Assembly (NCBI GenBank): GCA_037446155.1 | Contig: JBBIJE010000007.1 | Coordinates: 1,765 to 65,764, forward strand | Reading direction: 5' to 3' | Length of the DNA stretch: 64,000 nucleotides | Source of the DNA: Myxococcales bacterium | GTDB taxonomy: Bacteria; Desulfobacterota; Binatia; UTPRO1; JBBIJE01 | Shown: one piece after another, positions 1 to 64,000 of the stretch | How positions within the stretch are numbered: position 1 is the stretch's first letter | Layout: each line of letters starts with the position of its first letter | Notes under the pieces: generated by a model | The model's database searches: none | Told to the model about the DNA's origin: nothing | What the model saw: the letters and a program-made list of their open reading frames with translations, nothing else | Position numbers and translations under genes: made by a program

Positions 1-68
1 CGGGACAATATCCACTGCGTTTCGGCTCAGTAACGCGACTTCTTCCTCGATCGTCATCGCCAACGCTC

Positions 69-857
69 TTACGCCTCGTCGAGACCACGTGCAATACGAC
101 GTAGGGAGCGCGCCCTGCCTGACTCTTCGTCCACCTCGACTATGGCACCCTGCACCTGGCAGCGGCCAGCCGCCACCTCGAATTTGACCCTCATCTTGGT
201 CAGAAAGCGCTCGATCACCTGATCCCGCCTCACGCCGATGACCGAGTCCACGGGCCCGCACATACCGACATCGGTCATGTACGCCGTGCCGCCGGGAAGC
301 ACTCTCCCATCCGCGGTCTGCACGTGTGTGTGAGTGCCCAATACCGCAGATACACGCCCGTCGAGAAACCAGCCCATCGCAAGCTTCTCCGATGTCGCCT
401 CGGCGTGCATATCGACGACAATTACGGAGGCCTGCGACCTAAGCTTCGTCACCAACCGTTCAGCCACTTGAAAGGGGCAGTCCACGGCATCCATGAAAAC
501 CCGGCCACTCAAGTTGATGACACATACCGGCACGCCGCAACGACTCGGCTTCGTGGTGTAGCCGAACCCCGGCACTCCGGGCGGGTAGTTCGCAGGTCGG
601 AGCAAGACGTCGCTGTCGCGCATGTACGCTATGATCTCGGGTCGCTGCCATATATGGTTGCCGGAGGTAAGGAGATCCACACCCGCACCGAGAAGCTCCT
701 GCGCACCCCTGGGGTGCACTCCCTTACCGCCCGCGACATTCTCGCAATTGGCGATGGTGAAATGTATGCCCTCTTGTTCGATTAACGAGGGAAGCAGCCG
801 GGAGACGATCTCCCTGCCCGGCTTCCCCACGACATCACCCAGAAAAAGAATCTTCAT
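69..857 (-). CDS. ymdB: YmdB-like metallophosphoesterase (TIGR00282 family, 2',3'-cyclic nucleotide phosphodiesterase-like)
   Basis: 262-aa ORF starting MKILFLGDVVGKPGRE; calcineurin-like metallophosphoesterase motifs (GD..G, GNH). It lies immediately downstream of rny, as in the Bacillus rny-ymdB pair. Confidence 0.8.
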   Translation of the reverse strand: MKILFLGDVVGKPGREIVSRLLPSLIEQEGIHFTIANCENVAGGKGVHPRGAQELLGAGVDLLTSGNHIWQRPEIIAYMRDSDVLLRPANYPPGVPGFGYTTKPSRCGVPVCVINLSGRVFMDAVDCPFQVAERLVTKLRSQASVIVVDMHAEATSEKLAMGWFLDGRVSAVLGTHTHVQTADGRVLPGGTAYMTDVGMCGPVDSVIGVRRDQVIERFLTKMRVKFEVAAGRCQVQGAIVEVDEESGRARSLRRIARGLDEA

Positions 858-942
858 GGCGTCGCTCGAGCCGGCAAATCAGCGCCCGGCATCGGCGCCC
901 CAGAGATTGCCGACCAGCCCCGATGCCGGCCCGAGGCTTGCA

Positions 943-2502
943 TCAGTGGGCGTACTCGCTCGTGCGTAACTCTCTTATAACAGTGACCTTGATCTGGCCA
1001 GGATAGGTGAGCTCGCTCTCGATTTTCCTGGCCACGTCTCGCGCAAGCATGACCGACTCGTCGTCGGAAATCTCACTGGGGATGACGATGATCCGTACCT
1101 CGCGGCCTGCCTGTACCGCGAACGATTTCTCCACCCCCTTGTACGAATTGCTGATACGCTCCAGGTCCTCAAGGCGCTTGACGTAGCTTTCCAATACTTC
1201 TCGGCGGGCTCCCGGCCGTGCCCCAGAAAGGGCGTCCGCCGCATCCACGAGGGGAGCCAGTATGGTCTCTGCCTTCACTTCCTCGTGGTGGGCCGCGATA
1301 GCGTTGACTATCTTCGCGGCCTCTCCGCACCTTCGTGCGATATCGGCCCCGATGAGCGCGTGGGATCCCTCGACCTCGTGCGTCAGGGCCTTGCCAATGT
1401 CGTGTAACAGCGCAGCCCGTCGCGCCTGCTTCTCGTTTATTCCCAACTCCGCCGCCATCATACCGCAAATGAACGCCGCTTCTATCGAATGAGCCAGGAC
1501 ATTTTGCGCGTAACTGTACCGAAACTTGAGCATGCCGAGAAGCTTGATCAGTTCCGGGTGCAAGGCATGCACGCCTACCTCGAACATCGCCTTTTGGCCG
1601 GCCTCCCGGGCCTGCTCCTCTATATCCAGCTCGGCGCGCCGCACAACCTCCTCGATACGTCCCGGGTGGATGCGGCCATCGGAAATCAGGCGCTCGAGCG
1701 CCAGCCTTGCTATCTCTCTGCGAACCGGGTTATGACAGGAGAGGATCACAGCCTCTGGCGTATCGTCTATGATCAGATCCACGCCGGTTAAGGCCTCTAT
1801 CGCGCGGATGTTCCTCCCCTCCCGGCCGATTATGCGTCCCTTCATGTCGTCATTGGGAAGCTGGACCGTGGTCACTGTCCGCTCGGCCACGAACTCGCCG
1901 GCAAGCCGCTCGATAGCAATAGTTACTATCTTGCGGGCCTTGCGATCCGCTTCGGCCTTGGCTTCCTCCTCCACTTGGCGAATCCGCTTGGCTGCTTCGT
2001 GTTTGGCCTCGTCGACCATCTGCTCTCGCAACATCGCCCGGGCTTCTTCCCTGGTCATCCCGGCGATGCGTTCCAACTGCCGCCTTGTCTCGTCAATCGC
2101 GGCTCGATACTCCTCCTCGCGAGCCGCCAGCCCCCGCTCTCTCTCTCGCAAGGCTTGCTCCTTGCGCCCGATCTCTCCCTCGCGCCGTTCCACGGCTTGC
2201 AGCTTGCGCTCGAGGGTCTCCTCTCGTCCACGCGCTCTCTTTTCCGCGATCTGAAGCTCGCGCTTTTGCTCTCTAAGCTCCCTCTCGATCTCCGCTCGCG
2301 CTCGAAGTATCTCCTCCTTAGCTTGGACCTCCGATTCTTTTCTCAGTGCGCTGGCCTCTTTCTTCGCTTCCTCCAATATGCGCTTGGCAGTCTCCTCGGC
2401 CGCTGCGATTCGGCTGCGCCCCCGCCACGCTCTCACGCACTCGACGACGACGTAGAGCAGAGCGGCCAAACCGAGCGCCGTAGTGATGCTCCAAAGTCCC
2501 AC
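943..2502 (-). CDS. rny: Ribonuclease Y
   Basis: 519 aa. N-terminal TM helix, long charged coiled-coil, KH domain ([23 protein letters not shown]) and HD domain (LLHDIGKA...). This architecture is diagnostic of RNase Y. Confidence 0.9.
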
Positions 2503-2517
2503 TGGTTCCTCACCTCC

Positions 2518-3153
2518 TTATCGCCCCCCGGGGAGGCTTCTGGCTGATTTCCCGGTTTCAGCCGCGTCCGCGCGGCAGCTCACGACGAACTCCTCGGTGG
2601 CGAGGAGGTCCATTTGCTGATCCCACGGGTCGACCGGTAGGGAACCCCTAATTTGAAATGTGTACGCAACCCCCACCTTGGATACCGTACAGGGGAGGTA
2701 GCGTAGGGCGCGATCGTAGTAACCGTGGCCGTTGCCGAGTCTGTGGCCTTCCCAATCGAACGCAAGCCCGGGGACCAACACCACTAGCGGCGAGTTCTCG
2801 GGCGCGATGGGCGGACGATCACACCCAGGCTCCAGAAGCCCAAAAGCCCCGATCTTCAAGTGTTCCCCCCTCTCGACGTTGAGAAACTCGAGCGAGTGCG
2901 CAGAGAGATTCACCCTCGGGTAGAAGACGGGTATGCCTCGCTGCCGTGCCCATCGCCCCACCCCCCCTGGATCTATCTCGCATCGTCGCGCAGCGTACAG
3001 CGCCACTGCACCGACCTCGTGCTCCTCCAGCCAAGCGATAAAGTGGCGAGCAAGCTTCGTGCTGGCGCGGCGCCGTGCCTCGGCCGGTGTACGACGGCAT
3101 TGCTCCTTCAGCTCTCGTCGTAGCGCCGCTTTTGCCTGTAGTTGCCCCGACAA
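2518..3153 (-). CDS. 5-formyltetrahydrofolate cyclo-ligase (MTHFS/YgfA family)
   Basis: 211 aa. The conserved C-terminal VVLVPGLAFDWEGHRLGNGHGYYDR motif matches 5-FTHF cyclo-ligase. The start codon in the track is TTG. Confidence 0.75.
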   Translation of the reverse strand: MSGQLQAKAALRRELKEQCRRTPAEARRRASTKLARHFIAWLEEHEVGAVALYAARRCEIDPGGVGRWARQRGIPVFYPRVNLSAHSLEFLNVERGEHLKIGAFGLLEPGCDRPPIAPENSPLVVLVPGLAFDWEGHRLGNGHGYYDRALRYLPCTVSKVGVAYTFQIRGSLPVDPWDQQMDLLATEEFVVSCRADAAETGKSARSLPGGR

Positions 3154-3510
3154 CAGGCTCCTCTCTCGGGAACCTGTGGAGCAGGACCTCGCGGACTAAT
3201 GAATGAGAGGAGGGAAGATCAGATCAGAATTGTGTAGCACTCATCCGACGTCTTGAATCGTGCGATGAGCATTCCGCCGACCACCCTGTTGCCAAGTCAC
3301 GCTTCTCATCTCCTGGCTCGCAAGTTGGCCGCACCGCAATCCCGGGTCTTATCTCCATCTCTCTTTTCACGTCTTCCAACTGAAGCCCCGCCCCACAGCT
3401 CCCACGATCAGTAGAGCTCCTGCGGACCGCTTCGCGTCGTTTCACCTCTCACGCCCAACCCGCGGTAGCAAGACGGGCTCGCGAAGTGGCCACAAGGCTC
3501 GAATCTCGCC
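3154..3510 (-). ncRNA. ssrS: Candidate 6S RNA (ssrS) in the zapA-fau intergenic region; boundaries not determined
   Basis: 357-bp non-coding gap between the zapA stop and the start of 5-FTHF cyclo-ligase, same orientation. This reproduces the E. coli zapA-ssrS-ygfA arrangement. The call rests on synteny and gap size only; I could not verify the closed-stem/central-bubble structure by eye. Confidence 0.35.
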
Positions 3511-3822
3511 TCAACCGCTGCCCCCCAACACCTCTCCCTTCTCGTCCAAGGTAGCCAGCATTCGCCGAGACAACTCGTCCACCCGCTGGCACCAGTGCTC
3601 GTGTTCCCTTCTCAGTTTGTAAAGCTCATCCGCAATATTCAGCGCCGCAAGGATCGCCACCGGCAGCGTGCTCGCCGCCTTACCCCTCTCGGCGACCTCG
3701 TGCATTTTCGCGTCGACGAAGTGCGCGAGCTCGCGCACGTACTCCTCCTCGTCGTCGCTTGCCACGGTAAGCGATTGCCCCCCGATCTCCACGTTCAACT
3801 TATTCTTTATGCCGAGCCCCAT
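3511..3822 (-). CDS. zapA: Cell division protein ZapA
   Basis: 103 aa, beginning MGLGIKNKLNVEIGGQSLTVASDDEEEYVRELA. Typical ZapA length and N-terminal beta region followed by a coiled coil. Positioned upstream of the fau homologue. Confidence 0.7.
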   Translation of the reverse strand: MGLGIKNKLNVEIGGQSLTVASDDEEEYVRELAHFVDAKMHEVAERGKAASTLPVAILAALNIADELYKLRREHEHWCQRVDELSRRMLATLDEKGEVLGGSG

Positions 3823-4055
3823 GACGCCTCGAGGCTTTCCACCCGTGCAAGCACCCGCTGCAGGCGCTCTCTCACCTCGGCCCGCCCGCGCTCCGCACTC
3901 CTCAATCTCCCCTCGAGCTCTTTGATTTCACGCTGCTTTTCCTCGAGGGATCGCAGAAGCTTGTCGCGCTCGGTTTGCACCCGCTCGAAACGCTGAATGA
4001 TCTTGCGTAGTCGAGCCTCCAAGAGCCTGAAGTTATCCAACTCCACGCCGTACAA
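3807..4055 (-). CDS. Small coiled-coil protein, ZapB-like
   Basis: 82 aa, entirely heptad/charged (LEEKQREIKELEGRLRSAERGRAEVRERLQRV). It overlaps the zapA start by 16 nt. ZapB-like coiled-coil proteins commonly precede zapA. Confidence 0.4.
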   Translation of the reverse strand: MYGVELDNFRLLEARLRKIIQRFERVQTERDKLLRSLEEKQREIKELEGRLRSAERGRAEVRERLQRVLARVESLEASWGSA

Positions 4056-4162
4056 GCCTCGAGGGGATTCTAGTTAGTGTGCGCTCGGTCTGTCAAGTCT
4101 CGATCGCCGCCCCGACACCAGCGGCGCCCGCCAGGGGTCGCAACCATCCCCTGGGGGCAGCT

Positions 4163-5302
4163 TCACCTTGTACCGGATTCGGCAAAAAGCGCCTCCGCAA
4201 ATGCCAATGGATCGAAGGGTTTTAGGTCCTCGACCGCTTCGCCCAAACCGACGTATCTTACCGGGATTCCCAACTCCTCTTTGACCGCCAAAACCATCCC
4301 GCCCTTGGCCGTACCATCGAGCTTGGTCACGACAACGCCGGTTACCGAAACGGCCGCAAGGAACTCCCTTGCCTGAGCCAAAGAATTCTGGCCGTTAGTC
4401 GCGTCGAGCACGAGCAACACTTCGTGAGGTGCGCCCTCCACCTCTCGCCCCGCAATGCGCGCGATCTTGCGAAGCTCCTCCATGAGGTTTTTCTTCGTGT
4501 GCAAGCGCCCCGCCGTGTCGACCAAGACCACGTCGACGTCCCGAGCCTTGGCTGCCCGCAACCCGTCGACAACGGCGGCGCCCGGATCGCCTCCAGGTTG
4601 CAACTTGACGAGATGGGTCCCGACTCGCTTCGCCCACACCCCAAGCTGTTCGGCTGCGGCCGCCCTGAACGTGTCGGCTCCGACCAGCAAGACCTTTTTC
4701 CCCTCGCTCACGTGGCGCGCAGCCAATTTCCCAACCGTCGTGGTCTTGCCGGCACCGTTTACGCCCACAACCAAGATCACCCAAGGTTTGAAGCGCGGCT
4801 CCGAAGTCGGCCCGTCAGAGAGCAGCCGCGAGATCTCCGTCACCAGCGCCGCACGCAGCTCCCCAGCACTAGATGTTCCTAAACCCTTAGCAAAGGCCAC
4901 AAGCCTCGAGGCCACCTTGACGCCGACATCAGCCGCAAGCAGCACCTCCTCCAACCGCTCGCAAGCGCTTTCGTCGCCCCCCCTTATGCTCGAAGCCCAG
5001 CCCAGGAAAGCACGTAGACCGCTGCGTGTTTTTGCCAGCCCTTCGTAAACGGTCGTGGCCCTCGCAGCCAACCTCGGGGGCGCGCCGACCGACTGCACCG
5101 CACCGCGCCGGCGCCTCGCGCCCCAATACGCAAGGACCGCAAGCAAAACGGCGAGAAACAAGGAAGCGGCGACCACCCAAAACTCGCCGACTCCCGCGGC
5201 CGCGCCGAACATGTCTTGGCTCAACTGGAACATCGCTACTAGATCTGCATATAAGGGATCCTGGGGCCGAAAATCCAGCCTCTTTCTCAAGCCTCGCCCC
5301 AA
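4163..5302 (-). CDS. ftsY: Signal recognition particle receptor FtsY
   Basis: SRP54-type GTPase motifs (GVNGAGKTTTVGKLA; DTAGR; TKLDGTAKGG). An N-terminal hydrophobic helix suggests a membrane-anchored form. Confidence 0.9.
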   Translation of the reverse strand: MGRGLRKRLDFRPQDPLYADLVAMFQLSQDMFGAAAGVGEFWVVAASLFLAVLLAVLAYWGARRRRGAVQSVGAPPRLAARATTVYEGLAKTRSGLRAFLGWASSIRGGDESACERLEEVLLAADVGVKVASRLVAFAKGLGTSSAGELRAALVTEISRLLSDGPTSEPRFKPWVILVVGVNGAGKTTTVGKLAARHVSEGKKVLLVGADTFRAAAAEQLGVWAKRVGTHLVKLQPGGDPGAAVVDGLRAAKARDVDVVLVDTAGRLHTKKNLMEELRKIARIAGREVEGAPHEVLLVLDATNGQNSLAQAREFLAAVSVTGVVVTKLDGTAKGGMVLAVKEELGIPVRYVGLGEAVEDLKPFDPLAFAEALFAESGTR

Positions 5303-5495
5303 GCACCCCGACGCTTCCGCCTAGAAGGCGACCGATCTGAAAGTAGGCTTCGCTCGTGAACATGCAAGGGATACCACCAGCCCGGGGGCTGGCCACCTGG
5401 GCCCCAAAAGATACGGCGCCGATCTCCAGCCTTCCGAGGAAAGGAAGACTCGCTTGCGGCCCCCGCCGGCTCCGAGGCCAAAGGGCCTTGTGGCG

Positions 5496-8400
5496 TCATG
5501 GTGCGGGGAGCTTGACCGAGACCACTTTGGAGATACCAGGCTCTTCCATCGTGATCCCGTAAAGCGTGTCGGCTACCTCCATGGTCCGCTTGTTGTGGGT
5601 AATCAGAACGAACTGCGAGCGTTCGCTCGTCTCCTTGATTAGCGCGTTGAAGCGCCCGATGTTGGCGTCGTCCAGCGGTGCGTCCACCTCGTCCAGAATG
5701 CAGAACGGGCTCGGGTTGATGAGAAACAGGGCGAAGATCAAGCTCACCGCCGTCAGCGCTTTCTCCCCTCCGGATAGCAGATCGAGACTGCCAAGCCGCT
5801 TCCCAGGAGGCTGCACAGAAACCTCGACACCGGATTCGAGGGGCTTGTCCCCGTCCGTGAGCTTCAGAGTAGCCCGCCCTCCCGGGAAAAGTCGCGGAAA
5901 CACCGACTCGAAGCTCACCTTGACTTTCTCGAAGGTCTCGCGGAAACGCTCCCGACAAGTCCGATTCAGCCTGACCACCGTCCGTTGCAGATCTTCCAGG
6001 GACTTCTCCAAGTCCTTCTTTTGGCCGGCCAGGAATCCTCGACGCTCTTCGAGCTCCTTTAGCTCCTCCAAGGCCGCCGTACCCACCTCCCCCATAGCAG
6101 CCAGGCTTTCCCTGAGCTCCCGGACTCTGGCCCTCGTCGCTTCCTCATCGACCCCTTCAGCCGCAAAATCTCCGTCGGGAATTTCGCTTCCATAACGCTC
6201 TCTTATGGTCTGCTCCAGGTGCTCTATGCCAAGTCTCGCCTTGGTTCTCTCTACCTCGATATCGGCGAGACGCTGGCGCGTCTGCCGCAGCTCTCTCTCC
6301 AATGAATCGCGCTCGTTGCGCACCGCTTCGAGGAGCTGACGCGTCCCTTGAGCCTCGCAGGAAGCCCGGTGGGCCGCTTCCACCGCCGCTCGGTGAACTT
6401 CTCCCATCTTCTCCAGCTCACCCGCAAGCCGTTCCAGCCTGCGACGTTCTTCCTCCAGCTCCTCCTCGGCGCGCGCTATGCGCCTTTCGGTCTCTCGATG
6501 CCTAGCCCGATTATCCTCCAACGCATCCAAGAGATCGGCGAGGCGAGACTCGAGGGCAACCAGCCTTTCTTCAGCCTTGACGAGGGATATCTTCCCCTCG
6601 GTCAACTTCCTCGCGGTCTCCTCACGGGCGTTGCGCAGCGCCTGCACCCTGCTAAGCAAACTCTCGAGTGCCACCTCAGCCTGTTCCCGTCTCGCTCTGG
6701 CCTCCGCGAGCTCTAGCTCCGCGCGGGACCTCTCCTCCTGCGACCACAACCTTTGCTCCTCCAACTCGGATCGCTCGAGCTCTAGGCCCTCGAGCCTCTC
6801 CGCTGCCGACCGAAGCCGCGCACCAGCCAACTCGACATCCTTTTCCGCGCGCACCGCGCTCAGGGCGACCTCGTCCACCTCCGCTCCAATCCCCACCAAT
6901 GCTTGCCGTGCATCTTCTACCACACGGTCGAGGTGTGCCGCCCGTACCCTCCCCTCACCGAGCGCTCTTTCGGCCCGCTCCACCTCTTGCTCGAGTTCCC
7001 GCACAACTCTGCGCTGCGAGAGCAGACGCTGTTCGGCTCGCTCTTCGCTTCCCCCGCTCACGACCCCGCCGGCATCGACCACTTCGCCAGCGGGCGTTAC
7101 GAATGTCCAGGTTCCTCCGTTCCGCCGCCACATCGCAAGCGCCGTCTCCACATCCGACACGAGCAGAACATCGCCCAAAAGGTATTCGACCACCGGCTGC
7201 GCGCTCGCACGCGCAGCCACCAAGTCGGAAAGGCGCTGGGCACCACTTGGCACCTCTGCCACCCGCTTGAACCTGGGGAGCCGGGGTATGAAAGCAGCGC
7301 GTCCACCAGGTTCCGACTGCACCTGCCGAAGCAAGTGCAGTGCCTCCGCGTGACCCTCGACGATCAGGTACTGGAGCCGCTCTCCCAGCACAGCCGCGAC
7401 GGGTCGCTCCAGCGACTCCCGAACCTCGAGCGACTCCGCAAGCAGAGCGCATCCCTGCGCCTCCGCCCTTTTGAGCAAGCGCCTTACGCCTTCACCGTAG
7501 CCTTCGAGGTTTTCGCAAAGCCCCCGTAATGATTCGAGCCGAGAGCGTGCCTTGAGCAGCGCCGCTTCCTGTTCCTCGACAACGGCGAGCCACGCGCTAC
7601 GCTCCTGCTCCGCCCGCTCGAGAGCCAGCGCAGCCTGGCGTTTGGCCCCCTCTAGCTTCTCCACCTTCTCTCTCATCAGCCGCAGCGTATCCGCCGCTTC
7701 CCGAGAATCCTGCGCCGCCGCGGCGTGCTCTGCTTCCGCCTGTCGCACGAGTTCGTTCAGCTTGTTTCGCTCCTTCTCTTCCGCGGCTTCCCGAGACGCG
7801 GCCGTCTCGCACGCGTTGCGCGCCGCAGTCTCCGCCGCAAGACACTCGAAGGTGGCGGTTTTCGCGGCCTCCAAAGCGCTTTCTAGGCGCTCTAGCTCGG
7901 CGCACGTCGCCGCAAGGCTGCGCTCCCAGCGCTCCAACTCGGCTGCGGCTTCTTTCTTGGAAGATCCTCCGCGATCGATCCCGTCTCTAGTAGTGGCTAC
8001 CTCGCTATCGATCTCCGATAGCTTGCCGCGGATTGCCTCGAGCTCGACTCTGGCACGGGCCAATTCCGATTCCTCCGCCGCAATCCGGGCCCGCAGGAAA
8101 TCCCTCTCCTGCTCGCACCTGGCAATGGCTCCCTGGGCTCTGATCGCCTCCGCTTCCCGCTCCTTCGCCAGCGTATCCCTTGTTTCGAGTTCAGCCCCGA
8201 GGTCTCGCATCCGCTGGTCCAGCCCGGTCATTTTTTCTTCGGCGCCGCGCAGCGCCTGGGCCGCGGCGAAGCCCTCGACCTCTATGCACCACAATTTGTT
8301 GCGCCAGCGCCCACGCTCCAGCTGAGCCAACCAAAGGTCGAGTTGTTCCAATTCGAGCTTGCACTGCCGATATCTCTCCGCTTTCCTGGTTTGTCGCTTG

Positions 8401-9197
8401 AGCGAATTGATCTGCCGCTCAACCTCCCGCAGGATGTCCTCCACGCGAACCAGATTGTCACGGGTCCGCTCCATTTTCCGCTCCGCCACCACGCGTCGGC
8501 TTCGGTAAAGCGTCACGCCGGCGGCCTCCTCTATCAATATCCGGATTTCTTCCGGCTTCGCGCTGAGTAGCTGCTCCACCCTGCCCTGTTCGATGATGGC
8601 ATAAGCCTTGGCCCCGACTCCGGTTCCCAAGAAGAGCTCGGTAATGTCGCGCAACCTGCATGGGATATCGTTTACCAAGTATTCTGATTCACCAGATCGA
8701 AAATAACGCCGCGTCACCATGATTTCGGTGAGGCCGGGCCGCACCGCGGGCGAGCCACCGTCCCGCCTCACGATAAGGGGATCCCGGGGGAGTGAATCGC
8801 ATTCGAAGAGAACCGAGACCTGAGCCATGCCGAGCGGTCCTTGGTTTTCGTTACCGCAGAAAACCACATCGTCCATGCTCTCGCCGCGCAGCCGCTTTAC
8901 ACTTTGTTCGCCCAGCGTCCAACGAATCGCATCCACTATGTTGGATTTACCGCATCCATTGGGGCCCACGATGGCGGTAATGCCAGGGGGCAGGGATATG
9001 ACTGTCCTTTCCCGGAAGGACTTGAAACCGAGCAGTTCGATTCGCTTGAGGCGCAAGCCCGCGCCGGAGAGGAGCGCCGCGGTAGGCTCCTGCTCCGGCT
9101 CGTTCTCCTCAAGAACCCCGGCCGCCGAAGCCCCGCCCTCGCAGGCCGGGTCTGGCACACGCGCGATCTGATTAGACGATGCCGAATTGGGCGGCAT
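5496..9197 (-). CDS. smc: Chromosome segregation protein SMC
   Basis: 1233 aa. N-terminal Walker A (LKRIELLGFKSF...GPNGCGKSN), very long coiled-coil arms with a hinge, and C-terminal signature/Walker B (LSGGEKALTAVSLIFALF...ILDEVDAPLD). The first ~45 residues of the ORF may be an upstream extension. Confidence 0.9.
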   Translation of the reverse strand: MPPNSASSNQIARVPDPACEGGASAAGVLEENEPEQEPTAALLSGAGLRLKRIELLGFKSFRERTVISLPPGITAIVGPNGCGKSNIVDAIRWTLGEQSVKRLRGESMDDVVFCGNENQGPLGMAQVSVLFECDSLPRDPLIVRRDGGSPAVRPGLTEIMVTRRYFRSGESEYLVNDIPCRLRDITELFLGTGVGAKAYAIIEQGRVEQLLSAKPEEIRILIEEAAGVTLYRSRRVVAERKMERTRDNLVRVEDILREVERQINSLKRQTRKAERYRQCKLELEQLDLWLAQLERGRWRNKLWCIEVEGFAAAQALRGAEEKMTGLDQRMRDLGAELETRDTLAKEREAEAIRAQGAIARCEQERDFLRARIAAEESELARARVELEAIRGKLSEIDSEVATTRDGIDRGGSSKKEAAAELERWERSLAATCAELERLESALEAAKTATFECLAAETAARNACETAASREAAEEKERNKLNELVRQAEAEHAAAAQDSREAADTLRLMREKVEKLEGAKRQAALALERAEQERSAWLAVVEEQEAALLKARSRLESLRGLCENLEGYGEGVRRLLKRAEAQGCALLAESLEVRESLERPVAAVLGERLQYLIVEGHAEALHLLRQVQSEPGGRAAFIPRLPRFKRVAEVPSGAQRLSDLVAARASAQPVVEYLLGDVLLVSDVETALAMWRRNGGTWTFVTPAGEVVDAGGVVSGGSEERAEQRLLSQRRVVRELEQEVERAERALGEGRVRAAHLDRVVEDARQALVGIGAEVDEVALSAVRAEKDVELAGARLRSAAERLEGLELERSELEEQRLWSQEERSRAELELAEARARREQAEVALESLLSRVQALRNAREETARKLTEGKISLVKAEERLVALESRLADLLDALEDNRARHRETERRIARAEEELEEERRRLERLAGELEKMGEVHRAAVEAAHRASCEAQGTRQLLEAVRNERDSLERELRQTRQRLADIEVERTKARLGIEHLEQTIRERYGSEIPDGDFAAEGVDEEATRARVRELRESLAAMGEVGTAALEELKELEERRGFLAGQKKDLEKSLEDLQRTVVRLNRTCRERFRETFEKVKVSFESVFPRLFPGGRATLKLTDGDKPLESGVEVSVQPPGKRLGSLDLLSGGEKALTAVSLIFALFLINPSPFCILDEVDAPLDDANIGRFNALIKETSERSQFVLITHNKRTMEVADTLYGITMEEPGISKVVSVKLPAP

Positions 9198-9288
9198 GAC
9201 CCCTCACCTCCCCTCCCCCCAACAAGCTCGCCGCATCGAGCGACGGCATGATTTCACGCTCGTCCGTCGCTGTCAAGCGATCTACCCG

Positions 9289-9906
9289 CTAGGGTAGAAG
9301 CTCCGCGTTCCAGTAGGAAACATCCACGCTGTCGATAAACGGCAGCCACTCCCGGTACCGCCTGAGGCTGAAGCCATCGACGTTGAACGGCGTCCAGCGC
9401 GGCCGGCTCGGGCGCCTAAGCAACTTCATCCCCGCCTCTTCCGGCGTCCTGCCCCCCTTTCGCCGGTTGCACTTCAAACAGGAACAGACAACATTTTCCC
9501 AGACCGCCATTCCTCCCCGCGAGCGCGGGATGACGTGATCTAGGTTGAGCTCGCTTCTCGGGAACTGCTTACCGCAGTACTGGCAAGTGTTGCGGTCACG
9601 AGCGTAGATGTTGTGCCGGCTAAAGCGGACATGGCGCTTGGGCACGCGGTCGTAAGCTATGAGGAGAATCACTCGGGGAACCCTTATCGCTCGGCTCACC
9701 AACCCGATCCGATCGTGATTGACACTCACGGCCAACTCTGCCCAGCTATCGAAATCGAAGGTCCGGTACTGCTCATCTACGGCCTCGGCGATCCCCTGGT
9801 ACAGGAGGGAGAAAGCACGCCGCACGGAGGTCACATGAACCGGCAAATAAGAGCGGTTAAGAACCAGCACCTTGGAGTTGAGCACGCCTACGCTTGCGCC
9901 ACTCAT
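9289..9906 (-). CDS. HNH endonuclease family protein
   Basis: 205 aa with CQYCG...LDHVIPRSRGG...CSCLKCNRRKG. This is an HNH nuclease Zn-finger/His-Asn-His core. Confidence 0.7.
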   Translation of the reverse strand: MSGASVGVLNSKVLVLNRSYLPVHVTSVRRAFSLLYQGIAEAVDEQYRTFDFDSWAELAVSVNHDRIGLVSRAIRVPRVILLIAYDRVPKRHVRFSRHNIYARDRNTCQYCGKQFPRSELNLDHVIPRSRGGMAVWENVVCSCLKCNRRKGGRTPEEAGMKLLRRPSRPRWTPFNVDGFSLRRYREWLPFIDSVDVSYWNAELLP

Positions 9907-9971
9907 CGTTACCTCGCGACGGTACCCACCTTGGCGTTACAAGTCAAGATTCTACAGGAGCCAGCACGCGC

Positions 9972-10000
9972 TTGCAGGGAGAGGCGCGCGAACCTATACT
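9972..10000 (+). promoter_or_regulatory. Candidate sigma70-type promoter for the radical SAM gene
   Basis: TTGCAG (9972-9977), exact 17-nt spacer, TATACT (9995-10000). This AT-rich hexamer is unusual in the GC-rich surroundings and sits about 55 nt upstream of the 10054 ORF start. Confidence 0.3.
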
Positions 10001-10053
10001 AGCGTGGTACTCCGGCCCACCCAGCACTGGGCCGGGAACACTCGGGGCGAGAG

Positions 10054-12663
10054 TTGAGCGAGACTTTGCGGCGACAATACGAGCGGTTTCTGCCGCTCGT
10101 CGAGAAGCCAGCCCGCTACCTCGGTACCGAGCACGGGGCCATTTACAAGGATCCCAGGGCCGTTTCGGTGCATCTTGCACTCGCCTTCCCAGACGTCTAC
10201 GAGATAGGGCAATCCCATCTGGGATTGCAGATTCTCTATCAGGTTCTGAACCGCGACCGGCGCTTTTACGCCGAACGGGTCTTCGCGCCTTGGCCTGACA
10301 TGGAGCGCCAACTTCGCGCCCGCTCCTTACCGCTAGTCTCCCTGGAAACCGCCACCCCCTTGCGCGACTTTCACATAGTCGGGTTCAGTCTCCAATACGA
10401 GCTCACCTACACCAACATCCTGGCCATGCTCGATCTCGGCGGCATCCCCATCTACAGTTTCGAGCGCACGGCCTCCCAGCCGCTCGTCATCGCCGGAGGA
10501 CCGTGCGCGTTCAATCCGGAGCCACTGGCTCCATTCCTCGATGCCGTGTTGGTGGGCGACGGCGAAGAGGGGGCGGTCGAGATCTGCGAAGCCTACCTCG
10601 CCTGGGACGGTCGCGACCGCTACGCGCTGCTCGAGTCGCTTCGCAGGATCGCGGGGGTGTATGTGCCGCTTCTTTGCCCTGCCGAACCCGCGGGAAGGCT
10701 CGGGTTTGTGTGCGCTCCCCCACGCGGCACCCACGCAGGAACGGTTCGCAAACGCGTCCTGAGCGATCTGGGAAAAGCACCGCCTGTGGCGGCGCAGATC
10801 GTCCCCTTGGTCAGGACCGTGCACAATCGCGCTAACGTGGAGGTCATGCGCGGGTGCGTAAAAGGATGCCGGTTCTGTCAAGCAGGCTATATTTACCGGC
10901 CGTTGCGGGAGCGCAGCCCTTCGTCCGTCATTGGCCGGGCGAGCGAGCTCTTGGGCAACACGGGCCACGACGAGGTGTCGCTGCTCAGCCTGAGCACCGG
11001 CGACTACAGTTGTCTGGAGGGCGTGCTCGAGGCGCTTCTCGCCCGCATTGCCGACCGCGGGGTGGCGGCTTCGCTCCCTTCGACGCGGGTGGACGCCCTG
11101 CGCCCCGATTTGGTGCGTCAGCTCGCGGCGGTGCGCAACACCGGCGTGACGCTCGCTCCGGAAGCGGGGACCGAGCGATTGAGGCGGGTTATCCAGAAGG
11201 AATATACAGAGGAACAATTGCTGGACGCCGCCGCGCGGCTTTTCGCGCATGGCTGGCGGCGACTCAAGCTCTACTTCATGATCGGGCTGCCGACCGAAAC
11301 GGACGAAGACCTCGAGGGAATCGCCAAACTGTGCGCGAGAGTGAAGACCGTCGCCGGCCGCAGAGCGAACGTTACTGCCAGCGTATCGACCTTCGTGCCC
11401 AAACCGCACACACCTTTCCAGTGGATGGAGCAGATCGGCCTGGAGGAAACCAGGCGGCGCCAGCACTACCTAGCCAAGCGGCTTGCCAGGCTCGGGATCC
11501 GATTCAGGTGGCACGATCCTCGCCAGTCTCACCTAGAGGGGATTCTAGCGCGCGGCGATAGGTCTCTAGCACCCGTCATCGAGGGAGCGTATCGCCTCGG
11601 GTGCCGCTTCGATGCATGGACCGACCAACTCAGGCTCGATCTATGGCGCGAGGCGCTTTCCCTTTGCGATGTCGGCCCAGATCGCTTTCTCGGGGCGCGC
11701 TGGACCGAGGATCCTCTGCCCTGGGACCACATAGAAGCCGGGGTCTCGAAGGGATTCCTCTTGCGGGAGTTGGAAGCTGCCCTAGGCGAGATGAGAACGC
11801 CGGACTGTGCCGTAGAGCGATGCAGCCACTGCGGCGTTTGCGACTTCGTAACCATTCGCAACGTCGTGTATGCCCCAAAGGCTGCCAAAGGGACCGAGCG
11901 CCGCTGGGAGCCGCCGCTCGAGAAACCAAAGCCCGGACGGCTTACGGGAGCGACCTCGAAGAAGCCCGTACAGAGAATCAGGCTCGCCCATTTGAAGGTC
12001 GGTTGGGCGCGTTTTCTGGGCAATTTAGATCTCGTGGCGACGATCCTCCAGGCGCTTAGACGGGCGGAGCTTCCGCTTGCGCTGTCCGCCGGCCACCGCC
12101 CCGCACCCTTGCTAAGCCCAGGACCCGCCCTCGCCTTGGGGGTCGAGAGCCTGGGAGAGTTTTTGGATCTTTGGTTTTATAGGCCCCTTCCCCCAACCGA
12201 GGCAGCTCGGCGGCTCAATCGCGAGCTTCCCGAAGAGCTACGCGTGGTGGAAGCGCTCGACGTGCCGCTTTCTTCGCCGAGCATAGAGTCGCAAGTGGAG
12301 GCCTTCGTTTACGAGGTGGACACGGCGGACCTTTGCGCGACGGGAGTCGCCGAAGAGAAGCTTTTAGAGCTCGTAGAGGCGTTTCGCCAGGCCGACACTT
12401 GGCCGGTTCTAAAAACTACAAAGGGGAAGACCCAAACGATCGATGCCAAGGAGTCTTGCGAGCTGCGCTGGCCCGAGGGGGAGAGGAAGTTGATCGCGCA
12501 GCTCGGGCTGGCGGGCGCAAAAGGAGCGCGCCTGCTTCCTCTGCTCGCGAGCGTGCTCAGGCTAAGCCCTGCCGAACTCGCCTTCCTGCGCGTCACCAAG
12601 ATCGAAACTCTGCTTTCGCCGGCCATGCCTTCTCTTCCACGTGGTGCCGCGGCACGTAGTTGA
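10054..12663 (+). CDS. Radical SAM protein (TIGR03960 family, B12-binding-like N-terminus) fused to a TIGR03936/DUF2344 domain
   Basis: 869 aa. Radical SAM CxxxCxxC (GCVKGCRFCQAGY) in the N-terminal ~620 aa; the C-terminal ~250 aa is DUF2344-like. These two families are normally adjacent genes or fused, and are frequently next to rng, as here. Confidence 0.75.
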   Translation: MSETLRRQYERFLPLVEKPARYLGTEHGAIYKDPRAVSVHLALAFPDVYEIGQSHLGLQILYQVLNRDRRFYAERVFAPWPDMERQLRARSLPLVSLETATPLRDFHIVGFSLQYELTYTNILAMLDLGGIPIYSFERTASQPLVIAGGPCAFNPEPLAPFLDAVLVGDGEEGAVEICEAYLAWDGRDRYALLESLRRIAGVYVPLLCPAEPAGRLGFVCAPPRGTHAGTVRKRVLSDLGKAPPVAAQIVPLVRTVHNRANVEVMRGCVKGCRFCQAGYIYRPLRERSPSSVIGRASELLGNTGHDEVSLLSLSTGDYSCLEGVLEALLARIADRGVAASLPSTRVDALRPDLVRQLAAVRNTGVTLAPEAGTERLRRVIQKEYTEEQLLDAAARLFAHGWRRLKLYFMIGLPTETDEDLEGIAKLCARVKTVAGRRANVTASVSTFVPKPHTPFQWMEQIGLEETRRRQHYLAKRLARLGIRFRWHDPRQSHLEGILARGDRSLAPVIEGAYRLGCRFDAWTDQLRLDLWREALSLCDVGPDRFLGARWTEDPLPWDHIEAGVSKGFLLRELEAALGEMRTPDCAVERCSHCGVCDFVTIRNVVYAPKAAKGTERRWEPPLEKPKPGRLTGATSKKPVQRIRLAHLKVGWARFLGNLDLVATILQALRRAELPLALSAGHRPAPLLSPGPALALGVESLGEFLDLWFYRPLPPTEAARRLNRELPEELRVVEALDVPLSSPSIESQVEAFVYEVDTADLCATGVAEEKLLELVEAFRQADTWPVLKTTKGKTQTIDAKESCELRWPEGERKLIAQLGLAGAKGARLLPLLASVLRLSPAELAFLRVTKIETLLSPAMPSLPRGAAARS

Positions 12664-12675
12664 GGGGATCATTCG

Positions 12676-14226
12676 GTGGAAAAAACCATCCTGATAAACT
12701 CCACGCCTCAGGAGGCCCGGGTCGCTATTCTAGAAAACAACGCTCTTGCCGAAATTCAAATCGAACGGCGCCGGGAGCGCGGGATCGTCGGCAGTATCTA
12801 CAAGGGGAAAGTGGTGAGGATCTTACCCGGGATGCAGGCGGCCTTCGTCGACATCGGATTGGAACGGGCGGCTTTTCTGCCCGGCTCCGATTTCCATCCT
12901 GTGGGGGAGGAGATCCCTGGCTTGCGGATGGTCGAGAACGAGCCGGCAGTGGCGGAAGAGGAGAGAGGATTCGAGGTAGAGTATATGCGCCATCCGGCTC
13001 CGCCGGCCGACTTCCCGATCGAGGAACGGCTCTCGCGGGGGCAGGAGATCTTGGTGCAAGTTGCCAAGGGGCCGATTGGCTCCAAAGGGGCGCGCGTAAC
13101 CTCGCGGATATCTCTGCCCGGCCGCTACGTCGTTTACATGCCTACGAGCGACCACCTTGGGGTTTCGCGGCGAATCGAAGACGAGCGGGAGCGCGAGCGT
13201 TTGAGGCAGATCGTGTTGAGCCTGAATCCTCCTGAAGGAGGTTTTATCATTCGCACCGTGTGCGAAGGCCTGTCTAAGGCCGAGATCCACGCCGACCTGC
13301 GCTTCTTGACCCGTCTGTGGCAGCAGATCCTCGAGAAAGCCGAACAGAGCGGCGCACCGAGCCGCCTCCATTACGATATGGATCTGATACTGAGAACCAT
13401 AAGAGATTCCTTCACGAACGAAGTCACAAGAGTACTGGTCGACAATGCGTCGGATTTCCAGCGCATTCGGGACTTCGTGGACACGTTCAGTCCCCGCCTC
13501 AAAGGACGCGTGACCCTCTACGAAGATCCCGAGCCGATCTTCGAGCGTTACGGCATCGAAATGGAGATCGACCGCACCCTCGATCGCAGGGTGTGGCTCA
13601 AGTCCGGTGGCTACATAGTCATAGACCAGACCGAGGCGCTCACGACGATCGACGTCAATACGGGCCGCTTCGTTGGCAGGCAAAACCAGGAAGAAACGGT
13701 GCTCAAGACCAACCTCGAAGCCGCGCGAGAAATCGTGGATCAGCTCAGACTGCGAAATCTCGGCGGAATCGTGATCGTAGATTTTATCGACATGGAGCGG
13801 CCGGAAAACCGCGAGCAGGTCACGGAAACGCTGCGTCAGGCTCTCAAGACGGACCGCGCGCGCACGACCATCTCGGAAATCTCCGATCTCGGCCTGGTCG
13901 AGATGACCCGCAAGCGAACCAGAGAAAGTTTAGAGCAATTGCTCTGCGAGCCTTGCCCTTACTGCGAGGGCAGAGGGCGGGTCAAGTCAGTGCGTACCGT
14001 CGCCTATGAGATTCTCCGAAAGGCTGAATACCAGGCCCGTCTCAACCCCCATACCAAAGTGCTCACCGTGGCCGCCCATCCCGCCGTGGCACACTTTTTA
14101 TGCGAGGAGGAGAGCCCCGCGCTCGAGAGCCTCGAGACGCGCCTTGGTTGTCGGATACTGGTCGAGAGCAACGAACGGCTCGATCGAGCCAAATACGAGA
14201 TCTTGATTAGCGAGGAGGAAGCCTAA
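12676..14226 (+). CDS. rng: Ribonuclease G/E family endoribonuclease
   Basis: 516 aa. S1 domain (GSIYKGKVVRILPGMQAAFVDIG) and RNase E/G catalytic core (DxxxRD region, TEALTTIDVNTG); the C-terminal Zn-link region is CPYCEGRG. Confidence 0.85.
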   Translation: MEKTILINSTPQEARVAILENNALAEIQIERRRERGIVGSIYKGKVVRILPGMQAAFVDIGLERAAFLPGSDFHPVGEEIPGLRMVENEPAVAEEERGFEVEYMRHPAPPADFPIEERLSRGQEILVQVAKGPIGSKGARVTSRISLPGRYVVYMPTSDHLGVSRRIEDERERERLRQIVLSLNPPEGGFIIRTVCEGLSKAEIHADLRFLTRLWQQILEKAEQSGAPSRLHYDMDLILRTIRDSFTNEVTRVLVDNASDFQRIRDFVDTFSPRLKGRVTLYEDPEPIFERYGIEMEIDRTLDRRVWLKSGGYIVIDQTEALTTIDVNTGRFVGRQNQEETVLKTNLEAAREIVDQLRLRNLGGIVIVDFIDMERPENREQVTETLRQALKTDRARTTISEISDLGLVEMTRKRTRESLEQLLCEPCPYCEGRGRVKSVRTVAYEILRKAEYQARLNPHTKVLTVAAHPAVAHFLCEEESPALESLETRLGCRILVESNERLDRAKYEILISEEEA

Positions 14227-14255
14227 TATGACCCGGCTCGCCAGCGTCGACGGAG

Positions 14256-15032
14256 ATGGCGCCGCCAGTCGGCGGGTGCTCGCAGGGAAAGTTCATGGCC
14301 AGCGGTAAAGGCCCTCTCGAGGCCAAGCTGGAATTCGTGACCGGGAGCGCCGGCGCAGCCGGTTTGCGCGAACCGGCGCTTTGCTCCTCGCTTGGCGCGG
14401 CTGTCCCTCTGGGGCCACCGCTTGCCCCTGACTTTTACCTGCAACCAACGCTCGCCGTGGCCAAGGCTCTTTTGGGAAAGGTATTGGCTCGTTGGTCGAA
14501 AGAAGGCGTCACGGCGGGGCGCATAGTCGAGGTTGAGGCCTACCTGGGCGCACGGGACAGAGCGGCTCATTCGTTCAGTCTGCGACGCACACGCCGAAAC
14601 GAGGCCATGTATGGCCCGGGGGGGTCCGCGTACGTGTACTTTATTTACGGTATGCATTACTGCTTTAACGTCGTGACCGGCCCGCCCCAAGTGCCGGAGG
14701 CAGTGCTGGTTAGGGCCGTCGAGCCCCTTTCCGGGCTGGGGGTCATGAGGAAGCGTCGCGGTTGCTCTCCAAAAACGCCCGTCTGGAAGCTCGCAAGCGG
14801 CCCTGCAAATCTCTGCCGGGCCCTGGGTATCGACTTGACCTTGAACGGAGCCCCACTGTGGCAACCTCCTCTCGTGCTATGCGACGCGCCTCGCGTACCC
14901 GAATCGCAGATCGGCAGCAGCGCACGGATCGGCGTGGGATACGCCGGAGCGGACGCCCAAAGGCACTGGCGTTTCTTTTTGCGCCACAGCCCGGCCGTGT
15001 CGGGCCCGCGATCCTTGAATGGGCGAAGATAA
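14256..15032 (+). CDS. DNA-3-methyladenine glycosylase (Mpg/AAG family)
   Basis: Core IVEVEAYLG...AYVYFIYGMHYCFNVV...VLVRAVEP matches the Pur_DNA_glyco family. The true start is probably internal (the MASGKGP methionine or later). Confidence 0.7.
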   Translation: MAPPVGGCSQGKFMASGKGPLEAKLEFVTGSAGAAGLREPALCSSLGAAVPLGPPLAPDFYLQPTLAVAKALLGKVLARWSKEGVTAGRIVEVEAYLGARDRAAHSFSLRRTRRNEAMYGPGGSAYVYFIYGMHYCFNVVTGPPQVPEAVLVRAVEPLSGLGVMRKRRGCSPKTPVWKLASGPANLCRALGIDLTLNGAPLWQPPLVLCDAPRVPESQIGSSARIGVGYAGADAQRHWRFFLRHSPAVSGPRSLNGRR

Positions 15033-15085
15033 GGCGGTCGGCCCCCCTTTTGGCGAGAGTTTTGTCGTTGGTCGTCTAGAACAGC

Positions 15086-16267
15086 TTGCGGGGAGAGGCA
15101 AAGAGCATGGCTGAAGCGCCGGTCGTTCTCGTTCACGGGATCACGGGAGCGAACATGCTGCAAACCTACGACGATTCCTTCGATACGGTTTGGAGCGGGA
15201 CGCAAAAGATATTCGAGTCGATATGGGATCTCGAGCTCGATCCAACGGGTGCTGTGGATAGAGATCCGCGAGACCTGATCGTGCCCGGGCGCATCGAGTG
15301 GCTCGCGTACGCGGAGCTGTTGAGCCGCTTGCGCAAAGACTTTCAGGCTCCCATTTACATTTTTCGTTACGACTGGCGGCGCGACAACGCGGCCTCGGCC
15401 CTGAGATTCGGCGAGTTTCTCGACACCGTCCGCTTGAAGACCGGCGCGGATAATGTCCGCATAGTCACCCACAGCATGGGGGCGCTCGTGCTAGGCGCGC
15501 TCCTCAAACGGCGCGAAGACATGATCCCCCGGGTCGGGCGATGTGTCATGGCCGCCCCACCCTTTCTCGGTGCGGCCGAAGCCGTTCGGGCGCTCATAGT
15601 CGGTCAAAGCGGAATCCTTCCCATCAATTCTAGCGACGCATTCAGGAAGATAGCCCGTTCCTTCCCTAGCGTCTACCAACTCGTGCCCTGCTACCCAGGG
15701 GCGTTCCTCCACCACCTCGAAGGATACCGCGACAGCGACGTTTGGGATCTCGGATATTGGCAGCGGCGGGTCAAGTTCGGCACCCGAGATCGTACTCATT
15801 ACCAGAAACGTCAGGAGATCATGCAACGCCATTTGACGCGAGCTGGCGAATTCCACCGCAGCGAGATCGTCGACTTCGACACCCTTGCCGCTGAAACTCG
15901 GGCAAGATTCATGGTGCTCTATGGAACCGGCGAGAAGACTCTCGAGAAAATCACCGTGCTTCCGAGCAATACTGCCGGTGATATCGCCAATTTCTTCAAA
16001 TTCGACGATCCGGGAAACTTCGGCGACGGCGATGGGACCGTGCCGCTCGCAAGCGCCAAGCGTTTTCGTCGGCTCTTTTCTCACGAGATCAAGCTCGCCA
16101 ATCAGCGCAAGTGGTGGAACCCGTTTTCGTGGGAGGACTCGCTCAAGATCGGTCTCGCCGGGTTCCATGGCGGCTTTCTCGCCCTCGACAAGGTGCAGAG
16201 CGTAGTGGTGGCCTTCCTCAAGGGGCAGCGGCCGAAGCCATCCTGGAGCGATCCCATACGCGAGTAG
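15086..16267 (+). CDS. Alpha/beta-hydrolase, LCAT/PGAP1-like lipase/esterase family
   Basis: 393 aa. [10 protein letters not shown] and nucleophile elbow VTHSMGALV (GxSxG-type). Confidence 0.55.
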
Positions 16268-16281
16268 AAAGGAGGCAAAGC

Positions 16282-17193
16282 GTGCACAGAAGCTCACCGC
16301 CGATAAGGGTGGGATGGATAGGGACCGGCGTCATGGGAGAACCGATGTGCGCGCATCTGCTGGCTGCGGATTATCCGGTCACCGTCTTCAATCGCACCCG
16401 CAGCCGCGCCGAAGAGCTTCTCCGCCGGGGCGCTGCATGGGCAGGCAGTCCTGCCGAGGTGGCCGCCGCCTCGGATGTAACTTTCACCATGGTAGGCACC
16501 CCTGCAGACGTCCGCGAAGTCATCCTGGGATCCGCGGGTGTCCTAAGCCAGGCGAAGCGCGGATCGCTTGTCGTGGACATGACCACGAGCGAACCCTCCT
16601 TGGCCAAGGAGATACATCGGGCGGCACGGGCCATCGAGGTCGGAGCCGTCGACGCCCCGGTTTCGGGAGGAGACATAGGCGCCCGCGACGCTAGCCTATC
16701 GATCATGGTGGGCGCCGAGGAGCAGGATTTCGCACGAGTCGAGCCCCTGCTGCGACTCTTGGGGCGGACGGTAGTGAGACAGGGTGGCCCGGGGGCCGGC
16801 CAGCACGCCAAGGTCGCCAACCAAATCTTGGTCGCCTCCAACATCGTAGGAGCCTGCGAGGCGTTGCTTTACGGGTATCGAGCAGGCCTCGATCTCAGCA
16901 CGCTGCTTATGTCGGTGAGCCAGGGAGCTGCCGGCTCCTGGTCCCTATCCAATTACGGCCCGCGCATTCTGGCCGGCGACCTGCGGCCCGGCTTCGCGGT
17001 AAGGCATTTCTTGAAAGACCTCGGAATCGCGCTGACCGAGGCCAAACGCATGTCGCTCGCACTGCCCGGCTTGGCTTTGGCTGAGCAGCTCTACCTAGCC
17101 CTCCAGGCACAACGTGGCTCCGAGTTGGGGATCCAGGGACTGGTTTTGGCTCTCGCGCGTGCCTGCGACATCGACTGGCCCCCAGACACTTAG
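16282..17193 (+). CDS. NAD(P)-dependent 3-hydroxyacid dehydrogenase (3-hydroxyisobutyrate dehydrogenase / 2-hydroxy-3-oxopropionate reductase family)
   Basis: Rossmann motif [13 protein letters not shown], and the catalytic region of the HIBADH family. Start placed at the GTG at 16282, preceded by AGGAGG; the track ORF 16111.. carries an in-frame upstream extension overlapping the previous gene. Confidence 0.8.
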
Positions 17194-17386
17194 GAGCATC
17201 GGCTCACCGACCCGCCCCGCACCCTCTTGGCCTCCCGAGCTTCCTCTTTTTCTCAACGGCCCCTCGCTGCCCCCCCTTGCAATCCGACCCGCCCCAAGCC
17301 ACCCTGAGCGGGTAGCCGCTTCCAGCGTGGGGCCTGCGTAGGAGCCGTCCGAATGGCACGACCGGCGAGGAAGGGAGGGTTCAGCC

Positions 17387-20300
17387 ATGGTCTTTGGGCC
17401 TGTGGTACTTTTTGCGCTTTTTGCCACCGCCGCGATGCCGTCTGGTGCCGCGGCATCGGTTTGCGACGGCGCGCCCGCCTGCGTACCGGGCGGGGGGAGC
17501 ACGAGGACCGACTGCCTCGTCGAATGGCAAGTATTGCCTACACCGCCGCCTTCGAATGGCTTTCCCTCGGCCAGGATCGACTGCGTGGACGGGACCTCTT
17601 GCGACGGTGACGGGAGCGCCAACGGCGAGTGTTTGGTGTCGATAAATATCTGCATCAACAACGTCGATTCACGCTTGCCTGATTGCAACGCGGCCACGCT
17701 CGGCTTGCCGAAACTGGAGATCGCCTCGGTACAGTTGGCTAAACCACTGAAGGTGAAGCGCGACGGCTTCGACGCCGCCAACAAAGCGGCAATCATAGAA
17801 GCGCTTCGCAGCCTCAATGTACCCGTTACGGCGCGCGAGCTCGGGCTCTTGAGCTCGGGCGGCGGGAGTGCCGAGCAGGCCTGCACCGGCACGCCCCTGC
17901 GCTTTCGGGTTCCCTTGACGATACACCGGGGCGCGGTGACCAAGAGCCGAAAGACCATCAAGATTTTAGCCACTACCCCCCCGCCAGCGGGCGGCACCAA
18001 AGGCATCTTCGACCGGGACCGTCTCAAAATAAGTTGTCTTCCCAACCCGGCACCCCCATCGGTCGCCACCCCCCAACCGACCGGGATCGGCCCGAGTATC
18101 GTAAGCAACGCTACCGATCATCCCGTTCAAATCGAGGGGAGCGCGCTAGCGTCGGGGACGAGGCTCGTTTTGCAAAACCAACAGGGGAAGGAGTTGATGT
18201 GGCTCCCCACGGTCCACATCTCCGATTCTCTTTTGGCTGCGCTGGTCCCAGAGGGCTTTCCGGTTGCGGGAACGACGGCGCGACCGGAAGTGGAGGAGCT
18301 TCGAGCGGTGCTTGTTCACCCCTATCTGGCCGGTGTCGCGCCCGTCGTGCCGAACCGATTCACGGCGGTCGACGACCTGAATTTTACCAACCCCAACTCC
18401 GCAGCTCTCTCCCCCGACCAGAGCAAACTTTACATAACGAGCCCGCAAACGGACGAAGTTTGGGTGTACGACACCGCCGCCAACGCTTTCATCGACCAGG
18501 ACCCGCAGGAGCGGGGAGTTCAAGGGATACCGGTCGGCGACAACCCCTTTCACGTCGAGACTCTGAACCTCGGTGGCGGCAGCGGGTTGATTTGGGTGGT
18601 GAACCGGTTCTCGGATTTCCTCTCTCTGATCGACCCGGTGACCGACCGGGTGGTCGCCAGCGTCCCGGTTCTGAAAATGGCCCAGGAGGTGGAATTCGAC
18701 AACTCCGGGACGCGAGCGTTCGTGACCAACCAAAACCGCAACCTCGTCCAGGTCTTCGACATCTCCGGAAATCCCGAGGCACCGGTAGAGATCACCCGTG
18801 TCGAGGTCGGCATGAGCCCGCGAGGGATGGCGATAAATTCATCCGACACCAAGCTCTACGTCACAAACATCCAGACTGCCGACGTTAGCGTAATCGACGT
18901 GGACGAACAGAGCCCGACCGTCTACACCCTGCGCTCTACTCCAACGGGAATATCCATCCAGCCACGAGCCGGCGACGACATCGTAGGAGGCTTCGCGGAT
19001 GGCTGGGAGGCGTACATCATCGGAGGGCGAGCTCCGAGGGGGGTCGCTTACAGCCGCGCGCTCGACCACGTGTTCGTGAGCAGTGTGGGGCCGAACATCG
19101 GTCCCCGTCCGGGCGTGACCCCCGGTAGCATCAACGGCACGATCATGCACCCCGTGATCACCGTAATCGATGCGAGCACCGACGCGATAGTTCGCCATAT
19201 AGCCATCGAAGGGACCGATCCCGAGCAGATCGCCATCGATGACGACGCGCGACTACTCTACGTTGCCTGCCAAGGCTCGGGGCAGATAAGCGTCCTCGAC
19301 CTGAACCTCGCCACCGGCTCCGCCGCGCAAGCGAACGCTGCGGAGGTGGCGGTAATAGAACTCCCTCTCGCGCCGGGCAGCCCGACGCTGAGCCCACCGA
19401 TTTCCGTGACAGGGGATTACGGAGAGCGGCGCTGCGGTGGTGGCACGAACAATCGCCTACCCTGCCAGCAGGCCGCCGACTGCCCCGGAAGCCCGCTCGG
19501 CGAGCTGGCCTGCCGGCAAAACAATCCGGTCGGGCTGCACAACGGGCCGCGCGGAATAGCCATCGCCCAAGGCGGAAACCCGCTCTACGCCGTAAATCAG
19601 TTCACGCTGAGCGTAACCGAGATCGATACTAGCCTAGCGCCCAGTTTTGCAACCTCTGTGCCGGTCGTGTTCGGCGAGGGCGGCTTTGTCGAAAGGCTCA
19701 GACGGCTGGGACAGATTGATTTCTTTACCGATTTGCGGAACTCCAACGTGAGCTGCGCTACCTGTCATATCGACGACGGCCAGGATGGCCTCATTCATGA
19801 AGCCGATGTCGTCGGGCCGCGCTTGAGACGTGTCCTTTCGGTGCGAAATACCCGCGACATACCGCCGCTTCTACAGGATCAGCTCGTCCCCGATCTCAGG
19901 GCTTTCGTCGATCTCGTGGTACACCTGGAGCGGGACGTACCGGATGCGCAGGTGTGCCTGCCATGTACCAACTTGGGTTGCCTGTTCGACGGCTGCTTTC
20001 TCACGAGCGACCCGGACATGGAAGCCAACAAGGCGTACGTCGAGGACGTGGCGTTTTTCCCCAACCCGAACCTCAACCCTGACGGAAGTCTCTCGACCAG
20101 CGTTCCCTTGCCCGACGGAGGCACGGGCAACGCCGTATCGGGGGCCACCATCTTCGACACGCTAAACTGCGCGAATTGCCATCCCGGGCCTCTCTACACC
20201 ATCGACCAATTCCAGCCGACCGTCGTGAACTTCAGCGACCTCGTGCGAGGCGTCCGCATGCGGGGCGTGGGCACGCCCATCCACCAGTCGCTTCGCGACA

Positions 20301-20875
20301 TGTGCCAAGACGACACGCGCCCGGTCCCGAAACAGGGGGCGTTTTGCGTGGGAGGAGCCAACGCGGGGCTGCCTTGTACCGAGACGAGTGCGTGCCCCGG
20401 TGGAAGCTGCGAGGGAACGTGCGTGGGCGGGACGAACAACGGGCTGCCCTGTTTGACAGATGCCGATTGCCCGGGCGGGCCGCCGAGCAATCCCGCCAGA
20501 TGCGGCCACGAGGGATTCGGGGTGCCCACGCTACGCGGCATCTGGGACTCCTTTCCCTTGCTGCTTAGCGGCTCCGCTGGCCTCGGCATCTCTCCGGGCG
20601 CCGAGCCAGCGGTAACCTGCACCCGAGGGTCCCGAGCCGGCCTGCCCTGTTCGGACGACTCCGATTGTCCCGGTGGGGAGTGCCTTTGCAGCGACCTCGC
20701 TAATCCCGCCAACCCCTCAGGCGTGGCAGTCCCCGAGCGACACCAGGTCATGACGGAGCGCAACGCACTTCGCTCGGTGCTTACGGCGAACAATCCCGTC
20801 GGCGCCCACGGCAACACGGCTGGCCTGACCGCCGAGGAGCTCAACGACCTCATGGCGTTTATTCTGTCGCTCTAA
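17387..20875 (+). CDS. Large secreted multidomain protein: Cys-rich N-terminal region + YVTN-type beta-propeller repeats + di-haem cytochrome c peroxidase/MauG-like domain interrupted by four Cys-rich repeats
   Basis: 1162 aa. Signal peptide MVFGPVVLFALFATAAMPSGAAAS. Repeated LYVTN/VYD propeller blades (LYITSPQTDEVWVYD, AFVTNQNRNLVQVFD, LYVTNIQTADVSVID, LLYVACQGSGQISVLD, LYAVNQFTLSVTEID). Two CxxCH haem sites (CATCH, CANCH) plus GVPTLRGIWDS and a C-terminal LTAEELNDLMAFILSL typical of CCP/MauG. Four copies of C-x-G-G-x-N-x-G-L-P-C-x4-D-C-P-G-G-x(n)-C. Confidence 0.7.
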   Translation: MVFGPVVLFALFATAAMPSGAAASVCDGAPACVPGGGSTRTDCLVEWQVLPTPPPSNGFPSARIDCVDGTSCDGDGSANGECLVSINICINNVDSRLPDCNAATLGLPKLEIASVQLAKPLKVKRDGFDAANKAAIIEALRSLNVPVTARELGLLSSGGGSAEQACTGTPLRFRVPLTIHRGAVTKSRKTIKILATTPPPAGGTKGIFDRDRLKISCLPNPAPPSVATPQPTGIGPSIVSNATDHPVQIEGSALASGTRLVLQNQQGKELMWLPTVHISDSLLAALVPEGFPVAGTTARPEVEELRAVLVHPYLAGVAPVVPNRFTAVDDLNFTNPNSAALSPDQSKLYITSPQTDEVWVYDTAANAFIDQDPQERGVQGIPVGDNPFHVETLNLGGGSGLIWVVNRFSDFLSLIDPVTDRVVASVPVLKMAQEVEFDNSGTRAFVTNQNRNLVQVFDISGNPEAPVEITRVEVGMSPRGMAINSSDTKLYVTNIQTADVSVIDVDEQSPTVYTLRSTPTGISIQPRAGDDIVGGFADGWEAYIIGGRAPRGVAYSRALDHVFVSSVGPNIGPRPGVTPGSINGTIMHPVITVIDASTDAIVRHIAIEGTDPEQIAIDDDARLLYVACQGSGQISVLDLNLATGSAAQANAAEVAVIELPLAPGSPTLSPPISVTGDYGERRCGGGTNNRLPCQQAADCPGSPLGELACRQNNPVGLHNGPRGIAIAQGGNPLYAVNQFTLSVTEIDTSLAPSFATSVPVVFGEGGFVERLRRLGQIDFFTDLRNSNVSCATCHIDDGQDGLIHEADVVGPRLRRVLSVRNTRDIPPLLQDQLVPDLRAFVDLVVHLERDVPDAQVCLPCTNLGCLFDGCFLTSDPDMEANKAYVEDVAFFPNPNLNPDGSLSTSVPLPDGGTGNAVSGATIFDTLNCANCHPGPLYTIDQFQPTVVNFSDLVRGVRMRGVGTPIHQSLRDMCQDDTRPVPKQGAFCVGGANAGLPCTETSACPGGSCEGTCVGGTNNGLPCLTDADCPGGPPSNPARCGHEGFGVPTLRGIWDSFPLLLSGSAGLGISPGAEPAVTCTRGSRAGLPCSDDSDCPGGECLCSDLANPANPSGVAVPERHQVMTERNALRSVLTANNPVGAHGNTAGLTAEELNDLMAFILSL

Positions 20876-21021
20876 GGTCGATTCGAGGGCGGAAAAGCCA
20901 ACGCCGGGAACGATGTCGCCGAGCTGGGCGGATCGGTTCGAGTTTGACTGAAGGCAACGCGCACTCTAATTCATGGGGACGAAGGCACGTGGTCTGCAAA
21001 CGAGGAGAAGCGGGGCTTACC

Positions 21022-21651
21022 ATGGGCGGGATTGTCCTCGCCGGCGGCCGCAGTAAGCGCATGGGATCGGCCAAGGAATGGCTCGACTTCGCCGGCGTTC
21101 CCATGTTACGGCGCGTCGTGGAGACCGTGGCTTCGCAGACCGCGCCGGTTGCGGTCGCAAGGAGCAAGGGCCAGGCGCTTCCACCCCTTCCCGCCGACAT
21201 CATCCTGACGGAGGATGAGGTGGACGACTGTGGGCCTCTCGGAGGGCTTGCGGCCGGGCTGGCGGCTCTAGAGGGTGCCGCCGATGCGGTTTTTCTTTGT
21301 TCCTGCGATGTACCGCTGCTTAAACCGGCCTTTATCCGCCTAGTGGCCCAGTCGCTCGGTGACTACGACATCGCCGTTCCGTGGGTCGCGGGACGGTACC
21401 ACCCTCTGGCTGCCGCCTACCGAGGCCGGTTGCTTCCGGTAGCGAGGAAACTCTTGGCGGCGGGCGAGCGCAGAATGCACTTCCTTTTCCCCGAAGCCCG
21501 CGTTAGGGTCTTGGAGCCCCCCCTCTTGCGCTCGGCCGACAGCGCTCTTTACTCGCTTCTGAACTGCAATACGAAAGAGGAATACCGGGAGCTTCTTCGG
21601 CTCTTCGACACCATCGGTGAAACGACACGAATCAGCGGCGAGGCGAGTTAG
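21022..21651 (+). CDS. mobA: Molybdenum cofactor guanylyltransferase MobA
   Basis: GIVLAGGRSKRMG motif and the LxxDxP region of MobA. The true start is likely the MGGIVLAGG methionine; the track ORF begins at 20944. Confidence 0.8.
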   Translation: MGGIVLAGGRSKRMGSAKEWLDFAGVPMLRRVVETVASQTAPVAVARSKGQALPPLPADIILTEDEVDDCGPLGGLAAGLAALEGAADAVFLCSCDVPLLKPAFIRLVAQSLGDYDIAVPWVAGRYHPLAAAYRGRLLPVARKLLAAGERRMHFLFPEARVRVLEPPLLRSADSALYSLLNCNTKEEYRELLRLFDTIGETTRISGEAS

Positions 21652-21673
21652 GTAACCAACGCAGCCGGCAGAC

Positions 21674-22660
21674 ATGACCAGATCCCTTTTCCGGCAAACG
21701 ATCCCCCGCCAGCATGGAGCATGGTCGATCCTGGCCGCCGCCGCGGCACTGGGAATGGTCGCGGGAGGCGGCTTGCGGGTACAGGGCGCGCTGTTCGCTG
21801 TGTGCGTCGTCCTGGGATTTTTCGCCCAGCACACCGGCGAGCTTTGGCTCAAGTTTTCAGGCTCAACGAACAGGCGAAGGGAGATCGGGTACCTTCTGCT
21901 GGCGTATGCCTTGACCTTTCTCCTCTGCGGCGCGATGTTGCTCTTCAAGTACGAGCTCTGGGGCCTATTACCCTTGGCTGGACTGGCATCTGGGCTGGTG
22001 GCCCTCTCCCTCACTCTATCCAAGGTCCGCAAGGCAAGAACCGTAGTCGGGGAGATCGTGAACGTCTTAGCTCTCACTCTGGTCCTTCCCGCCGCCGCCT
22101 ACTGTGCAGCCGGGAGCTACGTTTACCCTACTGTGGGCCTAACGCTCATGGCAGCGATTTTTTTCTGCGCAAGCATATTCCATGTCCGGTACTTGGTGCG
22201 TGGAGGCCGCCGCCAGGCCGGATCGGCTCCCGAGCGGTTGCGGGCCGCGACGCCCTCGCTCGCCTATCACGCTCTCGGCCTGGTCGCTGCCGGTGCGCTC
22301 GCCGCCTTCGGACTTCTCCCCATAGCAGCGCCACTCGCTCTTCTCCCGGTGACGCTCAAAGCTCTCCGGGCCGCAGCGATGCCGGCCCGCGGACCCACTC
22401 CGATCAGAACGATCGGGTATGTGGAACTCGCCCATACGATCGTCTTCGTCTTGCTGGCGGCGCTGTTGGCGGTACCGAGGTCTGGGAGGGGTTGCCATAC
22501 AATTGAGAATGAGTTTCAATTGCGCCTGTGCCGTTACTCTGCTCGAAGGCCGGCCCGCCCCGCCCCGCCGCCATCCCGCGCGGGATGGGTGGACCTTCAC
22601 CTCGACGCAACTTCGATTCTCTCGCCGCACTCTGTAGCCGCAGCGCCCGGGCAGCCCTAG
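21674..22660 (+). CDS. YwiC-like family polytopic membrane protein
   Basis: Starts with the family-typical PRQHGAWSILAAAAALG motif and has ~8 predicted TM helices. The last ~60 codons look non-membrane and low-complexity, and overlap the next gene in another frame, so the true stop/start here is uncertain. Confidence 0.5.
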   Translation: MTRSLFRQTIPRQHGAWSILAAAAALGMVAGGGLRVQGALFAVCVVLGFFAQHTGELWLKFSGSTNRRREIGYLLLAYALTFLLCGAMLLFKYELWGLLPLAGLASGLVALSLTLSKVRKARTVVGEIVNVLALTLVLPAAAYCAAGSYVYPTVGLTLMAAIFFCASIFHVRYLVRGGRRQAGSAPERLRAATPSLAYHALGLVAAGALAAFGLLPIAAPLALLPVTLKALRAAAMPARGPTPIRTIGYVELAHTIVFVLLAALLAVPRSGRGCHTIENEFQLRLCRYSARRPARPAPPPSRAGWVDLHLDATSILSPHSVAAAPGQP

Positions 22661-23379
22661 CTCTCGTGATCATTGGGTTCGACTGCGCTTTTGCTTACCG
22701 CCCCCTGGCGACCGAGGACGCAGGAGTCGCCGGTCGGCACAGGACCGAGGCGGAGGCAAGCTCGCAGTTCGTCGTCTGGCCTGACGGTACACGAGAGGGG
22801 CAGTTCTTGGCGGTGGGTATCGTAGGCTTGACGGAGCGGATCGAGGTCTCGCTCGAGCTACCCTATCTTTTGCACGATTCGCAGAGAGAAGGCGTGGCGA
22901 GTGGTCTAGGCGACCTCCAGATCGGGGGAAAGCTCTCGCTCGCCGGCGAGGTCCCCCCTTTTCCGGCTTTGGCCCTGCGCGGTACGGTAAAAACTGCCAC
23001 CGCAGACGCGGGCGATGGGCTTGGTTCTGGCGGCACGGACTACCAGCTCCTGGCGGTAGCGTCGAAACCCACAGGCCCCGTTTCCTGCCACGCGATGGGC
23101 GGTGTGACGCTTGTCGAGATCGAAGGTGGAAAAACCGAGCCGGCTATCCCGTACGGAGTGGCGGCAGACTGGCGAGTGCACGAGCGGCTTCACCTCGTGA
23201 CCGAGGTGGCCGGACACCGGCACCCAGACAAAGGGTTCGGCCAGGATCCGGCGCTCCTGTCGGTTGGAATGATCCTGCCCATGGGTTCGATGGTCTCCGT
23301 CGATGCGGCGGTTGGGACGGGCTTGACGAAGCACGCTCCGGACGTGGCTCTCGTCCTGGGCGCAACGATTTTCTTCTGA
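22528..23379 (+). CDS. Outer-membrane beta-barrel protein (MetA-pathway/transporter-like OMP family)
   Basis: Signal-peptide-like ARAALALVIIGFDCAFA, alternating amphipathic beta-strands, GLGDLQIGGK motif, C-terminal ...ALVLGATIFF (terminal Phe is an OMP signature). The start is probably downstream of 22528. Confidence 0.45.
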   Translation: MPLLCSKAGPPRPAAIPRGMGGPSPRRNFDSLAALCSRSARAALALVIIGFDCAFAYRPLATEDAGVAGRHRTEAEASSQFVVWPDGTREGQFLAVGIVGLTERIEVSLELPYLLHDSQREGVASGLGDLQIGGKLSLAGEVPPFPALALRGTVKTATADAGDGLGSGGTDYQLLAVASKPTGPVSCHAMGGVTLVEIEGGKTEPAIPYGVAADWRVHERLHLVTEVAGHRHPDKGFGQDPALLSVGMILPMGSMVSVDAAVGTGLTKHAPDVALVLGATIFF

Positions 23380-23601
23380 GGTCGAAGCGAAAAGAAGAGC
23401 GCAAAAGGCTTCCACCACCACCCGAGCCCCGCCCTTCCAATCCTCGGATGACTCGGATACAAGGTCTGCGTTTTCCGCTTCGGGCCGCCTGCTCCTCATC
23501 CCGAAGCTTCGCGGACTCTCCAGTGGGGCGGGCGGCGGATGGGAGGCGGCGGGGCTCGAGACCGGCGCGCCCCGGAATTCTAGGGAAGCATAGGATATTG
23601 G

Positions 23602-24819
23602 GTGAAGTACACTCGAAACGAATGCATGCTCCTTGCGCTTGCCGGCGTCGGCCATTTCAACACCCACCTGCTCGAGCTCATGTTTCCAACCGCCGCCATC
23701 GCCATCGCCGCCGATTCGGGAATGCCGCTGGCACACGTGACGGGACTCAGCTTCGCGGGCTACCTTCTCTTTGGGCTGGGAGCATTACCGGCGGGGATCA
23801 TCACCGACCACCTCGGATGCCGGCGCGTTTTGCTGGGCTCGATGGCTTTGGCTTCGCTTTTCGCGTTGGCAACCGGCGTGGCAGAGCCCGGCTGGCAGTT
23901 GGCGCTCACCCTCGCGGGAATGGGAGCCGCGCTTAGCGCCTATCACCCGGCCGGTACGAGCCTTCTCTCCCGAGGCATTCGCGCGCGAGGTAGGGCGCTC
24001 GGAATCAACGGCGTGTGCGGCAATCTCGGAGTGAGCGCCGCCCCGATCGTAACCGCGACGCTGCAGGCGAGCTGGCTCGGCTGGCGGGGAACATACTTGG
24101 CGGTGGGAGCAGTAAATCTCACCATCGTTCTTTTCTTTTCCCTTCTGAGGATCGAGGAACCCTTGACGCAAGGAAGTGGCTCGCCAGCGGAGGACCACGC
24201 TACCGACGGAAGCTCACCTTGGCATCTTTTCGTGTTTCTTTGCCTCGCCGCAACCCTAGCCGGCATCATCTACCGGGGCAATACCGTCATATTGCCCGCG
24301 TACTTCTCGGAACGCGTCACTCTCGTGAGCTACGGCGTGGCGACCTCTCTAGCGTACGTGGTCGGTGTCCCTGCCCAATACCTGGGCGGAGTGCTGGCTG
24401 ACCGCCACGAGCTTCGCTGGCTCTATTTTTCCGCGCACGCCTTGACGCTTCCCCTCTTGCTCCTCATGCCACTTCTCACCCAGGCTCCCCTCGTCGGGGT
24501 CGGAGCCGCCATCGTTCTCTTCAGCCTCGGCATGCAGCCGATCGAAAACAGCCTCTTCGCGAAACTCACACCGCCACGCTGGCGCGCGACCGGTTATGGG
24601 ACCAAGTTCGTGCTGACCTTCGGACTGGGGGCCACCGGGGTCGCGATCGTGGAGCGTGCGCAGGCTGAGGGAGATCTTTCGCTCGCGTTTCTATGGCTTG
24701 GCGGTATCGCCTTGGCTATGGTGTTAAGCGCAAGTTGCCTCTTGTTTTTTGGCCGAAGCCAGCTCTTCAATCGGGTCGCGCACCCTGCAGGCGAGCCGCC
24801 ACTGCACCGAGCCGACTAG
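23602..24819 (+). CDS. MFS transporter
   Basis: 405 aa, 12 predicted TM helices, MFS motif A-like GxLxDxxGCRRVLL between TM2 and TM3. Confidence 0.8.
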   Translation: MKYTRNECMLLALAGVGHFNTHLLELMFPTAAIAIAADSGMPLAHVTGLSFAGYLLFGLGALPAGIITDHLGCRRVLLGSMALASLFALATGVAEPGWQLALTLAGMGAALSAYHPAGTSLLSRGIRARGRALGINGVCGNLGVSAAPIVTATLQASWLGWRGTYLAVGAVNLTIVLFFSLLRIEEPLTQGSGSPAEDHATDGSSPWHLFVFLCLAATLAGIIYRGNTVILPAYFSERVTLVSYGVATSLAYVVGVPAQYLGGVLADRHELRWLYFSAHALTLPLLLLMPLLTQAPLVGVGAAIVLFSLGMQPIENSLFAKLTPPRWRATGYGTKFVLTFGLGATGVAIVERAQAEGDLSLAFLWLGGIALAMVLSASCLLFFGRSQLFNRVAHPAGEPPLHRAD

Positions 24820-25023
24820 CAGAAAAGCGGCCGAGCCGGAGCCCTCCGAGACCCTTTGCACGCCCGGATCGAGCGACTGCCCGCGAATGCATTTCGCTAC
24901 CACGGTGACAAGTTTTCGCCAGTCGTCTTGCCGATACCGCATTTCCCAGGCCGCCAAGGCGCATTGACGGGGCATCGTCTTTCAGGCCTGCAGATTGCAT
25001 TCGAATGTCGCTCATAACTAGCC

Positions 25024-25335
25024 TTGAGGAGGTACGAGATGAGATATCGCAATGCGCTTTTCTCGATCGCTTTGTGCAGCCTCTTGGGGCTTGCTCTGGC
25101 CCCCGTTAGCGCGCTCGCCTACGGGGACGGCACGCCGGATACCGATCCCCCGGCTGAAGAGGTGTGGTGCGACGGCCTGACCGGTCGCGTTTGGGGCCTT
25201 TGCGTGGCGTACTGCGAAGCGCAAGACTGCCCGAGCTCGGCCCACCCTTCGTGCGACGTGCTGCGAGACAAGTTATTCAGTCTGACCGGGACCGATCGCT
25301 TTCCTTGTGACGACGTAGGTCCAGGGATCGAATAG
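25024..25335 (+). CDS. Small secreted Cys-rich hypothetical protein
   Basis: 103 aa. Signal peptide (LFSIALCSLLGLALAPVSALA) and 8 Cys in the mature ~75 aa (WCDGLTGRVWGLCVAYCEAQDCPSSAHPSCD...FPCDD). GGAGG RBS 7 nt upstream. A 6-bp GC hairpin lies directly after the stop. Confidence 0.45.
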   Translation: MRRYEMRYRNALFSIALCSLLGLALAPVSALAYGDGTPDTDPPAEEVWCDGLTGRVWGLCVAYCEAQDCPSSAHPSCDVLRDKLFSLTGTDRFPCDDVGPGIE

Positions 25336-25338
25336 TTC

Positions 25339-25357
25339 TCGGGCGAGGTATTCGCCC
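25339..25357 (+). terminator. Short GC hairpin after the small Cys-rich ORF (possible intrinsic terminator lacking a U-tract)
   Basis: GGGCGA-ggtat-TCGCCC stem-loop beginning 4 nt after the stop codon. It is not followed by a T-run. Confidence 0.25.
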
Positions 25358-25524
25358 CCATCTGGTGCAGGGCCGGGCGAAGCGTCGACACGTGACCGCC
25401 CGGCTTTGCGCTCCCCACCGCTCACGCTCGACTCCAGCCACCCCCCTTACGCGAACGGCGTTAGCCCAGGCTCCTCGCATGCCACCGCTGTTCCGGTAGC
25501 CGCCTCGCCCGAACGCCGGGCCGG

Positions 25525-26745
25525 TTGCTGCCTTCCGCCTCCTCCTGTATGGTCGGGACCGAGCACGAGAGGCATATGGGATCCACCGCACGAGCGAAAA
25601 GCAGGCTGACGCGCACCGTTAGGATAGGCACACACGCAATCGGCGGCGCAAACCCGATTGCAGTGCAGAGCATGTGCGCCACCAGGACCGCCGACATCGA
25701 CGCCACCGTCGCTCAAATCGACTCACTGTTGAGAGCGGGCGCTGCGATCGTCCGAGTCGCTGTGGACAACGAAAGAGACGTGGAGGCACTGCGGGAGATC
25801 CGCCGACAGCTTTCCTCGGCTACGCTGGCCGTCGACCTGCAGGAAGCATACAGACTCGCTCCCAAGGTCGCACCCATGGTTCAAAAGCTCCGTTACAACC
25901 CTGGGCATCTTCATCACGTGGAGCGTGAAAAGCCGCTTCGAGCGAAACTGAGCTGGCTCGCTCGGATTGCGCAAGATAGCGACTGCGCGATCCGGATCGG
26001 CGTTAACTGCGGTTCGGTCGAGCCCGTGTTTTTGGAGCGTCACCCCAACGATCGCGTCGAGGCCATGATTCGCTCGGCTCTTTTTCACTGCGAGGCATTG
26101 GAAGCACTCGGCTTCTCGCGCTTTTTGGTCTCGCTCAAGGACTCAGACCCGATCCGGGTGGTGGACGCCAACCGCCGCTTTGCCAGCCTGCGCCCCGACG
26201 TACCGCTTCATTTGGGAGTAACGGAAGCGGGCCTCCTACCGGACGGGCTGGTCAAGAGCCGCTGGGCTCTCTTGAGCCTCCTAGCCGAGGGCATCGGAGA
26301 TACATTGAGGGTTTCTCTCACCCTTCCCTACGAACGCAAGTGGGAGGAAGTGAAGGCAGGCTACGACATTCTCGCGGACCTGGCGCAGGGGAAGGGCCCG
26401 GGTGCGCTCGATCGCGAGCCCGGTGTCAATATCGTCGCCTGCCCGAGCTGCTCTCGCGTCGAAAACGAAGGCTTCGTGCAGCTGGCCGAACGGGTTCGCC
26501 AACTCGCCCAAGACCTCGGCGCCTGCGGTATTACCATAGCCGTGATGGGCTGTCGGGTGAATGGGCCGGGGGAGACTGACGAGGCCGACCTAGGGGTTTG
26601 GTGCGGTCCGACGCGGGTCAATCTAAAGCGCGGGCCGACGCTGCTAGGGAACTTTACCTACGACGAGATCCTACCGAGACTGAGAAAGGAGATACGCTCG
26701 CTTCTGGCAAGCCGCCGAGGTGGCGGACAAGCTAGCGGCTCCTGA
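25525..26745 (+). CDS. ispG: 4-hydroxy-3-methylbut-2-en-1-yl diphosphate synthase IspG (GcpE)
   Basis: TRTVRIGTHAIGGANPIAVQSMCAT N-terminal motif and C-terminal Cys triad (CPSCSR...MGCRVNGPGE). The probable start is the MGSTARAK methionine, ~17 codons into the ORF. Confidence 0.9.
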   Translation: MLPSASSCMVGTEHERHMGSTARAKSRLTRTVRIGTHAIGGANPIAVQSMCATRTADIDATVAQIDSLLRAGAAIVRVAVDNERDVEALREIRRQLSSATLAVDLQEAYRLAPKVAPMVQKLRYNPGHLHHVEREKPLRAKLSWLARIAQDSDCAIRIGVNCGSVEPVFLERHPNDRVEAMIRSALFHCEALEALGFSRFLVSLKDSDPIRVVDANRRFASLRPDVPLHLGVTEAGLLPDGLVKSRWALLSLLAEGIGDTLRVSLTLPYERKWEEVKAGYDILADLAQGKGPGALDREPGVNIVACPSCSRVENEGFVQLAERVRQLAQDLGACGITIAVMGCRVNGPGETDEADLGVWCGPTRVNLKRGPTLLGNFTYDEILPRLRKEIRSLLASRRGGGQASGS

Positions 26746-26780
26746 GCTCACCGCAAGGCGCAGCGTGCCTGGCAGCCGAC

Positions 26781-27422
26781 CTATCCGGCCCGCGCGGCGC
26801 GCCCGAGCACAACGCCCCCCAAGGCGAGTCCCAGGCCCATGAGCGGTATTCTGGCCAGAGATACCAGGTCGTTCACGAAGGCGAACGGCCCTAGGATGGC
26901 GAAAAGCACGAGCATGACCGCAAGCGATCTCCCGAGGCGTTCCTCTTTCCATACCCCGGCCGAGAAAACGAAGAGAGCGAGGTAAGCGAAACAAAACTTA
27001 AGCTGCGCTATCACGTAAGTGAGATTCGCCTCCTCGTGGCCCACGGGGGCGCCCGCGCTCACGCTCTCGATCATCCCGAGCAACCTCGCATTCTCCCAAA
27101 GATCGAACCCCCCGGTGGCCAGCCCCCCGGCAAGCCCCAACCAAGCCAATGCCCCCGCGCGGTCGCGCGCCAGCTCCGCCATACCGACAAAGAAGCAAAG
27201 GTAGAGGATGACAAAGACATCGTCCCACGCAAGCGCCACCGCGATTCGCCTGCCCGACTCGTCGAGCAGACTCGTGAACGCGCCGGCCGGGTAGGGCATC
27301 TCGATCAACCGTGCCCGCTCGCCAATCGGCAGCAACACCGCTACGATGATCCCCAAGACGAGCGCCGCACCATAACCCCCGAGAGACCCGAAACGCAAAA
27401 GCGTGGTGCGACTAGAGCTCAT
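26781..27422 (-). CDS. Hypothetical integral membrane protein
   Basis: 213 aa with ~6 hydrophobic helices. No family recognised. Confidence 0.35.
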   Translation of the reverse strand: MSSSRTTLLRFGSLGGYGAALVLGIIVAVLLPIGERARLIEMPYPAGAFTSLLDESGRRIAVALAWDDVFVILYLCFFVGMAELARDRAGALAWLGLAGGLATGGFDLWENARLLGMIESVSAGAPVGHEEANLTYVIAQLKFCFAYLALFVFSAGVWKEERLGRSLAVMLVLFAILGPFAFVNDLVSLARIPLMGLGLALGGVVLGRAARAG

Positions 27423-27930
27423 TCGTGACCCGCCGGCGCCGGTCGTAGTAAAAGCGCCCGCTCGCGCTGGTCAGCAACCGCTCTTCCGCGTCCCTGATCT
27501 CCGCCCTGACCGCCGCAAAGCGCTCCCTCTCTTCCATTATTTCGGCCCGCGCCACGATCGGCACACCCGTGCGACATGGCGAATGGTATTCGATATGAAG
27601 CTCGGCGGTGAGGACGTACGTTCCCCGCGCAAAAAAGACCGCAGCACACATGGCCTCGTCCAGCAGCACCGCCTGCAATCCCCCATGCACTACTCCCGGA
27701 GCTCCTTGGAAGCGTTCGTCGAAGCGGTAGGGGCAAACCACCGCCGCTCCATCCCTGAAGAAGCGAACGCCCATGCCCGCGGGATTGCGAGGGGAACAGC
27801 CAAAGCAGCTCTTGGGCTCGGGAAAGACGAGCTCTTCCAGCTTGGCCTCCGGGCCCTCCGGGGTACCCTTTCCTTGCATCTTCACACTCTCTCTATGATG
27901 GTACTGATACCCATCCCACCCCCGATGCAC
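27412..27930 (-). CDS. Hotdog-fold thioesterase (PaaI/YbgC-like)
   Basis: Conserved [16 protein letters not shown] motif of PaaI-type thioesterases. The probable start is the internal MQGKGT methionine. Sits directly downstream of the thiolase. Confidence 0.6.
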
Positions 27931-29153
27931 ATGGTAACCAACCCCGTGGCCAGATCGCGCCTCTCGAGCTCGTCGAGAAGCGTCCCGATCAGCATCGCGC
28001 CGGTCGCTCCCAAAGGATGCCCGAGGGCTATGGCACCTCCGTTTACGTTTACCCGCTCCGGGTCGATCCCCAGGTCACGAATGACCTTGAGCGGTACCGC
28101 GGCGAACGCCTCGTTGATCTCCACTAGGTCGATGTCCGCGATGGACATCCCAGCCCGTTTGAGGCAGCGCTCCGTAGCGGGGCCGGGCGCAGTCAGCATT
28201 ATCACCGGCTCCGCTCCACAAGTGGCCATGGCGCGTACGCGGGCCCGAGGCTTTAGCCCGTGCTCGCGCGCATACCTCGGGCTCGCCACCAGCACCGCCG
28301 CCGCGCCATCGACAATGCCGCTCGAGTTTCCCGCCGTATGCAGATGCTCGATCTTGCCCGCCCGGGGATAGGTATCTAACGCCTTCTGATCGAAGCTTCG
28401 GGTGTCGTTCTTTTGCACGTACGACCCCAACTGCACGAAGGAAGGCTCCAGTTTCGCTAGCCCCTCCAGCGTCGTCTCCGGCCGGGGATGCTCGTCCTTA
28501 TCGAGCACGACCCTGCCTTCTTGGTTCGTGACAGGCACCAGGCTGCGGCGAAAGCGCCCTTCCTCCACGGCTCGCTTGCATTTCATCTGACTCTGCCACG
28601 CAAAGCGGTCGAGATCCTCGCGCGTGAACCCCTCGAGAGTGGCGATGAGATCCGCAGAAATCCCCTGGGGCACCAAGGGGTACATCTCTCTCAGATGGCG
28701 GTTGTGACCGTCTAGGCCGGCCCCATCCGAGCCCATTGGCTGCCGCGACATGCTCTCCACCCCGCCCCCCACGACAAGATCCTGCTGGCCCGACATCACC
28801 CCCATGAAGGCGAAGTTCACCGCTTGCTGCCCCGAGCCGCAGAAACGGTTCAGGGCGACTCCGGTCACCTCGGTCGGCCAGCCAGCGGCCAGCACCGCCA
28901 TGCGGGTGATGCATCCGCCTTGATCCCCAGCCTGCGTCACGCATCCGGCTACCACGTCCTCCACATCGGAAACCTCGAAACCGACCCGATCGACGAGGGC
29001 CTTCAATACCTGCGCGAGAAGTTCCTGCGGATGGATCTCCGCCAAAGCTCCCCTGTCCCTTCTTCCCCGGCCACGCGGCGTGCGAACAGCATCCACGATC
29101 CATGCCTCTCCCATAGAAACGCTCCCTTCCGGCAAGAAAATGCGCCTGCCCAA
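27882..29153 (-). CDS. Acetyl-CoA C-acetyltransferase (thiolase II)
   Basis: Thiolase signatures: active-site Cys region ([11 protein letters not shown]) and C-terminal [18 protein letters not shown]...CIGGGMG. Confidence 0.9.
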
Positions 29154-29233
29154 TTACTGGCGACTACTCGTAAACTAAACCCTGGCTTACCCACTATTGC
29201 AAGGAGCCTCCACTCGCCATTGCGGCGACGGCT

Positions 29234-32182
29234 TCAGAAGACCGTGCCTATAGAGAAGTGCAACTGCCCGATCGATTCCCCGCCCCGGCGGTCCAACTTG
29301 AATCCGTAATCGAGACTCAAAGGCCCTATCGGCGTCATAAAGCGCAAGCCCGCCCCGGCGGCACGGCGAAAATCACCCAAACTCACCGACCTCCTTGCGA
29401 GGTACAGACCACCGGCATCCAAGAAGACGGCCCCATGGAGAGCTCCCAGTAGAGGAAACCGCAGCTCGCTGTTCAAGTTGATCAAGAGATCTCCCCCCTG
29501 CGGGCTTCCCAATTCCCCGTGCGGGCCGATCTCGTTTTCGCTGAAACCACGCACCGACGTTCGCCCGCCCAGAAAGAACCGCTCCCGAATCGGCACCTCA
29601 CCACCCGCCCCGAGCAATCTCGCGTAACCGAAACGCGCCGAATACATTCCCACCACTCCTCCTCCCAAGGAAAGGTAATGCGCGTGCTGGGCGTTGAGCT
29701 TCACGAAGTGAATGTCGGAACCCATCGCCGGGGCTCCATACCTCACCCTTACGCTCTCGAAGAGCCCCCTGGTGGGCACGAAGACGTCATCGCGCGTATC
29801 CAAAACCGTGAGCGGATTGAACGTCACCTCCCTCAGCCGGCCTTCGTCTCTGGCACTCAACCGGGCGTCCGGGGACACGTCGAACACCTGTCCATCCTCG
29901 AACTCGAGCTGCCAGGTGGTAGTGATTGCCGACCCCCACCTCCGCTCCGCGCCCGCCAAAACGGTGACCCGCTCGACGCTGAATTCGTCCACGTCCCGCT
30001 CGCTTCGAACCGGGATCACGTTGCCAAGGAGAGTAAACCTGGAATCCAGAGCCCTGGGGATTCTCACACCCGCGTTGCCCAGGTACTCGTTCGGAACGAA
30101 GCTAGCCGCGTCGAACCCCAAGTCCCCACGAAGCGAGACCCGCCGCCCGCTGCCCCGAAAGTTCCCGTGCGAAAGCTCCGCAAAGCTGCGAAGCCCGTCT
30201 CGCGTGTTGTACCCCGCACCATATTCGAGATTGCCCGCAGGTCTTTCTCTGACCGTCACCAAGATGTCTCGCGCCAACGGGTCGGAGGTCACGGAGTCCC
30301 GTAGCACTTCGAGCGTCGCGCTACGAAACAATCCCAGACGATAGATGTTCTCCTCCTCCTCTCCCAACTTCTTCCTGTCGAGCGCTTCTCCGGCTTCGAA
30401 CTCGATCTCGCGTCGCACGACCTCGTCCCTAGTGAAACTGTTACCTGCGATGGTAATCGCCCCGACGTGGAAAACCGGCCCGGCTTCGACGCGGGCTCGC
30501 AACCTCATCGGCCGCCTGTCGCCGGCAAGTTCCCCAGGCTCCGCGATTACCTTCACGCGAGCCTGCTCGTGCCCCATTTGGCGAAGTTGCCCCAAAATGA
30601 AGCGCCTTAGCGTCTTGCTGACCTCGTCGCTGTAGGGAAGCCCTACCGCTACCTCCTTGGGTAGCCTCAGGGCCTCTTCTTCGATCTCCCCTGCGATCTC
30701 GATCGCGCTTACGAAATAAAGGGGGCCCTCCTCGATCTCGACGACGATATCTACGCTCTTGCCGTCGGCAGCGAAACTCAGGCTGGGCTGGAGGCGGGCT
30801 TCGAGAAATCCGCGCGCGCGGTAAACGCCAGCCAAACGCTCGATTGCGGCATCTACCTCACCCTGGGAAAACACTGGCTTTCTGAGACCGAACAAACGTG
30901 GGCCCCCCAAGCTCAGCGACCGCCGCAGCACGTTCGTCGGGAGCCGAACGTTCCCCTCGAATTTCACTTCCCCGATCGTTACTCGCGTCCCCTCCTCCAC
31001 CCGGATGACAACGCAGCGCTTCTTGCCGCGCGTAAGCTTCGCCTCCACTTTGGCACTGGCGAACCCCTCCTCCCGATAGGCGGTTTCGATCCTGCGTGCG
31101 AGCTCTCGCCAGGTTCCAGCCGTAATGACCGGTCTGCGGTAGACATTGATCAGCTCCAGAAGCTCCCGGTCGCCCATGGCTTTATTGCCCTCGATCTGCA
31201 GACACCACGGTTTTCCAGCAGCGATCGTGAAGGAGAGCGTTCCCCTGGTCCCGACCAGGGGTTCGAAATGCTCTTCCACCTCCGCGTCGAAATACCCCCG
31301 GCGGCGATAGAAGTCCAAGAGCTTCTCGCGGCCGGTCCTCACGTCCTTCTGTCTCAGCCTGGCCCGCTCTCGAATGGGGAGGAGACGGCGCAGGCGCGTT
31401 GCGGAAAAAACCGGGTCACCTGAAAACTTCACTTCCTCGACGATCAGCGGGGCGTTCTCGACGATGGAAAGCAATAGCTCCGATCTCGCTCCGTCGCCGT
31501 GCAGCACCTGGGCTTCAACTCTTGCGTCCTCGAACCCTTCTTCCTTGTAGAGCCGTCTGATTCGCTTCACTGCGTAAGCAACTCGCTCCTCGGTCAGAAG
31601 CTCTCCCGGCTGGATCCTGGCCTCCCTGCGAATTTTCCGGGACGGGATGGCTCTGTTGCCAGACGTCTTTATTCGGCTAAGTCTGGGTATCGGCTCCAAG
31701 CTGAAAGTTACCTCGGCACCCGCAGCGGTGATGCGGTAAGAGCCATCGACCCGACTGAAGATAGCCTTGCGCCTCAAGAGAACGAGGCTCTTTTCCAGGA
31801 GACTCTCCTCGAACACCTCGCCTTCCTTGAGGACGATGGACGCCCGCAGGCCACCTAGGTCATGCTCCACACCCGCAAAAATTATCTTCGCGACTCGGAT
31901 CGGCTGCGCGTCGAGCCTATCCTCGGCTCGAGCCGGCGAGCCGAAACTCCCGAGCAGAAGGCAGACCAGGATCGCGACCAATCCGAGCTGGCGCCCTATC
32001 GCCGCCGGCGCGAGGTGGGGTGCCCGCCGCACGCAGTTGTGCCCGAGGTCGCCAGGCGCCATTACCGCACCGGCATGCGGCTTCAGCGGTTTCCCCCGAG
32101 GCGGGGAAAGTCCATGAACCGATGGCGAAATTTTAGGCCTCCGCCGAACGCACCCGCACGGGTCTTGGTCTCGCTCTGCCAA
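29234..32182 (-). CDS. bamA: Omp85-family outer membrane protein assembly factor (BamA/TamA-like) with an extended POTRA array
   Basis: Signal peptide LGLVAILVCLLLGSFGSPARA; the likely start is MAPGD, ~40 codons inside the ORF. About 600 aa of repeated POTRA-like units (roughly 75 aa each, so 6-7 units), then a 16-strand bacterial surface antigen barrel ending ...HFSIGTVF. Confidence 0.85.
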   Translation of the reverse strand: MAERDQDPCGCVRRRPKISPSVHGLSPPRGKPLKPHAGAVMAPGDLGHNCVRRAPHLAPAAIGRQLGLVAILVCLLLGSFGSPARAEDRLDAQPIRVAKIIFAGVEHDLGGLRASIVLKEGEVFEESLLEKSLVLLRRKAIFSRVDGSYRITAAGAEVTFSLEPIPRLSRIKTSGNRAIPSRKIRREARIQPGELLTEERVAYAVKRIRRLYKEEGFEDARVEAQVLHGDGARSELLLSIVENAPLIVEEVKFSGDPVFSATRLRRLLPIRERARLRQKDVRTGREKLLDFYRRRGYFDAEVEEHFEPLVGTRGTLSFTIAAGKPWCLQIEGNKAMGDRELLELINVYRRPVITAGTWRELARRIETAYREEGFASAKVEAKLTRGKKRCVVIRVEEGTRVTIGEVKFEGNVRLPTNVLRRSLSLGGPRLFGLRKPVFSQGEVDAAIERLAGVYRARGFLEARLQPSLSFAADGKSVDIVVEIEEGPLYFVSAIEIAGEIEEEALRLPKEVAVGLPYSDEVSKTLRRFILGQLRQMGHEQARVKVIAEPGELAGDRRPMRLRARVEAGPVFHVGAITIAGNSFTRDEVVRREIEFEAGEALDRKKLGEEEENIYRLGLFRSATLEVLRDSVTSDPLARDILVTVRERPAGNLEYGAGYNTRDGLRSFAELSHGNFRGSGRRVSLRGDLGFDAASFVPNEYLGNAGVRIPRALDSRFTLLGNVIPVRSERDVDEFSVERVTVLAGAERRWGSAITTTWQLEFEDGQVFDVSPDARLSARDEGRLREVTFNPLTVLDTRDDVFVPTRGLFESVRVRYGAPAMGSDIHFVKLNAQHAHYLSLGGGVVGMYSARFGYARLLGAGGEVPIRERFFLGGRTSVRGFSENEIGPHGELGSPQGGDLLINLNSELRFPLLGALHGAVFLDAGGLYLARRSVSLGDFRRAAGAGLRFMTPIGPLSLDYGFKLDRRGGESIGQLHFSIGTVF

Positions 32183-35100
32183 GAGCCTTGAAGGAGCAAA
32201 TCCGGGGTCAAGCGATACTCGAGGCCGAATTCCCTCGACCTTTCGCTTCCCAGGGTCGTCGACATCTTGGCGGCAAGGTCGGCGCTCAGGCTTTTGGTCG
32301 CCGTCACGCGGGGCTCGAGCCGGCCGGTAGCCGCCGACAAGGTCGGGGCCACGTCGAGGCGGTCAACCGGAAGCGCTCCCACGACCTCCTTTTCGATTCC
32401 CTTGCCCACCGGGGCGAGCGCGAAGAGCTGAGATACCGGTATCGAGGCGTTTCCCTTGCCCAAGCCTGAAGAAGTGTCACCCAAGGCGAGCAGTCTTACA
32501 ATCTCGTTTTGAGAGAGCGAGGGGTCGTCCGCGCCAAATTTGACACTGTTCTCTTGCGCGGTGCCGCTCACATGAACCCAGACGTGCTGCTCCTCTTCAC
32601 CGCTCATGACCTCGGTCTCGGCAAAGAGATCGAGGCGGGGGTCTATCTTCTCCATGTCGTTCAGGATCACGACAGCGCTCGAAACGCTGAGGGTCCGGCT
32701 CGTAAGGTAGACCTCACCATCGATCGCCTCCAGCTTGCCCACGACAATGGGCCTCTCGCTCGTGCCCAAGATTCGGAGATCCGCCGCAAGCTCGACGCTC
32801 GCCACGTTGTTGTCGACGTAGACCCCATCCTCGGCGACCACGTGAAGATCGAGTCCCACCCCGCTTTTCTCTTCGAGTTCGCGGGTGGCAGTTTCGGCGG
32901 GTGGCCTGGAAATCAAGTCTTTAAGCTCCACGTTACGGTCGTAGAGGGCCTCGAGGACCTCGATTTCTCCCGACACCACGACATCTCCCCCCTCCTGCGG
33001 GCAATACACCTTTCCTCTACCGCTCACCCGCGACTCCAGCCAGGACGGAAAACCTGGCGCGACCCGCTTTGCGGCCCAATCCAACCGTGGGCAACCTTGC
33101 AGATTCAGCGTTCCACCCAAAGCCAAGCTGCCCCCGCCCACCCGCGCCGTTAGGCCGCCCAGCTCCACGATGGTGTCCTTTAGAGTGGCTTTCCCCTCGA
33201 TGCGCGAGAAGGAGACCGGAAGCCCGAAATCGAGCGCACCTCGGCTCACCGCCACTTCTCCCTGGAGATGCCAAAGACCTGCCGCATCCCTTCCTCCAAC
33301 AGCATCTATTACCATCTGGCCGCTACTCGACACCACCTCCGGCAGCACCTCGAGCAATGCAAGATCTAGGCTGCCGTGGGACCGCAAGTCCAAAGCCCCG
33401 CTCGCCAGATCCGCTCTGCCCTCGACACCGAGGCTCCCTCCCTTGCTCACCAGCTCCGCGCCACGCAAAGTGAGCTGCCCTCCCCGCAGATCCGCGTCGA
33501 GATCGGATACTTCGATCTCGACCTCGAGACCGCGCGCCATGGTGACCTTGTCGAGTGCTATTTCGCCCGCGAGATCCCCAAGCCGCCAACTGCTGCCCCC
33601 CACACGGGCTCGGCCAGTCGCCACAACCCGCACTCCCTTTCGCTCCGAAAACAGAGAAGCAAGGTCGACATCGCGAATCTCGGCTTGGGCTTCCACCTTC
33701 CCCTCAACCGAGCGCGCCTCGAGCTTTACCCGCTCCCCCATGAGCCTCCCCGAAACCGTCCAGCCTCTCCGCGACCCCTCGAAGGAGACCTCCGCTGAGC
33801 CCTGATCCTCCCCCCCAACCTCGATCTTTGGAATCTCGGCCCTCAAAGTGGCAACCGGGGAGCGCGTGGTCCCTCCTATCTTACCGGATACCGCTGCGGT
33901 GCCTCGGAGCGACGGGGTAAAGCTCGACACCACGGGCACAAACTGGATTTCAATACCGCTAGCCGCCATTTCCCCCTCGATGCTGCCGTTCTGCACCCGC
34001 AAAGAGGCTTCTACTCCGACCTCCCCGTCGCCCATGTCTCGAACGACGGCTTCCCAGTCATCTCCTTTCCCCGAAAAACTCGATCTCAACGAGCTCACCG
34101 GCTGACCCCAAAGCTTGCCCCTTGCGATTTGGGCTTCGCCAAGAACTTCCCACGCCGACCATTTTCCTTTGGCCTCCACTCGACCGCTGATTTCCCCTTC
34201 CAGCCCCGCGCCGAGGAACTCCTCGGCTCCCCGCACTCCTCCCAGGGACAGCGCTTCGCCGAGCGGCAGGTCCTCGATCCTCAAAACCAATGCGCTTTGC
34301 CCCTCGCTCTCGAAGCTTGCCTCCCCCTGTACGGAGAACCTGCCGCTTCCGACCAACCCCCAGATGCCAGTGCTCTTCACCCTGTCGCGATGCACTTCGA
34401 AGCCGCCTCCTACCCTCGTGAGCGGGATCCGGCCGAGGCGCAACTCTCTGCCGACGAGCGCCCCCGCAACGCGCGGCTCGTCCAACAGACCCGTCACGCT
34501 TCCCCTTAGCCGGATGTCTCCCGACCAATCGCTTCCAAGAAAACGCGAGGCCGGCGCTATATCAGAAATTACGGACGTCAGCCTGCCACGCAGCGCCTCG
34601 TGCGGGCCGATGCGGAGGTCCGTCCTCAACCACCCCCTTTTTTCACCCGAGGACCGCACAGCCACTCGCCACCGATCGGCTTCTCGCTGCTCGGCCTTCA
34701 ACCGAAACGCGATTCGCTCCCGTTTACCTCCTCGGCTGAAGCGAAAGCCCGTCCTGCCGCTTGCCCGGGTTTGAGCCTCGCCCAAAACCCCTTCGGCCTT
34801 GGCCCGGCCGAACGACTCGACGAAGAAGCCCGCACCGGTTAACCTGTCCGCCGCTACCGCTATCCCCTGCCACGCAGCGCGCACCTGCCATCTGTGGGGT
34901 TCGCCCAGGGTGAGGCGCCCGGCGGCTTTGGCGCTGCCCGCACCGACTTGCAAGCTCGGAAACTTGAGGAAAAGCGCCTTGCGGCTCCCCTCGATCGAAC
35001 CTCGGAGGGTCCCGATGCCGTAGCCCCCCGAGCTGATCCCGCTGATAAGCGTAACTCCAGCAAACCTGGGCTCGCCAAAATTTCCCCTTACGGTACCCTC

Positions 35101-35961
35101 GACCATGACCGCACCGAACCCGACGGTGTTCGGAAGCACATTTCTTAGCCAACGAGCCCTCTCGGCATCGGCTCGGCATCGCAGCCAAATGGACAAGTTA
35201 CCGTGAGGCAATTCGATGGTCCCGGCCGCGCGAGCACCAACACCGGTGCCCGAGATTCTCGAGTTCACGATCCGCAAAGCGCTTCGCTCTACCCTCGCGG
35301 CGATCTTCGCGCGCCCCTGTACAGTCCGCCCCTCGAACCCGACCTTTGCCGCATCCACTCTGAGGCGTACATCGCCTGAGCGGCCATCGAACGATGCGCT
35401 TGCCCGCGAAAACTCGACCTGGCGGCTTCCGCCGGCATCGGCCAGACGCCCCTTTAGCGAGGTCACCGAGGCCGCGACGACAATGCCGATCCCTATAGCG
35501 CCGCCGCCCTTCCGCGCCTCGAGCAGCTTTTCCCCCTGGCGCAAATCGAGCTCGACGCCACGAACCAGGACGTCGGCGAAGATGGTGCCTGCCCGCAAGG
35601 ACCTCCATGGGTCGAGGCTGACTTTGGCTCCCTCGACCAGCATCAGGGGTCGCTCGGGCTCGCCCACGCGAAGCAGCCGCAAGTGCAAGCTTAGATCGAG
35701 CGGGTCAAGAACGACGTCTGCTACTGCGGTGGGCGCGACGAAGGCCTCTTCGATTGCATCGCGGATCCTAGCAGCGGCGATGCGTTCGAGCCTGGGCCAT
35801 AGGAGAAAACCCGCGAGCACTACGCAGGCAGCAGCCAAACCGATGGCCGCGCTCCAAGCGGCTACCTTTCTCATCCGTCCCGCCGCTCCCTCGATCGGTG
35901 CCGCATCCTGCGCCCGCAAGCCATGATCCGTCTCCATATGCGAACCCTCTGGCTCGGGCAA
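32083..35961 (-). CDS. tamB: TamB-like translocation and assembly module protein (AsmA-like / DUF490 C-terminus)
   Basis: 1292 aa. N-terminal signal anchor (AAIGLAAACVVLAGFLLW), long beta-rich repetitive body, C-terminal DUF490 region (GKLEAIDGEVYLTSRTLSVSSAVVILND...). Its stop lies ~20 nt upstream of the probable bamA start. Confidence 0.8.
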   Translation of the reverse strand: MPEPEGSHMETDHGLRAQDAAPIEGAAGRMRKVAAWSAAIGLAAACVVLAGFLLWPRLERIAAARIRDAIEEAFVAPTAVADVVLDPLDLSLHLRLLRVGEPERPLMLVEGAKVSLDPWRSLRAGTIFADVLVRGVELDLRQGEKLLEARKGGGAIGIGIVVAASVTSLKGRLADAGGSRQVEFSRASASFDGRSGDVRLRVDAAKVGFEGRTVQGRAKIAARVERSALRIVNSRISGTGVGARAAGTIELPHGNLSIWLRCRADAERARWLRNVLPNTVGFGAVMVEGTVRGNFGEPRFAGVTLISGISSGGYGIGTLRGSIEGSRKALFLKFPSLQVGAGSAKAAGRLTLGEPHRWQVRAAWQGIAVAADRLTGAGFFVESFGRAKAEGVLGEAQTRASGRTGFRFSRGGKRERIAFRLKAEQREADRWRVAVRSSGEKRGWLRTDLRIGPHEALRGRLTSVISDIAPASRFLGSDWSGDIRLRGSVTGLLDEPRVAGALVGRELRLGRIPLTRVGGGFEVHRDRVKSTGIWGLVGSGRFSVQGEASFESEGQSALVLRIEDLPLGEALSLGGVRGAEEFLGAGLEGEISGRVEAKGKWSAWEVLGEAQIARGKLWGQPVSSLRSSFSGKGDDWEAVVRDMGDGEVGVEASLRVQNGSIEGEMAASGIEIQFVPVVSSFTPSLRGTAAVSGKIGGTTRSPVATLRAEIPKIEVGGEDQGSAEVSFEGSRRGWTVSGRLMGERVKLEARSVEGKVEAQAEIRDVDLASLFSERKGVRVVATGRARVGGSSWRLGDLAGEIALDKVTMARGLEVEIEVSDLDADLRGGQLTLRGAELVSKGGSLGVEGRADLASGALDLRSHGSLDLALLEVLPEVVSSSGQMVIDAVGGRDAAGLWHLQGEVAVSRGALDFGLPVSFSRIEGKATLKDTIVELGGLTARVGGGSLALGGTLNLQGCPRLDWAAKRVAPGFPSWLESRVSGRGKVYCPQEGGDVVVSGEIEVLEALYDRNVELKDLISRPPAETATRELEEKSGVGLDLHVVAEDGVYVDNNVASVELAADLRILGTSERPIVVGKLEAIDGEVYLTSRTLSVSSAVVILNDMEKIDPRLDLFAETEVMSGEEEQHVWVHVSGTAQENSVKFGADDPSLSQNEIVRLLALGDTSSGLGKGNASIPVSQLFALAPVGKGIEKEVVGALPVDRLDVAPTLSAATGRLEPRVTATKSLSADLAAKMSTTLGSERSREFGLEYRLTPDLLLQGSWQSETKTRAGAFGGGLKFRHRFMDFPRLGGNR

Positions 35962-36011
35962 CTGGACGTGAGCACAGGGCAGGTGTTTGACAACCGAGAG
36001 AAGCGGGCACT

Positions 36012-36830
36012 ATGAGTTGTTCTATGAGACGCGGGCGCGCAAGCGCACTCTGGGAGATGGGTGGGCTGTCGGCCTCGTCGGGCGGCTTCTCCCGAGGGCT
36101 TATCGCACTAGGCGGGATCGTGCTGGTTGCAGCCGAGAGCGGGCGCCACCTACTGCGCGGCAGGATCGAGTGGCGGCCTCTCTTGGCACAGCTCGAGCAG
36201 GTCGGTGTCAAGTCTCTTTCCGTTGTGAACCTGACCGCCATCTTCGTCGGCATGGTGATGGCTCTTCAACTGGGCACCTTCCTCGCCAAATTCGGCGCGA
36301 AGATATTCGTTAGCCGCATAGTGGGAATCGCGCTTGTGCGCGAGCTAGGACCGGTGCTTGCCGCTCTCATGCTGGCCGGGCGGGTTGGGGCTGGGATCAC
36401 GGCCGAGTTGGGTTCCATGAATGTAACCGAGCAGATCGATGCTCTGCGCGCCCTGGGCGCGAACCCCATCGTCAAGCTCGTCCTCCCCCGAATAATCGCC
36501 CTGGTTATCATGCTTCCCCTCTTGGCGGGGCTCGCTGACGTGATCGGCATCGCCGGCGCGTACGTTATCGCCGTAAACGAGTTGGGCGTAAGCGGTGATT
36601 TCTACGTGAGCTCGATGATCCAGTACATGACCCTCGCAGATGTCTTGAGTGGGATCGGAAAAGCAGTCTTTTTTGCCCTCATCATCGGCTTTATCGCTTG
36701 CTACAATGGTCTCACTGTGACGGGTGGGGCAGATGGTGTGGGACGGGCCACGACCTCGACGGTCGTGGCTTCCTCGATCTCGGTCCTGGTAGCCGACTTC
36801 TTTCTCACCAAGCTTTTCCTCTTGCTCTAG
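36012..36830 (+). CDS. mlaE: Phospholipid ABC transporter permease MlaE
   Basis: YrbE/MlaE family motif RELGPVLAALMLAGRVGAGITAELGSM...QIDALRALG. Confidence 0.85.
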   Translation: MSCSMRRGRASALWEMGGLSASSGGFSRGLIALGGIVLVAAESGRHLLRGRIEWRPLLAQLEQVGVKSLSVVNLTAIFVGMVMALQLGTFLAKFGAKIFVSRIVGIALVRELGPVLAALMLAGRVGAGITAELGSMNVTEQIDALRALGANPIVKLVLPRIIALVIMLPLLAGLADVIGIAGAYVIAVNELGVSGDFYVSSMIQYMTLADVLSGIGKAVFFALIIGFIACYNGLTVTGGADGVGRATTSTVVASSISVLVADFFLTKLFLLL

Positions 36831-36836
36831 AGCACG

Positions 36837-37607
36837 ATGACGAGAGCGGGAAACGAGGCCATTGTGCAATGCCTGGGGATCGAAAAGTCGCTGGGCGGCG
36901 TGCCGGTGCTACGGGGTGTAAATCTGACCATACATCGAGGAGAGACGATGGTGATTCTGGGTGGGAGCGGTTGCGGCAAAACCGTCCTGCTCAAACACCT
37001 AAATGGCCTGTTGAAGCCGGACGCGGGCGAGGTGTTGTTCGACGGAGTGGAGATAGGGGGCTTGGGTGAGGAAGCTCTGACGGGGATCAGACAAAGAATA
37101 GGAATGTTGTTTCAGGGGGCAGCGCTTTTCGATTCTCTTACGGTAGGTGAAAACGTCGCCTTTCCGCTGCGCGAGCGGCGGCGCATGGACGAGCGCGGGA
37201 TTGCGGCCAAAGTAAGGGAGACACTCGAGCTCGTCGGGCTGCCCGGTGCCGAGAATATGATGCCGTCCGAGCTAAGCGGCGGCATGCGAAAACGGGCGGG
37301 CTTGGCGCGCGCTTTGGCCTCGCAGCCCCAGGTAGTGCTTTACGACGAGCCTACCACTGGGCTTGATCCCGTGGTGGGAGCGCGCATCAACACGCTGATA
37401 AAGGGGCTGCAACGTAGGCTCGGCCTCACGTCCGTGGTGGTGACCCACGACCTGCAAAGCGCCTTTTACCTGGCGGATCGCCTGGCCTTCCTGAACAACG
37501 GCGTGATCGAGGAGGTCGGCACGCCGCTAGAGATCAGAGCCTCTGCCAGACCGGCTCTCCGGGAGTTTCTCTCGGCCACCCCTTCTCTCATTGCGCAGCT
37601 TCCATGA
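36837..37607 (+). CDS. mlaF: Phospholipid ABC transporter ATP-binding protein MlaF
   Basis: Walker A GGSGCGKT, signature LSGGMRKRAGLARAL, Walker B VVLYDEPT. Confidence 0.9.
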   Translation: MTRAGNEAIVQCLGIEKSLGGVPVLRGVNLTIHRGETMVILGGSGCGKTVLLKHLNGLLKPDAGEVLFDGVEIGGLGEEALTGIRQRIGMLFQGAALFDSLTVGENVAFPLRERRRMDERGIAAKVRETLELVGLPGAENMMPSELSGGMRKRAGLARALASQPQVVLYDEPTTGLDPVVGARINTLIKGLQRRLGLTSVVVTHDLQSAFYLADRLAFLNNGVIEEVGTPLEIRASARPALREFLSATPSLIAQLP

Positions 37608-37622
37608 AACGTCCTGCCAAGA

Positions 37623-38696
37623 TTGCGAGGCTTTCGGTCACATATGCAAAACACGCGCACCCAGTTGATTAGAGTGGGCCTTGTGGTCGCCGGCAGTCTC
37701 ATGGCCATCGGGACCGTGCTGTTCCTCATCGGCCAGCAGCAGCGCCTTTGGGAGCGCAAGGTCGAATACCGAGTCCGCTTTCTTCGCACCAACGGGCTGC
37801 AGGTAGGTGCACCGGTAGCCCTTACTGGCGTGACGATCGGCTCCGTAAGCAGCATCGACTTTCCCGACAATCCGTCGGCGCAATTCGTGGTCGTGACTCT
37901 TTCGGTTTCACGTCGCGCCGCTGCCAGGATCAAACTCGACGCGACCGCCTCGATCCGAACCCTCGGTCTTTTGGGGGACAAATACATCGAGCTTTCCGCC
38001 GGGAGCCTGGAGTCGCCTTCGCTTGCGCCAGGGGCTTTTCTGCGGGCCGTAGATCCAGTTGATTACGAAGCGGTTCTCGGACAGAGCGGCGACATCGTGA
38101 GCAACATCATCGAGGTCACGAGCATCATGAAAAGCGTTCTTCGCGCGATCGAGCAAGGGGAGGGGTTGCTGGGAGAGATTCTTCGCAATCGCGAGGCCGG
38201 CAGCGAGGCGCTGGCGAACTTCAGCCGAACGATGGAAAATCTGGAGCGCAGCACCCGCGCGCTCGCGGCCATAGCCGAGGAGGTCGAGAAGGGCAAGGGC
38301 GTCCTTGGAAGCTTGCTCAAAGACGATGAGGCGCCAAAGGAGATTTTAGCCCGCCTCGACCGTGCGTCCCGCTCGATAGAGGAGATGGCGAATCGGCTGA
38401 CCCGCGCGCAGGGGTTGATCCCGCAGCTTCTCGAGGACGAAGCCTACGGCCACAGGCTAGCCGGCGACCTAGCGCGCGCCCTCGAAAACTTGGCTGACGT
38501 GGCTGAAAAGATCAACCGGGGTGAGGGAACGGCGGGTCAGCTCGTGAACGATCCCACCCTCTATCGGGACGCTCGCAAGCTGGTGTCGGACACCCAAGGG
38601 AGCTGGCTTTTTGGCCTTTATCGCAACCTCCAGCGGCTGTGGCCATTTCGCGCCGACGCGGAGCGTCACGAGGCTTCGTCAACCCTGACCGACTAA
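37623..38696 (+). CDS. mlaD: MCE-domain substrate-binding protein MlaD
   Basis: N-terminal TM anchor plus MCE domain (VRFLRTNGLQVGAPVALTGVTIGSV), followed by an extended coiled/helical C-terminus. Confidence 0.8.
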   Translation: MRGFRSHMQNTRTQLIRVGLVVAGSLMAIGTVLFLIGQQQRLWERKVEYRVRFLRTNGLQVGAPVALTGVTIGSVSSIDFPDNPSAQFVVVTLSVSRRAAARIKLDATASIRTLGLLGDKYIELSAGSLESPSLAPGAFLRAVDPVDYEAVLGQSGDIVSNIIEVTSIMKSVLRAIEQGEGLLGEILRNREAGSEALANFSRTMENLERSTRALAAIAEEVEKGKGVLGSLLKDDEAPKEILARLDRASRSIEEMANRLTRAQGLIPQLLEDEAYGHRLAGDLARALENLADVAEKINRGEGTAGQLVNDPTLYRDARKLVSDTQGSWLFGLYRNLQRLWPFRADAERHEASSTLTD

Positions 38697-38699
38697 AGC

Positions 38700-38818
38700 G
38701 AAGGGGGCTCCCCCAGCGCTCATCCACACCCGCGCTTGCAAGCCCTCGTACCCCAGAAATGATATCGATTCTGCGGGCGAAGGTAGCCGCATTCGCGGTA
38801 GAGGGCGGGTTTTTTCGC
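38700..38818 (+). terminator. Possible terminator region after mlaD (GC hairpins and a T6 tract)
   Basis: GGGGGCTCCCCC hairpin 4 nt after the mlaD stop; downstream GAGGGCGGGTTTTTT (T-run at 38809-38814). The T-run is rare in this GC context. Confidence 0.25.
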
Positions 38819-38946
38819 CGATTCGGCCCGGAGAGGGCGTGCGGTTATCTACCGGCCCCGCGGCTTCTAGTTAACAGGTTATCCACAGCCACCGCCTCAC
38901 CTCCCCGCCGCCCATCCGCTTCGCGCGATGGGCGGCGGACGCCGGT

Positions 38947-39378
38947 TCAGTTTCGCTTAGCCGCGCTGGGACCGACCAACCCGCGCAACACTCCCAACGC
39001 GGTATCGATCACGCCGCTTCGCCCGGCCCGCACCAGAAGCTCGTACAGCTCGCGCGCCTGCCGGTCGGTCAGAACCGACCGCATCCGCGTGACGAAGTCT
39101 CTCGCCCCTCCGGCTTTCGCATCTTCTACCAAAACGGCAGGCGAGATGTTGAAAGAGGCCGCCAGACGGCTGATCTGCTCATGATTGAACCGCAGTTTCG
39201 GTTTCCTTTGCCTCATGAGCTTCTGATAGTTCGACGGATCTAGGCCCATTCGCCGCGCCATCTCCTTCTTGCTCAAGCCGTGCCGCTGCCGCAAGGACTC
39301 GATGTTTGCCGCGATGAGCTTCCCCAAATCCGCCGTTCCCCGCCCAGCTCTAGCCGTCCCCTGCTTTGCCGTTGCCAT
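38947..39378 (-). CDS. XRE-family helix-turn-helix transcriptional regulator
   Basis: HTH_XRE motif LSKKEMARRMGLDPSNYQKL. Local GC is visibly lower here (~47% over 39181-39240) than in the flanks. Confidence 0.6.
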   Translation of the reverse strand: MATAKQGTARAGRGTADLGKLIAANIESLRQRHGLSKKEMARRMGLDPSNYQKLMRQRKPKLRFNHEQISRLAASFNISPAVLVEDAKAGGARDFVTRMRSVLTDRQARELYELLVRAGRSGVIDTALGVLRGLVGPSAAKRN

Positions 39379-39624
39379 CCCTGCTCCTTACCTCCGAACG
39401 CTCAATGTCACCACCACTCGTGCAAAACGCCCACAGTCACGCGAAACCTAATTGGCTCGCAACACTCAGTCAAGCCATCGCGCGGTGCCCACCGTCGAAC
39501 CATCGGAGAATGCCCCCCTGCGGCGCCGCACCACGGCGCCGGTTTTGTGAATTAGCTACCGCTTGGCGATCCGAGGTAGTCGCGGGGGGCGGGCCAGAGC
39601 TCACCCGGGGAAGCCGAAGGCCCG

Positions 39625-40272
39625 TCAGACGCTCGCTTCCGGCCGGTCTTTTGTGGCGATTACCACCGTAAACAGAGAGTATGGGGACATCTTGAATTTG
39701 CGCTCTATGCTTAACGGCGCCCCGTCCAGCACGTCGTGCAAGCGCAGCGTGGACGTCCAACCCAGACGCCGCGTGATCGGATCCGCCAGCGGAACGAGCG
39801 ACCGCAACACCCTGCGCTGCGTGCGAAAATGATTGATGAGAACGACCTTTCCACCCGGGCGGCACACGCGACTGGCTTCCCGCATCATCCGTGCCGGGTC
39901 CGGCACCACGCTCGCCACGTGAAATCCGGTCACGTAATCGAAGGAGTTGTCGGGGAAACGCAGATCCAGGGCATCCATCTGAAGCAAGGAAACGTGGCGC
40001 CATCGATTGACCTGCGCCTTCCTGCGAGCGAGCTCCAGCATCTCGGGCGCTAGGTCGATCCCGGTAACGTGGCAATGGAACGGGTACGCGCGAAGTGAAA
40101 GCCCGGTCCCCACCCCGATCTCTAACACACGCGCTCCCGGCTCTATGCAAAGCGACTCGATCACACGCGCTATCCGGGAAGAGAAGACCGGGCGAAAAAG
40201 GTAATCGTAGACCCGCGAGAACTCGTAGTAAAGTTTACTCTCGTGGGGAAGGTGTACCGCTACCGGCCGCAT
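39625..40272 (-). CDS. Class I SAM-dependent methyltransferase (Methyltransf_11/12 type)
   Basis: Motif I VLEIGVGTGL and motif post-I/II (ITGIDLAPEML...LQMDALDLRFPDNSFDYV). Small-molecule/protein MTase fold, not a DNA MTase. Confidence 0.8.
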   Translation of the reverse strand: MRPVAVHLPHESKLYYEFSRVYDYLFRPVFSSRIARVIESLCIEPGARVLEIGVGTGLSLRAYPFHCHVTGIDLAPEMLELARRKAQVNRWRHVSLLQMDALDLRFPDNSFDYVTGFHVASVVPDPARMMREASRVCRPGGKVVLINHFRTQRRVLRSLVPLADPITRRLGWTSTLRLHDVLDGAPLSIERKFKMSPYSLFTVVIATKDRPEASV

Positions 40273-40400
40273 TCCCGGCTCCCAGCCCCCGCGCTACCCT
40301 CCAGCGCGACAGCGCACGTCCCAGCGTTCGCCCCAAGCTTGCGCCGGCGGTCGGCGCTCAAGCCGCCATCGCGCCCCACCCTGGCCCCCCTTTCCCACCT

Positions 40401-40634
40401 CTAGGCCGCGGTGGCCCCGCGCAACTGCCGCTTCAAAACAACTATGTCGTGCTTGTTAAAACGCCACTGTCTGCCCTGCTTGAACGCGGGCAAAACACTC
40501 TTGCGCGCCAGCTCGTTCACCGTGTCTGGACTCAGGTCGAGTATGTACGCTGCCTCTCGGCTAGTGAGAAAACGGTCCTTGTTCTCAGTCACTACCATCG
40601 CCCCCCTTGCCGGTCTTGGCCGTATAGCATGCAA
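40401..40634 (-). CDS. Excisionase-family (TIGR01764-like) helix-turn-helix DNA-binding protein
   Basis: LTSREAAYILDLSPDTVNELARKSVLPAFKQGRQWRFNKHDI matches the excisionase/MerR-type HTH consensus. The likely start is MVVTENKD. Confidence 0.6.
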   Translation of the reverse strand: MHAIRPRPARGAMVVTENKDRFLTSREAAYILDLSPDTVNELARKSVLPAFKQGRQWRFNKHDIVVLKRQLRGATAA

Positions 40635-40709
40635 GGAAAATAGGCGTCAAGCAAGAGGCCCGAAGCCGCCCGTCACCCTCACCCGGACACCCACCTTTTC
40701 TTCGAAAAA

Positions 40710-42488
40710 TCAACTGGTTAACCAATCTTCCCTACCACCGGATGACCTGACCGCCTGAAGGTATAACTTGACGCGCCGGCTCCCCCGCCAGTGCTCGACT
40801 CTCGGCCGATATACGCAGTCGACTCGGTCGGCCAGCGCGTTCGCCCGATCCGCCATCCCAAACCCAATCGCACGGAGAAACTCGCTCCCGTTTCCCGCTG
40901 CGCAAAGATCCAAAATGAGGTGGTTGCCCCCGGTGACGCGCCGGCCCAGTAGGCGAAGACCTCTGGTAAACAACACCGGAGCCGGATTGCCAACACCGCA
41001 CGGCTCCAGAAGTTCCAGCGCCTCGAGCGTCCTCCCACTAAGTTCGCTCGCTTCCACTTCGACCTCGGCGTTCGACCCTGAGGGTCCCCCGCCTTCCGCC
41101 GCGAGATCTCCTACGGCCTCTTCGAACGCCTCCGCGAAGTCGGGAAGGTGTTGGCTGGAAATGGTGAGCCCGATAGCCCCCTCGTGCCCGCCCGCGCGCT
41201 CGCAAAGCTTCGCGCACCTTTCCAAAACCCGATTGAGAGGAACGCCTCCGGCGGTTCGCCCCGAGCCGCGCCCCACACCTCCCTCCACCGCGATCACGAC
41301 CGCGGGGAGCCCGTATCGCTCCGCCAACCGGGCCGCCACGATGCCTGCCACGCCCGGATGCCACCCCTCGGACCACAGGACGATACTCGAGCGCCTCGCA
41401 CGCCTGGCAAGCTCGTCGTATCGCACCACAGCCTCTTTCAACATAGCGGCTTCGATAGAACGCCGCATCTGATTGTGCCGCTCTAGCTCCGCAGCCAGCT
41501 CGACCGCCCGTGACCGATCGTCGGTCGTGAGCAGCTCCAACGCCACCGAAGCGTGCCCGACCCTACCGGCCGCGTTTATCCTCGGCGCGACTTGGAATGC
41601 GATGCTCTCGGCGTCGGCAACCTCTATCTTGCTAACGTCGAGTAGCGCTGCGATCCCGGGCCGCAGCTTCTTTCCCATCTGACGAAGACCGAATCTCACC
41701 AGTGCCCGGTTCTCCTCCACCAGGGGAGCCACGTCTGCGATGGTGGCGAGCGCCACAAGGTCGAGGTGCTGCCGCAGATCGGCCACCTGCTCCTGCAATG
41801 ACCCTCGCAGGCGCCTGCGGGTCGCCGCCAAGAGGTAAAAGACCACCCCGGCGGCACACAGTCCCTTGAAAGGGAACTCGCAACCCGCCTGCTTGGGGTT
41901 CACGACCGCGTACGCCGGCGGGCGCATGCCGCTAGGCTCGTGGTGGTCGCACACGATCACATCGAAGCCAAGGTGTGTCGCGAGCGGGATTTCCCGCGTG
42001 GCGTTGGTGCCGCAATCCACCGTGACCAGAACACCGCCCCCAGCTCGCGCAAGGTCGCGTATGGCATTTTCATTCAGCCCGTAACCTTCGTCCAGCCGAT
42101 CGGGAATGTAGACTACCGACTCCACGCCGAGGGAGCGCAGAAACAGGAGAAGCTCCGCCGTCCCGGCCAATCCGTCCACGTCGTAGTCGCCGTAAACGAC
42201 GATCCGCTCGCGATTCCCAATGGCCCGAGCTAAGCGCTCCGCCGCCCTGGGAAGGTCCAGCATGAGCTCGGGCGGCCGCAGGGAAGACCTGAGGGAAGCC
42301 TCAAGAAATCCCTTGACCTTTTCCGGTGCAATCCCCCTTGCCGCCAGAATTTTTGCCAGGAGCGAACGGCCACCCTCGGCCGCGACGAGCCCGCCGATTT
42401 CCCGCTCTACGCGCGCTACCGAGGAGCGGTCGGGTTCCAAGACCTCGCAACCCTCCCCCACCCTGCCCACCACCCCGCCCAGCGCCAC
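40710..42488 (-). CDS. recJ: Single-stranded-DNA-specific exonuclease RecJ
   Basis: DHH motifs (VVYGDYDVDGL, CDHHEP) and the DHHA1 C-terminal region. Confidence 0.9.
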   Translation of the reverse strand: MALGGVVGRVGEGCEVLEPDRSSVARVEREIGGLVAAEGGRSLLAKILAARGIAPEKVKGFLEASLRSSLRPPELMLDLPRAAERLARAIGNRERIVVYGDYDVDGLAGTAELLLFLRSLGVESVVYIPDRLDEGYGLNENAIRDLARAGGGVLVTVDCGTNATREIPLATHLGFDVIVCDHHEPSGMRPPAYAVVNPKQAGCEFPFKGLCAAGVVFYLLAATRRRLRGSLQEQVADLRQHLDLVALATIADVAPLVEENRALVRFGLRQMGKKLRPGIAALLDVSKIEVADAESIAFQVAPRINAAGRVGHASVALELLTTDDRSRAVELAAELERHNQMRRSIEAAMLKEAVVRYDELARRARRSSIVLWSEGWHPGVAGIVAARLAERYGLPAVVIAVEGGVGRGSGRTAGGVPLNRVLERCAKLCERAGGHEGAIGLTISSQHLPDFAEAFEEAVGDLAAEGGGPSGSNAEVEVEASELSGRTLEALELLEPCGVGNPAPVLFTRGLRLLGRRVTGGNHLILDLCAAGNGSEFLRAIGFGMADRANALADRVDCVYRPRVEHWRGSRRVKLYLQAVRSSGGREDWLTS

Positions 42489-42496
42489 CTAGATCC

Positions 42497-43411
42497 TCAA
42501 CGCCTAGGCCTAAAGACCGGTCCTCTTTCGAAGAAGAGAACTACCGGACTTGCGATGAAGATAGACGAGTAGGTCCCGATGGTGAATCCTACGATTAGGG
42601 TGTAAGCAAACCCGTGAATGACCCCGCCGCCCAGAACGAACAGCGCGACCAAAACCAGCAGTGCCGTACCCGTGGTAAGGATCGTCCGGCTTAAAGTCTC
42701 GTTGATGCTGATATTCACTATCCCGGCCATCGGCTGTCTCCTGAGTTTGCGCATGTTCTCCCGGATTCTGTCCGAGATGATAACGGTGTCGTTCACAGAA
42801 AAGCCGACGACGGTTAGCAGTGCTGCGACTACGGTGAGGTCGAACTCCATGCGCGCGACCGAGAGCGCGCCCACGGTGATGATCACGTCGTGTGCAAGTG
42901 CGACAGCCGCGCCGAGTCCGAACCGCCACTGAAATCTTACCGCGATGTATATGCCCATCATGATAGTGGCAAAGGTCACCGCGAGGATTGCCTTCTGACG
43001 CAGAACCTTACCGACCCTCGGTCCCACGCTCTCGGTGCGCAACAGCTTGAAGGCGTCGGCACCGAACTTGGCCCTGAGGGGCCCCACCACGCTCTCCGAG
43101 ATTCCTTGCAGCGCCTCGTCGGTCTGAGGAAGACGCAGCAAATACTCCCCCTCGGCACCGCCGAAATCCTGCACCACCACCGTGTCGAACTTGGTGCCTT
43201 TGAAAACCGAGCGTATCTCACCGACCTTGACCGGCTGGCGAAACCGCAGATGCAGCAGCGTCCCGCCTGCGAAATCCACTCCGTAGTTCGGCCCCCCCTG
43301 GAGGACCAGAGATAGCACGCTGATTGCGATCAGCGCGGCGGAAAACGCGAATGTCCATCCCCTCAGGCGAACGAAATCGATCTTTGTCCCAGGCTTGATT
43401 ATTTCAATCAT
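42497..43411 (-). CDS. secF: Protein-export membrane protein SecF
   Basis: GVDFAGGTLL motif and a 6-TM SecF topology. Confidence 0.9.
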   Translation of the reverse strand: MIEIIKPGTKIDFVRLRGWTFAFSAALIAISVLSLVLQGGPNYGVDFAGGTLLHLRFRQPVKVGEIRSVFKGTKFDTVVVQDFGGAEGEYLLRLPQTDEALQGISESVVGPLRAKFGADAFKLLRTESVGPRVGKVLRQKAILAVTFATIMMGIYIAVRFQWRFGLGAAVALAHDVIITVGALSVARMEFDLTVVAALLTVVGFSVNDTVIISDRIRENMRKLRRQPMAGIVNISINETLSRTILTTGTALLVLVALFVLGGGVIHGFAYTLIVGFTIGTYSSIFIASPVVLFFERGPVFRPRR

Positions 43412-43525
43412 CTATCCTCCAAGTGCCAAGCGCAAACGGCCCGCCTAACGGAAGGCCCGCGATTCCTCCCCCGACCACGGGCCTCGCGTTGGTAAGAGAT
43501 GCCACCAAGAGCGTCGCCATCCCCA

Positions 43526-45103
43526 TCAGATACTAACTGTATCGAGCCGCCGCCGCTGCAAGAGATAGTCGTAGACTATGCGCGTGCCCACGACGGCGGT
43601 AAATACGCTGGTCACGATTCCGATGCACAACGTGACCGCGAACCCCTTGACCGGCCCGGAGCCAAAGTTCAACAGGATCAACCCAGAAAGAAAGGTCGTT
43701 ATGTTGGAGTCGAGGATCGCCGGAAGAGCGCGCTCGTAGCCGGCCTCGATCGCCGCCCGGGGGGTCTTGCTCTGCCTCAGCTCCTCGCGAATGCGCTCGT
43801 TGATGAGCACGTTAGCGTCCACCGCCATCCCGAGCGTGAGCACGATGCCGGCGATGCCTGGAAGGGTGAGGGTCGCCCCGAAGACGGCCAGGGCCGCAAG
43901 GAGGAAAAAGACATTCATTACGAGCGCAAGATCCGCCAACACGCCGGCGAGCCGATAATAAAAAATCATGAAGGCCACCACCGCAGTGAAGCCTACCGCA
44001 AAGGAGAAGAGACCCTGGCGGATCGAATCACGTCCCAGAGTCGGACCCACTGCGCGTTCCTCGGAGAGCGTGACCGGGGCCGGTAGAGCGCCTGCCCTGA
44101 GGACGATCGCCAGGTCGTGCGCTTCGCGAACATCCGCCAAACCGTTTATCGTGGCCCTGCCCCCGCCTATCCGCTCCCTGATGACCGGAGCCGAATAAAC
44201 GGTATTGTCCAGAATGATGGCCAGGCGACGCCCCACGTTGGCGCCGGTGAGTTCATCGAATATGCGAGCCCCCCTGCTGTTGAGGGTCAGGTCGACCGAT
44301 GGGCCTTCGAGCTGAGTGCCCGGCCGGGCCCTGGCGTCGGCGATCACTTCCCCGGTCATGAGAACCTTCTTCTCCACCACATAAGGGAGGTGCCTGTGAA
44401 TCTGACCGGTCAGGGGATCTCGCTCCTGGCCGTAGATCACCTCGGTGCCGGGCGGTGGCTGGTCCGGGGACCCGGAGGTCGCCAGCAACTTGAATTCGAG
44501 TTGTGCCGTCTTTCCGATGAGTTCCTTGGCCCGTCCCGGGTCCTGAATACCGGGAAGCTGGATGAGTATGCTCTCTTCTCCGCTCCTCTGAATCACCGGC
44601 TCGCGCACCCCGTACTGATCGACGCGGTTGCGAATCGTCTCCAGGGATTGTTCCACCGCAAACTGCCTTATTCTCTGCGCTTCCCGCCCCTCGATCCCCA
44701 GCACCACTTCGCTCGGCTCGGTCGCTCCGTCACTCACCTCCTGCAGGGTCGGAAAGCGATCGGCGAGGATCTCGCGCAACTCGCCCACCTTGTCCGCGTC
44801 GAGCAGCTTCACGTGCAGTCGCTGATCCACGCGTTTGATCGAGACTGTAGCCAGCTCCTTGGCGCGGAGCTCGCGCTTGAGATCCTCCCCCATCCCGCTC
44901 AACGCGTTTTCCAGGGCCTTTTCGACCTCGACGTGCAAGATGAGGTGTATGCCCCCCTGCAGATCGAGCCCGAGCCTGATTTTCTCCTTGGGGAAAACCG
45001 CTGGCCACCAGCTCGGAAGGGGCTCGACAAGTGACGGTATCAGAAACAAGGAGCTAACCAGCACTAACCCAATCACCAACCAGATGCGATAGTGAAGCTT
45101 CAT
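43526..45103 (-). CDS. secD: Protein-export membrane protein SecD
   Basis: LGLDLQGGIHLILHV periplasmic domain start and C-terminal TM bundle (TLPGIAGIVLTLGMAVDANVLINERIREE). Confidence 0.9.
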   Translation of the reverse strand: MKLHYRIWLVIGLVLVSSLFLIPSLVEPLPSWWPAVFPKEKIRLGLDLQGGIHLILHVEVEKALENALSGMGEDLKRELRAKELATVSIKRVDQRLHVKLLDADKVGELREILADRFPTLQEVSDGATEPSEVVLGIEGREAQRIRQFAVEQSLETIRNRVDQYGVREPVIQRSGEESILIQLPGIQDPGRAKELIGKTAQLEFKLLATSGSPDQPPPGTEVIYGQERDPLTGQIHRHLPYVVEKKVLMTGEVIADARARPGTQLEGPSVDLTLNSRGARIFDELTGANVGRRLAIILDNTVYSAPVIRERIGGGRATINGLADVREAHDLAIVLRAGALPAPVTLSEERAVGPTLGRDSIRQGLFSFAVGFTAVVAFMIFYYRLAGVLADLALVMNVFFLLAALAVFGATLTLPGIAGIVLTLGMAVDANVLINERIREELRQSKTPRAAIEAGYERALPAILDSNITTFLSGLILLNFGSGPVKGFAVTLCIGIVTSVFTAVVGTRIVYDYLLQRRRLDTVSI

Positions 45104-45435
45104 TTCTTCTCCTTGGCCTCCCCCTTTCCTCCGCTGAGGACCGCCGCCACTTGCGCACGCTCTATCCGCACCCTGACATTCTGCGCGATCTCCACGGTGA
45201 GCACTCGATCCTCCAAGCCAACCACCCGACCGTGCAGCCCTCCGGTCGTGATCACTTCGTCGTTCTTTTTTATGTTGGCCACCATCGTGGCGTGCTCCCT
45301 GGCCTTTCTTTGCTGCGGTCTGATCAGCAAAAGATACACGACCGCGAAGATGAGCACGAAGGGCAGCATCTGAACCAGCACGCCCGGCCCCCTCTCCGCT
45401 GGCGCCGGCGTTTGTGCAAACGCTATGTCGAGCAT
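45100..45435 (-). CDS. yajC: Preprotein translocase subunit YajC
   Basis: 111-aa C-terminal part of the 45100..46056 track ORF (MLDIAF...MLPFVLIFAVVYLLLIRPQQRK). The ATG at 45435 confirmed on the sequence. Confidence 0.8.
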   Translation of the reverse strand: MLDIAFAQTPAPAERGPGVLVQMLPFVLIFAVVYLLLIRPQQRKAREHATMVANIKKNDEVITTGGLHGRVVGLEDRVLTVEIAQNVRVRIERAQVAAVLSGGKGEAKEKK

Positions 45436-46556
45436 CCCTCCTCCTTCGATTGCGCCCCTTCGACGGCCAGGAATCGGGTGGCGAATGCGGAAAAGGTTCC
45501 CGCCCGCACCGCCTCCCTGATTCGGGCCATGAGCCGCTGATAGAAGTGGAGATTGTGTAGAGTAAGGAGGGTAACCGAGAGCGGCTCCTTGCAGATCAGA
45601 AGATGGCGAAGATAGGCCCGGCTGAAATGCTGGCATGTGTAGCAAGAGCAGCGATCGTCGATCGGCCCCCGATCCTCGGCATGTGCGGCGTTTCGAATCA
45701 CCAGCTTTCCCCGACTGGTGAAGAGCTGCCCGTTGCGCGCGTTGCGCGTCGGCAGGACGCAATCGAAAAGATCGAATCCCATCCCCACCAACTGGACCAG
45801 ATCGGCCGGCGCTCCTGCTCCCATGAAATACCTGGGGCGATCCGCCGGCAGCCAACGGATCGTGGCAGCCGCGGTAGCGTAAGTTTCGGCTTTCGATTCC
45901 CCCACCGAAAGACCGCCGACGGCGTAGCCATCGAAACCAAGGGCTGTTATCTCCTCTGCGCTGCGCTGCCTTTCCGCCAAGGCCACGCCACCCTGAACTA
46001 TTCCGAACAGCGCCTGATCCTCCCGCCGCCTCGCCGCCAAGGACCGCCTCGCCCAAAGGCTCGTCCTATCGACCGCCTCGCGAACCATCCGCGGGTCGCA
46101 AGGTAAAGTCACGCAATGGTCCAGAACCATGGCGATGTCAACACCGAGGCGTTCCTGCACTTCGACCATCTTCTCGGGCGTCAACCTCCACTTGCTGCCA
46201 TCCAGGTGCGAGCGAAACTCCACCCCCTCGTCCGCAATCTTCACCAACTTGGCCATGGAGTGAAGCTGATACCCTCCACTGTCGCTCAGAACCGGCCCCG
46301 GCCAGCCGCAAAAGGCGTGTATTCCTCCCAACTCCTCGATTCTCTCGGGGCCAGGTCTTAGCAGAAGGTGATACGCATTAACAAGGATGATCTGCGTCCC
46401 GGTCTCCGCGATCTGGCGGGGGGTGAGACCCTTGACGCTGCCGGCGCTGCCCACCGGCATGAACGCGGGTGTGTCGACGGTGCCATGCCCGAGCTCCAAG
46501 TGGCCCGCTCGGGCCTCCGACGCCGGATCGACGGCGCTTATCCGAAATCCACGCAT
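45423..46556 (-). CDS. tgt: Queuine tRNA-ribosyltransferase Tgt
   Basis: TPxFMPVGS, VNAYHL, Zn-site CxCxxC...H (CSCYTCQHFSRAYLRHL). Probable start MRGFRISAV, overlapping the queA stop. Confidence 0.9.
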   Translation of the reverse strand: MRGFRISAVDPASEARAGHLELGHGTVDTPAFMPVGSAGSVKGLTPRQIAETGTQIILVNAYHLLLRPGPERIEELGGIHAFCGWPGPVLSDSGGYQLHSMAKLVKIADEGVEFRSHLDGSKWRLTPEKMVEVQERLGVDIAMVLDHCVTLPCDPRMVREAVDRTSLWARRSLAARRREDQALFGIVQGGVALAERQRSAEEITALGFDGYAVGGLSVGESKAETYATAAATIRWLPADRPRYFMGAGAPADLVQLVGMGFDLFDCVLPTRNARNGQLFTSRGKLVIRNAAHAEDRGPIDDRCSCYTCQHFSRAYLRHLLICKEPLSVTLLTLHNLHFYQRLMARIREAVRAGTFSAFATRFLAVEGAQSKEEGCST

Positions 46557-47587
46557 CACTTGATGAGCATGGCGTCGCCATAACTGTATAGTCTGTACCC
46601 CTGCCAGACCGCTTCCCGATAGGCGGCCCTCACGAGCTCCACTCCCCCTAACGCCATCGCCAGCGCCAAGGGGGTCGAGCGGGGCAGGTGGAAATTGGTA
46701 AGCATGCAATCAACGACTCGGAAGCTGTAACCCGGCGCGATAAAGATATCGGTCGAACCCGTGCCGGGAAGGGGCCGACCGTGAAAGCCCGCAGACCCTT
46801 CAAGCGCCCGCGTTGTCGTGGTACCTACGGCAATTACTTTGCCGCCGCGGCTCTTGGTCCTCGCGATCGCATCGACCGTCTGCCGGGGAATACTGTAGCG
46901 CTCCGCCTGCATCCGGTGAAGCTCGAGCTGCGGCGCCCTGATGGGCGAAAAGGTCCCGACACCGACGGTCAGCGTCACGAACGCCACCGCCACACCGCGG
47001 TCGCGAAGCCGATCGAAGATGCGCGTGGTAAAGTGAAGTCCGGCCGTTGGCGCCGCCACAGCCCCCTGCACCCTCGCGTAAACGGTCTGGTAACGTTGCG
47101 CATCTTGTGCGATCGGCGGGCGCCTTATATAAGGAGGAAGAGGGATTTGGCCTTGTCGTGCCATCGCCGTGCGCACGTCCGTGGGGTGACTGAAGGTAAC
47201 GAGCGCCCGACCGTCTTGCGCTCTGCCACCCCAGGTACCCCGCAACCCGCCACCAAAATCCAGCTCCTCTCCCCGTTTCATCCCGCGCGCCCGACCGGCG
47301 AGACAAAGCCAGGCGGACGCGGCTCCGTTCACCTTCTCAGTTAGCAGGATCTCCACCGCCCCGCCGGTTGCCCGCCTGCCTTTCAAGCGCGCCGGGAACA
47401 CCTTGGCATCGTTCAGAACGAGCAGGTCGCCCGGTTCAACCCAGCGATCCAAGTTCCGGAAGGTGTCATGGACTACCGCACCCCTGTCACGATCGACCAC
47501 CATGAGCCTGGACGCATCGCGCTCCGCCAGCGGGAACTGGGCTATCTGGTCCTCGCTGAATTCGTAGTCCAACAACTCCGCCAGCAT
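46556..47587 (-). CDS. queA: S-adenosylmethionine:tRNA ribosyltransferase-isomerase QueA
   Basis: N-terminal LDYEFSEDQIAQFPLAERDASRLMVV and LVLNDAKVFPARL motifs. Confidence 0.9.
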   Translation of the reverse strand: MLAELLDYEFSEDQIAQFPLAERDASRLMVVDRDRGAVVHDTFRNLDRWVEPGDLLVLNDAKVFPARLKGRRATGGAVEILLTEKVNGAASAWLCLAGRARGMKRGEELDFGGGLRGTWGGRAQDGRALVTFSHPTDVRTAMARQGQIPLPPYIRRPPIAQDAQRYQTVYARVQGAVAAPTAGLHFTTRIFDRLRDRGVAVAFVTLTVGVGTFSPIRAPQLELHRMQAERYSIPRQTVDAIARTKSRGGKVIAVGTTTTRALEGSAGFHGRPLPGTGSTDIFIAPGYSFRVVDCMLTNFHLPRSTPLALAMALGGVELVRAAYREAVWQGYRLYSYGDAMLIK

Positions 47588-47607
47588 CTTCGGCGCCCTT
47601 CTGCGGC

Positions 47608-48387
47608 TCAGCTCTGGGCGGTCGGCTGCGCGCCAGACCCTTTGTAGCCGAAAAAGGGGCCCAGCAGATCGATCGGCACCGGGAAGATCGTCGTGGAATT
47701 GTTGCCCGCGGCGATCTCGACCAGGGTCTGGAGGTACCTAAGCTGCACCGCAAGAGGATGCGCTTCCAGAATCTTCGCCGCATCCGCCATTCTCTGGGCC
47801 GCCTGGAACTCCCCCTCCGCCCTGATCACTTTGGCACGCCGCTCGCGCTCGGCCTCCGCCTGCTGAGCCATGGCTCTGCGCATCTCGTCCGGCAGATCGA
47901 TGTGCTTGAGCTCCACCAAGACCACCTTGATGCCCCAGGGATCCGTTTGCTGGTCCAGGATCTCTTGGATGTGCGTGTTCACGCGCTCTCGCTCCGCCAG
48001 CAAGGTGTCTAACTCGGCCTGGCCGCAAACGCTTCGGAGTGTCGTCTGCGCCAGTTGAGAGGTGGCGAACAGGTAGTTCTCTACCTCGACCACAGCCTTG
48101 TTCGGATCCACTACCCGGAAATAGAGCACGGCATTCACCTTGACCGAAACGTTATCCTTCGTGATCACATCCTGCGAAGGGACATCCATGGTGATTGTAC
48201 GAAGGTCCACCCGAACCATTTTATCGACTATCGGAATGACGTACCGAATGCCAGCTCCTTTGAAGTTGATGAGTCGGCCGAAGCGGAAGATGACGCCCCG
48301 TTCGAATTCCTTGAGAACCTTGACGCCGCTAAAGAGAAATACCAGTGCAATCAATACAATCGTAGCCAACGGCCCCAAACCAAACAT
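47608..48387 (-). CDS. SPFH/band-7 (stomatin-like) membrane protein
   Basis: N-terminal TM plus SPFH domain ([37 protein letters not shown]). Confidence 0.85.
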
Positions 48388-48562
48388 CGCTCCCTCCTAT
48401 CCTACCGGTCTGCAGCACTCGTAGAGCCGCCTTAAACACCCCTCGCGCCCCTTTGCAACTACCGCTTAGCCTGCGATCGTCCGCGCGGCGCCGCCACAGC
48501 CGCATCCGACGCAACCCCCTCGCCTGGCCTCGGCCCATGCTTGTATCTGCGCTGACAGCACC

Positions 48563-49867
48563 TCATTCCCCTTGCGGCTGCCGGTCAACCGGCTCCACCT
48601 TGAGCACCATGCCCTGAACCCCTGTCACCCTAACCCGCGTTCCCACCTCGAGCTCCCGACCAGCTTCCGCACTCCAATACTCGCCGTGGACCCAGACCTT
48701 GCCCCTGGGGGCCAGCTTGACCCGCACCTCGCCAATTTCCCCGAGCAATCCCTCGGTTCCCAAAATCTGGCGCCGGCTTTGCGAACGCACGACGAAAAAC
48801 GCCACTCCGAGCATGAAGACTCCAACCGTCAGGCCCGCCGCTACGGCAATCGAGCTATCCACTCCCACGGTCGACTCCGGTGTATCAAAAAGCAGCAAAG
48901 ATCCCAAAACGAAGGACACGATACCACCGATCCCTATGACCCCGAAGCTCGGCAGGAACGCTTCGGTGACGAGGAGAGCGAGTCCAAGCAAGAGGAGGAG
49001 CAAGCCCGTGTAGTTTATCGGAAGGACCTGGAAAGCCGCCAGCGCCAATATCAGACATATCGCCCCCGCCACGCCTGGAAAGATGACCCCGGGGTGGGAG
49101 AATTCCATGTAAAGGCCGAGCAAGGCAGCCATGAAGAGCAGGTAAGCAATATTCGGGTCGGCTAGAACGTTCAGAATCTTCTGGCCCACGCGCATCTCGA
49201 GGCTGGCAACCTCGGGAGGAGACGAGAAATCCAGTTTGACCTTGACGCCCCCCTCCAGCTCTACCTCCTTACCATGCGCCTGCCTGAAAAGGTCCGCGAG
49301 GTCGACGGCGACGAAATCGATGACGTTTTTCTCCAACGCCTCCCGCTCGGTTATCGATACGCTCTCGCGAACCGCTTTCTCCGCCCACTCGGCATTGCGA
49401 CCCCGCCGATCGGCGATGGTCTGACTGAAGGAAGCGGTGAAGTTCTCGACCTTCTCCCGCATGTCCTTGCCCAGAGTCTCGCCGGCCCCGCCCACCGGGT
49501 GAGCCGCTCCGATATTGGTCCCCGGCGCCATCGCCGCCACGTGCGCCGCCATGGTTATGAATACCCCAGCCGAGCCGGCCCCCGCGCCGCTCGGCGCCAC
49601 ATAGACGACGATGGGCACCGGCGAGCCGAGAATACTTTTTACCATAGAACGAGTAGAGCTTAGGAGGCCTCCGGGGGTGTCCAGTTGGACCACCAAAGCC
49701 AAGGCGCCGTCAGTGAGGCTCCTGTCGATACTCTGCTGGAGGAACTCGGCTACGGCCGGATTGATGGTGCCCTCGACAACGATGCGGTTCACGTGGGCGG
49801 CAAAGGTGAGCGACGCAGGCGCCAAGAGCGCCGCCCACGCCCCTGCCGCAAGCGCCCTGAATCTCAT
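48563..49867 (-). CDS. NfeD-like membrane-bound ClpP-class serine protease (stomatin operon partner)
   Basis: Signal peptide, ClpP-like fold region, C-terminal TM helices plus OB-fold tail (RVRVTGVQGMVLKVEPV). Probable start MRFRALAAG; the track ORF extends to 50167 across the udg 3' end. Confidence 0.8.
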   Translation of the reverse strand: MRFRALAAGAWAALLAPASLTFAAHVNRIVVEGTINPAVAEFLQQSIDRSLTDGALALVVQLDTPGGLLSSTRSMVKSILGSPVPIVVYVAPSGAGAGSAGVFITMAAHVAAMAPGTNIGAAHPVGGAGETLGKDMREKVENFTASFSQTIADRRGRNAEWAEKAVRESVSITEREALEKNVIDFVAVDLADLFRQAHGKEVELEGGVKVKLDFSSPPEVASLEMRVGQKILNVLADPNIAYLLFMAALLGLYMEFSHPGVIFPGVAGAICLILALAAFQVLPINYTGLLLLLLGLALLVTEAFLPSFGVIGIGGIVSFVLGSLLLFDTPESTVGVDSSIAVAAGLTVGVFMLGVAFFVVRSQSRRQILGTEGLLGEIGEVRVKLAPRGKVWVHGEYWSAEAGRELEVGTRVRVTGVQGMVLKVEPVDRQPQGE

Positions 49868-50745
49868 CCGGCTATCCCGACCGCCCGCATGACCTCTCGT
49901 ATGTCTTCCCACACTGCCTGCTTTTGAGAGGGGTTGCGCAGAAGGTAGGCGGGGTGAAAGGTCGGCATGAGAGGTATCCCGCAATATTCCTGCCAACTCC
50001 CGCGCACCCGTGTGATCGACACCTGCCCACCCAAGAGGGCCTGCACAGCCACCGTTCCCAGTGCCACGATCACGCGCGGTCCTATCAACTCGATCTGGCG
50101 CTTGAGAAAGGGCAGGCAAGCGGCGATCTCGTCCGGTTGAGGGGTGCGGTTCCCTTCGGGTCTGCATTTGACGATGTTGGCTATATAAACGTCTTCGCGC
50201 CTGAGCTTCATTCCGTTGGTTATGATGCGCGTAAGAAGCTGCCCGGCTCGTCCCACGAAAGGCTCTCCTCGAAGATCCTCTTCTTCACCTGGTCCCTCGC
50301 CCACGAACATGACCTGCGCCCTGGGGTTGCCGACGCCGAACACTATGTGCGTGCGGCCGCCTGCAAGCTTGCAACGTCGGCATCCCTCCAGCGCCTCCGC
50401 CAACTCTTCCAAAGTACGAGCCCCTGCTGTCTTTGGCTCCCCGAACAAATCACCCGAAGCGACGAAAGCTCTTGGCCGCAGCCTAGTTCCCGCGCCTTCC
50501 CCCGCCACCCCACCGGCTTCGCGCTCTGTCACGGTCCCAGCCTTGCCCGCCTTTTCGGCTGCGCCTGGTGCCCCCAAGTCCCTTCTGCTTATCCGCCTTC
50601 GGCTAAGCGGAAGTTCCTCTACACCGGTCTCGCGCAACCACTCGAGGTAGGCGCGCACCCCCTCGGCCAAGGCCCTCACTTCGGTCAAGGGGTCTTGTGC
50701 TCCGCCGCCTTTAACGGACATGATGGACGGGCAGGACATGTTCAC
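49864..50745 (-). CDS. Uracil-DNA glycosylase, family 4, with N-terminal extension
   Basis: [34 protein letters not shown] motifs of family-4 UDG. About 100 aa of low-complexity N-terminal extension whose reality is uncertain. Confidence 0.75.
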
Positions 50746-50765
50746 GAACGCTGCGTGGACCGATC

Positions 50766-51686
50766 ATGTTGATACTCGCCCTTGGCGCTAGTTTGATCCT
50801 CGTCCTTCTTTCGCCCCAGGTCGCCCTCGCCTGGGGACCCTTGACTCACCTAACGCACGGGGCAACGGTACTCGATGGTCTTACCACGCTCTCCCCGGCG
50901 CTTCAAGAATTGCTCGGCGCCAACCGCATGGCCTACCTCTACGGTTGCGTAGGCGCCGACATCGTGCAAGCGAAAAGATACGCGAGCAGCCTTCGCACTC
51001 ATTGCCACAGCTGGCACGTCGGGTGGAAAATGCTGGCCGAAGCGGGCAGCGACATCGAGCGCGCGTTCGCGTACGGGTACCTCTCTCATTTGGCAGCGGA
51101 TGTCTTCTCGCACAACCATTTCGTGCCGCTTCAATTGATCGCGAGCTATCGAAGCCGCACTCTCCTCCACGCGTACTGGGAAGCTCGTTTCGACGCCTTG
51201 CAACCGCGAAAGAATCGGGCTCTGCTCGCCCAAGTCTTGCGCCGCCTTTACCCTCAGTGCGATCGACTGATGGAGCGCGTGGTCGAGAGAACCCTGTTTT
51301 CCTTCCGGACGAACAAGCGCATCTTCAACTCCGTAATGGCCTTGCAGCGACTCGAGCAGTGGCAGGCTTTGATGCAACGGGTGGGAGAGCGCTCGCGCTA
51401 TCCCTTGGGGGAGGCTACGGTGGAGCGGTACAACCAGCTTTGCGCGCAAGCGATCGCCTCGCTGCTGGCCAAAGGTAGGCGCGCCCATTGCGTCAAGAGC
51501 GATCCGACCGGTGCCCAGAATATTTCGCGCGCCCACGAGATTCGTAGAAAGCTCAAGCGACTGCAGCGACGAGGCCGGCTCGACCAAATGACGATGGCGA
51601 GTCTGATCGAGAAATACCTTCCCGAACTTTCGCGCGGACAGCCAGGGACAGAATTGCAACACTGGCAAGTTCCCGGGCCGGGCTAG
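50766..51686 (+). CDS. Secreted zinc-dependent phospholipase C / S1-P1 nuclease superfamily protein
   Basis: Signal peptide; mature N-terminus AWGPLTHLTHG resembles the Trp1/His Zn-ligand start of PLC/P1 nuclease, and HLAADVFSHNH resembles their central His cluster. Confidence 0.4.
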   Translation: MLILALGASLILVLLSPQVALAWGPLTHLTHGATVLDGLTTLSPALQELLGANRMAYLYGCVGADIVQAKRYASSLRTHCHSWHVGWKMLAEAGSDIERAFAYGYLSHLAADVFSHNHFVPLQLIASYRSRTLLHAYWEARFDALQPRKNRALLAQVLRRLYPQCDRLMERVVERTLFSFRTNKRIFNSVMALQRLEQWQALMQRVGERSRYPLGEATVERYNQLCAQAIASLLAKGRRAHCVKSDPTGAQNISRAHEIRRKLKRLQRRGRLDQMTMASLIEKYLPELSRGQPGTELQHWQVPGPG

Positions 51687-52265
51687 TTACGAACCCCCGC
51701 CACGGGACACGATCGGCCAGGGACACCCGCACGCGCGCCACTGGCGAAGCTTTTCCAGGTAGCGCCCGCGCAATTGCTTGAAGAAGCTGAGGGCGCGAGG
51801 CTCGGCATAGTCCCTGTAGGTAGTGCGAAGCGCCCGAAAGGAGCCGCTCTCGAAAAGGAGCGTTACCTCCCCGAACACACCCTCTCCCAGGTAGAGCCGA
51901 TGGGGCGCCGACTTACCCGATGCGAGAGCGACTTTACCGGCGTCGACGTAACCGGGATCGACATTGACCCGCCGCCTAACCTCGTCGTCCGAGACGCGGG
52001 CTAGAGCCCTCTCGATTTCCCGCGCCTCCCACTTTAACGAAACGAGCGATTCGGGGGAGACGAGCGCATCGAAGCCGAGGAATTGCCGGAAGAGGACCCG
52101 CCCCATTTCGCGTTCGTAATAATCGCTGTATGACCAGCGGTAGCTGGGCGAGCGCGACCACACGGCACCTATCCGCGCCTCGAGAAGCGCTTGCGCCCGC
52201 CGCAACGCCTCTACGTCGCACGCCAGAAGGGCCGCGATCGGAAGGACCGGCTCCGGCCGGGAAAC
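51687..52265 (-). CDS. DUF4416-family protein
   Basis: WSYSDYYEREMG...NVDPGY motifs as I remember them for DUF4416. The start is placed at an internal V so as not to overlap coaBC; the track ORF runs to 52325. Confidence 0.4.
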   Translation of the reverse strand, partial: VSRPEPVLPIAALLACDVEALRRAQALLEARIGAVWSRSPSYRWSYSDYYEREMGRVLFRQFLGFDALVSPESLVSLKWEAREIERALARVSDDEVRRRVNVDPGYVDAGKVALASGKSAPHRLYLGEGVFGEVTLLFESGSFRALRTTYRDYAEPRALSFFKQLRGRYLEKLRQWRACGCPWPIVSRGGGS

Positions 52266-52284
52266 TTTACTTGCATCCCCAAGC

Positions 52285-53523
52285 TCACCGGCTCCGCCTG
52301 CCGCTTCGTGTGGCCTCGCGCACATCGAGCAACCTTACCAGGCGGTCCAACAAAATGTCGGCGATCTCGTCCTTGTCCTTTTTGGGCAGCCGCTGCGGTT
52401 TAGCGCCGCGCTCGACGATCGTGACGATATTGGTATCGGAGTCGAAACCAGCGCCGGGCTGGCTGACGTCGTTGGCCACTATCATATCGACGCCTTTGCG
52501 CTCCAGTTTCTCCTTGGCACGCTCGTCGACGCTTCCCGTCTCGGCCGCGAATCCGATCAGCACCGAACTTCGGTGTGCCCCGCCGAGCTCGCCCAAAATG
52601 TCCGGGTTGGGCTCGAGCCGAAGCGAGAGAGCGGAGCCGATGCGTCTGATCTTGGTCGTGCGCGGCTTCGCGACCCTGAAATCTCCAACCGCCGCCGCCA
52701 TGATGATTGCGTTGGCTCGAGGTGCAGAAGCTAGCACGGCACGACGCATCTCCTCCGCAGAAAGGACCCTGGTGAAGTTCACGCCCCTGGGAACAGGCAA
52801 GGTCGTGGGGCCAGATACCAGATCCACCTCGGCCCCGCGCCGCCTCGCCGCCCGCGCAATGGCGAACCCCATTTTGCCGGAGGAACGGTTGGCAATGTAC
52901 CGGACCGGATCGAGCGCCTCCCAAGTCGGGCCGGCGGTCACGAGGATTCGCTTGGCGGCGAGGTCGTCGGGCTGGAGCGCGCCGGCCACCTCCTCGACCA
53001 GCTCCACCGGTTCCGGCAGCCTCCCCCTACCCTCGTATCCACACGCCAGATCGCCCTCCGCCGGCTCGATCACCCGAAAGCCGAGCTCCCTAAGCCGCCT
53101 CACGTTAGCTTCGACCCGGCGATCCTCGAGCATGTGCACATTCATGGCCGGCGCCACGCACACCGGGGCCCTGGTAGCGGCGATCACCGTGGTGAGCAAG
53201 TCGTCGGCTATGCCGACCGCGAGCTTGGCAATTATGTTCGCCGTGGCCGGAGCGACGACGACCGCATCTGCCCTCTCGGCCAGGCCGATGTGACCTATCC
53301 GGGCTTCCTCGGCCAGGTCGAAGACCGATGTCCCAACGGGGTTGCCAGAGAGAGCCTGAAAGGTAAGCTCGCCCACGAAGTTGCGCGCACCGGCCGTCAT
53401 GATCACGCGCACGGAAGCTTCCTGCTTGACGAGCAGGCGCACCAGCTCAGCGGCCTTGTACGCGGCAATCCCCCCGCTCACGCCCACGATGATGTTCTTG
53501 CCCTTGAAGACGTGTTGGAGCAT
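52285..53523 (-). CDS. coaBC: Bifunctional phosphopantothenoylcysteine decarboxylase / phosphopantothenate-cysteine ligase CoaBC
   Basis: Flavoprotein N-domain ([14 protein letters not shown]) and DFP C-domain ([11 protein letters not shown]). Confidence 0.9.
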
Positions 53524-53539
53524 CCCTCAGGTGCTCTCT

Positions 53540-54529
53540 CTAACTCGGTCTCTCCGCCCGCCTGATCTCTTCGAGGCCGACCCCCTGGTAAATGAGACAG
53601 GCCGCCCCGAGAGCCACTTGCGTGACGAACTGTACCGCATGCGCGAATACAGAATAACCCAGCGCCTGCCCTGGCGAAATACCGTAAATACCGAGCGCCA
53701 CTTGGCACCCCGCCTGGAAGGTGCCAATGAAACCCGGGGCCGAGGGCGCGGCAACGGCGACAGCGACCCCCACAACAACCACCACGGAACCCCACACAAA
53801 TGGCACTTCCAACTCCAGGGCAAGAAAGCCCATCCCGAACGAGGCTGCGATAACCCCCCAAAGCACAGCCGACCAACCAGCGGCTTGGAGCAACGCAGCG
53901 CCGCTGCCCAAGGCCTGCAACCCGGCCACGAATCCTTCCACCAGCCTGAGCGTCCTGTCCCGTAGGGCCCCGGGCATGCGCGCCGCCACCGCTTCCACCA
54001 AACCAAGAGCGATCCGGCTCCTTCTCTGGAGGAGGATAGTCACGAGCAACAAACCCAGCGCCAGCGCAAATGGCACCGATGCCCAGGCCCGCAACTTTCC
54101 CGCGTCGGGCAGGGAAACGAGCACCATGCCGAGCATGAAAAGCACGCTCAACATGTCGAACAACCGCTCGAGCAGAGAGCTTCCCAGCAGGCCGGCGAGC
54201 GGAATGCCGAGCCAGCGTCCGAGCAGGTAGGGCTTCACCACCTCGCCCGCCCGACCGGGGAGCACCATGTTGCAAAAGCCGATACCGATGGCCGTCGACG
54301 AAAAAAGCGGGCCGAGCCTGAATTCACCGAGCGGTCGAAGCAACACCCTCCAGCGCAGCGCTCGTATGTAGAAGGTACCGACACCCAAAATTACCATGGG
54401 AACCAGATAAAAGTAGTGAGCTCCGCGCAATGCCGCCGACACCTCAGCCCAATCGACTCCTAGCGAAGCGTACCATAACCCGCTGGCTGAAATGGCGACG
54501 GCAGACAAGGCCGCAAAGCTACGGCGCAT
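53540..54529 (-). CDS. UPF0104 / lysyl-PG-synthase-TM-region family (flippase-like) membrane protein
   Basis: 329 aa, ~8 TM helices, [13 protein letters not shown] motif characteristic of TIGR00374. Confidence 0.65.
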
Positions 54530-54690
54530 CGCTCCCCCGGCGCCTCGATCCCCAAAGCGTCAGGCCGATACCCGCCAGCAGGAGCGACCAGCCGAAAGGC
54601 GGCCAGAGAGCATCGAGAACCGCTCCGGCTCCGAGCAGACTCAGGTAGACGCCCAATACGACCGCGGCACCCATGCGCCCTGCCTACCCC

Positions 54691-55431
54691 TCAATCGAGC
54701 CTTCTCAGAACGATGGCCACCCGTTCGATGGCCGTCGCCTGACTGAGAACGGCGACCGCCACGAGGCTCGCGGCAAGCAACGGGTGGGCGGGCGTGCAAA
54801 ACAGGTTGCCGAATATGACGTCAAAGATCGATCCGAATCCCAGCACCACGTACCTTTCGGGCCTTTGCATCATGCCTGCCTTGCAATCGACCCCCAGCGC
54901 TGCCGCCCGCGCACGCACGTAGCTAACGAGCAAGCTCCCAACGAGCGCTATCACCGCGACCGGTCCGAGCCAACTTCCCCGGTAAAAAAACCCGAGTCCC
55001 GCGTACGGGAAAAGCTCCGCGTACCTGTCCCCCACCGAATCGAGAAAGGCGCCCCGGTTGCTCACCTTACCCGTGGCGCGCGCCATGTAACCATCCAGCA
55101 CGTCCAGCGTGCCGCTGCCGATGAGAAGCCAGCCGGCCGTAAAGAGCCGCCCGCAATAGTATGCAAGACCTACTAGAACGCTTACGCCGATCTGCACCGC
55201 CGTGAGCCAGGCCGGGTCGATGCCACGGCGCACCAGGGCATCGCCCAAAGGCGCCACGGCCTCGGAAAGCCAAGCGCGCAGCCGAAACCCGAGCAGGCCG
55301 GTCGCCGTGGGTGCTGCCGCGCCTTCGGGCCGAGAAAATAGGGGAAGGAAATTACGCAGACAAAGATACGCGATCGCCAGTAAGACGGCCAGAGCTAGGG
55401 TTGGCCGGCATGTGGGCTCTGCCGCCGGCAC
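54691..55431 (-). CDS. CDP-alcohol phosphatidyltransferase (probable phosphatidylinositol-phosphate synthase type)
   Basis: DG(x)2AR(x)8G(x)3D(x)3D motif: DVLDGYMARATGKVSNRGAFLDSVGDRYAE. Its start lies 3 nt from the ino1 stop. Confidence 0.8.
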   Translation of the reverse strand: MPAAEPTCRPTLALAVLLAIAYLCLRNFLPLFSRPEGAAAPTATGLLGFRLRAWLSEAVAPLGDALVRRGIDPAWLTAVQIGVSVLVGLAYYCGRLFTAGWLLIGSGTLDVLDGYMARATGKVSNRGAFLDSVGDRYAELFPYAGLGFFYRGSWLGPVAVIALVGSLLVSYVRARAAALGVDCKAGMMQRPERYVVLGFGSIFDVIFGNLFCTPAHPLLAASLVAVAVLSQATAIERVAIVLRRLD

Positions 55432-55433
55432 CC

Positions 55434-56552
55434 CTAATTGTCGATCTCGCCACGGATAAACTTCTCTACCCGCTCGCGAGCCAAATCGTCAGCCATCTGG
55501 ACGGGGGGATGCTTCATGAAATACGCGGAGACACTGTGCAGCGGCCCCCCGATGCACCGATCGCGGGCCAGCCGGCAACACCTGATAGCATCGATGGCCA
55601 CCCCGCCGGAGTTGGGGCTGTCTTCGACCGAGAGCCGAAGCTCCAGTTCTATGGGAACTCCGGCGAAGCCCCGGCCCTCTACCCGCAGGAAACAAACTTT
55701 GTTGTCGCGCTGCCAGGGCACGTAGTCGCTCGGACCGATGTGGATATCCTGGGCGGGCATGCGCTCGGGCATGACACTTTGGACCGCCTCGGTTTTCGAA
55801 ATCTTTTTGGACCCCAAACGGGTGCGATTCAACATGTTGAGAAAGTCGGTGTTGCCACCCGTATTGAGCTGATACGTGTGCTCGAGCTTGATGCCCCGGT
55901 CGGAGCAAAGCTTCGCAAGTGCCCTGTGCACGATGGTCGCCCCGAACTGCGACTTGATATCGTCTCCAACGGCGGGAATGCCGCGGCTCGAAAATCGCTC
56001 GGCCCAAACTCGATCCGACACGATGAAAACAGGCATGCAGTTTACGAACCCAACTCCCGCCTCGAGGCACGCCGTGGCATAGTATTCCGTAGCACGCTGG
56101 CTTCCAACCGGCAGATAATTGACCAGTACCTCTGCCCCGGTTCTCTTGAGCACTGCGGCGACATCCACGGGCGGTAGCTCGGCAAGTACGAAGGTTTGAT
56201 CTTCCGGATACTGCAGCATGTGCTCCGACACCCCGTCGAGCACTGGCCCCATCTGCACGGTGACTCCCGACGGAGGTAGCTTCTCGACGATCCTCCTCGT
56301 GTTGTTCGGTTTGGCGAAGGCCGCAACCTCGAGTGGGAATCCCACTTTTCGGACGTCGACGTCGAAGGCACACACAACCTCGATGTCCTCCGGCCTGTAG
56401 CCGGCCAGGTCGTAATGCATGAGGCCCACATGGTCGGCCCGCGCCGCTTCGCCCGCCTGACGGTAATACTCGATGCCCTGCAGAAGGCTGCTGGCACAGT
56501 TACCAACGCCAGCGATGCCGAGTCGTATCTTCCCCATTTTCACCTTCCCCAT
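55434..56552 (-). CDS. ino1: myo-Inositol-3-phosphate synthase (Ino1, prokaryotic short type)
   Basis: N-terminal Rossmann IRLGIAGVGNCASSLLQG, central NTGGNTDF region, ~370 aa as in archaeal/bacterial MIPS. Confidence 0.8.
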   Translation of the reverse strand: MGKVKMGKIRLGIAGVGNCASSLLQGIEYYRQAGEAARADHVGLMHYDLAGYRPEDIEVVCAFDVDVRKVGFPLEVAAFAKPNNTRRIVEKLPPSGVTVQMGPVLDGVSEHMLQYPEDQTFVLAELPPVDVAAVLKRTGAEVLVNYLPVGSQRATEYYATACLEAGVGFVNCMPVFIVSDRVWAERFSSRGIPAVGDDIKSQFGATIVHRALAKLCSDRGIKLEHTYQLNTGGNTDFLNMLNRTRLGSKKISKTEAVQSVMPERMPAQDIHIGPSDYVPWQRDNKVCFLRVEGRGFAGVPIELELRLSVEDSPNSGGVAIDAIRCCRLARDRCIGGPLHSVSAYFMKHPPVQMADDLARERVEKFIRGEIDN

Positions 56553-56722
56553 GCGGCCATGGCCGACGCCACTGTGAAGATACCCTAGCCCGTTCCGTTT
56601 AGCACAAGCGTGCGAAAACTCAACAGAAAGCGAGCGGTTTTATAGCCGATAGGTCCCCAGTTGTAAAGTGCGCCTCCAGCCCCTGGGCTTCTCCTGCCCG
56701 GGATGATCGCGTCACTTTGCGG

Positions 56723-57058
56723 CTACTTTTTACGGAAGCGCGAGGGAAAGTCTGGGGGAAACTCTTGACCGGGGTGTAAGCGCTTTGCCTTTTCCAACAG
56801 TTGCTCCTCGGTCTCCTCGTCGTCTGGATTTGGGACACAGCAATCGACCGGGCAAACCGCCGCGCATTGTTCCTGGTCAAAGAAACCGACACACTCGGTG
56901 CACTTCTCCGGCACTATGTAGTATATATCGTCTTTCAACGCCGGCTTTTTCTCGCCATTATGCTCCCACTCCACCCCACCCTCGTAAATCGCCGTGTTGG
57001 GGCATTCTGGTTCGCAAGCTCCGCAGTTGATGCACTCCTCCGTTATCATCGTGGACAT
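56723..57058 (-). CDS. 2x[4Fe-4S] ferredoxin
   Basis: [12 protein letters not shown] and [18 protein letters not shown] cluster motifs. ATG at 57058 (MSTMITEEC) checked on the sequence. Confidence 0.8.
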
Positions 57059-57326
57059 TGCCGACCTCCTGTACCCGCTCTTCCTGTTAACATAGGTTAC
57101 GACGCCAAGCAAAGCAACCGACGCCCGCCCAGACATCGCGCCTATAACGAGCCCAAGAAAGGACCAATGTCAATGGTCGGACCGCTGCATCCACTTCGCC
57201 AGTCGGCAAAGCAGCGTGGCTGCGCCGGCCCTAGCTTGACTTTTCGCCGACTTTGGCATTAGGTGGGCCGCAAGTGCCCGTCGGCACTGGTCCGTGCTGG
57301 CACTTGAGGAAGCACGGTAACTGCCC

Positions 57327-58355
57327 GTGAGCAATCAACCCGAAGAAGGCCATTCAAGCTACCCGAGCGGCGCCCCAGGGGCCGGCGAGCGAAACCCGGG
57401 CAACTCGGCCGCATTCGATCTCGTCGCCGAGGAATTGGCGCAAGTCGAGCGCAAGATCGGCAAGCTCCTGGCGTCACGCGAGCCCCTGCTTTCGGAAATA
57501 GGCTCCTATCTTCTTTCCGCCGGCGGCAAGCGCATTCGGCCTACGGTGGCTGTCCTGATTTTTCGCGCATGCGGCGGCATCGGCAACCAGGACATAGTCG
57601 ATGTCGCGGTAGCGCTCGAGCTCATTCACTCGGCGACTCTGTTGCACGACGACATCATAGACGGGGGAGGCGTGCGCCGAGGCCAGCCCTCGGCCCTGGC
57701 CACCTACGGGTTGGGCAGCACCCTGGTGACAGGCGACTTCCTCTTCAGCAAAGCGTTTCAACTTTGCGGCAGATTCGAGGAGCGGATAGTCGATTGGGCG
57801 GCACAAGCATGTATCGCGTTGACCGAAGGGGAGATAATGCAGAGCCGATTTCGGCGCAACCCCAGCGTTACCATCGACGACTACTTGGAAATAATTACCC
57901 GCAAGACCGCGTCCCTTTTCTGCCAGGGGGCGCGCGTGGCGGCTTATCTTGCCAAGAGCGACGAGGCCACCGTCGAGGCCATGTGGGAGTGTGGGCTCAA
58001 CATCGGCATGGCGTTTCAGATAATCGACGACATCCTCGACGTGGACGGGGATAGCCGCGTTACCGGCAAACCCGTGGGAGCGGATCTACGTGACGGGAAC
58101 CCGTCCCTTCCCGTAGTGCTGGCGTTGGCCCGGGAACCGGCCGTGTATCGGGTGTTCACCCAACCCGCATCCTCCCCAGCGCAGATAGCGGAGGCGCGCT
58201 CCCGGATCAGGACCAGTGGGGTAATTCCCATCGCTCGAAAGCTCGCGTCGCAATACGCTGCGCGCGCTCGCTCGTTTCTCCTCGGCCTGCCTGAATCGAC
58301 GTTCCACCGAGGCCTGACCAACCTGATCGACCTTATCGAAGGACGGCAATTGTAG
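57327..58355 (+). CDS. Polyprenyl diphosphate synthase (IspB/GGPPS family)
   Basis: First DDxxD (LLHDDIIDGGGVRRG) and second DDxxD (QIIDDILD) motifs. Confidence 0.85.
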   Translation: MSNQPEEGHSSYPSGAPGAGERNPGNSAAFDLVAEELAQVERKIGKLLASREPLLSEIGSYLLSAGGKRIRPTVAVLIFRACGGIGNQDIVDVAVALELIHSATLLHDDIIDGGGVRRGQPSALATYGLGSTLVTGDFLFSKAFQLCGRFEERIVDWAAQACIALTEGEIMQSRFRRNPSVTIDDYLEIITRKTASLFCQGARVAAYLAKSDEATVEAMWECGLNIGMAFQIIDDILDVDGDSRVTGKPVGADLRDGNPSLPVVLALAREPAVYRVFTQPASSPAQIAEARSRIRTSGVIPIARKLASQYAARARSFLLGLPESTFHRGLTNLIDLIEGRQL

Positions 58356-58366
58356 GGCGGTGTGCC

Positions 58367-58930
58367 CTAGCCAGTTCCTACGATTCCCTTGGCTTCGCTA
58401 TTGTAGGGCTCGACCTTCTTGCTCTTGACGTCCACCCGCCAGACCGCGCTCTTGCGCTCGCGCAGGCTCCCCTCCTCCCAGGAAAAGGTGACATAGTAGC
58501 TGGATTCGTCCCCCTGCTTCGCGTGCCAGCTCACGCTGGTAACCTCAACCCCATCTTGCTTTCGCTTCTCCACGACCTGGCTGGCACGCTGCTCGAGGGT
58601 CACGCCTCCGACATCGGACCCCTTGGCGATGGCAATCGCCTCCTCGCCGCGGCCGGCGTAGGAATCTCGGGTCTGCGACGAAGCCATGTAGAGGATAACG
58701 CCGACGATCGCCAGCGAAGCGACTGCAATTCCCACCATGATCCACGCAAAGCCCGCACCCCTGTTACTGTGCCAGACCCTACCCTTCTCCATTGTGTTCG
58801 CTACCTCCTTAGTCATACCGTCTGCCGGCGGCGCCAGCCCCCGACCGACCTGCTCGAACCCAAGGGCTGCCGGGCGTCGCCCGAGAACCGTACCAACGCA
58901 GGGCACCTGTGGTGACGCGCCGCGCACCAA
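58367..58930 (-). CDS. Hypothetical membrane-anchored protein
   Basis: Single TM (FAWIMVGIAVASLAIVGVILYM) and a ~110-aa soluble C-terminus. No family recognised; the probable start is MTKEV or MEKGRV. Confidence 0.35.
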   Translation of the reverse strand: MVRGASPQVPCVGTVLGRRPAALGFEQVGRGLAPPADGMTKEVANTMEKGRVWHSNRGAGFAWIMVGIAVASLAIVGVILYMASSQTRDSYAGRGEEAIAIAKGSDVGGVTLEQRASQVVEKRKQDGVEVTSVSWHAKQGDESSYYVTFSWEEGSLRERKSAVWRVDVKSKKVEPYNSEAKGIVGTG

Positions 58931-59039
58931 ACCACGTAGAGGATTTTATCCAAGCCAATCTCCCTTGCAAACTCCTGCGGCGAAGTCAAATCCCTCGAGG
59001 GTCGATCGCCGATAAGCCGCCTAGCGGATCTGCCTTGAC

Positions 59040-60056
59040 TTGGGGAGCGCCCCCCGAAAGAATTGGCCCATGCCGAGAGACGGGTTCGGCCGAGAGATAA
59101 ATTATCTCAGGGTGTCGCTCACTAGTCAGTGCAACTTGAGATGCGTCTATTGCATGCCGCTGCGCGCCCTGCCGGATCCCCAGGAACAACGCCCACTCGA
59201 CCCTGCCGAGATCGAGTTGGTTGCCCGTGCGGCCGCCGGCGTCGGCTTCAAGAAGATACGACTGACGGGAGGCGAGCCCACACTGCGGCGCGACTTGGTC
59301 GAGATAGTCGAGCGGTTGGCGCGAATCGAGGGCATCTGCGACCTTTCCATGACGACCAATGGCGTTCTCCTTCCCGGGCTCGCACAGCCGCTCAAGCGGG
59401 CAGGCTTGAAGCGCGTCAACATTCATCTCGACACGACCAGCGAGCAAAGACTGCCGACGATCATGCGGTTCGGAACGCGGGAAAGAATTTGGGCTGGGAT
59501 AGAAGCGGCAGTTCAGGCGGGCTTGCTCCCGCTCAAGATCAACGCCGTGGTAGCCCGCGGCCTCAACGAAGAGGATACGGTCGAACTTGCGGCATTGACG
59601 ATCGGCCACCCCTGGCACGTGCGTTTCATCGAATTGATGCCACTCGGACAGGGTGCTTGCGCCGAGGTCGCCCGCCAGCGTTATCTTTCGAATGAGGAAA
59701 CCAGGGCGCGTATCGAGGCGGCCCTCGGTCCCATGACTGCACTGCCGCGCCGTGATCCTTCGAGCGACTCCTGCGACTTTCGGCTTTCGGGTGCGGCCGG
59801 AGTGGTGGGCTTCATAAGCCCTGTGAGCAAGCCCTTCTGCGATAGTTGCAACCGCATGCGCCTCACCTGCGATGGCCGCTTTCATCTCTGCCTTCTCAAT
59901 CGAGATGAAATCGATGCGAGAGCGGCTATCCGTGCCGGGGACCTTGCCGCTCTGCAGCGTCTCCTCGCGCAAGCCGTTCGGTCCAAGCCCACGGGGCATC
60001 GTCTGGCGACGGGCCGAACCAACGAAGAGCGCGAGATGTTCGAGCTCGGCGGCTGA
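59040..60056 (+). CDS. moaA: GTP 3',8-cyclase MoaA
   Basis: INYLRVSLTSQCNLRCVYCMP radical SAM motif, with C-terminal Cys cluster (CDSCNRMRLTCDGRFHLC). The start may be the internal MPRDGFG. Confidence 0.9.
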   Translation: MGSAPRKNWPMPRDGFGREINYLRVSLTSQCNLRCVYCMPLRALPDPQEQRPLDPAEIELVARAAAGVGFKKIRLTGGEPTLRRDLVEIVERLARIEGICDLSMTTNGVLLPGLAQPLKRAGLKRVNIHLDTTSEQRLPTIMRFGTRERIWAGIEAAVQAGLLPLKINAVVARGLNEEDTVELAALTIGHPWHVRFIELMPLGQGACAEVARQRYLSNEETRARIEAALGPMTALPRRDPSSDSCDFRLSGAAGVVGFISPVSKPFCDSCNRMRLTCDGRFHLCLLNRDEIDARAAIRAGDLAALQRLLAQAVRSKPTGHRLATGRTNEEREMFELGG

Positions 60057-60089
60057 ACGGCGCCGGCGCGCAACTCTCGCTCTCCGGCG

Positions 60090-61247
60090 TCACGCGCTTC
60101 CTCCTCGAATGGCTCGCAAGGATACCAAGTCGAAGAAGGCCCTCATCGTATCTCGCCGCGCGATGAGGAGAAAGACGGCCAGGATAACGTAGCCTGCGGC
60201 AAAGACGAAGCGAAGCTCGGAGCTCGTCGTCACCATTTGGGCAAGAAACAATCCACCCAAGATCGTGGCCTCGAACACCGAGAAGCGCAAATCGGCTATG
60301 ACGATCACGGCCAGCAACGACTGGGCCGCCGTCAAGAAAACCTCCTCGATCTGGCGACTGTCCAAGATCATGGGCTGCAAGCGACCTGCGGAAAGGGAAT
60401 ACGCAACCGGCAGGGCTCCGATCAGAAGCGTCCACTGGTTCACCTTGGAGGAAATCAAGGTGCCAATACCCGCGTTGGGCTTGCCGCGCAAGGCAAAGAG
60501 GATCGCTACGGCGAATTCTGGAGCTTCCGAGGCGAGTGGCGCCAGCCATTGGACCAGAACGAATTCTTCTATGCCAAGGTGTCTTCCGGTCTCCAAAAGC
60601 CCCTCGGCGAAAGGCTCGGCCGCCGCCAAAATGGCGCCGCCCGCCAGCAGAAAAAGCCCCACAGTGGCCGCCCGGCGCGCCGCCGGTGGAAGCCGCACGA
60701 TGAGTTCGGCAGGCCCGTGTATCTCTGGTAGGCAATGCTCGGCGCGAGCCGCTGCCACGAGATAGGCTCCGAAGAGGAGAAAAAGGATCGCGGCGTCGGC
60801 CAGGCTTATGGTTCCTTTGACCGGAATGGCGAAGGAATACGCTGTGGCGATGGCGAGAAAGCTTATCTCGGCCAGAAGTGGCCTGCCCAGTTCGAGCGAT
60901 CTCCTTCCGCTCTTCGCCCAGGCAGCATAAACCACGCTCGCCCAACCGACGCCGATGAGGAGGCGGTTGGCACCGGTCATATTGGCGGTCGCGTACTTGG
61001 TATAGCTCGGATCCTGACCGGCCTGCCATGCGAAATACAGATCCACGCTGTACTCCGGCAAAACCGCGATAAAGGCCAAAAACGCGAGCGCCAGAGCCTG
61101 CGGAACGTCCATCTCGGCGACCTCTGCCGACCAGGATAGAAGGAAAGCCGCTCCGAGGATAGAAAGACCCGCCGCGGTCGCAACGAACGTCGGCGCAAGC
61201 TCGGGGCCCAACGCACGCAGCACCACCCACTGCAGCGTAAGGACCAT
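60090..61247 (-). CDS. Ca2+:cation antiporter (CaCA/YrbG-like) family membrane protein
   Basis: Two alpha-repeat-like regions (AVLPEYSVDL; APLASEAPEFAVAILFALRGKPNAGIGTLISSKVNQWTLLIGALPV) in a ~10-TM protein. Confidence 0.55.
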   Translation of the reverse strand: MVLTLQWVVLRALGPELAPTFVATAAGLSILGAAFLLSWSAEVAEMDVPQALALAFLAFIAVLPEYSVDLYFAWQAGQDPSYTKYATANMTGANRLLIGVGWASVVYAAWAKSGRRSLELGRPLLAEISFLAIATAYSFAIPVKGTISLADAAILFLLFGAYLVAAARAEHCLPEIHGPAELIVRLPPAARRAATVGLFLLAGGAILAAAEPFAEGLLETGRHLGIEEFVLVQWLAPLASEAPEFAVAILFALRGKPNAGIGTLISSKVNQWTLLIGALPVAYSLSAGRLQPMILDSRQIEEVFLTAAQSLLAVIVIADLRFSVFEATILGGLFLAQMVTTSSELRFVFAAGYVILAVFLLIARRDTMRAFFDLVSLRAIRGGSA

Positions 61248-61269
61248 CGCCGCGGCGAGAGAAGCTACC

Positions 61270-61998
61270 TTACTGCCCACCGGGAATCGCCCCGTGATCC
61301 TCGCCGACGCTCTCTCCCCAGAGAAACTCCGCGAGCGCTCGGCTGGTGAAATCTCTGCACACAATGTCGGCGCCCGCCTCGACGAGCTCGGCCGCGCGAT
61401 GGGTGGTCGTGAGCGCGGCGCACGCCATGGCCGCCCGCTTGGCAGCGGTAACGCCCGATATGGAGTCCTCTATCACCAAACACCGCTCTTCCTTTACGCC
61501 GAGCTGTCGCGCCGCGGTGAGAAAAACCGCCGGGTGCGGTTTACCAAGCCCCACCTCTTCTGCCAGCACGATCGCGCCGAAAAACCCTCCGACCCCCAGC
61601 CTCTCCAGGATCAGCTCCACATTTTGACGACACGCGGATGTCGCCAAGCCGAGCGACAGACCACTCGCGCGGGCACGACTCAAGAAGCCCTCGAGGCCGC
61701 GGATCGGCTCGATGTGACCCGCCACCAAGGCACGAAAGATCTCCTCTTTGCGCGCCGCCATTTCGCGGATTCGTGCTTCGTCGCCGCGAAGACCCCAAAG
61801 ATTCACTATTCCCTCCTCGGTACGCCACCCGAATACCTTGCGCCGCAGTTCCTCCTCGCTCACTCGTCTTCCCAGCTCGCGACAGAATCTTCTCCAGGCG
61901 CGACGATGAAAAGGATTCGTATTCATGAGCACGCCGTCCATGTCAAACAACACCGCCCCAAAGGCGCAAGCGCGCGTGTCCCTCTTTTCCCTGCTCAT
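61270..61998 (-). CDS. HAD-superfamily hydrolase (subfamily IA, beta-phosphoglucomutase-like)
   Basis: Motif I FDMDGVLMNT, motif II LATSA, motif III/IV (K...IEDSISGVTAAKRA). Start at MSREKRD; the track ORF extends to 62319. Confidence 0.75.
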   Translation of the reverse strand: MSREKRDTRACAFGAVLFDMDGVLMNTNPFHRRAWRRFCRELGRRVSEEELRRKVFGWRTEEGIVNLWGLRGDEARIREMAARKEEIFRALVAGHIEPIRGLEGFLSRARASGLSLGLATSACRQNVELILERLGVGGFFGAIVLAEEVGLGKPHPAVFLTAARQLGVKEERCLVIEDSISGVTAAKRAAMACAALTTTHRAAELVEAGADIVCRDFTSRALAEFLWGESVGEDHGAIPGGQ

Positions 61999-62189
61999 CG
62001 CAAACGGCGGCCCCAGCACATTTTCAGGCAGCTCTATCGGAAAAGGTGGCGTGGAGCAACGAGCACCTGCGATTTGCGAGCGGCTCGGCCCACACCGCTT
62101 TATCCCTCTCGGCACGGCCTGCCACTTGACCGGCCCGCTTTCCCCCCTCGCTGGACACTGCCAGCCTCCTCCCGTTAGACTGCGCTCCC

Positions 62190-63200
62190 ATGGCTGGAAG
62201 GGATCGACTCGCCGTTGGCAAGCTGCCGCGTCCGTTGCTGGAGCGGCTGGTTCGCTACCGGGGTGCCGCCAGCAAAAAAGTCCTGCTAGGCCCCGCGATC
62301 GGGGAAGACGCTGCCGCACTCAAAACCCCAGCGGGCCACCTAGTGGTGGCCACAGATCCCGTAACCTTCACCGCGGCGCACGCGGGCTGGTATTGCGTGC
62401 ATATAAACGCCAACGACGTCGCCGTATGCGGGGCTAGGCCACTTTTTTTCCAGTCCTGCATCATCCTTCCCGCTCGCGCGCCCACCTGGGCGCCACTTGC
62501 GGCGGCACGGGAGATCCACCGCGCGGCCAGGCATCTCGGGGTCGCCGTCACCGGAGGCCACACTGAGGTCAGTCCCGTCGTTACTCAGCCCGTTATCGTG
62601 GGAACGATGCTTGGAGTCGCCAGGCGCCTCGTGCGTTCAGCGGGTGCAAGACCGAAACAACTTCTCGTGCAGGTGGGCTTCGCCGGGATCGAAGGATCCG
62701 CCATCCTGGCGCGACAGGCCCCGGCGCGCGTGCTCGCGAAACTCGAGAAAGCCGAACGGCGGTGGGTCGCAAAGAGCCTTGCCGCCCCTCCTATCTCGGT
62801 AGTCGACCAAGCGCTTGCGGCGACAAAACTAGGCGCCAGTGCCATGCACGATCCCACCGAGGGGGGGATAGCGGCGGGCGTCCACGAACTCGCCATGGCT
62901 TCGCACTGCGCCTTGGAGATAGATCTCGACCGCGTTCTCCAGAGGCCTGCGACCCTGGCGCTTTGCGACTATTTCGGGCTCGATCCCTTGACCCTGCTCA
63001 GTTCTGGGGCGCTGCTGGTCGCGATGCCCGAGTCCAAGGCGCGAAATTTCCTATCTTACGGAAAACGAAAGGGTTGGGCGGTCGCACTCATCGGGCGAGT
63101 GGGCCGCGGCCGTGGAATCAGGGCTACGAAGGCAGGGAAAAGGGTAACGCTCGCGTGGCCGAGCCGCGACGCAATTGCCGAGCTCGTCGAGGAGGAGTAA
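62190..63200 (+). CDS. AIR-synthase-related (PurM-like) protein
   Basis: PurM fold motifs (GEDAAAL, VATDPV, GGHTEVS, MHDPTEGG). It lacks the C-terminal PRIC motif of HypE. Confidence 0.65.
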   Translation: MAGRDRLAVGKLPRPLLERLVRYRGAASKKVLLGPAIGEDAAALKTPAGHLVVATDPVTFTAAHAGWYCVHINANDVAVCGARPLFFQSCIILPARAPTWAPLAAAREIHRAARHLGVAVTGGHTEVSPVVTQPVIVGTMLGVARRLVRSAGARPKQLLVQVGFAGIEGSAILARQAPARVLAKLEKAERRWVAKSLAAPPISVVDQALAATKLGASAMHDPTEGGIAAGVHELAMASHCALEIDLDRVLQRPATLALCDYFGLDPLTLLSSGALLVAMPESKARNFLSYGKRKGWAVALIGRVGRGRGIRATKAGKRVTLAWPSRDAIAELVEEE

Positions 63201-64000
63201 GCGAACCATCCGACCGAAAATTTGGATCCACGCGCAAGGTGCCACGTACCTCGAACACAGCCGCACCGGCGTGCTAGCCATCGTTTCCTTGCGCCCCACC
63301 GGCGGCGCGGTTCTCGTGCCGAAGCAAAGGCCCCTTTTGTCCCGATCTCAGGCGATCGCGTCGAGGAGCAGACCACGCACGAGGCGCACCGGGTAGTAGG
63401 CACTTTCTATCTGGCTGGCCGGAGCTAAGGGAAAGAGTCGTGGCTCGAGCCGCCACCGCGCATAATCGGCGAGCTCTCTGGGGCCCGGGACAGCTTGCGC
63501 CTGGGCCGGCGCCCGAAACACTGCTACGGGGAGATTTGCGACCTTCGGCCGGCTGCTGGGAAGAACCGGCATGGCCAGGCGCCTCAGGGCGGGGGTCAAA
63601 ACCGGCTGGACTCTAGCTTCGACTGCCTCAACCATGCCCGTCGCACTTGCGGCACCCAAGGAGCCGACATGCGGGGTGCTTTGCCCGATGTCATGTCGGC
63701 TGCAGCTCGCGTGCCAGCCAAACGATCGCCGCTACTAAGAAGCGGTCGGGGAACTCAGGCTCTGCGATTTCCAAGGTTTAGGGAGCCTGCGGCGTTCGAG
63801 CCATGGTCGCTCGCGGGGGGGCCTTGGCCAGGGATGTACGAGCCAGGTGCGCGGCCGCGGCGGGAAGGTGCGAAAAATGCTCGTTCCTTCAAGGAGTTAG
63901 AACAGGGCACGGGGCCGAACAGAACCGTGCACGAGCGTGCGCAATTTGACGCCTGAGCGCGTGGCGAAAAAACGCTTCAGGTCGCTTCGGACGAGCGCTC

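Follow-up and report, generated by a model that had tools for sequence, protein, structure and literature searches.

Work on hydrazine synthase (HZS) has indicated that the two haems of its gamma subunit have distinct roles: haem gamma-I is the catalytic haem, with His/OH- ligation, and haem gamma-II is a surface-exposed, bis-His haem through which electrons enter (PMC12607021). The inter-haem Trp of the cytochrome c peroxidases (CCPs) and MauG has its equivalent in His144 of HZS-gamma (PMC12758564), and roles at haem gamma-I have been described for Cys165 and Asp168 (PMC12758564, PMC12607021). Hagglund et al. 2025 found more than 100 RefSeq matches to the fused form of the beta and gamma subunits (PMC12758564). 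The protein described here has the architecture of this fused HZS beta-gamma, and belongs to a family that is widespread.

The gene lies in a 64-kb stretch of DNA, referred to here as the window, where the longest ORF at the locus begins with ATG, ends with TAA and encodes a protein of 1162 aa. The gene and its features as far as the end of the propeller are as follows.

17387..20875, + strand: whole gene, 1162 codons plus TAA; an intact frame with colinear full-length orthologues
17373..17379, + strand: Shine-Dalgarno sequence GGGAGGG, 7 nt before the ATG, read from the sequence; a strong ribosome-binding site
17387..17455, + strand: Sec-type signal peptide, aa 1-23, read from the sequence, with predicted cleavage between AAA and SVC at a conserved AXA site
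17456..18052, + strand: orphan N-terminal region, aa 24-222, a Cys-rich module plus a module of ~120 aa
18077..18376, + strand: Ig-fold module of IPT/TIG-like type ahead of the propeller, aa ~231-330 (GIGPSIVSNATDHPVQIEGSAL...), shown by alignment to be retained in the wider family
18377..19636, + strand: seven-bladed YVTN/lactonase-type beta-propeller, aa ~331-750, from TIGR02276 and PF10282, blades counted by eye
19433..19513, + strand: Cys-knot insert 1, aa 683-709, CGGGTNNRLPCQQAADCPGSPLGELAC, within the blade-6/7 insertion and conserved in orthologues

The gene is real and intact, and encodes a large exported protein. Orthologues on other contigs are full-length, colinear and 66-81% identical; P0046 (1167 aa) and L002 (1185 aa) align with the window protein from end to end and keep the Cys residues of all modules, with Cys628 as the sole exception. 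The haem domain is the most conserved section among close orthologues (76-78%), and the identical 1162-aa protein was found in Logan as well as NCBI, two sources of the protein collection. The length and mosaic make-up of the protein were the only grounds for considering an artefact, whether a pseudogene in decay or a pair of genes run together through faulty sequencing or assembly, and nothing was found in its favour. The frame is continuous and preceded by a Shine-Dalgarno sequence, the same protein recurs in a second source, the order of propeller and haem domain is kept across at least 65 clusters, and the catalytic domain is under strong conservation. An artefact is given practically no credence and is refuted by the orthologue alignments, which also rule out the frameshift or artificial join that the original prediction had named as grounds for its own rejection.

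Attachment of c-type haem requires export. The N-terminus of the protein (MVFGPVVLFALFATAAMPSGAAA followed by SVC) is hydrophobic and ends in an AXA site that is also present in P0046 (ALA before GLC) and L002 (ASA before GLC), bearing out the signal peptide proposed earlier. The orphan region that follows carries 8 Cys within aa 26-100 and, in its ~120-aa module, the Cys pair 166/217. It found no match in Pfam or NCBIfam and no homologue among 5.8 billion proteins searched; it is confined to the close orthologues P0046, L002 and L008, and every Cys of the region is conserved. The IPT/TIG-like module is matched by Pfam TIG in 6 of 20 homologous segments (best E 1.4e-4), with no Pfam TIG match in the window protein's own copy. 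The N-terminus had been described as a Cys-dense stretch of ~70 aa; the density is borne out by the 8 Cys in residues 26-100, but the N-terminal 330 aa hold more than a mere 70-aa Cys patch, namely an orphan module of ~200 aa and the IPT/TIG-like module.

The propeller is recognised above cut-off by both TIGR02276 (E 5e-20, 71.1 bits against a cut-off of 27.85, in 3 stretches) and Pfam Lactonase PF10282 (E 2e-13, 50.7 bits against 21.7). Seven blade-like segments can be read by eye from the sequence between aa 331 and 750, in agreement with the six or more blades originally predicted, and a 70-aa insertion (aa 645-715) separates blades 6 and 7. A homologous propeller is present in 65 of the 92 long cluster representatives, which amounts to at least 65 distinct clusters at 50% identity. 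Together with the >100 RefSeq matches cited above (PMC12758564), this count contradicts the suggestion that fusions of a propeller to a CCP domain are uncommon.

The C-terminal part of the protein contains the following features.

19637..20872, + strand: di-haem c domain of the CCP/MauG/HZS-gamma superfamily, aa ~751-1162
19754..19768, + strand: first haem-binding motif, CATCH, aa 790-794, whose haem is predicted to be catalytic; motif invariant in the family
19874..19876, + strand: Gln830, where CCP/MauG have the inter-haem Trp and HZS-gamma has His144, from the hhalign column and alignments
19928..19933, + strand: Glu848-Arg849 (HLER), the invariant E99 and R100 of the family alignment, position inferred from alignments
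19955..19996, + strand: clade-specific Cys cluster CLPCTNLGCLFDGC, aa 857-870, an insertion relative to the other family tiers, mapped by alignment
20168..20182, + strand: second haem-binding motif, CANCH, aa 928-932, whose haem is predicted to be the entry point of electrons; invariant CxxCH
20345..20503, + strand: Cys-knot inserts 2 and 3, aa 987-1039, two consecutive copies of CxGGxNxGLPCxxxxxCPGG..C
20618..20689, + strand: Cys-knot insert 4, aa 1078-1101, an expanded family loop between two family-conserved Cys
20807..20809, + strand: His1141, part of the near-invariant HG motif and predicted to ligate haem 2 on its distal side

The homology of the haem half was recovered only by profile-profile comparison, by searching the PDB with a broader family profile and by fold comparison. 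Pfam CCP_MauG (PF03150) gave 13 bits on the window protein (E 0.15-0.17), below its cut-off of 25.6, and its matches in the clade are sub-threshold only, in 13 of 19 members (best E 0.016). By hhalign, the haem half aligns with propeller proteins that do bear PF03150 (99.5%, E 4e-23, 200 columns). Against the PDB, a profile built from the clade alone matched HZS-gamma (E 8.6e-4, in three colinear stretches) and BccP (E 0.004), with no other matches, and the family-wide profile matched HZS-gamma over its full length at E 7.9e-39, ahead of all CCPs and MauG; 17 CCP sequences (E 4e-24 to 1e-13) and MauG (~1e-10) followed. The two-domain di-haem CCP fold was found by fold comparison, in a haem-free model whose inserts are all of low confidence. 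BccP, NeCCP, PaCCP, MacA and YhjA are among the fold and profile matches; of the solved structures, HZS-gamma is nearest, and not a peroxidase or MauG. The original prediction is partly supported: the window protein is a single exported polypeptide in which a YVTN propeller is fused to a CCP/MauG-superfamily di-haem domain. The prediction had expected HMMs to score both halves, and on its own terms it fails for the haem half, with TIGR02276 and PF10282 scoring the propeller and PF03150 below its cut-off. Its reading of that half as a classical CCP or MauG is not supported; three hallmarks of these enzymes are lacking, namely a Met or Tyr axial ligand, PY(L/M)HDG and the Trp between the haems.

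The motifs on which that prediction relied, CATCH, CANCH, PTLRGIWDS (1047-1055) and LNDLMAFILSL (1152-1162), are all present and are genuine superfamily signatures, the last two aligning in HZS-gamma with PTLRDIY...LQDLVEYLKAL and in BccP with PTLRNIE...MVAFLNSL. The two CxxCH motifs, 138 residues apart in one domain of ~300 aa, are kept in every one of the 19 aligned family members. CATCH 790 aligns with CASCH of 5c2v_C and CNSCH of 3o5c_A, and CANCH 928 with the second motif of each. From these alignments, the CATCH 790 haem is predicted to be the equivalent of HZS gamma-I and of the CCP low-potential haem, and the haem roles given here are inferred because of the homology to HZS-gamma. The HG motif is conserved in at least 90% of 30 diverse family members and is shared with HZS-gamma (MHGRTSHL), and its His1141 is the putative distal ligand of haem 2.

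Given this placement, one candidate function is that of a hydrazine synthase component, carrying out anammox-type N-N bond formation outside Brocadiia. The closest solved structure and the architecture, the same as in fused beta-gamma (PMC12758564), point in this direction, as do weak matches of the propeller to NCBIfam hydrazine_beta and hydrazine_BC, but these reach just 39.9 bits against a cut-off of 560 (NF052340) and 39 bits against 1250 (NF052342), respectively. No alpha-subunit homologue and no other CxxCH-containing ORF were found in the 64-kb window, gamma-His144 is replaced by Gln, and the loop that bears Cys165 and Asp168 in HZS-gamma holds in the clade a CxxC...C...C insertion (aa 857-870, in the distal loop of haem 1) that is out of register with them by loop alignment. 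Hydrazine synthase identity is effectively refuted by the HMM scores, the absent alpha subunit and the altered gamma residues, and retains a negligible probability; Hagglund et al. likewise judged other beta-gamma homologues not to be hydrazine synthase (PMC12758564). The genes adjacent to the locus are housekeeping genes that differ between the loci compared, and no conserved neighbour was found, as expected from the earlier remark that obvious partner genes were lacking.

The same active-site residues bear on whether the protein is a bona fide bacterial CCP, reducing H2O2 to water with electrons from periplasmic cytochromes and using the propeller as a docking or scaffold accessory. In keeping with such a role are the fold and profile matches to the five CCPs and relatives named above, the retained PTLRG and C-terminal helix motifs, the annotation of some related fusions as cytochrome-c peroxidase (P0042), and the invariant Glu848, which aligns with the catalytic distal Glu. 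The loop alignment around Glu848-Arg849, where CCP reads KEM and HZS-gamma LDR, is uncertain, and under the same uncertainty the distal Gln of CCP aligns with Phe. Against a CCP role, Gln830, invariant in the clade (LLQDQ), stands where CCP has the Trp for inter-haem electron relay, PY(L/M)HDG reads FPLLLSG, the aligned ligand loop has the HG His where CCP has Met, and PF03150 remains below threshold. We regard a true CCP as unlikely.

Gln830 also weighs on an oxidative enzyme of the MauG/MbnH/BthA type, in which H2O2 or O2 would generate a high-valent bis-Fe(IV)-type state that modifies a protein or peptide, perhaps one bound by the enzyme's own propeller or N-terminal modules, or oxidises an organic compound as RoxA does. 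The large modules fused to the haem domain (propeller, Ig domain) would suit a macromolecular substrate, and the bridging relative P0048 weakly matches RoxA-like cytochrome c. The Trp that Gln830 replaces is, however, needed in MauG for charge-resonance stabilisation and hole hopping, no Tyr of the window protein aligns at the position of the MauG ligand Tyr294, and neither a mauA/mbnP-type substrate gene nor a conserved neighbour adjoins the gene. An enzyme of this kind appears quite improbable.

Outside the haem sites, the protein is marked by its Cys content. When Cys628, which is not conserved, and the 4 Cys that bind haem are set aside, 32 Cys remain; this even count would be compatible with 16 disulfides. 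Other clade members have a different 6-Cys loop at the site of insert 1; inserts 2 and 3 are conserved in P0046 and L002 and missing in 17 of 18 aligned homologues, P0001 holding one unit. The Cys-knot unit has a sub-threshold resemblance to TIGR04201, the Myxococcales Cys-rich repeat (14.6 bits, below the cut-off of 25): both have units ~22-25 residues long, spaced as C..(D)C.(G)G..C, and occur in Myxococcota-like genomes, but the units of the window protein are single loop insertions in an enzyme domain and not long tandem arrays. Tandem arrays of the unit seen in the window protein do occur in P0036 and P0037.

Taken as a whole, the protein is probably best explained as a disulfide-rich exported fusion that works alone by a proposed two-haem reductive mechanism. 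It would be a Sec-exported protein of ~120 kDa residing at the surface of a diderm cell or in its periplasm, and would be ordered as signal peptide, Cys-rich orphan region, IPT/TIG-like Ig module, seven-bladed YVTN propeller and divergent di-haem c domain. Electrons from a soluble periplasmic donor would enter at the C-terminal haem (CANCH 928), predicted to be bis-His through His1141 like gamma-II, and would then move to the N-terminal haem (CATCH 790). The distal pocket of the latter may be formed by Glu848-Arg849 and the clade-specific Cys-rich loop, with the propeller as a cover, and a small oxidant would be reduced there, either H2O2 or an N-oxide (NO or hydroxylamine, for instance); a reductive relay of this kind is our best guess. 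The Cys-knot inserts and N-terminal module would serve as disulfide-stabilised surface decorations rather than redox cofactors, and the protein presumably acts without an alpha-subunit-like or other conserved partner gene. Since Gln stands in place of Trp or His, FPLLLSG in place of PY(L/M)HDG and apparently Phe in place of the distal Gln, the electron path and pocket chemistry may differ from those of every characterised relative. A bolder and rather doubtful proposal is that the clade is a self-contained, alpha-less enzyme of the HZS beta-gamma type with a new active-site design, in which Gln replaces the relay residue and the CxxC...C...C cluster would provide the catalytic haem with an axial Cys ligand or with one more thioether. 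If true, this would be chemistry not yet described for the fold, at the surface of aerobic soil and sediment bacteria; turnover of NO or hydroxylamine, or the oxidation of sulfur compounds by a His/Cys haem, would be examples.

The clade is a divergent, cysteine-decorated branch inside the widespread HZS beta-gamma-like propeller-di-haem fusions. It comprises ~35 known proteins, in MAGs labelled Candidatus Binatia, Myxococcales or Deltaproteobacteria, and is distinguished by Gln for the inter-haem Trp, loss of PY(L/M)HDG and the Cys cluster in the haem 1 distal loop; the window protein's sub-lineage is further distinguished by its four conserved Cys-knot loop inserts.

Like fused HZS beta-gamma, the window protein has a YVTN-type propeller, read as 7-bladed, ahead of its di-haem domain, an insertion near blade 6 towards the propeller's end, and the C-terminus HG..(T/S)..L...DL..(Y/F)L..L, and both are without the CCP Trp. 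Unlike HZS, it falls far under the NCBIfam equivalog cut-offs, has Gln for gamma-His144 with Cys165 and Asp168 not kept in register, carries ~330 extra N-terminal residues, Cys-rich loop insertions and a clade-specific insertion of ~60 aa after FPLLLSGSAG, and comes from a locus without an alpha subunit gene in a host that is not an anammox bacterium. The HZS beta-gamma homologues that Hagglund et al. 2025 describe, YVTN/lactonase propellers fused to CCP_MauG, share its two-module core and C-terminal signature; P0040-P0043 are examples, and one cluster has 80 member sequences. They are 610-690 aa long, score PF03150 and keep P(F/Y)HWDG, with its Trp, and PY(L/M)HDG, whereas the window protein's clade has LLQDQ and FPLLLSG and escapes PF03150, and the window protein is 1.7 times longer. 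With the di-haem CCPs (BccP/CcpA 3o5c, NeCCP 1iqc, PaCCP 1eb7, MacA, YhjA) it shares two CxxCH motifs at similar spacing, PTLR(N/G), an amphipathic helix at the C-terminus and, as far as the loops can be aligned, an acidic residue at the place of the distal Glu, and it differs from them in lacking the inter-haem Trp and the Met ligand segment, in its apparently replaced distal Gln, and in a haem domain that is fused to a propeller and scores below the Pfam cut-off. Compared with MauG, MbnH and BthA, it has no Trp93 equivalent, no Tyr ligand and no adjacent substrate gene.

The target gene occupies 17387-20875 on the forward strand as a single unbroken ORF, the longest at this locus, running from ATG to TAA and encoding a protein of 1,162 aa with 37 cysteines. 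The sequence GGGAGGG stands 7 nt 5' of the ATG, the gap to the upstream gene is 193 nt, and a promoter and terminator scan yielded nothing above shuffled sequences. The motifs quoted in the original prediction were all found in the translation at the places it gave: the hydrophobic N-terminus closes with AAA/SVC, residues 26-100 contain eight Cys, there are blades of the YVTN type, CATCH and CANCH begin at residues 790 and 928, PTLRGIWDS lies at 1047, and LNDLMAFILSL forms the C-terminus. The YVTN propeller that it proposed was likewise borne out by matches to both propeller models, as listed here.

Modules of the protein encoded at 17387-20875 (forward strand)
aa 1-23, signal peptide, with an AXA cleavage site kept in the orthologues (ALA/GLC, ASA/GLC)
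aa 24-222, orphan region, without a Pfam or NCBIfam match
aa ~231-330, pre-propeller module, conserved throughout the wider family (alignment A4)
aa ~331-750, propeller, matching TIGR02276 (E 5e-20) and PF10282 (E 2e-13)
aa ~751-1162, di-haem domain

Concern that two genes had been artificially joined is answered by two close full-length orthologues, P0046 (1,167 aa) and L002 (a 1,185-aa ORF on contig CAYZHO010000074), which align end to end with the target. The identical 1,162-aa sequence is also found at NCBI, on a 194.5-kb contig, and in a Logan assembly, and an assembly artefact is excluded for practical purposes. Identity to these orthologues varies by region, from 22-27% in the signal peptide to 52-55% in the Cys-rich N-terminus, 39-45% in the middle module, 37-48% in the Ig-like module, 70-74% in the propeller and 76-78% in the haem domain. 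The cysteines of all modules are kept in both, except Cys628, which is Ala in each. The L002 contig (CAYZHO010000074.1) is palindromic, with the 1,185-aa ORF and its neighbours present twice in mirror image, at 877-4434 (reverse strand) and 7185-10742 (forward strand); this is probably an assembly artefact or an inverted duplication. The homologue P0018 (loci L001/L006, contig_9973, 2.6 Mb) is a 603-aa call that begins midway through the propeller and runs on past the normal C-terminus into an aberrant Arg/Ser-rich tail, anomalies that look like frameshift errors of long-read assembly.

Attachment of c-type haem requires export. A lipoprotein N-terminus was considered and rejected, as ASVC/AGLC is not a lipobox and the AXA signal-peptidase I site is conserved. 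The N-terminal 200 aa returned no homologues in the large protein search; the orphan region is common only to the closest orthologues, and remoter clade members align from residue ~212-234 on. Pfam TIG is matched by 6 of 20 segments homologous to the pre-propeller module (best E 1.4e-4), with no match in a scan of the window protein's own copy, and the module may be an IPT/TIG-like Ig domain. In the propeller seven blade-like segments are readable, and 70 aa are inserted between the sixth and the seventh. Weak local matches to this region, far under the cut-offs, come from two NCBIfam models, those of hydrazine synthase beta and of the fused beta-gamma subunit.

The haem half had been predicted to score as CCP_MauG (cytochrome c peroxidase/MauG), and at the level of a direct HMM search it did not: PF03150 gave 13 bits (E 0.15-0.17) against a cut-off of 25.6, and this sub-threshold match is confined to the surroundings of the first CxxCH. 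Direct Pfam and NCBIfam scans recognised generic Cytochrom_C alone, so profile methods were needed. A PDB search with the single target sequence brought up nothing but spurious entries, RNase T1 and protocadherin among them. Clade homologues are scarce: some 35 were detected in a large clustered database, all metagenomic and mostly fragments, and both CxxCH motifs are present wherever their sequences cover them. A profile of 19 clade members (A1) matched only two PDB entries, hydrazine synthase gamma (HZS-gamma, 5c2v_C; E 8.6e-4) and Shewanella BccP (E 0.004), the former in three colinear stretches covering both haem motifs, PTLR and the C-terminal helix. Next in rank among database proteins come P0040-P0043, propeller proteins of 610-690 aa with precomputed PF03150 matches, and hhalign of A1 against their haem domains gave 99.5% probability (E 4e-23, 200 columns). 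An exhaustive HMMER search across 1.84 billion cluster representatives brought up 375 relatives (E <= 1e-3). These form tiers: the window's clade, a bridging protein built of TIG, Big_5, propeller and di-haem modules (P0048), a large ~750-aa tier built of Ig-like, propeller and di-haem modules, and more canonical CCP-like sequences. An alignment of 30 sequences across the tiers (A3) matched HZS-gamma over its full length at E 7.9e-39, as well as 17 CCP sequences (4e-24 to 1e-13) and MauG (~1e-10). An AlphaFold model made with A3 reached pLDDT 73 and pTM 0.76, with low confidence in the inserts alone (the model made with the 19-sequence clade alignment, pLDDT 45, was unusable and was left out of the fold search). 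Foldseek with the A3-based model placed 5c2v_C at the top, and the first 49 matches all belong to the CCP/MauG/HZS-gamma superfamily. On this profile and fold evidence, the C-terminal domain is a divergent member of that superfamily, with HZS-gamma as its nearest solved relative, and the original reading was essentially right at superfamily level. Among the relatives, several ~750-aa proteins have a single CxxCH, P0055 has CSTSGCH (CX4CH spacing) where the second haem motif stands, and P0084 (1,216 aa) has an N-terminal HTTM (vitamin-K-carboxylase-like membrane) domain fused to the propeller and di-haem core.

The fusion itself had been thought uncommon, a view that does not hold. Of the best 150 matches, 92 representatives are 550 aa or longer, and 65 of these have, on the N-terminal side of the di-haem domain, a propeller homologous to that of the target (phmmer E < 1e-3); one PF03150-bearing cluster alone comprises 80 member sequences. 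Hagglund et al. (Genome Biol Evol 2025) reported >100 RefSeq matches to a fused beta-gamma query in several phyla, some annotated as CCPs, with key HZS residues not conserved (PMC12758564). The propeller and di-haem fusion is therefore a known, recurrent but uncharacterised architecture of which the window's clade is a divergent variant, and the target is not a standard CCP/MauG, nor is its architecture rare. What is new is the clade: curated models overlook it, its key residues are altered, and it bears unusual Cys-knot decorations; Pfam gives it only "Lactonase" and a weak "Cytochrom_C".

These decorations are built on a CxGGxNxGLPC-type unit. Compared with most clade members in A1, the target has a 53-aa insert (aa 987-1039) of two tandem CxGGxNxGLPCxxxxxCPGG..C units, and the homologue P0001 bears one such unit at the same site. 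At about aa 1078-1099, a 15-residue expansion between two family-conserved Cys re-creates a unit of this type, and another lies at aa 683-709, within the blade-6/7 insertion. All are kept Cys for Cys in both close orthologues, and none was found elsewhere in the 64-kb window. Two unrelated proteins, P0036 (392 aa) and P0037 (447 aa, also with an RHS-repeat-associated core), consist largely of tandem CxGGxNxGxxCxxxxDCPxGxC units as inserted in the target; no curated model recognises the unit, and a resemblance to TIGR04201 is sub-threshold. Once Cys628, which is not conserved, and the four haem Cys are set aside, 32 Cys are left, which could pair as 16 disulfides in an oxidising compartment, and the units would be disulfide-stabilised surface mini-domains. 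A reading of the motifs as Fe-S or metal-cluster sites is unlikely, because the protein is Sec-exported without a twin-arginine motif and its conserved non-haem Cys are even in number. The entry of small disulfide-knot units into enzyme surface loops holds interest for both the evolution and the engineering of proteins.

The gene lies within a diderm's core chromosome, with SMC, FtsY, RNase Y, an Omp85/BamA-like protein, TamB, SecDF, RecJ and others of this kind encoded elsewhere in the window.

Neighbours of the target gene
Upstream: radical SAM protein, RNase G, methylpurine glycosylase, LCAT-like hydrolase, 3-hydroxyisobutyrate-dehydrogenase-like protein
15086-16267, forward strand, LCAT-like hydrolase
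16111-17193, forward strand, 3-hydroxyisobutyrate-dehydrogenase-like protein
Downstream: MobA-like transferase, YwiC-like protein, MetA-like outer-membrane protein, MFS transporter, IspG
20944-24819, forward strand, directly 3' of the target: MobA-like NTP transferase, YwiC-like membrane protein, MetA-like outer-membrane channel and MFS transporter, all on one strand

The two listed upstream ORFs overlap by 157 nt; the true start of the dehydrogenase-like gene is probably near 16300, as its Pfam domain begins only at residue 66. Labels on the related loci read uncultured Myxococcales, Candidatus Binatia or Deltaproteobacteria; in a scan, those of uncultured Myxococcales matched the haem domain at 78-81% identity (best segment), and L002 is 66% identical over the whole protein. 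No other ORF of the 64 kb contains a CxxCH motif, tblastn searches of eight homologous loci with ten neighbours from the window revealed no conserved one, and GC content is uniform, so the target gene appears to act alone, in line with the earlier view that it has no partner genes. An all-against-all ORF comparison of the loci likewise gave no conserved neighbour, apart from the near-identical pair L004/L005 and a ~600-aa secreted "FQVNSYT"-repeat protein. The latter adjoins the homologue in two Binatia loci (L003, 4408-6186, and L007, 3-1829, both forward strand), on its downstream side in one locus and its upstream side in the other; Pfam does not recognise the repeat protein, and the window lacks it.

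Alignment with characterised relatives places the window's clade apart at several key positions, listed here.

Key residues by alignment
Inter-haem residue: Trp in CCP/MauG; His144 in HZS-gamma; Trp in the Trp-containing fusions; Gln830, invariant (LLQDQ), in the window's clade
PY(L/M)HDG segment: PYFHDG in BccP; TYFHDG in HZS-gamma; present in the Trp-containing fusions; FPLLLSG in the window's clade
Distal Glu of the CCP KEM motif: Glu in CCP/MauG; LDR aligned in HZS-gamma; Glu848-Arg849, invariant, in the window's clade
Distal Gln of CCP: Gln in CCP/MauG; Phe in the window's clade

The inter-haem Trp of CCP/MauG is equivalent to His144 of HZS-gamma (PMC12758564), and these residues are thought essential in peroxidases and HZS, respectively. 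Although the clade has neither, haem-domain identity between orthologues is kept at ~77%, indicating that the clade is under selection for some activity. Near haem 1, most clade members have a His four residues past the first CxxCH (CHIDDHQDGVFFEADV); the target and its two close orthologues have Gly there and a new His six residues further along (CHIDDGQDGLIHEADV; window 19769-19816, aa 795-810). This switch resembles a compensatory relocation of a haem-proximal His and suggests that a His near haem 1 is functionally required.

The best-supported picture of the protein is an exported two-haem oxidoreductase in which electrons would enter at haem 2, surface-exposed and bis-His if it follows gamma-II, and would then be delivered to haem 1. 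There, in a pocket that Glu848/Arg849 and the Cys-rich loop would shape and the propeller cover, a small oxidant would be reduced; these haem roles, ligands and substrate are proposed from the comparisons with relatives. We give reductive small-molecule chemistry nearly an even chance. Of the oxidants, peroxide takes the largest share of that chance, an N-oxide such as NO or hydroxylamine a smaller one, and any other oxidant very little. Oxidative chemistry like that of MauG, BthA or RoxA is unlikely, and hydrazine synthesis is excluded for practical purposes. Should the protein prove an ordinary peroxidase, its value would be confined to better annotation.

To our knowledge, the sole characterised propeller and di-haem protein is the beta-gamma part of anammox hydrazine synthase, and we know of no function for its relatives in other phyla. 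The target offers a tractable single gene for probing non-anammox beta-gamma-like enzymes and a di-haem relay without an aromatic bridge. Its clade differs from HZS-gamma in a Cys cluster (CxxC-x8-C-x7-C in most members, CLPCTNLGCLFDGC in the target) that is inserted in the loop bearing Cys165 (third thioether) and Asp168 (proposed proton donor), the register of which is not kept. The clade resembles HZS-gamma in a near-invariant HG motif (His1141 in the target) that is common to all tiers and to HZS-gamma (MHGRTSHL), in the loop from which the second haem of this superfamily takes its axial ligand. Because the motif lies in this loop and haem gamma-II is bis-His (PMC12607021), His1141 may, by analogy, be the sixth ligand of haem 2.

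Follow-up and report, generated by a model that had tools for sequence, protein, structure and literature searches.

A widespread, uncurated four-cysteine module in predicted surface loops of a hydrazine-synthase-related di-haem protein from a Binatia bacterium

The window, that is, the whole 64-kb stretch of DNA that was analysed, contains a large ORF whose product, the host of the cysteine-rich modules described here, combines several domains (Table 1). A probable Sec signal peptide is followed by an N-terminal Cys-rich region, an IPT-like stretch, a YVTN beta-propeller and a di-haem c domain. The propeller region was recognized by the Pfam Lactonase model (E=2e-13) and by TIGR02276 (E=5e-20), and its best PDB sequence matches were 1l0q_A (E=4.8e-45) and 5c2v_B (E=6e-29), the latter match indicating that the host propeller is related at the sequence level to the beta subunit of hydrazine synthase (HZS). 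The neighbours of the host gene were examined at about 1–17 kb and 21–32 kb of the window and proved to be housekeeping or unrelated genes; neither an HZS alpha-subunit homologue nor a partner gene conserved beside the host gene was found among them.

Table 1. Positions of the host ORF, its domains and motifs and the four module copies in the window
Feature	Residues	Position (bp)	Strand	Basis or remark
Host ORF	1162 aa	17387..20875	+	domain order given in the text
Probable Sec signal peptide, MVFGPVVLFALFATAAMPSGAAAS		17387..17458	+	read from sequence; Kyte-Doolittle maximum 2.63
YVTN/lactonase-type beta-propeller	~330-750	18374..19636	+	profile and PDB sequence matches
Module copy 1, RCGGGTNNRLPCQQAADCPGSPLGELAC	682-709	19430..19513	+	20.1 bits with foreign-only HMM; four Cys family-invariant
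Last propeller blade, NNPVGLHNGPRGIAIAQGGNPLYAVNQFTLSVTEIDT	~712-750	19520..19636	+	aligns with blades of 1l0q_A and with the last one of 5c2v_B
Haem c motif 1, CATCH	790-794	19754..19768	+	family-invariant; aligned to HZS-gamma CASCH (haem gamma-I)
Cys860 (in CLPC)	860	19964..19966	+	HMM alignment to HZS-gamma Cys165, gappy there
Haem c motif 2, CANCH	928-932	20168..20182	+	motif search, family alignment and HZS-gamma alignment
Module copy 2	986-1012	20342..20422	+	28.9 bits with foreign-only HMM; missing from most homologues
Module copy 3	1011-1039	20417..20503	+	34.0 bits with foreign-only HMM; tandem to copy 2
GFxVPTLRGIWDxFPLLxSGSAG, CCP/HZS-gamma superfamily motif		20513..20581	+	invariant columns; aligned to FDTPTLRDIYASGTYFHDGGA of 5c2v_C
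Module copy 4	1077-1101	20615..20689	+	25.4 bits with foreign-only HMM; expanded C-T-x-G-x-x-G-C-C loop

The original prediction had described the haem domain as peroxidase-like, a label that holds at the level of the superfamily and is otherwise loose. A relation to the CCP/MauG superfamily is supported by sequence hallmarks, namely two CxxCH motifs, a P-T/S-L-R-x motif (VPTLRG, residues 1046–1051) and a C-terminal amphipathic helix (...LNDLMAFILSL), as well as by matches of the host-family profile to the bacterial CCPs 3o5c (E=1.5e-8) and 1iqc (4.4e-6) and to MauG (4e-4). The Pfam CCP_MauG model (PF03150), however, scored only 12.4 bits on the host (E=0.26; gathering cut-off 25.6). By profile comparison the haem domain is closer to HZS gamma than to canonical peroxidases, since the same family profile matched 5c2v_C (HZS gamma) with E=7.8e-26; its match to 5c2v_B (HZS beta) had E=2e-31. 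The NCBIfam HZS models gave 22–40 bits on the host against cut-offs of 560–1250, including NF052341 (HZS gamma; 22.4 bits, cut-off 625) and NF052342 (beta-gamma fusion; 39 bits, cut-off 1250). In HZS and its non-anammox homologues, which are beta-gamma fusions (PMC12758564), a YVTN propeller is likewise combined with a domain with two CxxCH motifs, whereas the N-terminal Cys-rich/IPT-like region is an addition of the host compared with HZS, and the Cys modules are present in the host but in neither HZS nor CCPs. In HZS gamma, Cys165 provides the third covalent haem link, in a numbering set from C102/C105/H106 (PMC12758564). Host C860 aligns, in a gappy region of the alignment, with C126 of the HZS-gamma SEQRES, which corresponds to Cys165 by the offset of that paper. 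This position is kept in at least 90% of the host family, where further odd cysteines (C973, C857/C860, C1101) are also conserved.

All four Cys-rich peptides named in the original prediction were located exactly. They span 22–29 residues with four cysteines each and follow the pattern C-x-G-G-x-N-x-G-x-x-C-x2-D-x-D-C-P-G-G-x-C, which is a consensus rather than a strict match: copy 1 deviates by N-N-R and P-G-S, in copy 2 the D preceding the third cysteine is an A, and in copy 4 both G3 and N6 are replaced by R. The C-x9-C-x5-C spacing is common to the four copies, while the loop before the last cysteine has four residues in copies 2 and 4, nine in copy 1 and ten in copy 3. Copies 2 and 3 share a Cys-containing linker at their boundary. 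An HMM built from 342 unique 22-mers, all taken from other proteins and none from the window (the foreign-only HMM), recovered four domains in the host ORF with a protein E-value of 8.5e-22. The same HMM detected no other module among the 903 six-frame ORFs of the window (next best E=1.5), and across the window and eight related loci the module was confined to the host and its orthologues. The copies thus exist and belong to a wider module family. That they are a chance product of composition or a purely local duplication might be suggested by the 62–64% GC content of the gene, which favours codons for Gly, Pro and Ala, and by the adjacency of copies 2 and 3. This explanation is refuted by the foreign-only HMM and by the 539 carrier clusters found elsewhere (see below), and we regard it as having practically no chance of being correct; the copies are, moreover, kept in orthologues 66% identical to the host and have diverged from one another to 64–76% identity at the DNA level. 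The modules are under purifying selection: they are 70–83% identical to those of an orthologue (P0002) that is 66% identical over the whole protein, while the DNA of the window copies is only 64–76% alike.

The positions of the copies relative to the haem motifs were as predicted: one lies upstream of haem 1 and three downstream of haem 2, where the superfamily motif stands between copies 3 and 4. Their assignment to the haem domain applies to copies 2–4 only; copy 1 belongs to the beta-propeller, where one further YVTN blade, the last, comes after it. Canonical di-haem peroxidases and HZS gamma carry no modules at these sites, in agreement with the claim that canonical CCPs lack such an insert. 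The insertion history read from alignments of about 45 homologues, in which the occupancy of the three sites varies against invariant haem and PTLRG motifs, qualifies the description of all four copies as inserts. At the site of copies 2–3 (site B), most homologues have an 8-residue loop (PTGxDGSx), and the number of modules rises across clades from 0 to 1 and then 2, so that by alignment these two copies are the only clean lineage-specific insertion. Copy 4 (site C) expands a conserved C...CC loop between the invariant C1078 and C1101. At the copy 1 site, every homologue examined has a Cys-rich element with four family-invariant cysteines, and we propose that it is an ancestral module site in the propeller; its full occupancy could mean that the site is functionally required. 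In HZS gamma, a long variable loop stands at the position of site B, and the stretch that contains site C is missing. Equation of copy 1 with the insertion loop in the sixth blade of HZS beta was also considered and rejected, as the CEAENGQVF-region loop aligns to GPRxGVxQTGG upstream of copy 1.

The distribution among homologues bears on the idea that the cysteines form a thiol/disulfide relay or switch with redox activity, in communication with the haems and regulating or joining catalysis. Three modules do cluster in the domain with haem 2, and the additional odd cysteines mentioned above could be counted in its favour. Most homologues, however, lack copies 2–3 and a full copy 4 and keep all catalytic-looking motifs, the module is common in proteins without a redox cofactor, and it contains no CxxC motif, hence we consider such a relay very improbable.

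No model in Pfam-A (2025) or NCBIfam 20.0 reached its cut-off on the modules, and by these comparisons the family is without a curated model, as the original prediction had supposed. TIGR04201 (Myxo_Cys_RPT) is likewise a short Cys-rich repeat of ~22 aa, and positions 5–17 of its profile align to the module half C-x-x-D-x-D-C-P-x-G-x-C, whereas the first half, C-x-G-G-x-N-x-G, falls outside the match. It scored 12.9 and 15.1 bits on window copies (cut-off 25), and when the 10 top multi-copy carriers, each with 8–14 canonical copies, were searched at E<=0.01, nine gave no match and one a sub-threshold hit of 17.6 bits. PF23416 (DUF7107) is, like the module, a Cys-rich domain of unknown function. 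It passed its cut-off on a single carrier (P0057, 36.6 bits) and matched four of 104 carriers at E<=1e-3, the other 100 being without a match; on the window tandem it gave 11.5 bits (E=0.39, gathering cut-off 24.6) in an alignment out of register, where C2 of one module was paired with C3 of the next. The Myxococcus repeat (TIGR02232/Pfam DUF4215, CGDG...EECDDGN) is also a Cys-rich repeat of secreted proteins, but its cysteine spacing and signature residues differ from those of the module, and neither model had any match on the repeat segments even at E<=10, so the two are distinct, as had been claimed. A CGDG-type motif is present in the N-terminal part of distant homologues of the host. Dickkopf_N, the EB module, integrin EGF, late nodulin/NCR and squash inhibitor are similarly Gly-/Cys-rich extracellular repeats or inserts of 20–50 residues; they gave weak hits (E 0.003–0.05; 14–18 bits against cut-offs of 22–30), and such small eukaryotic disulfide modules matched just 2–3 of the 104 carriers. 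The likeness is one of composition and logic, not demonstrable homology. A literature search on the repeat, DUF7107 or Cys-rich proteins of Binatia returned nothing relevant.

Recurrence outside the host was examined by an exhaustive profile search (A2) over 1.84 billion representative proteins. The module was found in 539 representative protein clusters (50% identity) at E<=1e-3, 69 of them at E<=1e-10, with up to 14 module stretches in one protein. Its consensus, derived from 336 canonical 22-mers, is C-[VSA]-G-G-x-N-[DA]-G-x-[PA]-C-x-x-D-[SA]-[DE]-C-P-G-G-x-C, and the spacing in the family is C-x9-C-x5-C-x4(-10)-C; the last loop of foreign copies was x4 in 336, x5 in 94 and x6 in 32 cases. 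All four cysteines were kept in each of the 424 full-length aligned foreign copies, which left no joint losses from which disulfide pairing could be read. An additional search with the tandem-module alignment (34 rows) yielded one 90-aa match from 260 candidates, the query being of low complexity and the word index evidently ill suited to it. The few named carriers are all "hypothetical proteins" of MAGs, from Ca. Binatia, Terriglobales and Phycisphaerae. The partner domains are mutually unrelated and include FG-GAP, reprolysin, RCC1, several propellers, fn3, sulfatase, DUF7450 and cohesin-like domains. Signal-peptide-like N-termini were recognized by a crude heuristic in 85 of the 120 carriers starting with Met; in the host, such an N-terminus is joined by the two c-type haem motifs as a sign of export. 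The host and the carriers of the module appear to be exported. The module is thus widely distributed across secreted proteins of uncultured bacteria.

A rival reading takes the module for a disulfide-stabilized binding unit following the logic of LDL-receptor class A or thrombospondin type 3 repeats. Its conserved Asn/Asp residues would then serve to bind Ca2+, a ligand such as a polysaccharide, a mineral surface or a partner protein, or both, and the copies in the host would be docking sites. N6, D14 and D/E16 are conserved in 63%, 48% and 73% of the foreign 22-mers, respectively, and might be a sign of Ca2+ or ligand binding rather than of pure scaffolding. Adhesion-type neighbours (FG-GAP, fn3, cohesin-like, reprolysin), the long tandem arrays and the copy 1 site filled in all homologues point the same way. 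On the other hand, the acidic positions are only partly conserved, with Ala at position 16 of window copy 2, the models of LDLa, TSP3 and other Ca-binding domains found no match, and the host gene stands among housekeeping neighbours with no conserved partner gene. Therefore, we consider this analogy unlikely to describe the module.

The AF2 model of copies 2 and 3 had a mean pLDDT of 88 and thus a confidently predicted fold, which consisted only of isolated beta-bridges and 3-residue turns. The model of the whole domain was poor (pLDDT 58.9), the modules being among its better-predicted stretches. Foldseek detected no analogue of the tandem model in the PDB, and a search of PDB sequences by the repeat profile returned a single disulfide-rich spider venom peptide at a non-significant E-value of 0.021. 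The absence of regular secondary structure resembles small metal-stabilized folds, and together with exactly four invariant cysteines in all aligned copies and with C-P-G-G and C-x-G-G turns like those of zinc knuckles, it could be reconciled with a Cys4 metal site, where each copy would hold one ion (Zn, or redox Fe/Cu) by its four cysteines, with no disulfide knot. The C-x9-C-x5-C-x4-C spacing, however, shows none of the CxxC/CPxC knuckle pairs that occur in zinc ribbons and rubredoxins, the host and the carriers are apparently exported to an oxidizing compartment, in which Cys4 sites are seldom seen, neither Pfam nor NCBIfam gave a hit to a metal-binding family, and the sole PDB sequence match, however insignificant, is a disulfide-rich peptide. 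A metal site is, in our judgement, distinctly unlikely.

Considering these results, a disulfide-rich decoration is the best reading of the module: we estimate a probability of roughly 0.6 that the copies are widespread, uncurated, disulfide-stapled mini-domains added to surface loops, with a structural, non-catalytic role. Each copy would be a member of a family of extracytoplasmic mini-domains of ~22 residues, nearly devoid of a hydrophobic core and of regular secondary structure, built of Gly/Pro/Asn turns and held together by disulfides formed after export, most probably two per module. Such a mini-domain would behave as a generic portable unit, serving as a spacer, rigid loop or surface knob, because single modules as well as arrays of as many as 14 are found beside unrelated catalytic and adhesion domains. 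The host may be regarded as a secreted fusion of an HZS-beta-like propeller and an HZS-gamma/CCP-like di-haem domain, in which modules have built up in three variable, probably surface-exposed loops: the proposed ancestral site in the propeller, the loop after haem 2, which passed from eight residues to one module and then two, and, close to the C-terminus, the C...CC loop, which has been enlarged into a full module. Judging from the variability of these loops in the alignments, the modules are probably located on the surface, away from the haems. Their role would be structural, rigidifying or enlarging the loops, and they possibly shape enzyme access or partner contacts. A bolder proposal is that the module has a function of its own as a Cys4 unit, either binding metal or acting as a redox-active disulfide, and is grafted by uncultured Binatia-type bacteria onto extracytoplasmic enzymes, the three copies around haem 2 forming an electron- or partner-docking cap that replaces the missing alpha-type subunit. 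We hold this to be quite improbable; if true, the module would represent a portable redox or docking domain of a new class.

Neither the module nor its host overturns current understanding. With the host, the non-anammox relatives of hydrazine synthase beta-gamma that have recently been described gain a Binatia/"Myxococcales" branch. The host family displays the stepwise gain of a portable mini-domain in enzyme loops (none, then one, then two at one site), a helpful example when loop engineering and domain accretion are considered. The value of the module itself lies in annotation, as it is present in at least 539 protein clusters and yet has no model in the curated collections. A curated model would flag its carriers as exported, disulfide-rich proteins and would help to set domain boundaries in the proteomes of Binatia-type and other MAGs.

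All four copies of the Cys-rich module were recovered exactly as peptides of a single host ORF, and the ORFs overlapping it in other frames or on the opposite strand are the usual by-products of DNA with 62–64% GC. The pattern written for the copies in the original prediction, C-x-G-G-x-N-x-G...D-C-P-G-G-x-C, holds as a consensus but not as a strict match, from which copies 1, 2 and 4 deviate: in copy 1, R replaces the second G and PGG reads PGS; copy 2 is without the Asp that precedes the third Cys; and copy 4 carries R at two consensus positions. The final inter-Cys loop of the window copies varies from 4 to 10 residues.

Features of the host gene and its downstream neighbours (window coordinates)
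Feature	Position (aa)	Position (nt)	Strand	Basis
Host ORF		17387–20875	+	1162 aa; single long ORF holding the whole region
Module copy 1	682–709	19430–19513	+	exact match to predicted peptide
Module copy 2	986–1012	20342–20422	+	exact match to predicted peptide
Module copy 3	1011–1039	20417–20503	+	exact match to predicted peptide
Module copy 4	1077–1101	20615–20689	+	exact match to predicted peptide
Haem c motif 1, CATCH	790		+	motif search of host ORF
Haem c motif 2, CANCH	928		+	motif search of host ORF
MobA-like NTP transferase + YwiC-like membrane protein		20944–22660	+	E=4e-33; E=7e-18; directly downstream of host gene

Recurrence outside the host protein was examined with a profile (A2) built from 12 aligned copies of the host protein and its homologues P0002, P0003 and P0005. 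Of all 1.84 billion representative proteins, 539 matched it at E≤1e-3; 69 of these reached ≤1e-10 and 5 reached ≤1e-30, and a single protein held as many as 14 matching stretches. In the best 149 of the 539, which were inspected, clean copies such as CVGGANDGDPCIRDSQCPGGTC were found and tandems with linkers of 3–5 residues were common. A set of 336 canonical 22-mers yields the consensus C-[VSA]-G(84%)-G(100%)-x-N(63%)-[DA]-G(90%)-x-[PA]-C-x-x-D(48%)-[SA]-[DE](73%)-C-P(79%)-G(67%)-G(75%)-x-C. To avoid circularity, another HMM was made only from 342 unique foreign 22-mers and run on the 903 six-frame ORFs of the window, where it matched the host ORF at E=8.5e-22 with four domains (20.1, 28.9, 34.0 and 25.4 bits), while the next-best ORF reached only E=1.5. 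Because this HMM matches all four copies, they are true members of a widespread module family. The 539 carriers and the foreign-only match exclude both a compositional artefact and a purely local duplication. Within the 64-kb window the family is confined to the host gene, and in eight related loci it occurs in orthologous genes only.

When Pfam and NCBIfam were run on the window copies with reporting at E≤10, neither TIGR02232 nor DUF4215 appeared, consistent with the claimed difference from the Myxococcus repeat. Every match obtained was below its cut-off, namely Nodulin_late (18 bits, cut-off 30.4), EB (14.2, 24.3), DUF7107 (11.5, 24.6), integrin EGF (17.3, 27), Squash (15.4, 22) and TIGR04201 Myxo_Cys_RPT (12.9–15.1, 25), the alignment of the last covering only the D-C-P-G-G-x-C half of the module. 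Carriers with 8–14 canonical copies should build up score if a model described the module; nevertheless, the ten best carriers gave a single NCBIfam match (TIGR04201, 17.6 bits), and in Pfam DUF7107 was passed by the carrier P0057 alone (36.6 bits). At E≤1e-3, DUF7107 matched 4/104 carriers, EB 3/104 and Dickkopf_N 2/104. The DUF7107 alignment is out of phase with the module and spans C2 of one copy to C3 of the following one (window tandem aa 981–1042; P0057 aa 559–602); this model may describe a related six-Cys unit with different phasing. Full-text literature searches gave no description of the module, and no sequence relative was found in the PDB. As supposed originally, the module has no named family in the Pfam/NCBIfam libraries used. 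TIGR04201, DUF4215, DUF7107 and the eukaryotic EGF/Dickkopf-type modules are likewise short Cys-rich extracytoplasmic repeats; since the kind is familiar but the module reaches the threshold of none of the curated families tested, we conclude that the module is an uncurated family of a familiar kind of object.

The copies had been placed together in the peroxidase-like domain, which applies to copies 2–4 only. Directly after copy 1, NNPVGLHNGPRGIAIAQGGNPLYAVNQFTLSVTEIDT forms a further YVTN blade, aligning with the blades of 1l0q and the last blade of the hydrazine synthase (HZS) beta subunit, so copy 1 is an insert within the propeller, outside the haem domain. Copies 2–3 lie between the conserved motifs CQDxxRP and GFxVPTLRG, where HZS-gamma also has a long, unaligned loop. 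The whole stretch of ~50 residues holding copy 4 is missing from HZS-gamma.

Homologues vary at these sites. At site A (copy 1), every homologue having the region carries a Cys-rich element with invariant C683, C693, C699 and C709, in most cases a six-Cys version, C-x9/10-C-x5-C-x2-C-x9/10-C-C, of which only the core matches the module HMM (10–14 bits; 86% probability over 15 columns in profile–profile comparison); a canonical four-Cys copy (20–24 bits) is limited to the window clade. Site B (copies 2–3) is an 8-residue loop, PTGxDGSx, in 27/32 homologues with a readable region, and holds one module in P0005 and P0020 and two in the window protein, P0002 and P0003. The majority form of site C (copy 4), C-T-x-G-x-x-G-C-C, is enlarged in the window clade to a full module between invariant C1078 and C1101. 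Since none of the haem, PTLRG and C-terminal motifs varies across the homologues, the modules are accessory, gained or elaborated stepwise in variable loops. Their DNA is 64–76% identical between copies, differing at synonymous sites, and they are not recent duplicates. Purifying selection is indicated, since the modules are more similar to the orthologous P0002 copies (70–83% identity) than is the whole protein (66%).

The distant homologues P0006–P0014 (e.g. at L005–L008) have two extra Cys elements, …CTSNADCPPGAGTC… and …CDDGxxCxxxxxCxGxGxGAC…, between an IPT-like stretch and the propeller, which are absent from the window protein. Their matches to the module HMM are confined to its second half (5–12 bits), suggesting that related half-modules form a family.

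Every named carrier is annotated as "hypothetical protein" (Ca. Binatia GIW41070.1 and GIW41071.1, a Terriglobales MAG and a Phycisphaerae MAG). Carriers combine 1–14 copies with unrelated partner domains (FG-GAP, reprolysin-type metallopeptidase, RCC1, various propellers, fn3, sulfatase and DUF7450), and 85/120 Met-starting ones look exported by a crude hydrophobicity test. P0204 and P0055 (GIW41070.1, GIW41071.1), the latter with 14 module matches, share one 90%-identity cluster, and their locus tags follow each other (KatS3mg076_1647, KatS3mg076_1648) on one 1.07-Mb Ca. Binatia contig, a hint that paralogues rich in modules have expanded locally in Binatia genomes. While carriers include FG-GAP proteins, an FG-GAP (CRTAC1-family) gene is also reported from other phyla, flanked there by the alpha and the beta-gamma genes of HZS homologues (PMC12758564, 2025); this may be coincidence.

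The N-terminus of the host protein is signal-peptide-like, and c-type haem attachment requires export. All four Cys are kept in 424/424 full-length aligned foreign copies, and conservation is otherwise at Gly, Pro, Asn and Asp, residues typical of tight turns, with no hydrophobic core. The AF2 model of tandem copies 2+3 is a confident, compact coil (mean pLDDT 88) containing no more than isolated beta-bridges at the first and last Cys and a short turn that follows the second; Foldseek found no analogue of it in the PDB. The module is most economically read as a portable mini-domain held together by two putative disulfides; the rival readings are a Cys4 metal site, a unit that binds Ca2+ or a ligand, and a redox relay of the cysteines. 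In arrays such a mini-domain would act as a spacer or stalk, and within loops as a rigid knob; in the host the modules would decorate the enzyme surface.

The host carries a YVTN/lactonase-type propeller (Lactonase E=2e-13, TIGR02276 E=5e-20), weak cytochrome c signals and distant matches to HZS beta, gamma and beta-gamma fusion models in Pfam and NCBIfam. Its family profile matched the archaeal YVTN propeller 1l0q (E=8e-55), HZS beta 5c2v_B (E=2e-31), HZS gamma 5c2v_C (E=7.8e-26), the bacterial cytochrome c peroxidases (CCPs) 3o5c (E=1.5e-8) and 1iqc (E=4.4e-6), and MauG (E=4e-4). The "peroxidase-like" label is loose, HZS-gamma being closer than canonical CCP/MauG. The AF2 model of aa 639–1162 is weak (pLDDT 58.9), and even so its best Foldseek match is 5c2v_C, at a non-significant E=0.026. 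These matches show the host to be a secreted fusion protein in which, over 18374–20875 (+), an HZS-beta-like propeller is joined to an HZS-gamma/CCP-like di-haem domain. Its homologues are few and MAG-derived only: "uncultured Myxococcales" relatives are 60–66% identical, and Ca. Binatia relatives and one unclassified "uncultured bacterium" MAG (L008) 41–43%.

The N-terminal Cys-rich region of the host (aa 26–100, 17462–17686; CDGAPACVPGGGSTRTDCLVEW...CVDGTSCDGDGSANGECLVSINIC...C) has no Pfam or NCBIfam match. It is kept in the window clade and P0005, with invariant C66 and C82, and the Binatia clade has in its place a longer N-terminus, which contains a GDVGSN-type repeat region and a CGDG...C-D-P-P-x-D motif. 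Both the host gene and the P0003 orthologue have, within about 2 kb, a gene for a Phenol_MetA_deg-type outer-membrane protein (22528–23379, +, and L001 12078–13004, −, respectively); it is the sole neighbour seen in common, the remaining neighbourhood being different. No alpha-subunit homologue was found near the host gene.

Non-anammox relatives of the fused beta-gamma subunit have lately been described from Planctomycetota and Desulfobacterota (PMC12758564), and the host extends these to Binatia/'Myxococcales' MAGs. HZS-gamma Cys165 makes an unusual third covalent bond to haem gamma-I. The nearly invariant Cys860 (CLPC; 19964–19966) aligns with it, in a part where the HMM alignment is gappy, and is tentatively its equivalent. 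Interest in the module family is moderate and lies chiefly in annotation, and the host modules illustrate loop accretion clearly. The more interesting biology may be the host enzyme itself, as a fusion of HZS-beta-gamma type in Binatia-type bacteria with C860 aligned to Cys165.

Follow-up and report, generated by a model that had tools for sequence, protein, structure and literature searches.

The locus described here very likely directs the synthesis of phosphatidylinositol phosphate (PIP) and PI, judging from its sequence, and the pathway is a familiar one, met here in a new lineage, that of an uncultured Gram-negative bacterium. It lies on the minus strand of a 64-kb window (the whole stretch of DNA that was analysed, from whose first letter positions are counted), and the explanation that we consider probable is that a single operon makes PIP, with a small hairpin protein serving as a subunit of the synthase and a PplT protein as the translocator. 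The features of the region are as follows.

50766-51686, plus strand, convergent with the operon: secreted Zn-dependent phospholipase C-like protein (PF00882, 69 bits)
52285-53523, minus strand: coaBC (TIGR00521, 450 bits)
53540-54529, minus strand: PF03706/UPF0104/PplT protein, 329 aa (LPG_synthase_TM, 145 bits; TIGR00374, 61 bits)
54519-54674, minus strand: 51-aa two-helix (hairpin) membrane protein, a conserved ORF between the transferase and PplT
54691-55431, minus strand: PIPS-like CDP-alcohol phosphatidyltransferase, 246 aa (PF01066, 51 bits)
55434-56552, minus strand: ino1, myo-inositol-1-phosphate/inositol-3-phosphate synthase (MIPS), 372 aa (Pfam Inos-1-P_synth, 121 bits)
56611-56630, minus strand: conserved 5'-UTR block, 3' of the promoter-like element
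56639-56667, minus strand: promoter-like element, TTTACA-17 nt-TATAAA, 5' of ino1
56723-57058, minus strand: YfhL-family 2x[4Fe-4S] ferredoxin (NF033683, 97.8 bits, cutoff 86)
57327-58355, plus strand, divergent: polyprenyl diphosphate synthase, long-chain type (PF00348, 225 bits)

Organisation and conservation of the locus

Profile searches recovered every gene named in the original prediction (ferredoxin, ino1, transferase, flippase-like protein and coaBC), all on the minus strand, together with the divergent polyprenyl diphosphate synthase gene on the plus strand. That gene list was right but overlooked the 51-aa ORF, which of all the partners has the tightest link to the transferase. The gap between ino1 and the transferase gene measures 2 nt rather than the 3 nt first given; the transferase gene and the 51-aa ORF are 16 nt apart, the ORF overlaps the start of PplT by 11 nt, and a further 16 nt separate PplT from coaBC. 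The ferredoxin gene does lie upstream of ino1, but not "immediately" so, as the intervening 170-nt spacer holds a conserved promoter-like element, which a consensus scan misses owing to the final A of its −10 hexamer. Both this element and the 5'-UTR block are kept in a relative at 68% identity (L008). ino1, the transferase, the 51-aa protein, PplT and coaBC are thus proposed to be closely packed into a single transcription unit, headed by a promoter-like element of its own.

The gene arrangement recurs far more often than chance would allow: dozens of independent contigs have it, with transferases that share 42-68% identity with that of the window. The co-occurrence counts given below were drawn from about 50 related loci, with denominators that differ by partner (46 for the 51-aa ORF, 26 for PplT, 29 for ino1 and 24 for the ferredoxin).

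The inositol phosphate synthase

The MIPS-like gene is assigned as a MIPS on its C-domain and a full-length match to Ino1. The C-domain, whose absence the original prediction had set against itself, is present (PF01658, 121 bits; cutoff, 27), with residues 204-312 spanning the entire profile, and residues 8-368 align with Mycobacterium tuberculosis Ino1 (1GR0; 407 bits, E 8e-121), an alignment that takes in the NAD-binding motif GVGNCASS. At 207 bits, the match to the five-membered-cyclitol-phosphate synthase 6K96 is well under the 407 bits of 1GR0. TIGR03450 (mycothiol_INO1) matches over the full length at 430 bits, under its cutoff of 638; since this model is, by its name, one for the actinobacterial, mycothiol-linked Ino1, the shortfall probably reflects lineage and not function. 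ino1 is found directly 5' of the transferase gene in 22 of 29 related loci and is absent from that position in the other 7.

The CDP-alcohol phosphatidyltransferase

The transferase belongs with PIPS and AIPS, and not with PgsA or PssA. Its scores against the NCBIfam models are 139 bits for AIPS, 117 for PIPS, 104 for the BT1523-type PIPS, 44 for DIPPS, 34 for PgsA and 25 for PssA, the first three lying so far above the others that the grouping with PgsA or PssA that the original prediction had named as evidence against itself was not found. All of these scores fall under the curated cutoffs (NF045883 PIPS, 170; NF040950 AIPS, 180; NF052561 BT1523, 350; DIPPS, 580). Homologues in PIM-type and Bacteroides-like contexts likewise score below the NCBIfam cutoffs; they are distant relatives found within a Chloroflexi cluster (ino1, PatA-like, GT4, PIPS) and a Polyangiaceae cluster (PAP2, PIPS::GtrA, MMPL::PgpA) respectively. 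Both settings are recognisable as ones for inositol lipids, which favours the PIPS reading of the window protein.

The catalytic motif D1xxD2G1xxAR...G2xxxD3xxxD4 is complete (D110, D113, G114, A117, R118, G127, D131 and D135) and invariant in the clade alignment. The inositol phosphate (Ins-P) site comprises R136, S170, Y171, R173, R175, R190, R193 and R237, the counterparts of M. tuberculosis PgsA1 residues R94, S132, Y133, K135, R137, R152, R155 and R195, whose role in Ins-P binding has been defined (PMC6506517); a single Lys to Arg swap (R173) separates the two sets. The motif and all Ins-P-binding residues are also kept in 20 transferase homologues. The AF2 model (pLDDT 91) returned bacterial PIPS structures as its top 14 Foldseek PDB matches, with E-values of 3e-7 to 9e-6 for PIPS, 4e-5 to 9e-5 for AF2299 and DIPPS, and 6e-3 or weaker for PSS and PgsA, and by both sequence and fold the closest solved relatives are the actinobacterial PIP synthases. 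An additional N-terminal transmembrane helix (residues 10-33) extends the canonical fold. The profile scores, Ins-P residues and fold uphold the reading, made in the original prediction, of MIPS with a short CDP-alcohol transferase as a signature of PIP synthesis and not of DIP, and the stop codon of ino1, 2 nt ahead of the transferase start, couples the enzyme genomically to a source of inositol phosphate.

The AIPS score, the highest of any curated model, raises the alternative that the transferase is AIPS-like and takes CDP-archaeol or a similar isoprenoid ether as its donor, with chains supplied by the polyprenyl synthase transcribed divergently nearby, to give a mixed or archaeal-type inositol lipid. 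The chemistry of archaeal AIPS is equally Ins-P-dependent. This top score is not informative, however, because bacterial controls behave alike: both the PIM-type Chloroflexi and the Bacteroides-like Polyangiaceae clusters score higher for AIPS than for PIPS, again below cutoff. That the closest solved relatives are actinobacterial PIPS also speaks against an archaeal-type enzyme, as does the resemblance of the polyprenyl synthase to long-chain (solanesyl/octaprenyl) enzymes, which suggests quinone synthesis. Genes for GGGP synthase, DGGGP synthase and a CarS-like protein are missing from the window, which encodes BamA, TamB, Mla and SecDF, hallmarks of an ordinary diderm bacterium; the bacterial host and gene context differ from those of archaeal AIPS. 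An archaetidylinositol product is not favoured, and we regard it as highly improbable.

A soluble or specialised inositol phosphodiester (a DIP-type osmolyte), or the use of another phosphorylated alcohol, could be entertained on the grounds that DIPP synthases belong to the same CDP-alcohol phosphotransferase family and that the transferase falls under the curated PIPS cutoffs. The DIPPS score of merely 44 bits argues otherwise, as do an Ins-P site and overall fold that agree with lipid-dependent PIPS and the translational coupling of ino1 to the transferase. As the original prediction had it, IPCT is absent from the window, both as a gene and as a domain; no nucleotidyltransferase is fused to the transferase, and the sole NTP_transf_3 gene (20944-21651) is MobA-like and 33 kb away. 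We give this alternative next to no credence, and PIP synthesis remains the preferred reading.

The hairpin protein

The 51-aa ORF has a GC3 of 0.75, similar to that of the adjoining genes. Homologues occupy the same position in L008, L009, L010, L011, L013 and L017, and overall an ORF is found there in about 45 of 46 related loci (31 by HMM and 14 by reading the gap), usually close to or overlapping the transferase gene. It is retained in the three loci from which PplT is missing (L025, L033 and L037). No Pfam family fits the protein, a search for wider relatives found none, and no fusion to PIPS or PplT was found. Its position and conservation point to the hairpin protein as a candidate accessory subunit of the 7-helix PIPS clade.

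The MprF-type membrane protein

PplT scores above cutoff for both family models (PF03706, 145 bits against 33; TIGR00374, 61 bits against 43). There is no PDB match at the sequence level; the only confident Foldseek PDB matches of its AF2 model (pLDDT 90.8) are six MprF structures, each with a probability of 1.00 and with query-normalised TM-scores of 0.39-0.61 (five of the six at 0.54-0.61). The flippase-like role given to this protein in the original prediction is plausible, and PplT is a candidate inositol-lipid scramblase. Lipid translocation within the PF03706 family has been demonstrated only for full-length MprF, whose domain is described as a promiscuous, energy-independent scramblase that is proposed to owe its preference to the partner enzyme (PMC11980842).

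Co-encoding of a lipid-head-group enzyme with an MprF transport-domain protein, as synthase and translocator, is known from MprF itself, E. coli clsB-ybhN and P. aeruginosa gpgSDF. The present locus differs in that the partner is a CDP-alcohol transferase predicted to make an anionic inositol lipid, instead of an enzyme of charge-reducing aminoacyl or glycosyl modification, and in that synthase and translocator are separate proteins and not fused as in MprF.

PplT lies directly 3' of PIPS and the 51-aa ORF in 23 of 26 related loci, and the question is whether this pairing reflects function. The functional module could instead be limited to ino1 and the transferase, perhaps joined by the small protein, while PplT would be a housekeeping scramblase like E. 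coli YbhN, with no special tie to inositol lipids, that shares a lineage-conserved housekeeping operon with coaBC. The unrelated coaBC shows linkage just as tight as that of PplT, which means that proximity by itself says little about function, and the entire neighbourhood (polyprenyl synthase, MoaA, coaBC, UDG, NfeD, TGT and SecDF) is syntenic across the lineage. In the three loci without PplT, ino1, PIPS, the small ORF and coaBC are all retained, and a more distant PplT, at 34% identity, adjoins a GT4 gene with no PIPS beside it. The promiscuity of the MprF domain fits such a role, as does the occurrence of a single PplT in most prokaryotes, for which a function as general translocator has been proposed (bioRxiv 10.1101/2022.03.11.483950). 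Against this, the 11-nt overlap with the small ORF means that PplT is translationally coupled to the PIPS partner, and the pairing persists in the 23 loci though the proteins are only about 35-50% identical. A phylogenetically independent association has, moreover, been reported for the inositol-lipid clusters of Bacteroidetes: the BT_1521 homologue, annotated as 'lysylphosphatidylglycerol synthase', adjoins both Bacteroides cluster types (PMC9246714). On balance a bystander PplT seems unlikely, if a serious contender, and a translocator that belongs to the inositol-lipid operon is preferred.

Comparison with known inositol lipid pathways

A close parallel is the actinobacterial Ino1 and PgsA1 pathway (M. 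tuberculosis, with PIPS from R. salmoninarum and M. kansasii), to which the locus is linked by the Ino1 match described above and by the likeness of the transferase to M. tuberculosis PgsA1: at 29-30% identity, the two have in common the motif, every residue that binds Ins-P and the alphaA-plus-six-helix fold. In contrast to the actinobacterial PIPS, the window transferase carries the extra N-terminal transmembrane helix and scores under the NCBIfam equivalog cutoff. The pathway differs further in its conserved 51-aa hairpin partner, in having PplT and coaBC where no PatA or PimA adjoins the operon, and in its diderm host, which is related to metagenome-assembled genomes labelled Binatia or Deltaproteobacteria.

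The Bacteroides thetaiotaomicron cluster BT_1521-BT_1526 (Heaver et al. 2022, PMC9246714) likewise combines MIPS and PIPS and proceeds via a PIP intermediate. Its neighbour annotated as a lysyl-PG synthase fits the MprF-related PplT seen here, and it also holds a further small-to-medium integral membrane protein. The window locus, on the other hand, is without the PgpA-like PIP phosphatase, the PAP2-type inositol-phosphoceramide synthase and GtrA, its membrane partner being the 51-aa hairpin and not GtrA, and its transferase reaches only 104 bits with the BT1523-type model, whose cutoff is 350.

Proposed pathway

From the gene identities, active-site conservation, folds and co-occurrence observed above, we infer a route together with its lipid donor and product, a contact between subunit and synthase, and the direction and substrate of translocation. 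Ino1 would cyclise glucose-6-phosphate to 1L-myo-inositol-1-phosphate, onto which the transferase would place the phosphatidyl group of CDP-diacylglycerol to give PIP, as in the mycobacterial and Bacteroides route; it is the bacterial, diderm context alone that suggests CDP-diacylglycerol rather than CDP-archaeol as donor. A phosphatase encoded elsewhere would then convert PIP to PI. It counts against the scheme that no PIP phosphatase (PgpA-like, PAP2, IMPase-type or other) is found among the genes of the window; the one HAD hydrolase there, a soluble member of the beta-phosphoglucomutase family, is not encoded in the operon. The 51-aa protein, translationally coupled to the transferase, may act as an accessory subunit of the clade-specific 7-helix synthase, and PplT may carry the new inositol lipid to the periplasmic leaflet, with preference arising from co-expression and proximity and not from structural selectivity.

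A more ambitious version, which we put forward only tentatively and think rather doubtful, is a multi-part machine, distinct to this lineage, in which a 7-helix PIP synthase requires a hitherto overlooked 50-90-aa hairpin subunit with a conserved Asp/Glu at the membrane interface. Together with a free-standing MprF-type scramblase, the two would form a counterpart of MprF in which synthase and translocator are split, and would place an anionic inositol lipid in the periplasmic leaflet of a Gram-negative envelope. If so, the lipid might there lose its phosphate or be elaborated further, perhaps through the neighbouring secreted Zn-phospholipase-C-like enzyme.

Neighbouring genes

The link of the phospholipase C-like gene to the operon is uncertain. 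Its product has a signal peptide ending in ...VALA|W, and the majority of loci with PplT have the gene, though some do not; it is absent in L038, L052, L033 and L037. coaBC follows the module in all related loci with enough flank, those without PplT included, and is apparently co-transcribed, given the 16-nt gap, yet probably functionally unrelated.

The ferredoxin gene, which has a GGAGG 7 nt ahead of its ATG, occurs in 16 of 24 related loci. In loci that lack ino1 it immediately precedes PIPS, and it is gone where ino1 follows the polyprenyl synthase; it is probably a conserved upstream neighbour outside the pathway. The polyprenyl synthase, too, is probably a conserved backbone neighbour and no pathway member. 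Its best NCBIfam matches are solanesyl, heptaprenyl and octaprenyl synthases, and its first aspartate-rich motif (SATLLHDDIID) is preceded by small residues at −4 and −5, which we take, from IspB, to be a long-chain signature.

Organisation of the operon

The minus-strand genes between 51.7 and 57.1 kb, which have the same GC3-rich codon signature as the remaining window, include a genuine, conserved inositol-phospholipid synthesis operon whose pathway assignment is well supported. Family searches confirmed every member of the cluster recognised in the original prediction (ferredoxin, ino1, CDP-alcohol phosphatidyltransferase, flippase-like gene and coaBC), but a 51-residue open reading frame (ORF) between the transferase and the flippase-like gene had been left out. 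The ino1-transferase gap, given as 3 nt, measures 2 nt, and the ferredoxin gene does lie upstream of ino1 but, with a 170-nt spacer between them, not immediately so.

Genes of the run and their divergent neighbour
57327-58355, plus strand: polyprenyl diphosphate synthase, divergent from the operon
56723-57058, minus strand: YfhL-family di-cluster ferredoxin, with GGAGG 7 nt 5' of the ATG
55434-56552, minus strand: ino1, myo-inositol-1-phosphate synthase (MIPS; family search)
54691-55431, minus strand: 246-aa CDP-alcohol phosphatidyltransferase (family search)
54519-54674, minus strand: small ORF of 51 aa, between the transferase and PF03706 genes
53540-54529, minus strand: PplT, 329-aa PF03706/TIGR00374 membrane protein (family search)
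52285-53523, minus strand: coaBC, bifunctional CoaBC (family search)
51687-52325, minus strand: DUF4416 protein (family search)

The small ORF starts 16 nt past the transferase stop and overlaps the start of the PF03706 gene by 11 nt. As called, the DUF4416 gene shares 41 nt with the 3' end of coaBC, which it follows in many, though not all, related loci.

The ferredoxin-ino1 spacer contains TTTACA and TATAAA separated by 17 nt (56639-56667, minus strand), followed by a conserved 20-nt 5'-UTR block, CTTTCTGTTGAGTTTTCGCA (56611-56630). Both the promoter-like element and the block are kept in a relative at 68% identity (L008, 2260-2316) and in no more distant locus. A consensus scan of the window for promoters and terminators, which found signals no more numerous than in shuffled sequence, missed this element because its rule demands T at the last −10 position. 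The spacer folds no better than shuffled sequence (z = −0.64), and neither Rfam nor a tRNA scan gave any match in the window. From the sequence of the spacer we infer a probable promoter before ino1, which would make the ferredoxin a separate or read-through upstream gene; the 20-nt block could be a regulator binding site.

Identity of Ino1 and the transferase

By sequence the product of ino1 is a true MIPS, matching Mycobacterium tuberculosis Ino1 (PDB 1GR0) over its whole length (E 8e-121), including the GVGNCASS nucleotide-binding motif; the second-best match of known structure is to a five-membered-cyclitol-phosphate synthase, at half the score. The transferase scores best against the inositol phosphate-dependent NCBIfam models, namely the archaeal counterpart synthase (AIPS, 139 bits), phosphatidylinositol phosphate (PIP) synthase (PIPS, 117) and the Bacteroides BT1523-type PIPS (104), with the rival families DIPPS (44), PgsA (34) and PssA (25) far behind. 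Among proteins of known structure, those closest to it in sequence are M. tuberculosis PgsA1, M. kansasii PIPS and R. salmoninarum PIPS.

In M. tuberculosis PgsA1 the metal-binding aspartates are D68, D71, D89 and D93, and the inositol-phosphate pocket is formed by R94, S132, Y133, K135, R137, R152, R155 and R195 (PMC6506517). In a MAFFT alignment all of these are kept in the window transferase (D110, D113, D131, D135, R136, S170, Y171, R173, R175, R190, R193 and R237), with Lys135 replaced by Arg, and they are also kept, with isolated exceptions, in 20 homologues. For the AlphaFold model of the transferase (pLDDT 91), the 14 best Foldseek matches in the PDB are all to bacterial PIPS, followed by AF2299 and DIPPS, with PSS and PgsA much weaker. 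Family scores, site residues and fold thus all favour PIPS over an ordinary PgsA or PssA, and together with the Ino1 match they bear out the original reading of MIPS plus a short CDP-alcohol transferase as PIP synthesis.

Both enzymes nevertheless score under every curated NCBIfam equivalog cutoff; the transferase represents a divergent branch rather than a textbook orthologue. The transferase clade carries an extra N-terminal hydrophobic helix (residues 10–33, pLDDT >90) outside the canonical αA-plus-six-helix fold. An exact-sequence look-up of the window transferase returned no record, and a contig scan with its single sequence gave only weak, PgsA-like matches from unrelated genera.

The top AIPS score could be taken to indicate an archaeal-type lipid. 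This reading was rejected since control homologues from bacterial contexts, among them a Chloroflexi operon for PIM-type glycolipids, a Polyangiaceae Bacteroides-like cluster and several others, behave alike, all scoring higher against AIPS than against PIPS and below cutoff. The divergent polyprenyl synthase resembles long-chain enzymes in NCBIfam, with SATLLHDDIID as its first Asp-rich motif and small residues at what we take to be the chain-length positions, as in E. coli IspB; judged on these features it looks like a quinone side-chain enzyme rather than an archaeal-lipid enzyme. Other genes of the window are of the housekeeping kind expected in a diderm bacterium, such as those for BamA, TamB, MlaEFD, SecDF, SMC and RNase Y.

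Between the polyprenyl synthase gene and moaA lies a gene for a 187-aa single-pass membrane protein (58367-58930, minus strand), whose C-terminal part weakly resembles SepH/DUF3071, below cutoff. Elsewhere, a 1162-aa protein (17387-20875, plus strand) has lactonase/YNCE-type β-propeller repeats and, around residue 920, weakly matches cytochrome c.

Pathway steps absent from the window

Within the 64-kb window there is no IPCT, as originally predicted; the NTP_transf_3 gene at 20944-21651, considered as a candidate, is MobA-like and outside the operon. Likewise, no PIP phosphatase (PgpA-like, PAP2 or other candidate) was found in the window, and the HAD hydrolase at 61270-62319 was rejected as a soluble β-phosphoglucomutase-family protein in another transcription unit. 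In the bacterial PI pathway the PIP phosphatase had not been identified before Bacteroides BT_1525 (PMC9246714), and its absence from the locus is a gap, not a contradiction.

A small hairpin membrane protein

The 51-aa protein has two hydrophobic helices with a short loop between them and an Arg-rich C-terminus, and its gene has a GC3 of 0.75. ORFs at the same position in six related loci (L008, L009, L010, L011, L013 and L017) encode proteins 41–43% identical to it, with Gly, Leu, Asp and Arg positions invariant. Among 80 metagenome loci collected with a profile of the transferase clade, together with those fetched earlier, a hidden Markov model of the small protein matched directly 3' of the transferase in 31 loci (E 1e-8 to 1e-19; 7 fetched earlier, window included, and 24 new). 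Reading the gap from transferase to next gene in the 14 loci missed by the model revealed a divergent small protein in each, with a common pattern of roughly G-F-x(3)-L-G-x-G-x-x-[LM]-[DE]-[ST]. The protein is therefore present in essentially every clade member with enough downstream sequence, the three loci without a PF03706 gene among them.

It belongs to no Pfam family, a full HMMER scan across 1.84 billion representatives recovered nothing beyond its own cluster, a word-indexed search returned only copies 86–88% identical, and no fusion to the transferase or to a PF03706 protein occurs among the homologues retrieved. These observations point to a family of small membrane proteins that accompanies a single clade of PIP synthases almost without exception and is a candidate partner of them.

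The PF03706 protein

By sequence, PplT matched no solved structure, whether searched singly or as a profile. Its AlphaFold model (pLDDT 90.8), however, retrieved six MprF structures in Foldseek with probability 1.00 and query-normalised TM-scores of 0.39–0.61 (five of the six 0.54–0.61), all other matches being at noise. A general role in translocating phospholipids in prokaryotes has been proposed for the PF03706 domain, hence the name ‘PplT’, and the E. coli member YbhN is encoded together with ClsB (bioRxiv 10.1101/2022.03.11.483950); the P. aeruginosa gpgSDF operon includes a UPF0104 protein as predicted flippase (PMC12713373). P. aeruginosa MprF is a promiscuous, energy-independent scramblase in vitro, and its physiological preference has been proposed to come from the associated enzyme via local concentration (PMC11980842). 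Heaver et al. noted, but did not study, a gene annotated as lysylphosphatidylglycerol synthase (BT_1521 homologue) next to each of the two kinds of inositol-lipid cluster in Bacteroidetes (PMC9246714), an independent instance of the pairing of synthase and MprF-related gene seen in the window.

PplT is a candidate translocator for the lipid pathway of the window. The locus offers a compact system for studying what stand-alone MprF-domain (UPF0104/PplT/YbhN) proteins do and whether a partner synthase confers substrate preference on them.

Conservation of the gene neighbourhood

Neighbours of the transferase were counted in about 50 close-clade loci, the denominators being loci with enough flank.

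Neighbours of the transferase gene in related loci
PF03706 gene, downstream: 23/26; exceptions L025, L033, L037
ino1, upstream: 22/29; exceptions L013, L027, L028, L031, L040, L055, L067
Ferredoxin, upstream: 16/24; 8 exceptions, including L025, L033, L037
coaBC, downstream: every locus with enough flank; no exceptions

In several loci without ino1 (e.g. L026-L028, L067) the ferredoxin directly precedes the transferase, and in several without the ferredoxin (L024, L025, L033, L037) ino1 directly follows the polyprenyl synthase. A wider block (polyprenyl synthase, MoaA, Mrp, UDG, NfeD, QueA, TGT and SecDF) is collinear across the lineage, so adjacency is partly inherited, and the constant linkage of coaBC means that operon membership is no proof of shared function. 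Ferredoxin, coaBC and polyprenyl synthase are best treated as neighbours. For the PF03706 gene a real link is favoured by its start overlapping the small ORF, by retention of the pairing at ~35–50% protein identity and by the Bacteroidetes precedent. A more distant PF03706 protein (34% identity) adjoins a GT4 gene instead of PIPS, making the pairing specific to the clade of the window.

Convergent with the operon is a gene for a secreted Zn-dependent phospholipase C (PLC)-like protein (50766-51686, plus strand; PF00882, 69 bits), for which neither solved structures nor NCBIfam gave a match. The signal peptide runs up to ...VALA, directly before W, so that the mature protein would begin with Trp, as do mature B. 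cereus PLC and α-toxin. The gene occurs in most PplT-bearing relatives and is absent from L033 and L037, which lack PplT, but it is also absent from L038 and L052 despite PplT there, so that the pattern hints only weakly at co-variation with PplT. The three PplT-less loci have the order ino1, PIPS, small ORF, coaBC, and the flank is rearranged in at least L025 and L037, where a Band7-NfeD-UDG block, downstream of coaBC in the window, is inverted and upstream of the polyprenyl synthase. In this sub-lineage a single rearrangement has apparently cost the locus PplT together with the PLC-like gene.

Host lineage and significance

Homologues at 41–47% identity carry the labels ‘Candidatus Bin...’, ‘Deltaproteobacteria’, ‘Myxococcales’ or ‘Dehalococcoidia’ bacterium, and NCBI names beginning ‘Candidatus Bin’ are all Binatota; we conclude only that the host lineage is diderm, uncultured and close to those metagenome-assembled genomes. 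No report tying inositol lipids to Binatota or Binatia turned up in a literature search. Few bacteria are considered to have inositol phospholipids, and the locus, without overturning current understanding, adds an abundant, uncultured group of environmental Gram-negatives, with relatives labelled Binatia or Deltaproteobacteria, to those with a credible de novo PI(P) pathway. The route is the known one, from MIPS to PIPS through a PIP intermediate, in a new lineage; the architecture is clade-specific, with an extra N-terminal synthase helix, almost always the hairpin partner and usually a stand-alone MprF-type translocator.

Probable inositol-lipid and other clusters among distant homologues

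Other arrangements were seen among the homologues. A Chloroflexi metagenome-assembled genome (L020, 2751-6684) encodes an HTH regulator, ino1, a PatA-like acyltransferase, a PimA-like GT4 and PIPS in mycobacterial-style order, which suggests PIM-type glycolipid synthesis outside Actinobacteria. A Polyangiaceae-type cluster (L016, 5075-10261, and L083) consists of PAP2_3, a PIPS::GtrA fusion and an MMPL::PgpA fusion; it mirrors the Bacteroides BT_1522-1525 inositol-lipid genes in fused form and suggests that the transporter-phosphatase fusion handles PIP.

In L014, L015, L018 and L019 (around 1000-6800) PIPS-like genes lie inside sphingolipid-style clusters. All four loci encode a DAGK_cat lipid kinase and a 333–369-aa protein whose stop codon adjoins the start of PIPS or overlaps it, and all but L018 also encode an acyltransferase and a serine-palmitoyltransferase-like aminotransferase. 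The 333–369-aa protein was rejected as a divergent MIPS and has only weak nucleotidyltransferase-like matches.

Among the distant metagenome matches L071-L102, whose N-terminal matches are equally short, the two examined (L084, 5977-8610; L097, 5959-8583) are continuous ORFs of ~875 aa directly 3' of a glnD-like (PII uridylyltransferase) gene, which begin with a PIPS-like CDP-alcohol transferase domain, continue with TPR repeats and end in an SLT lytic transglycosylase domain, a lipid synthase joined to a murein hydrolase.
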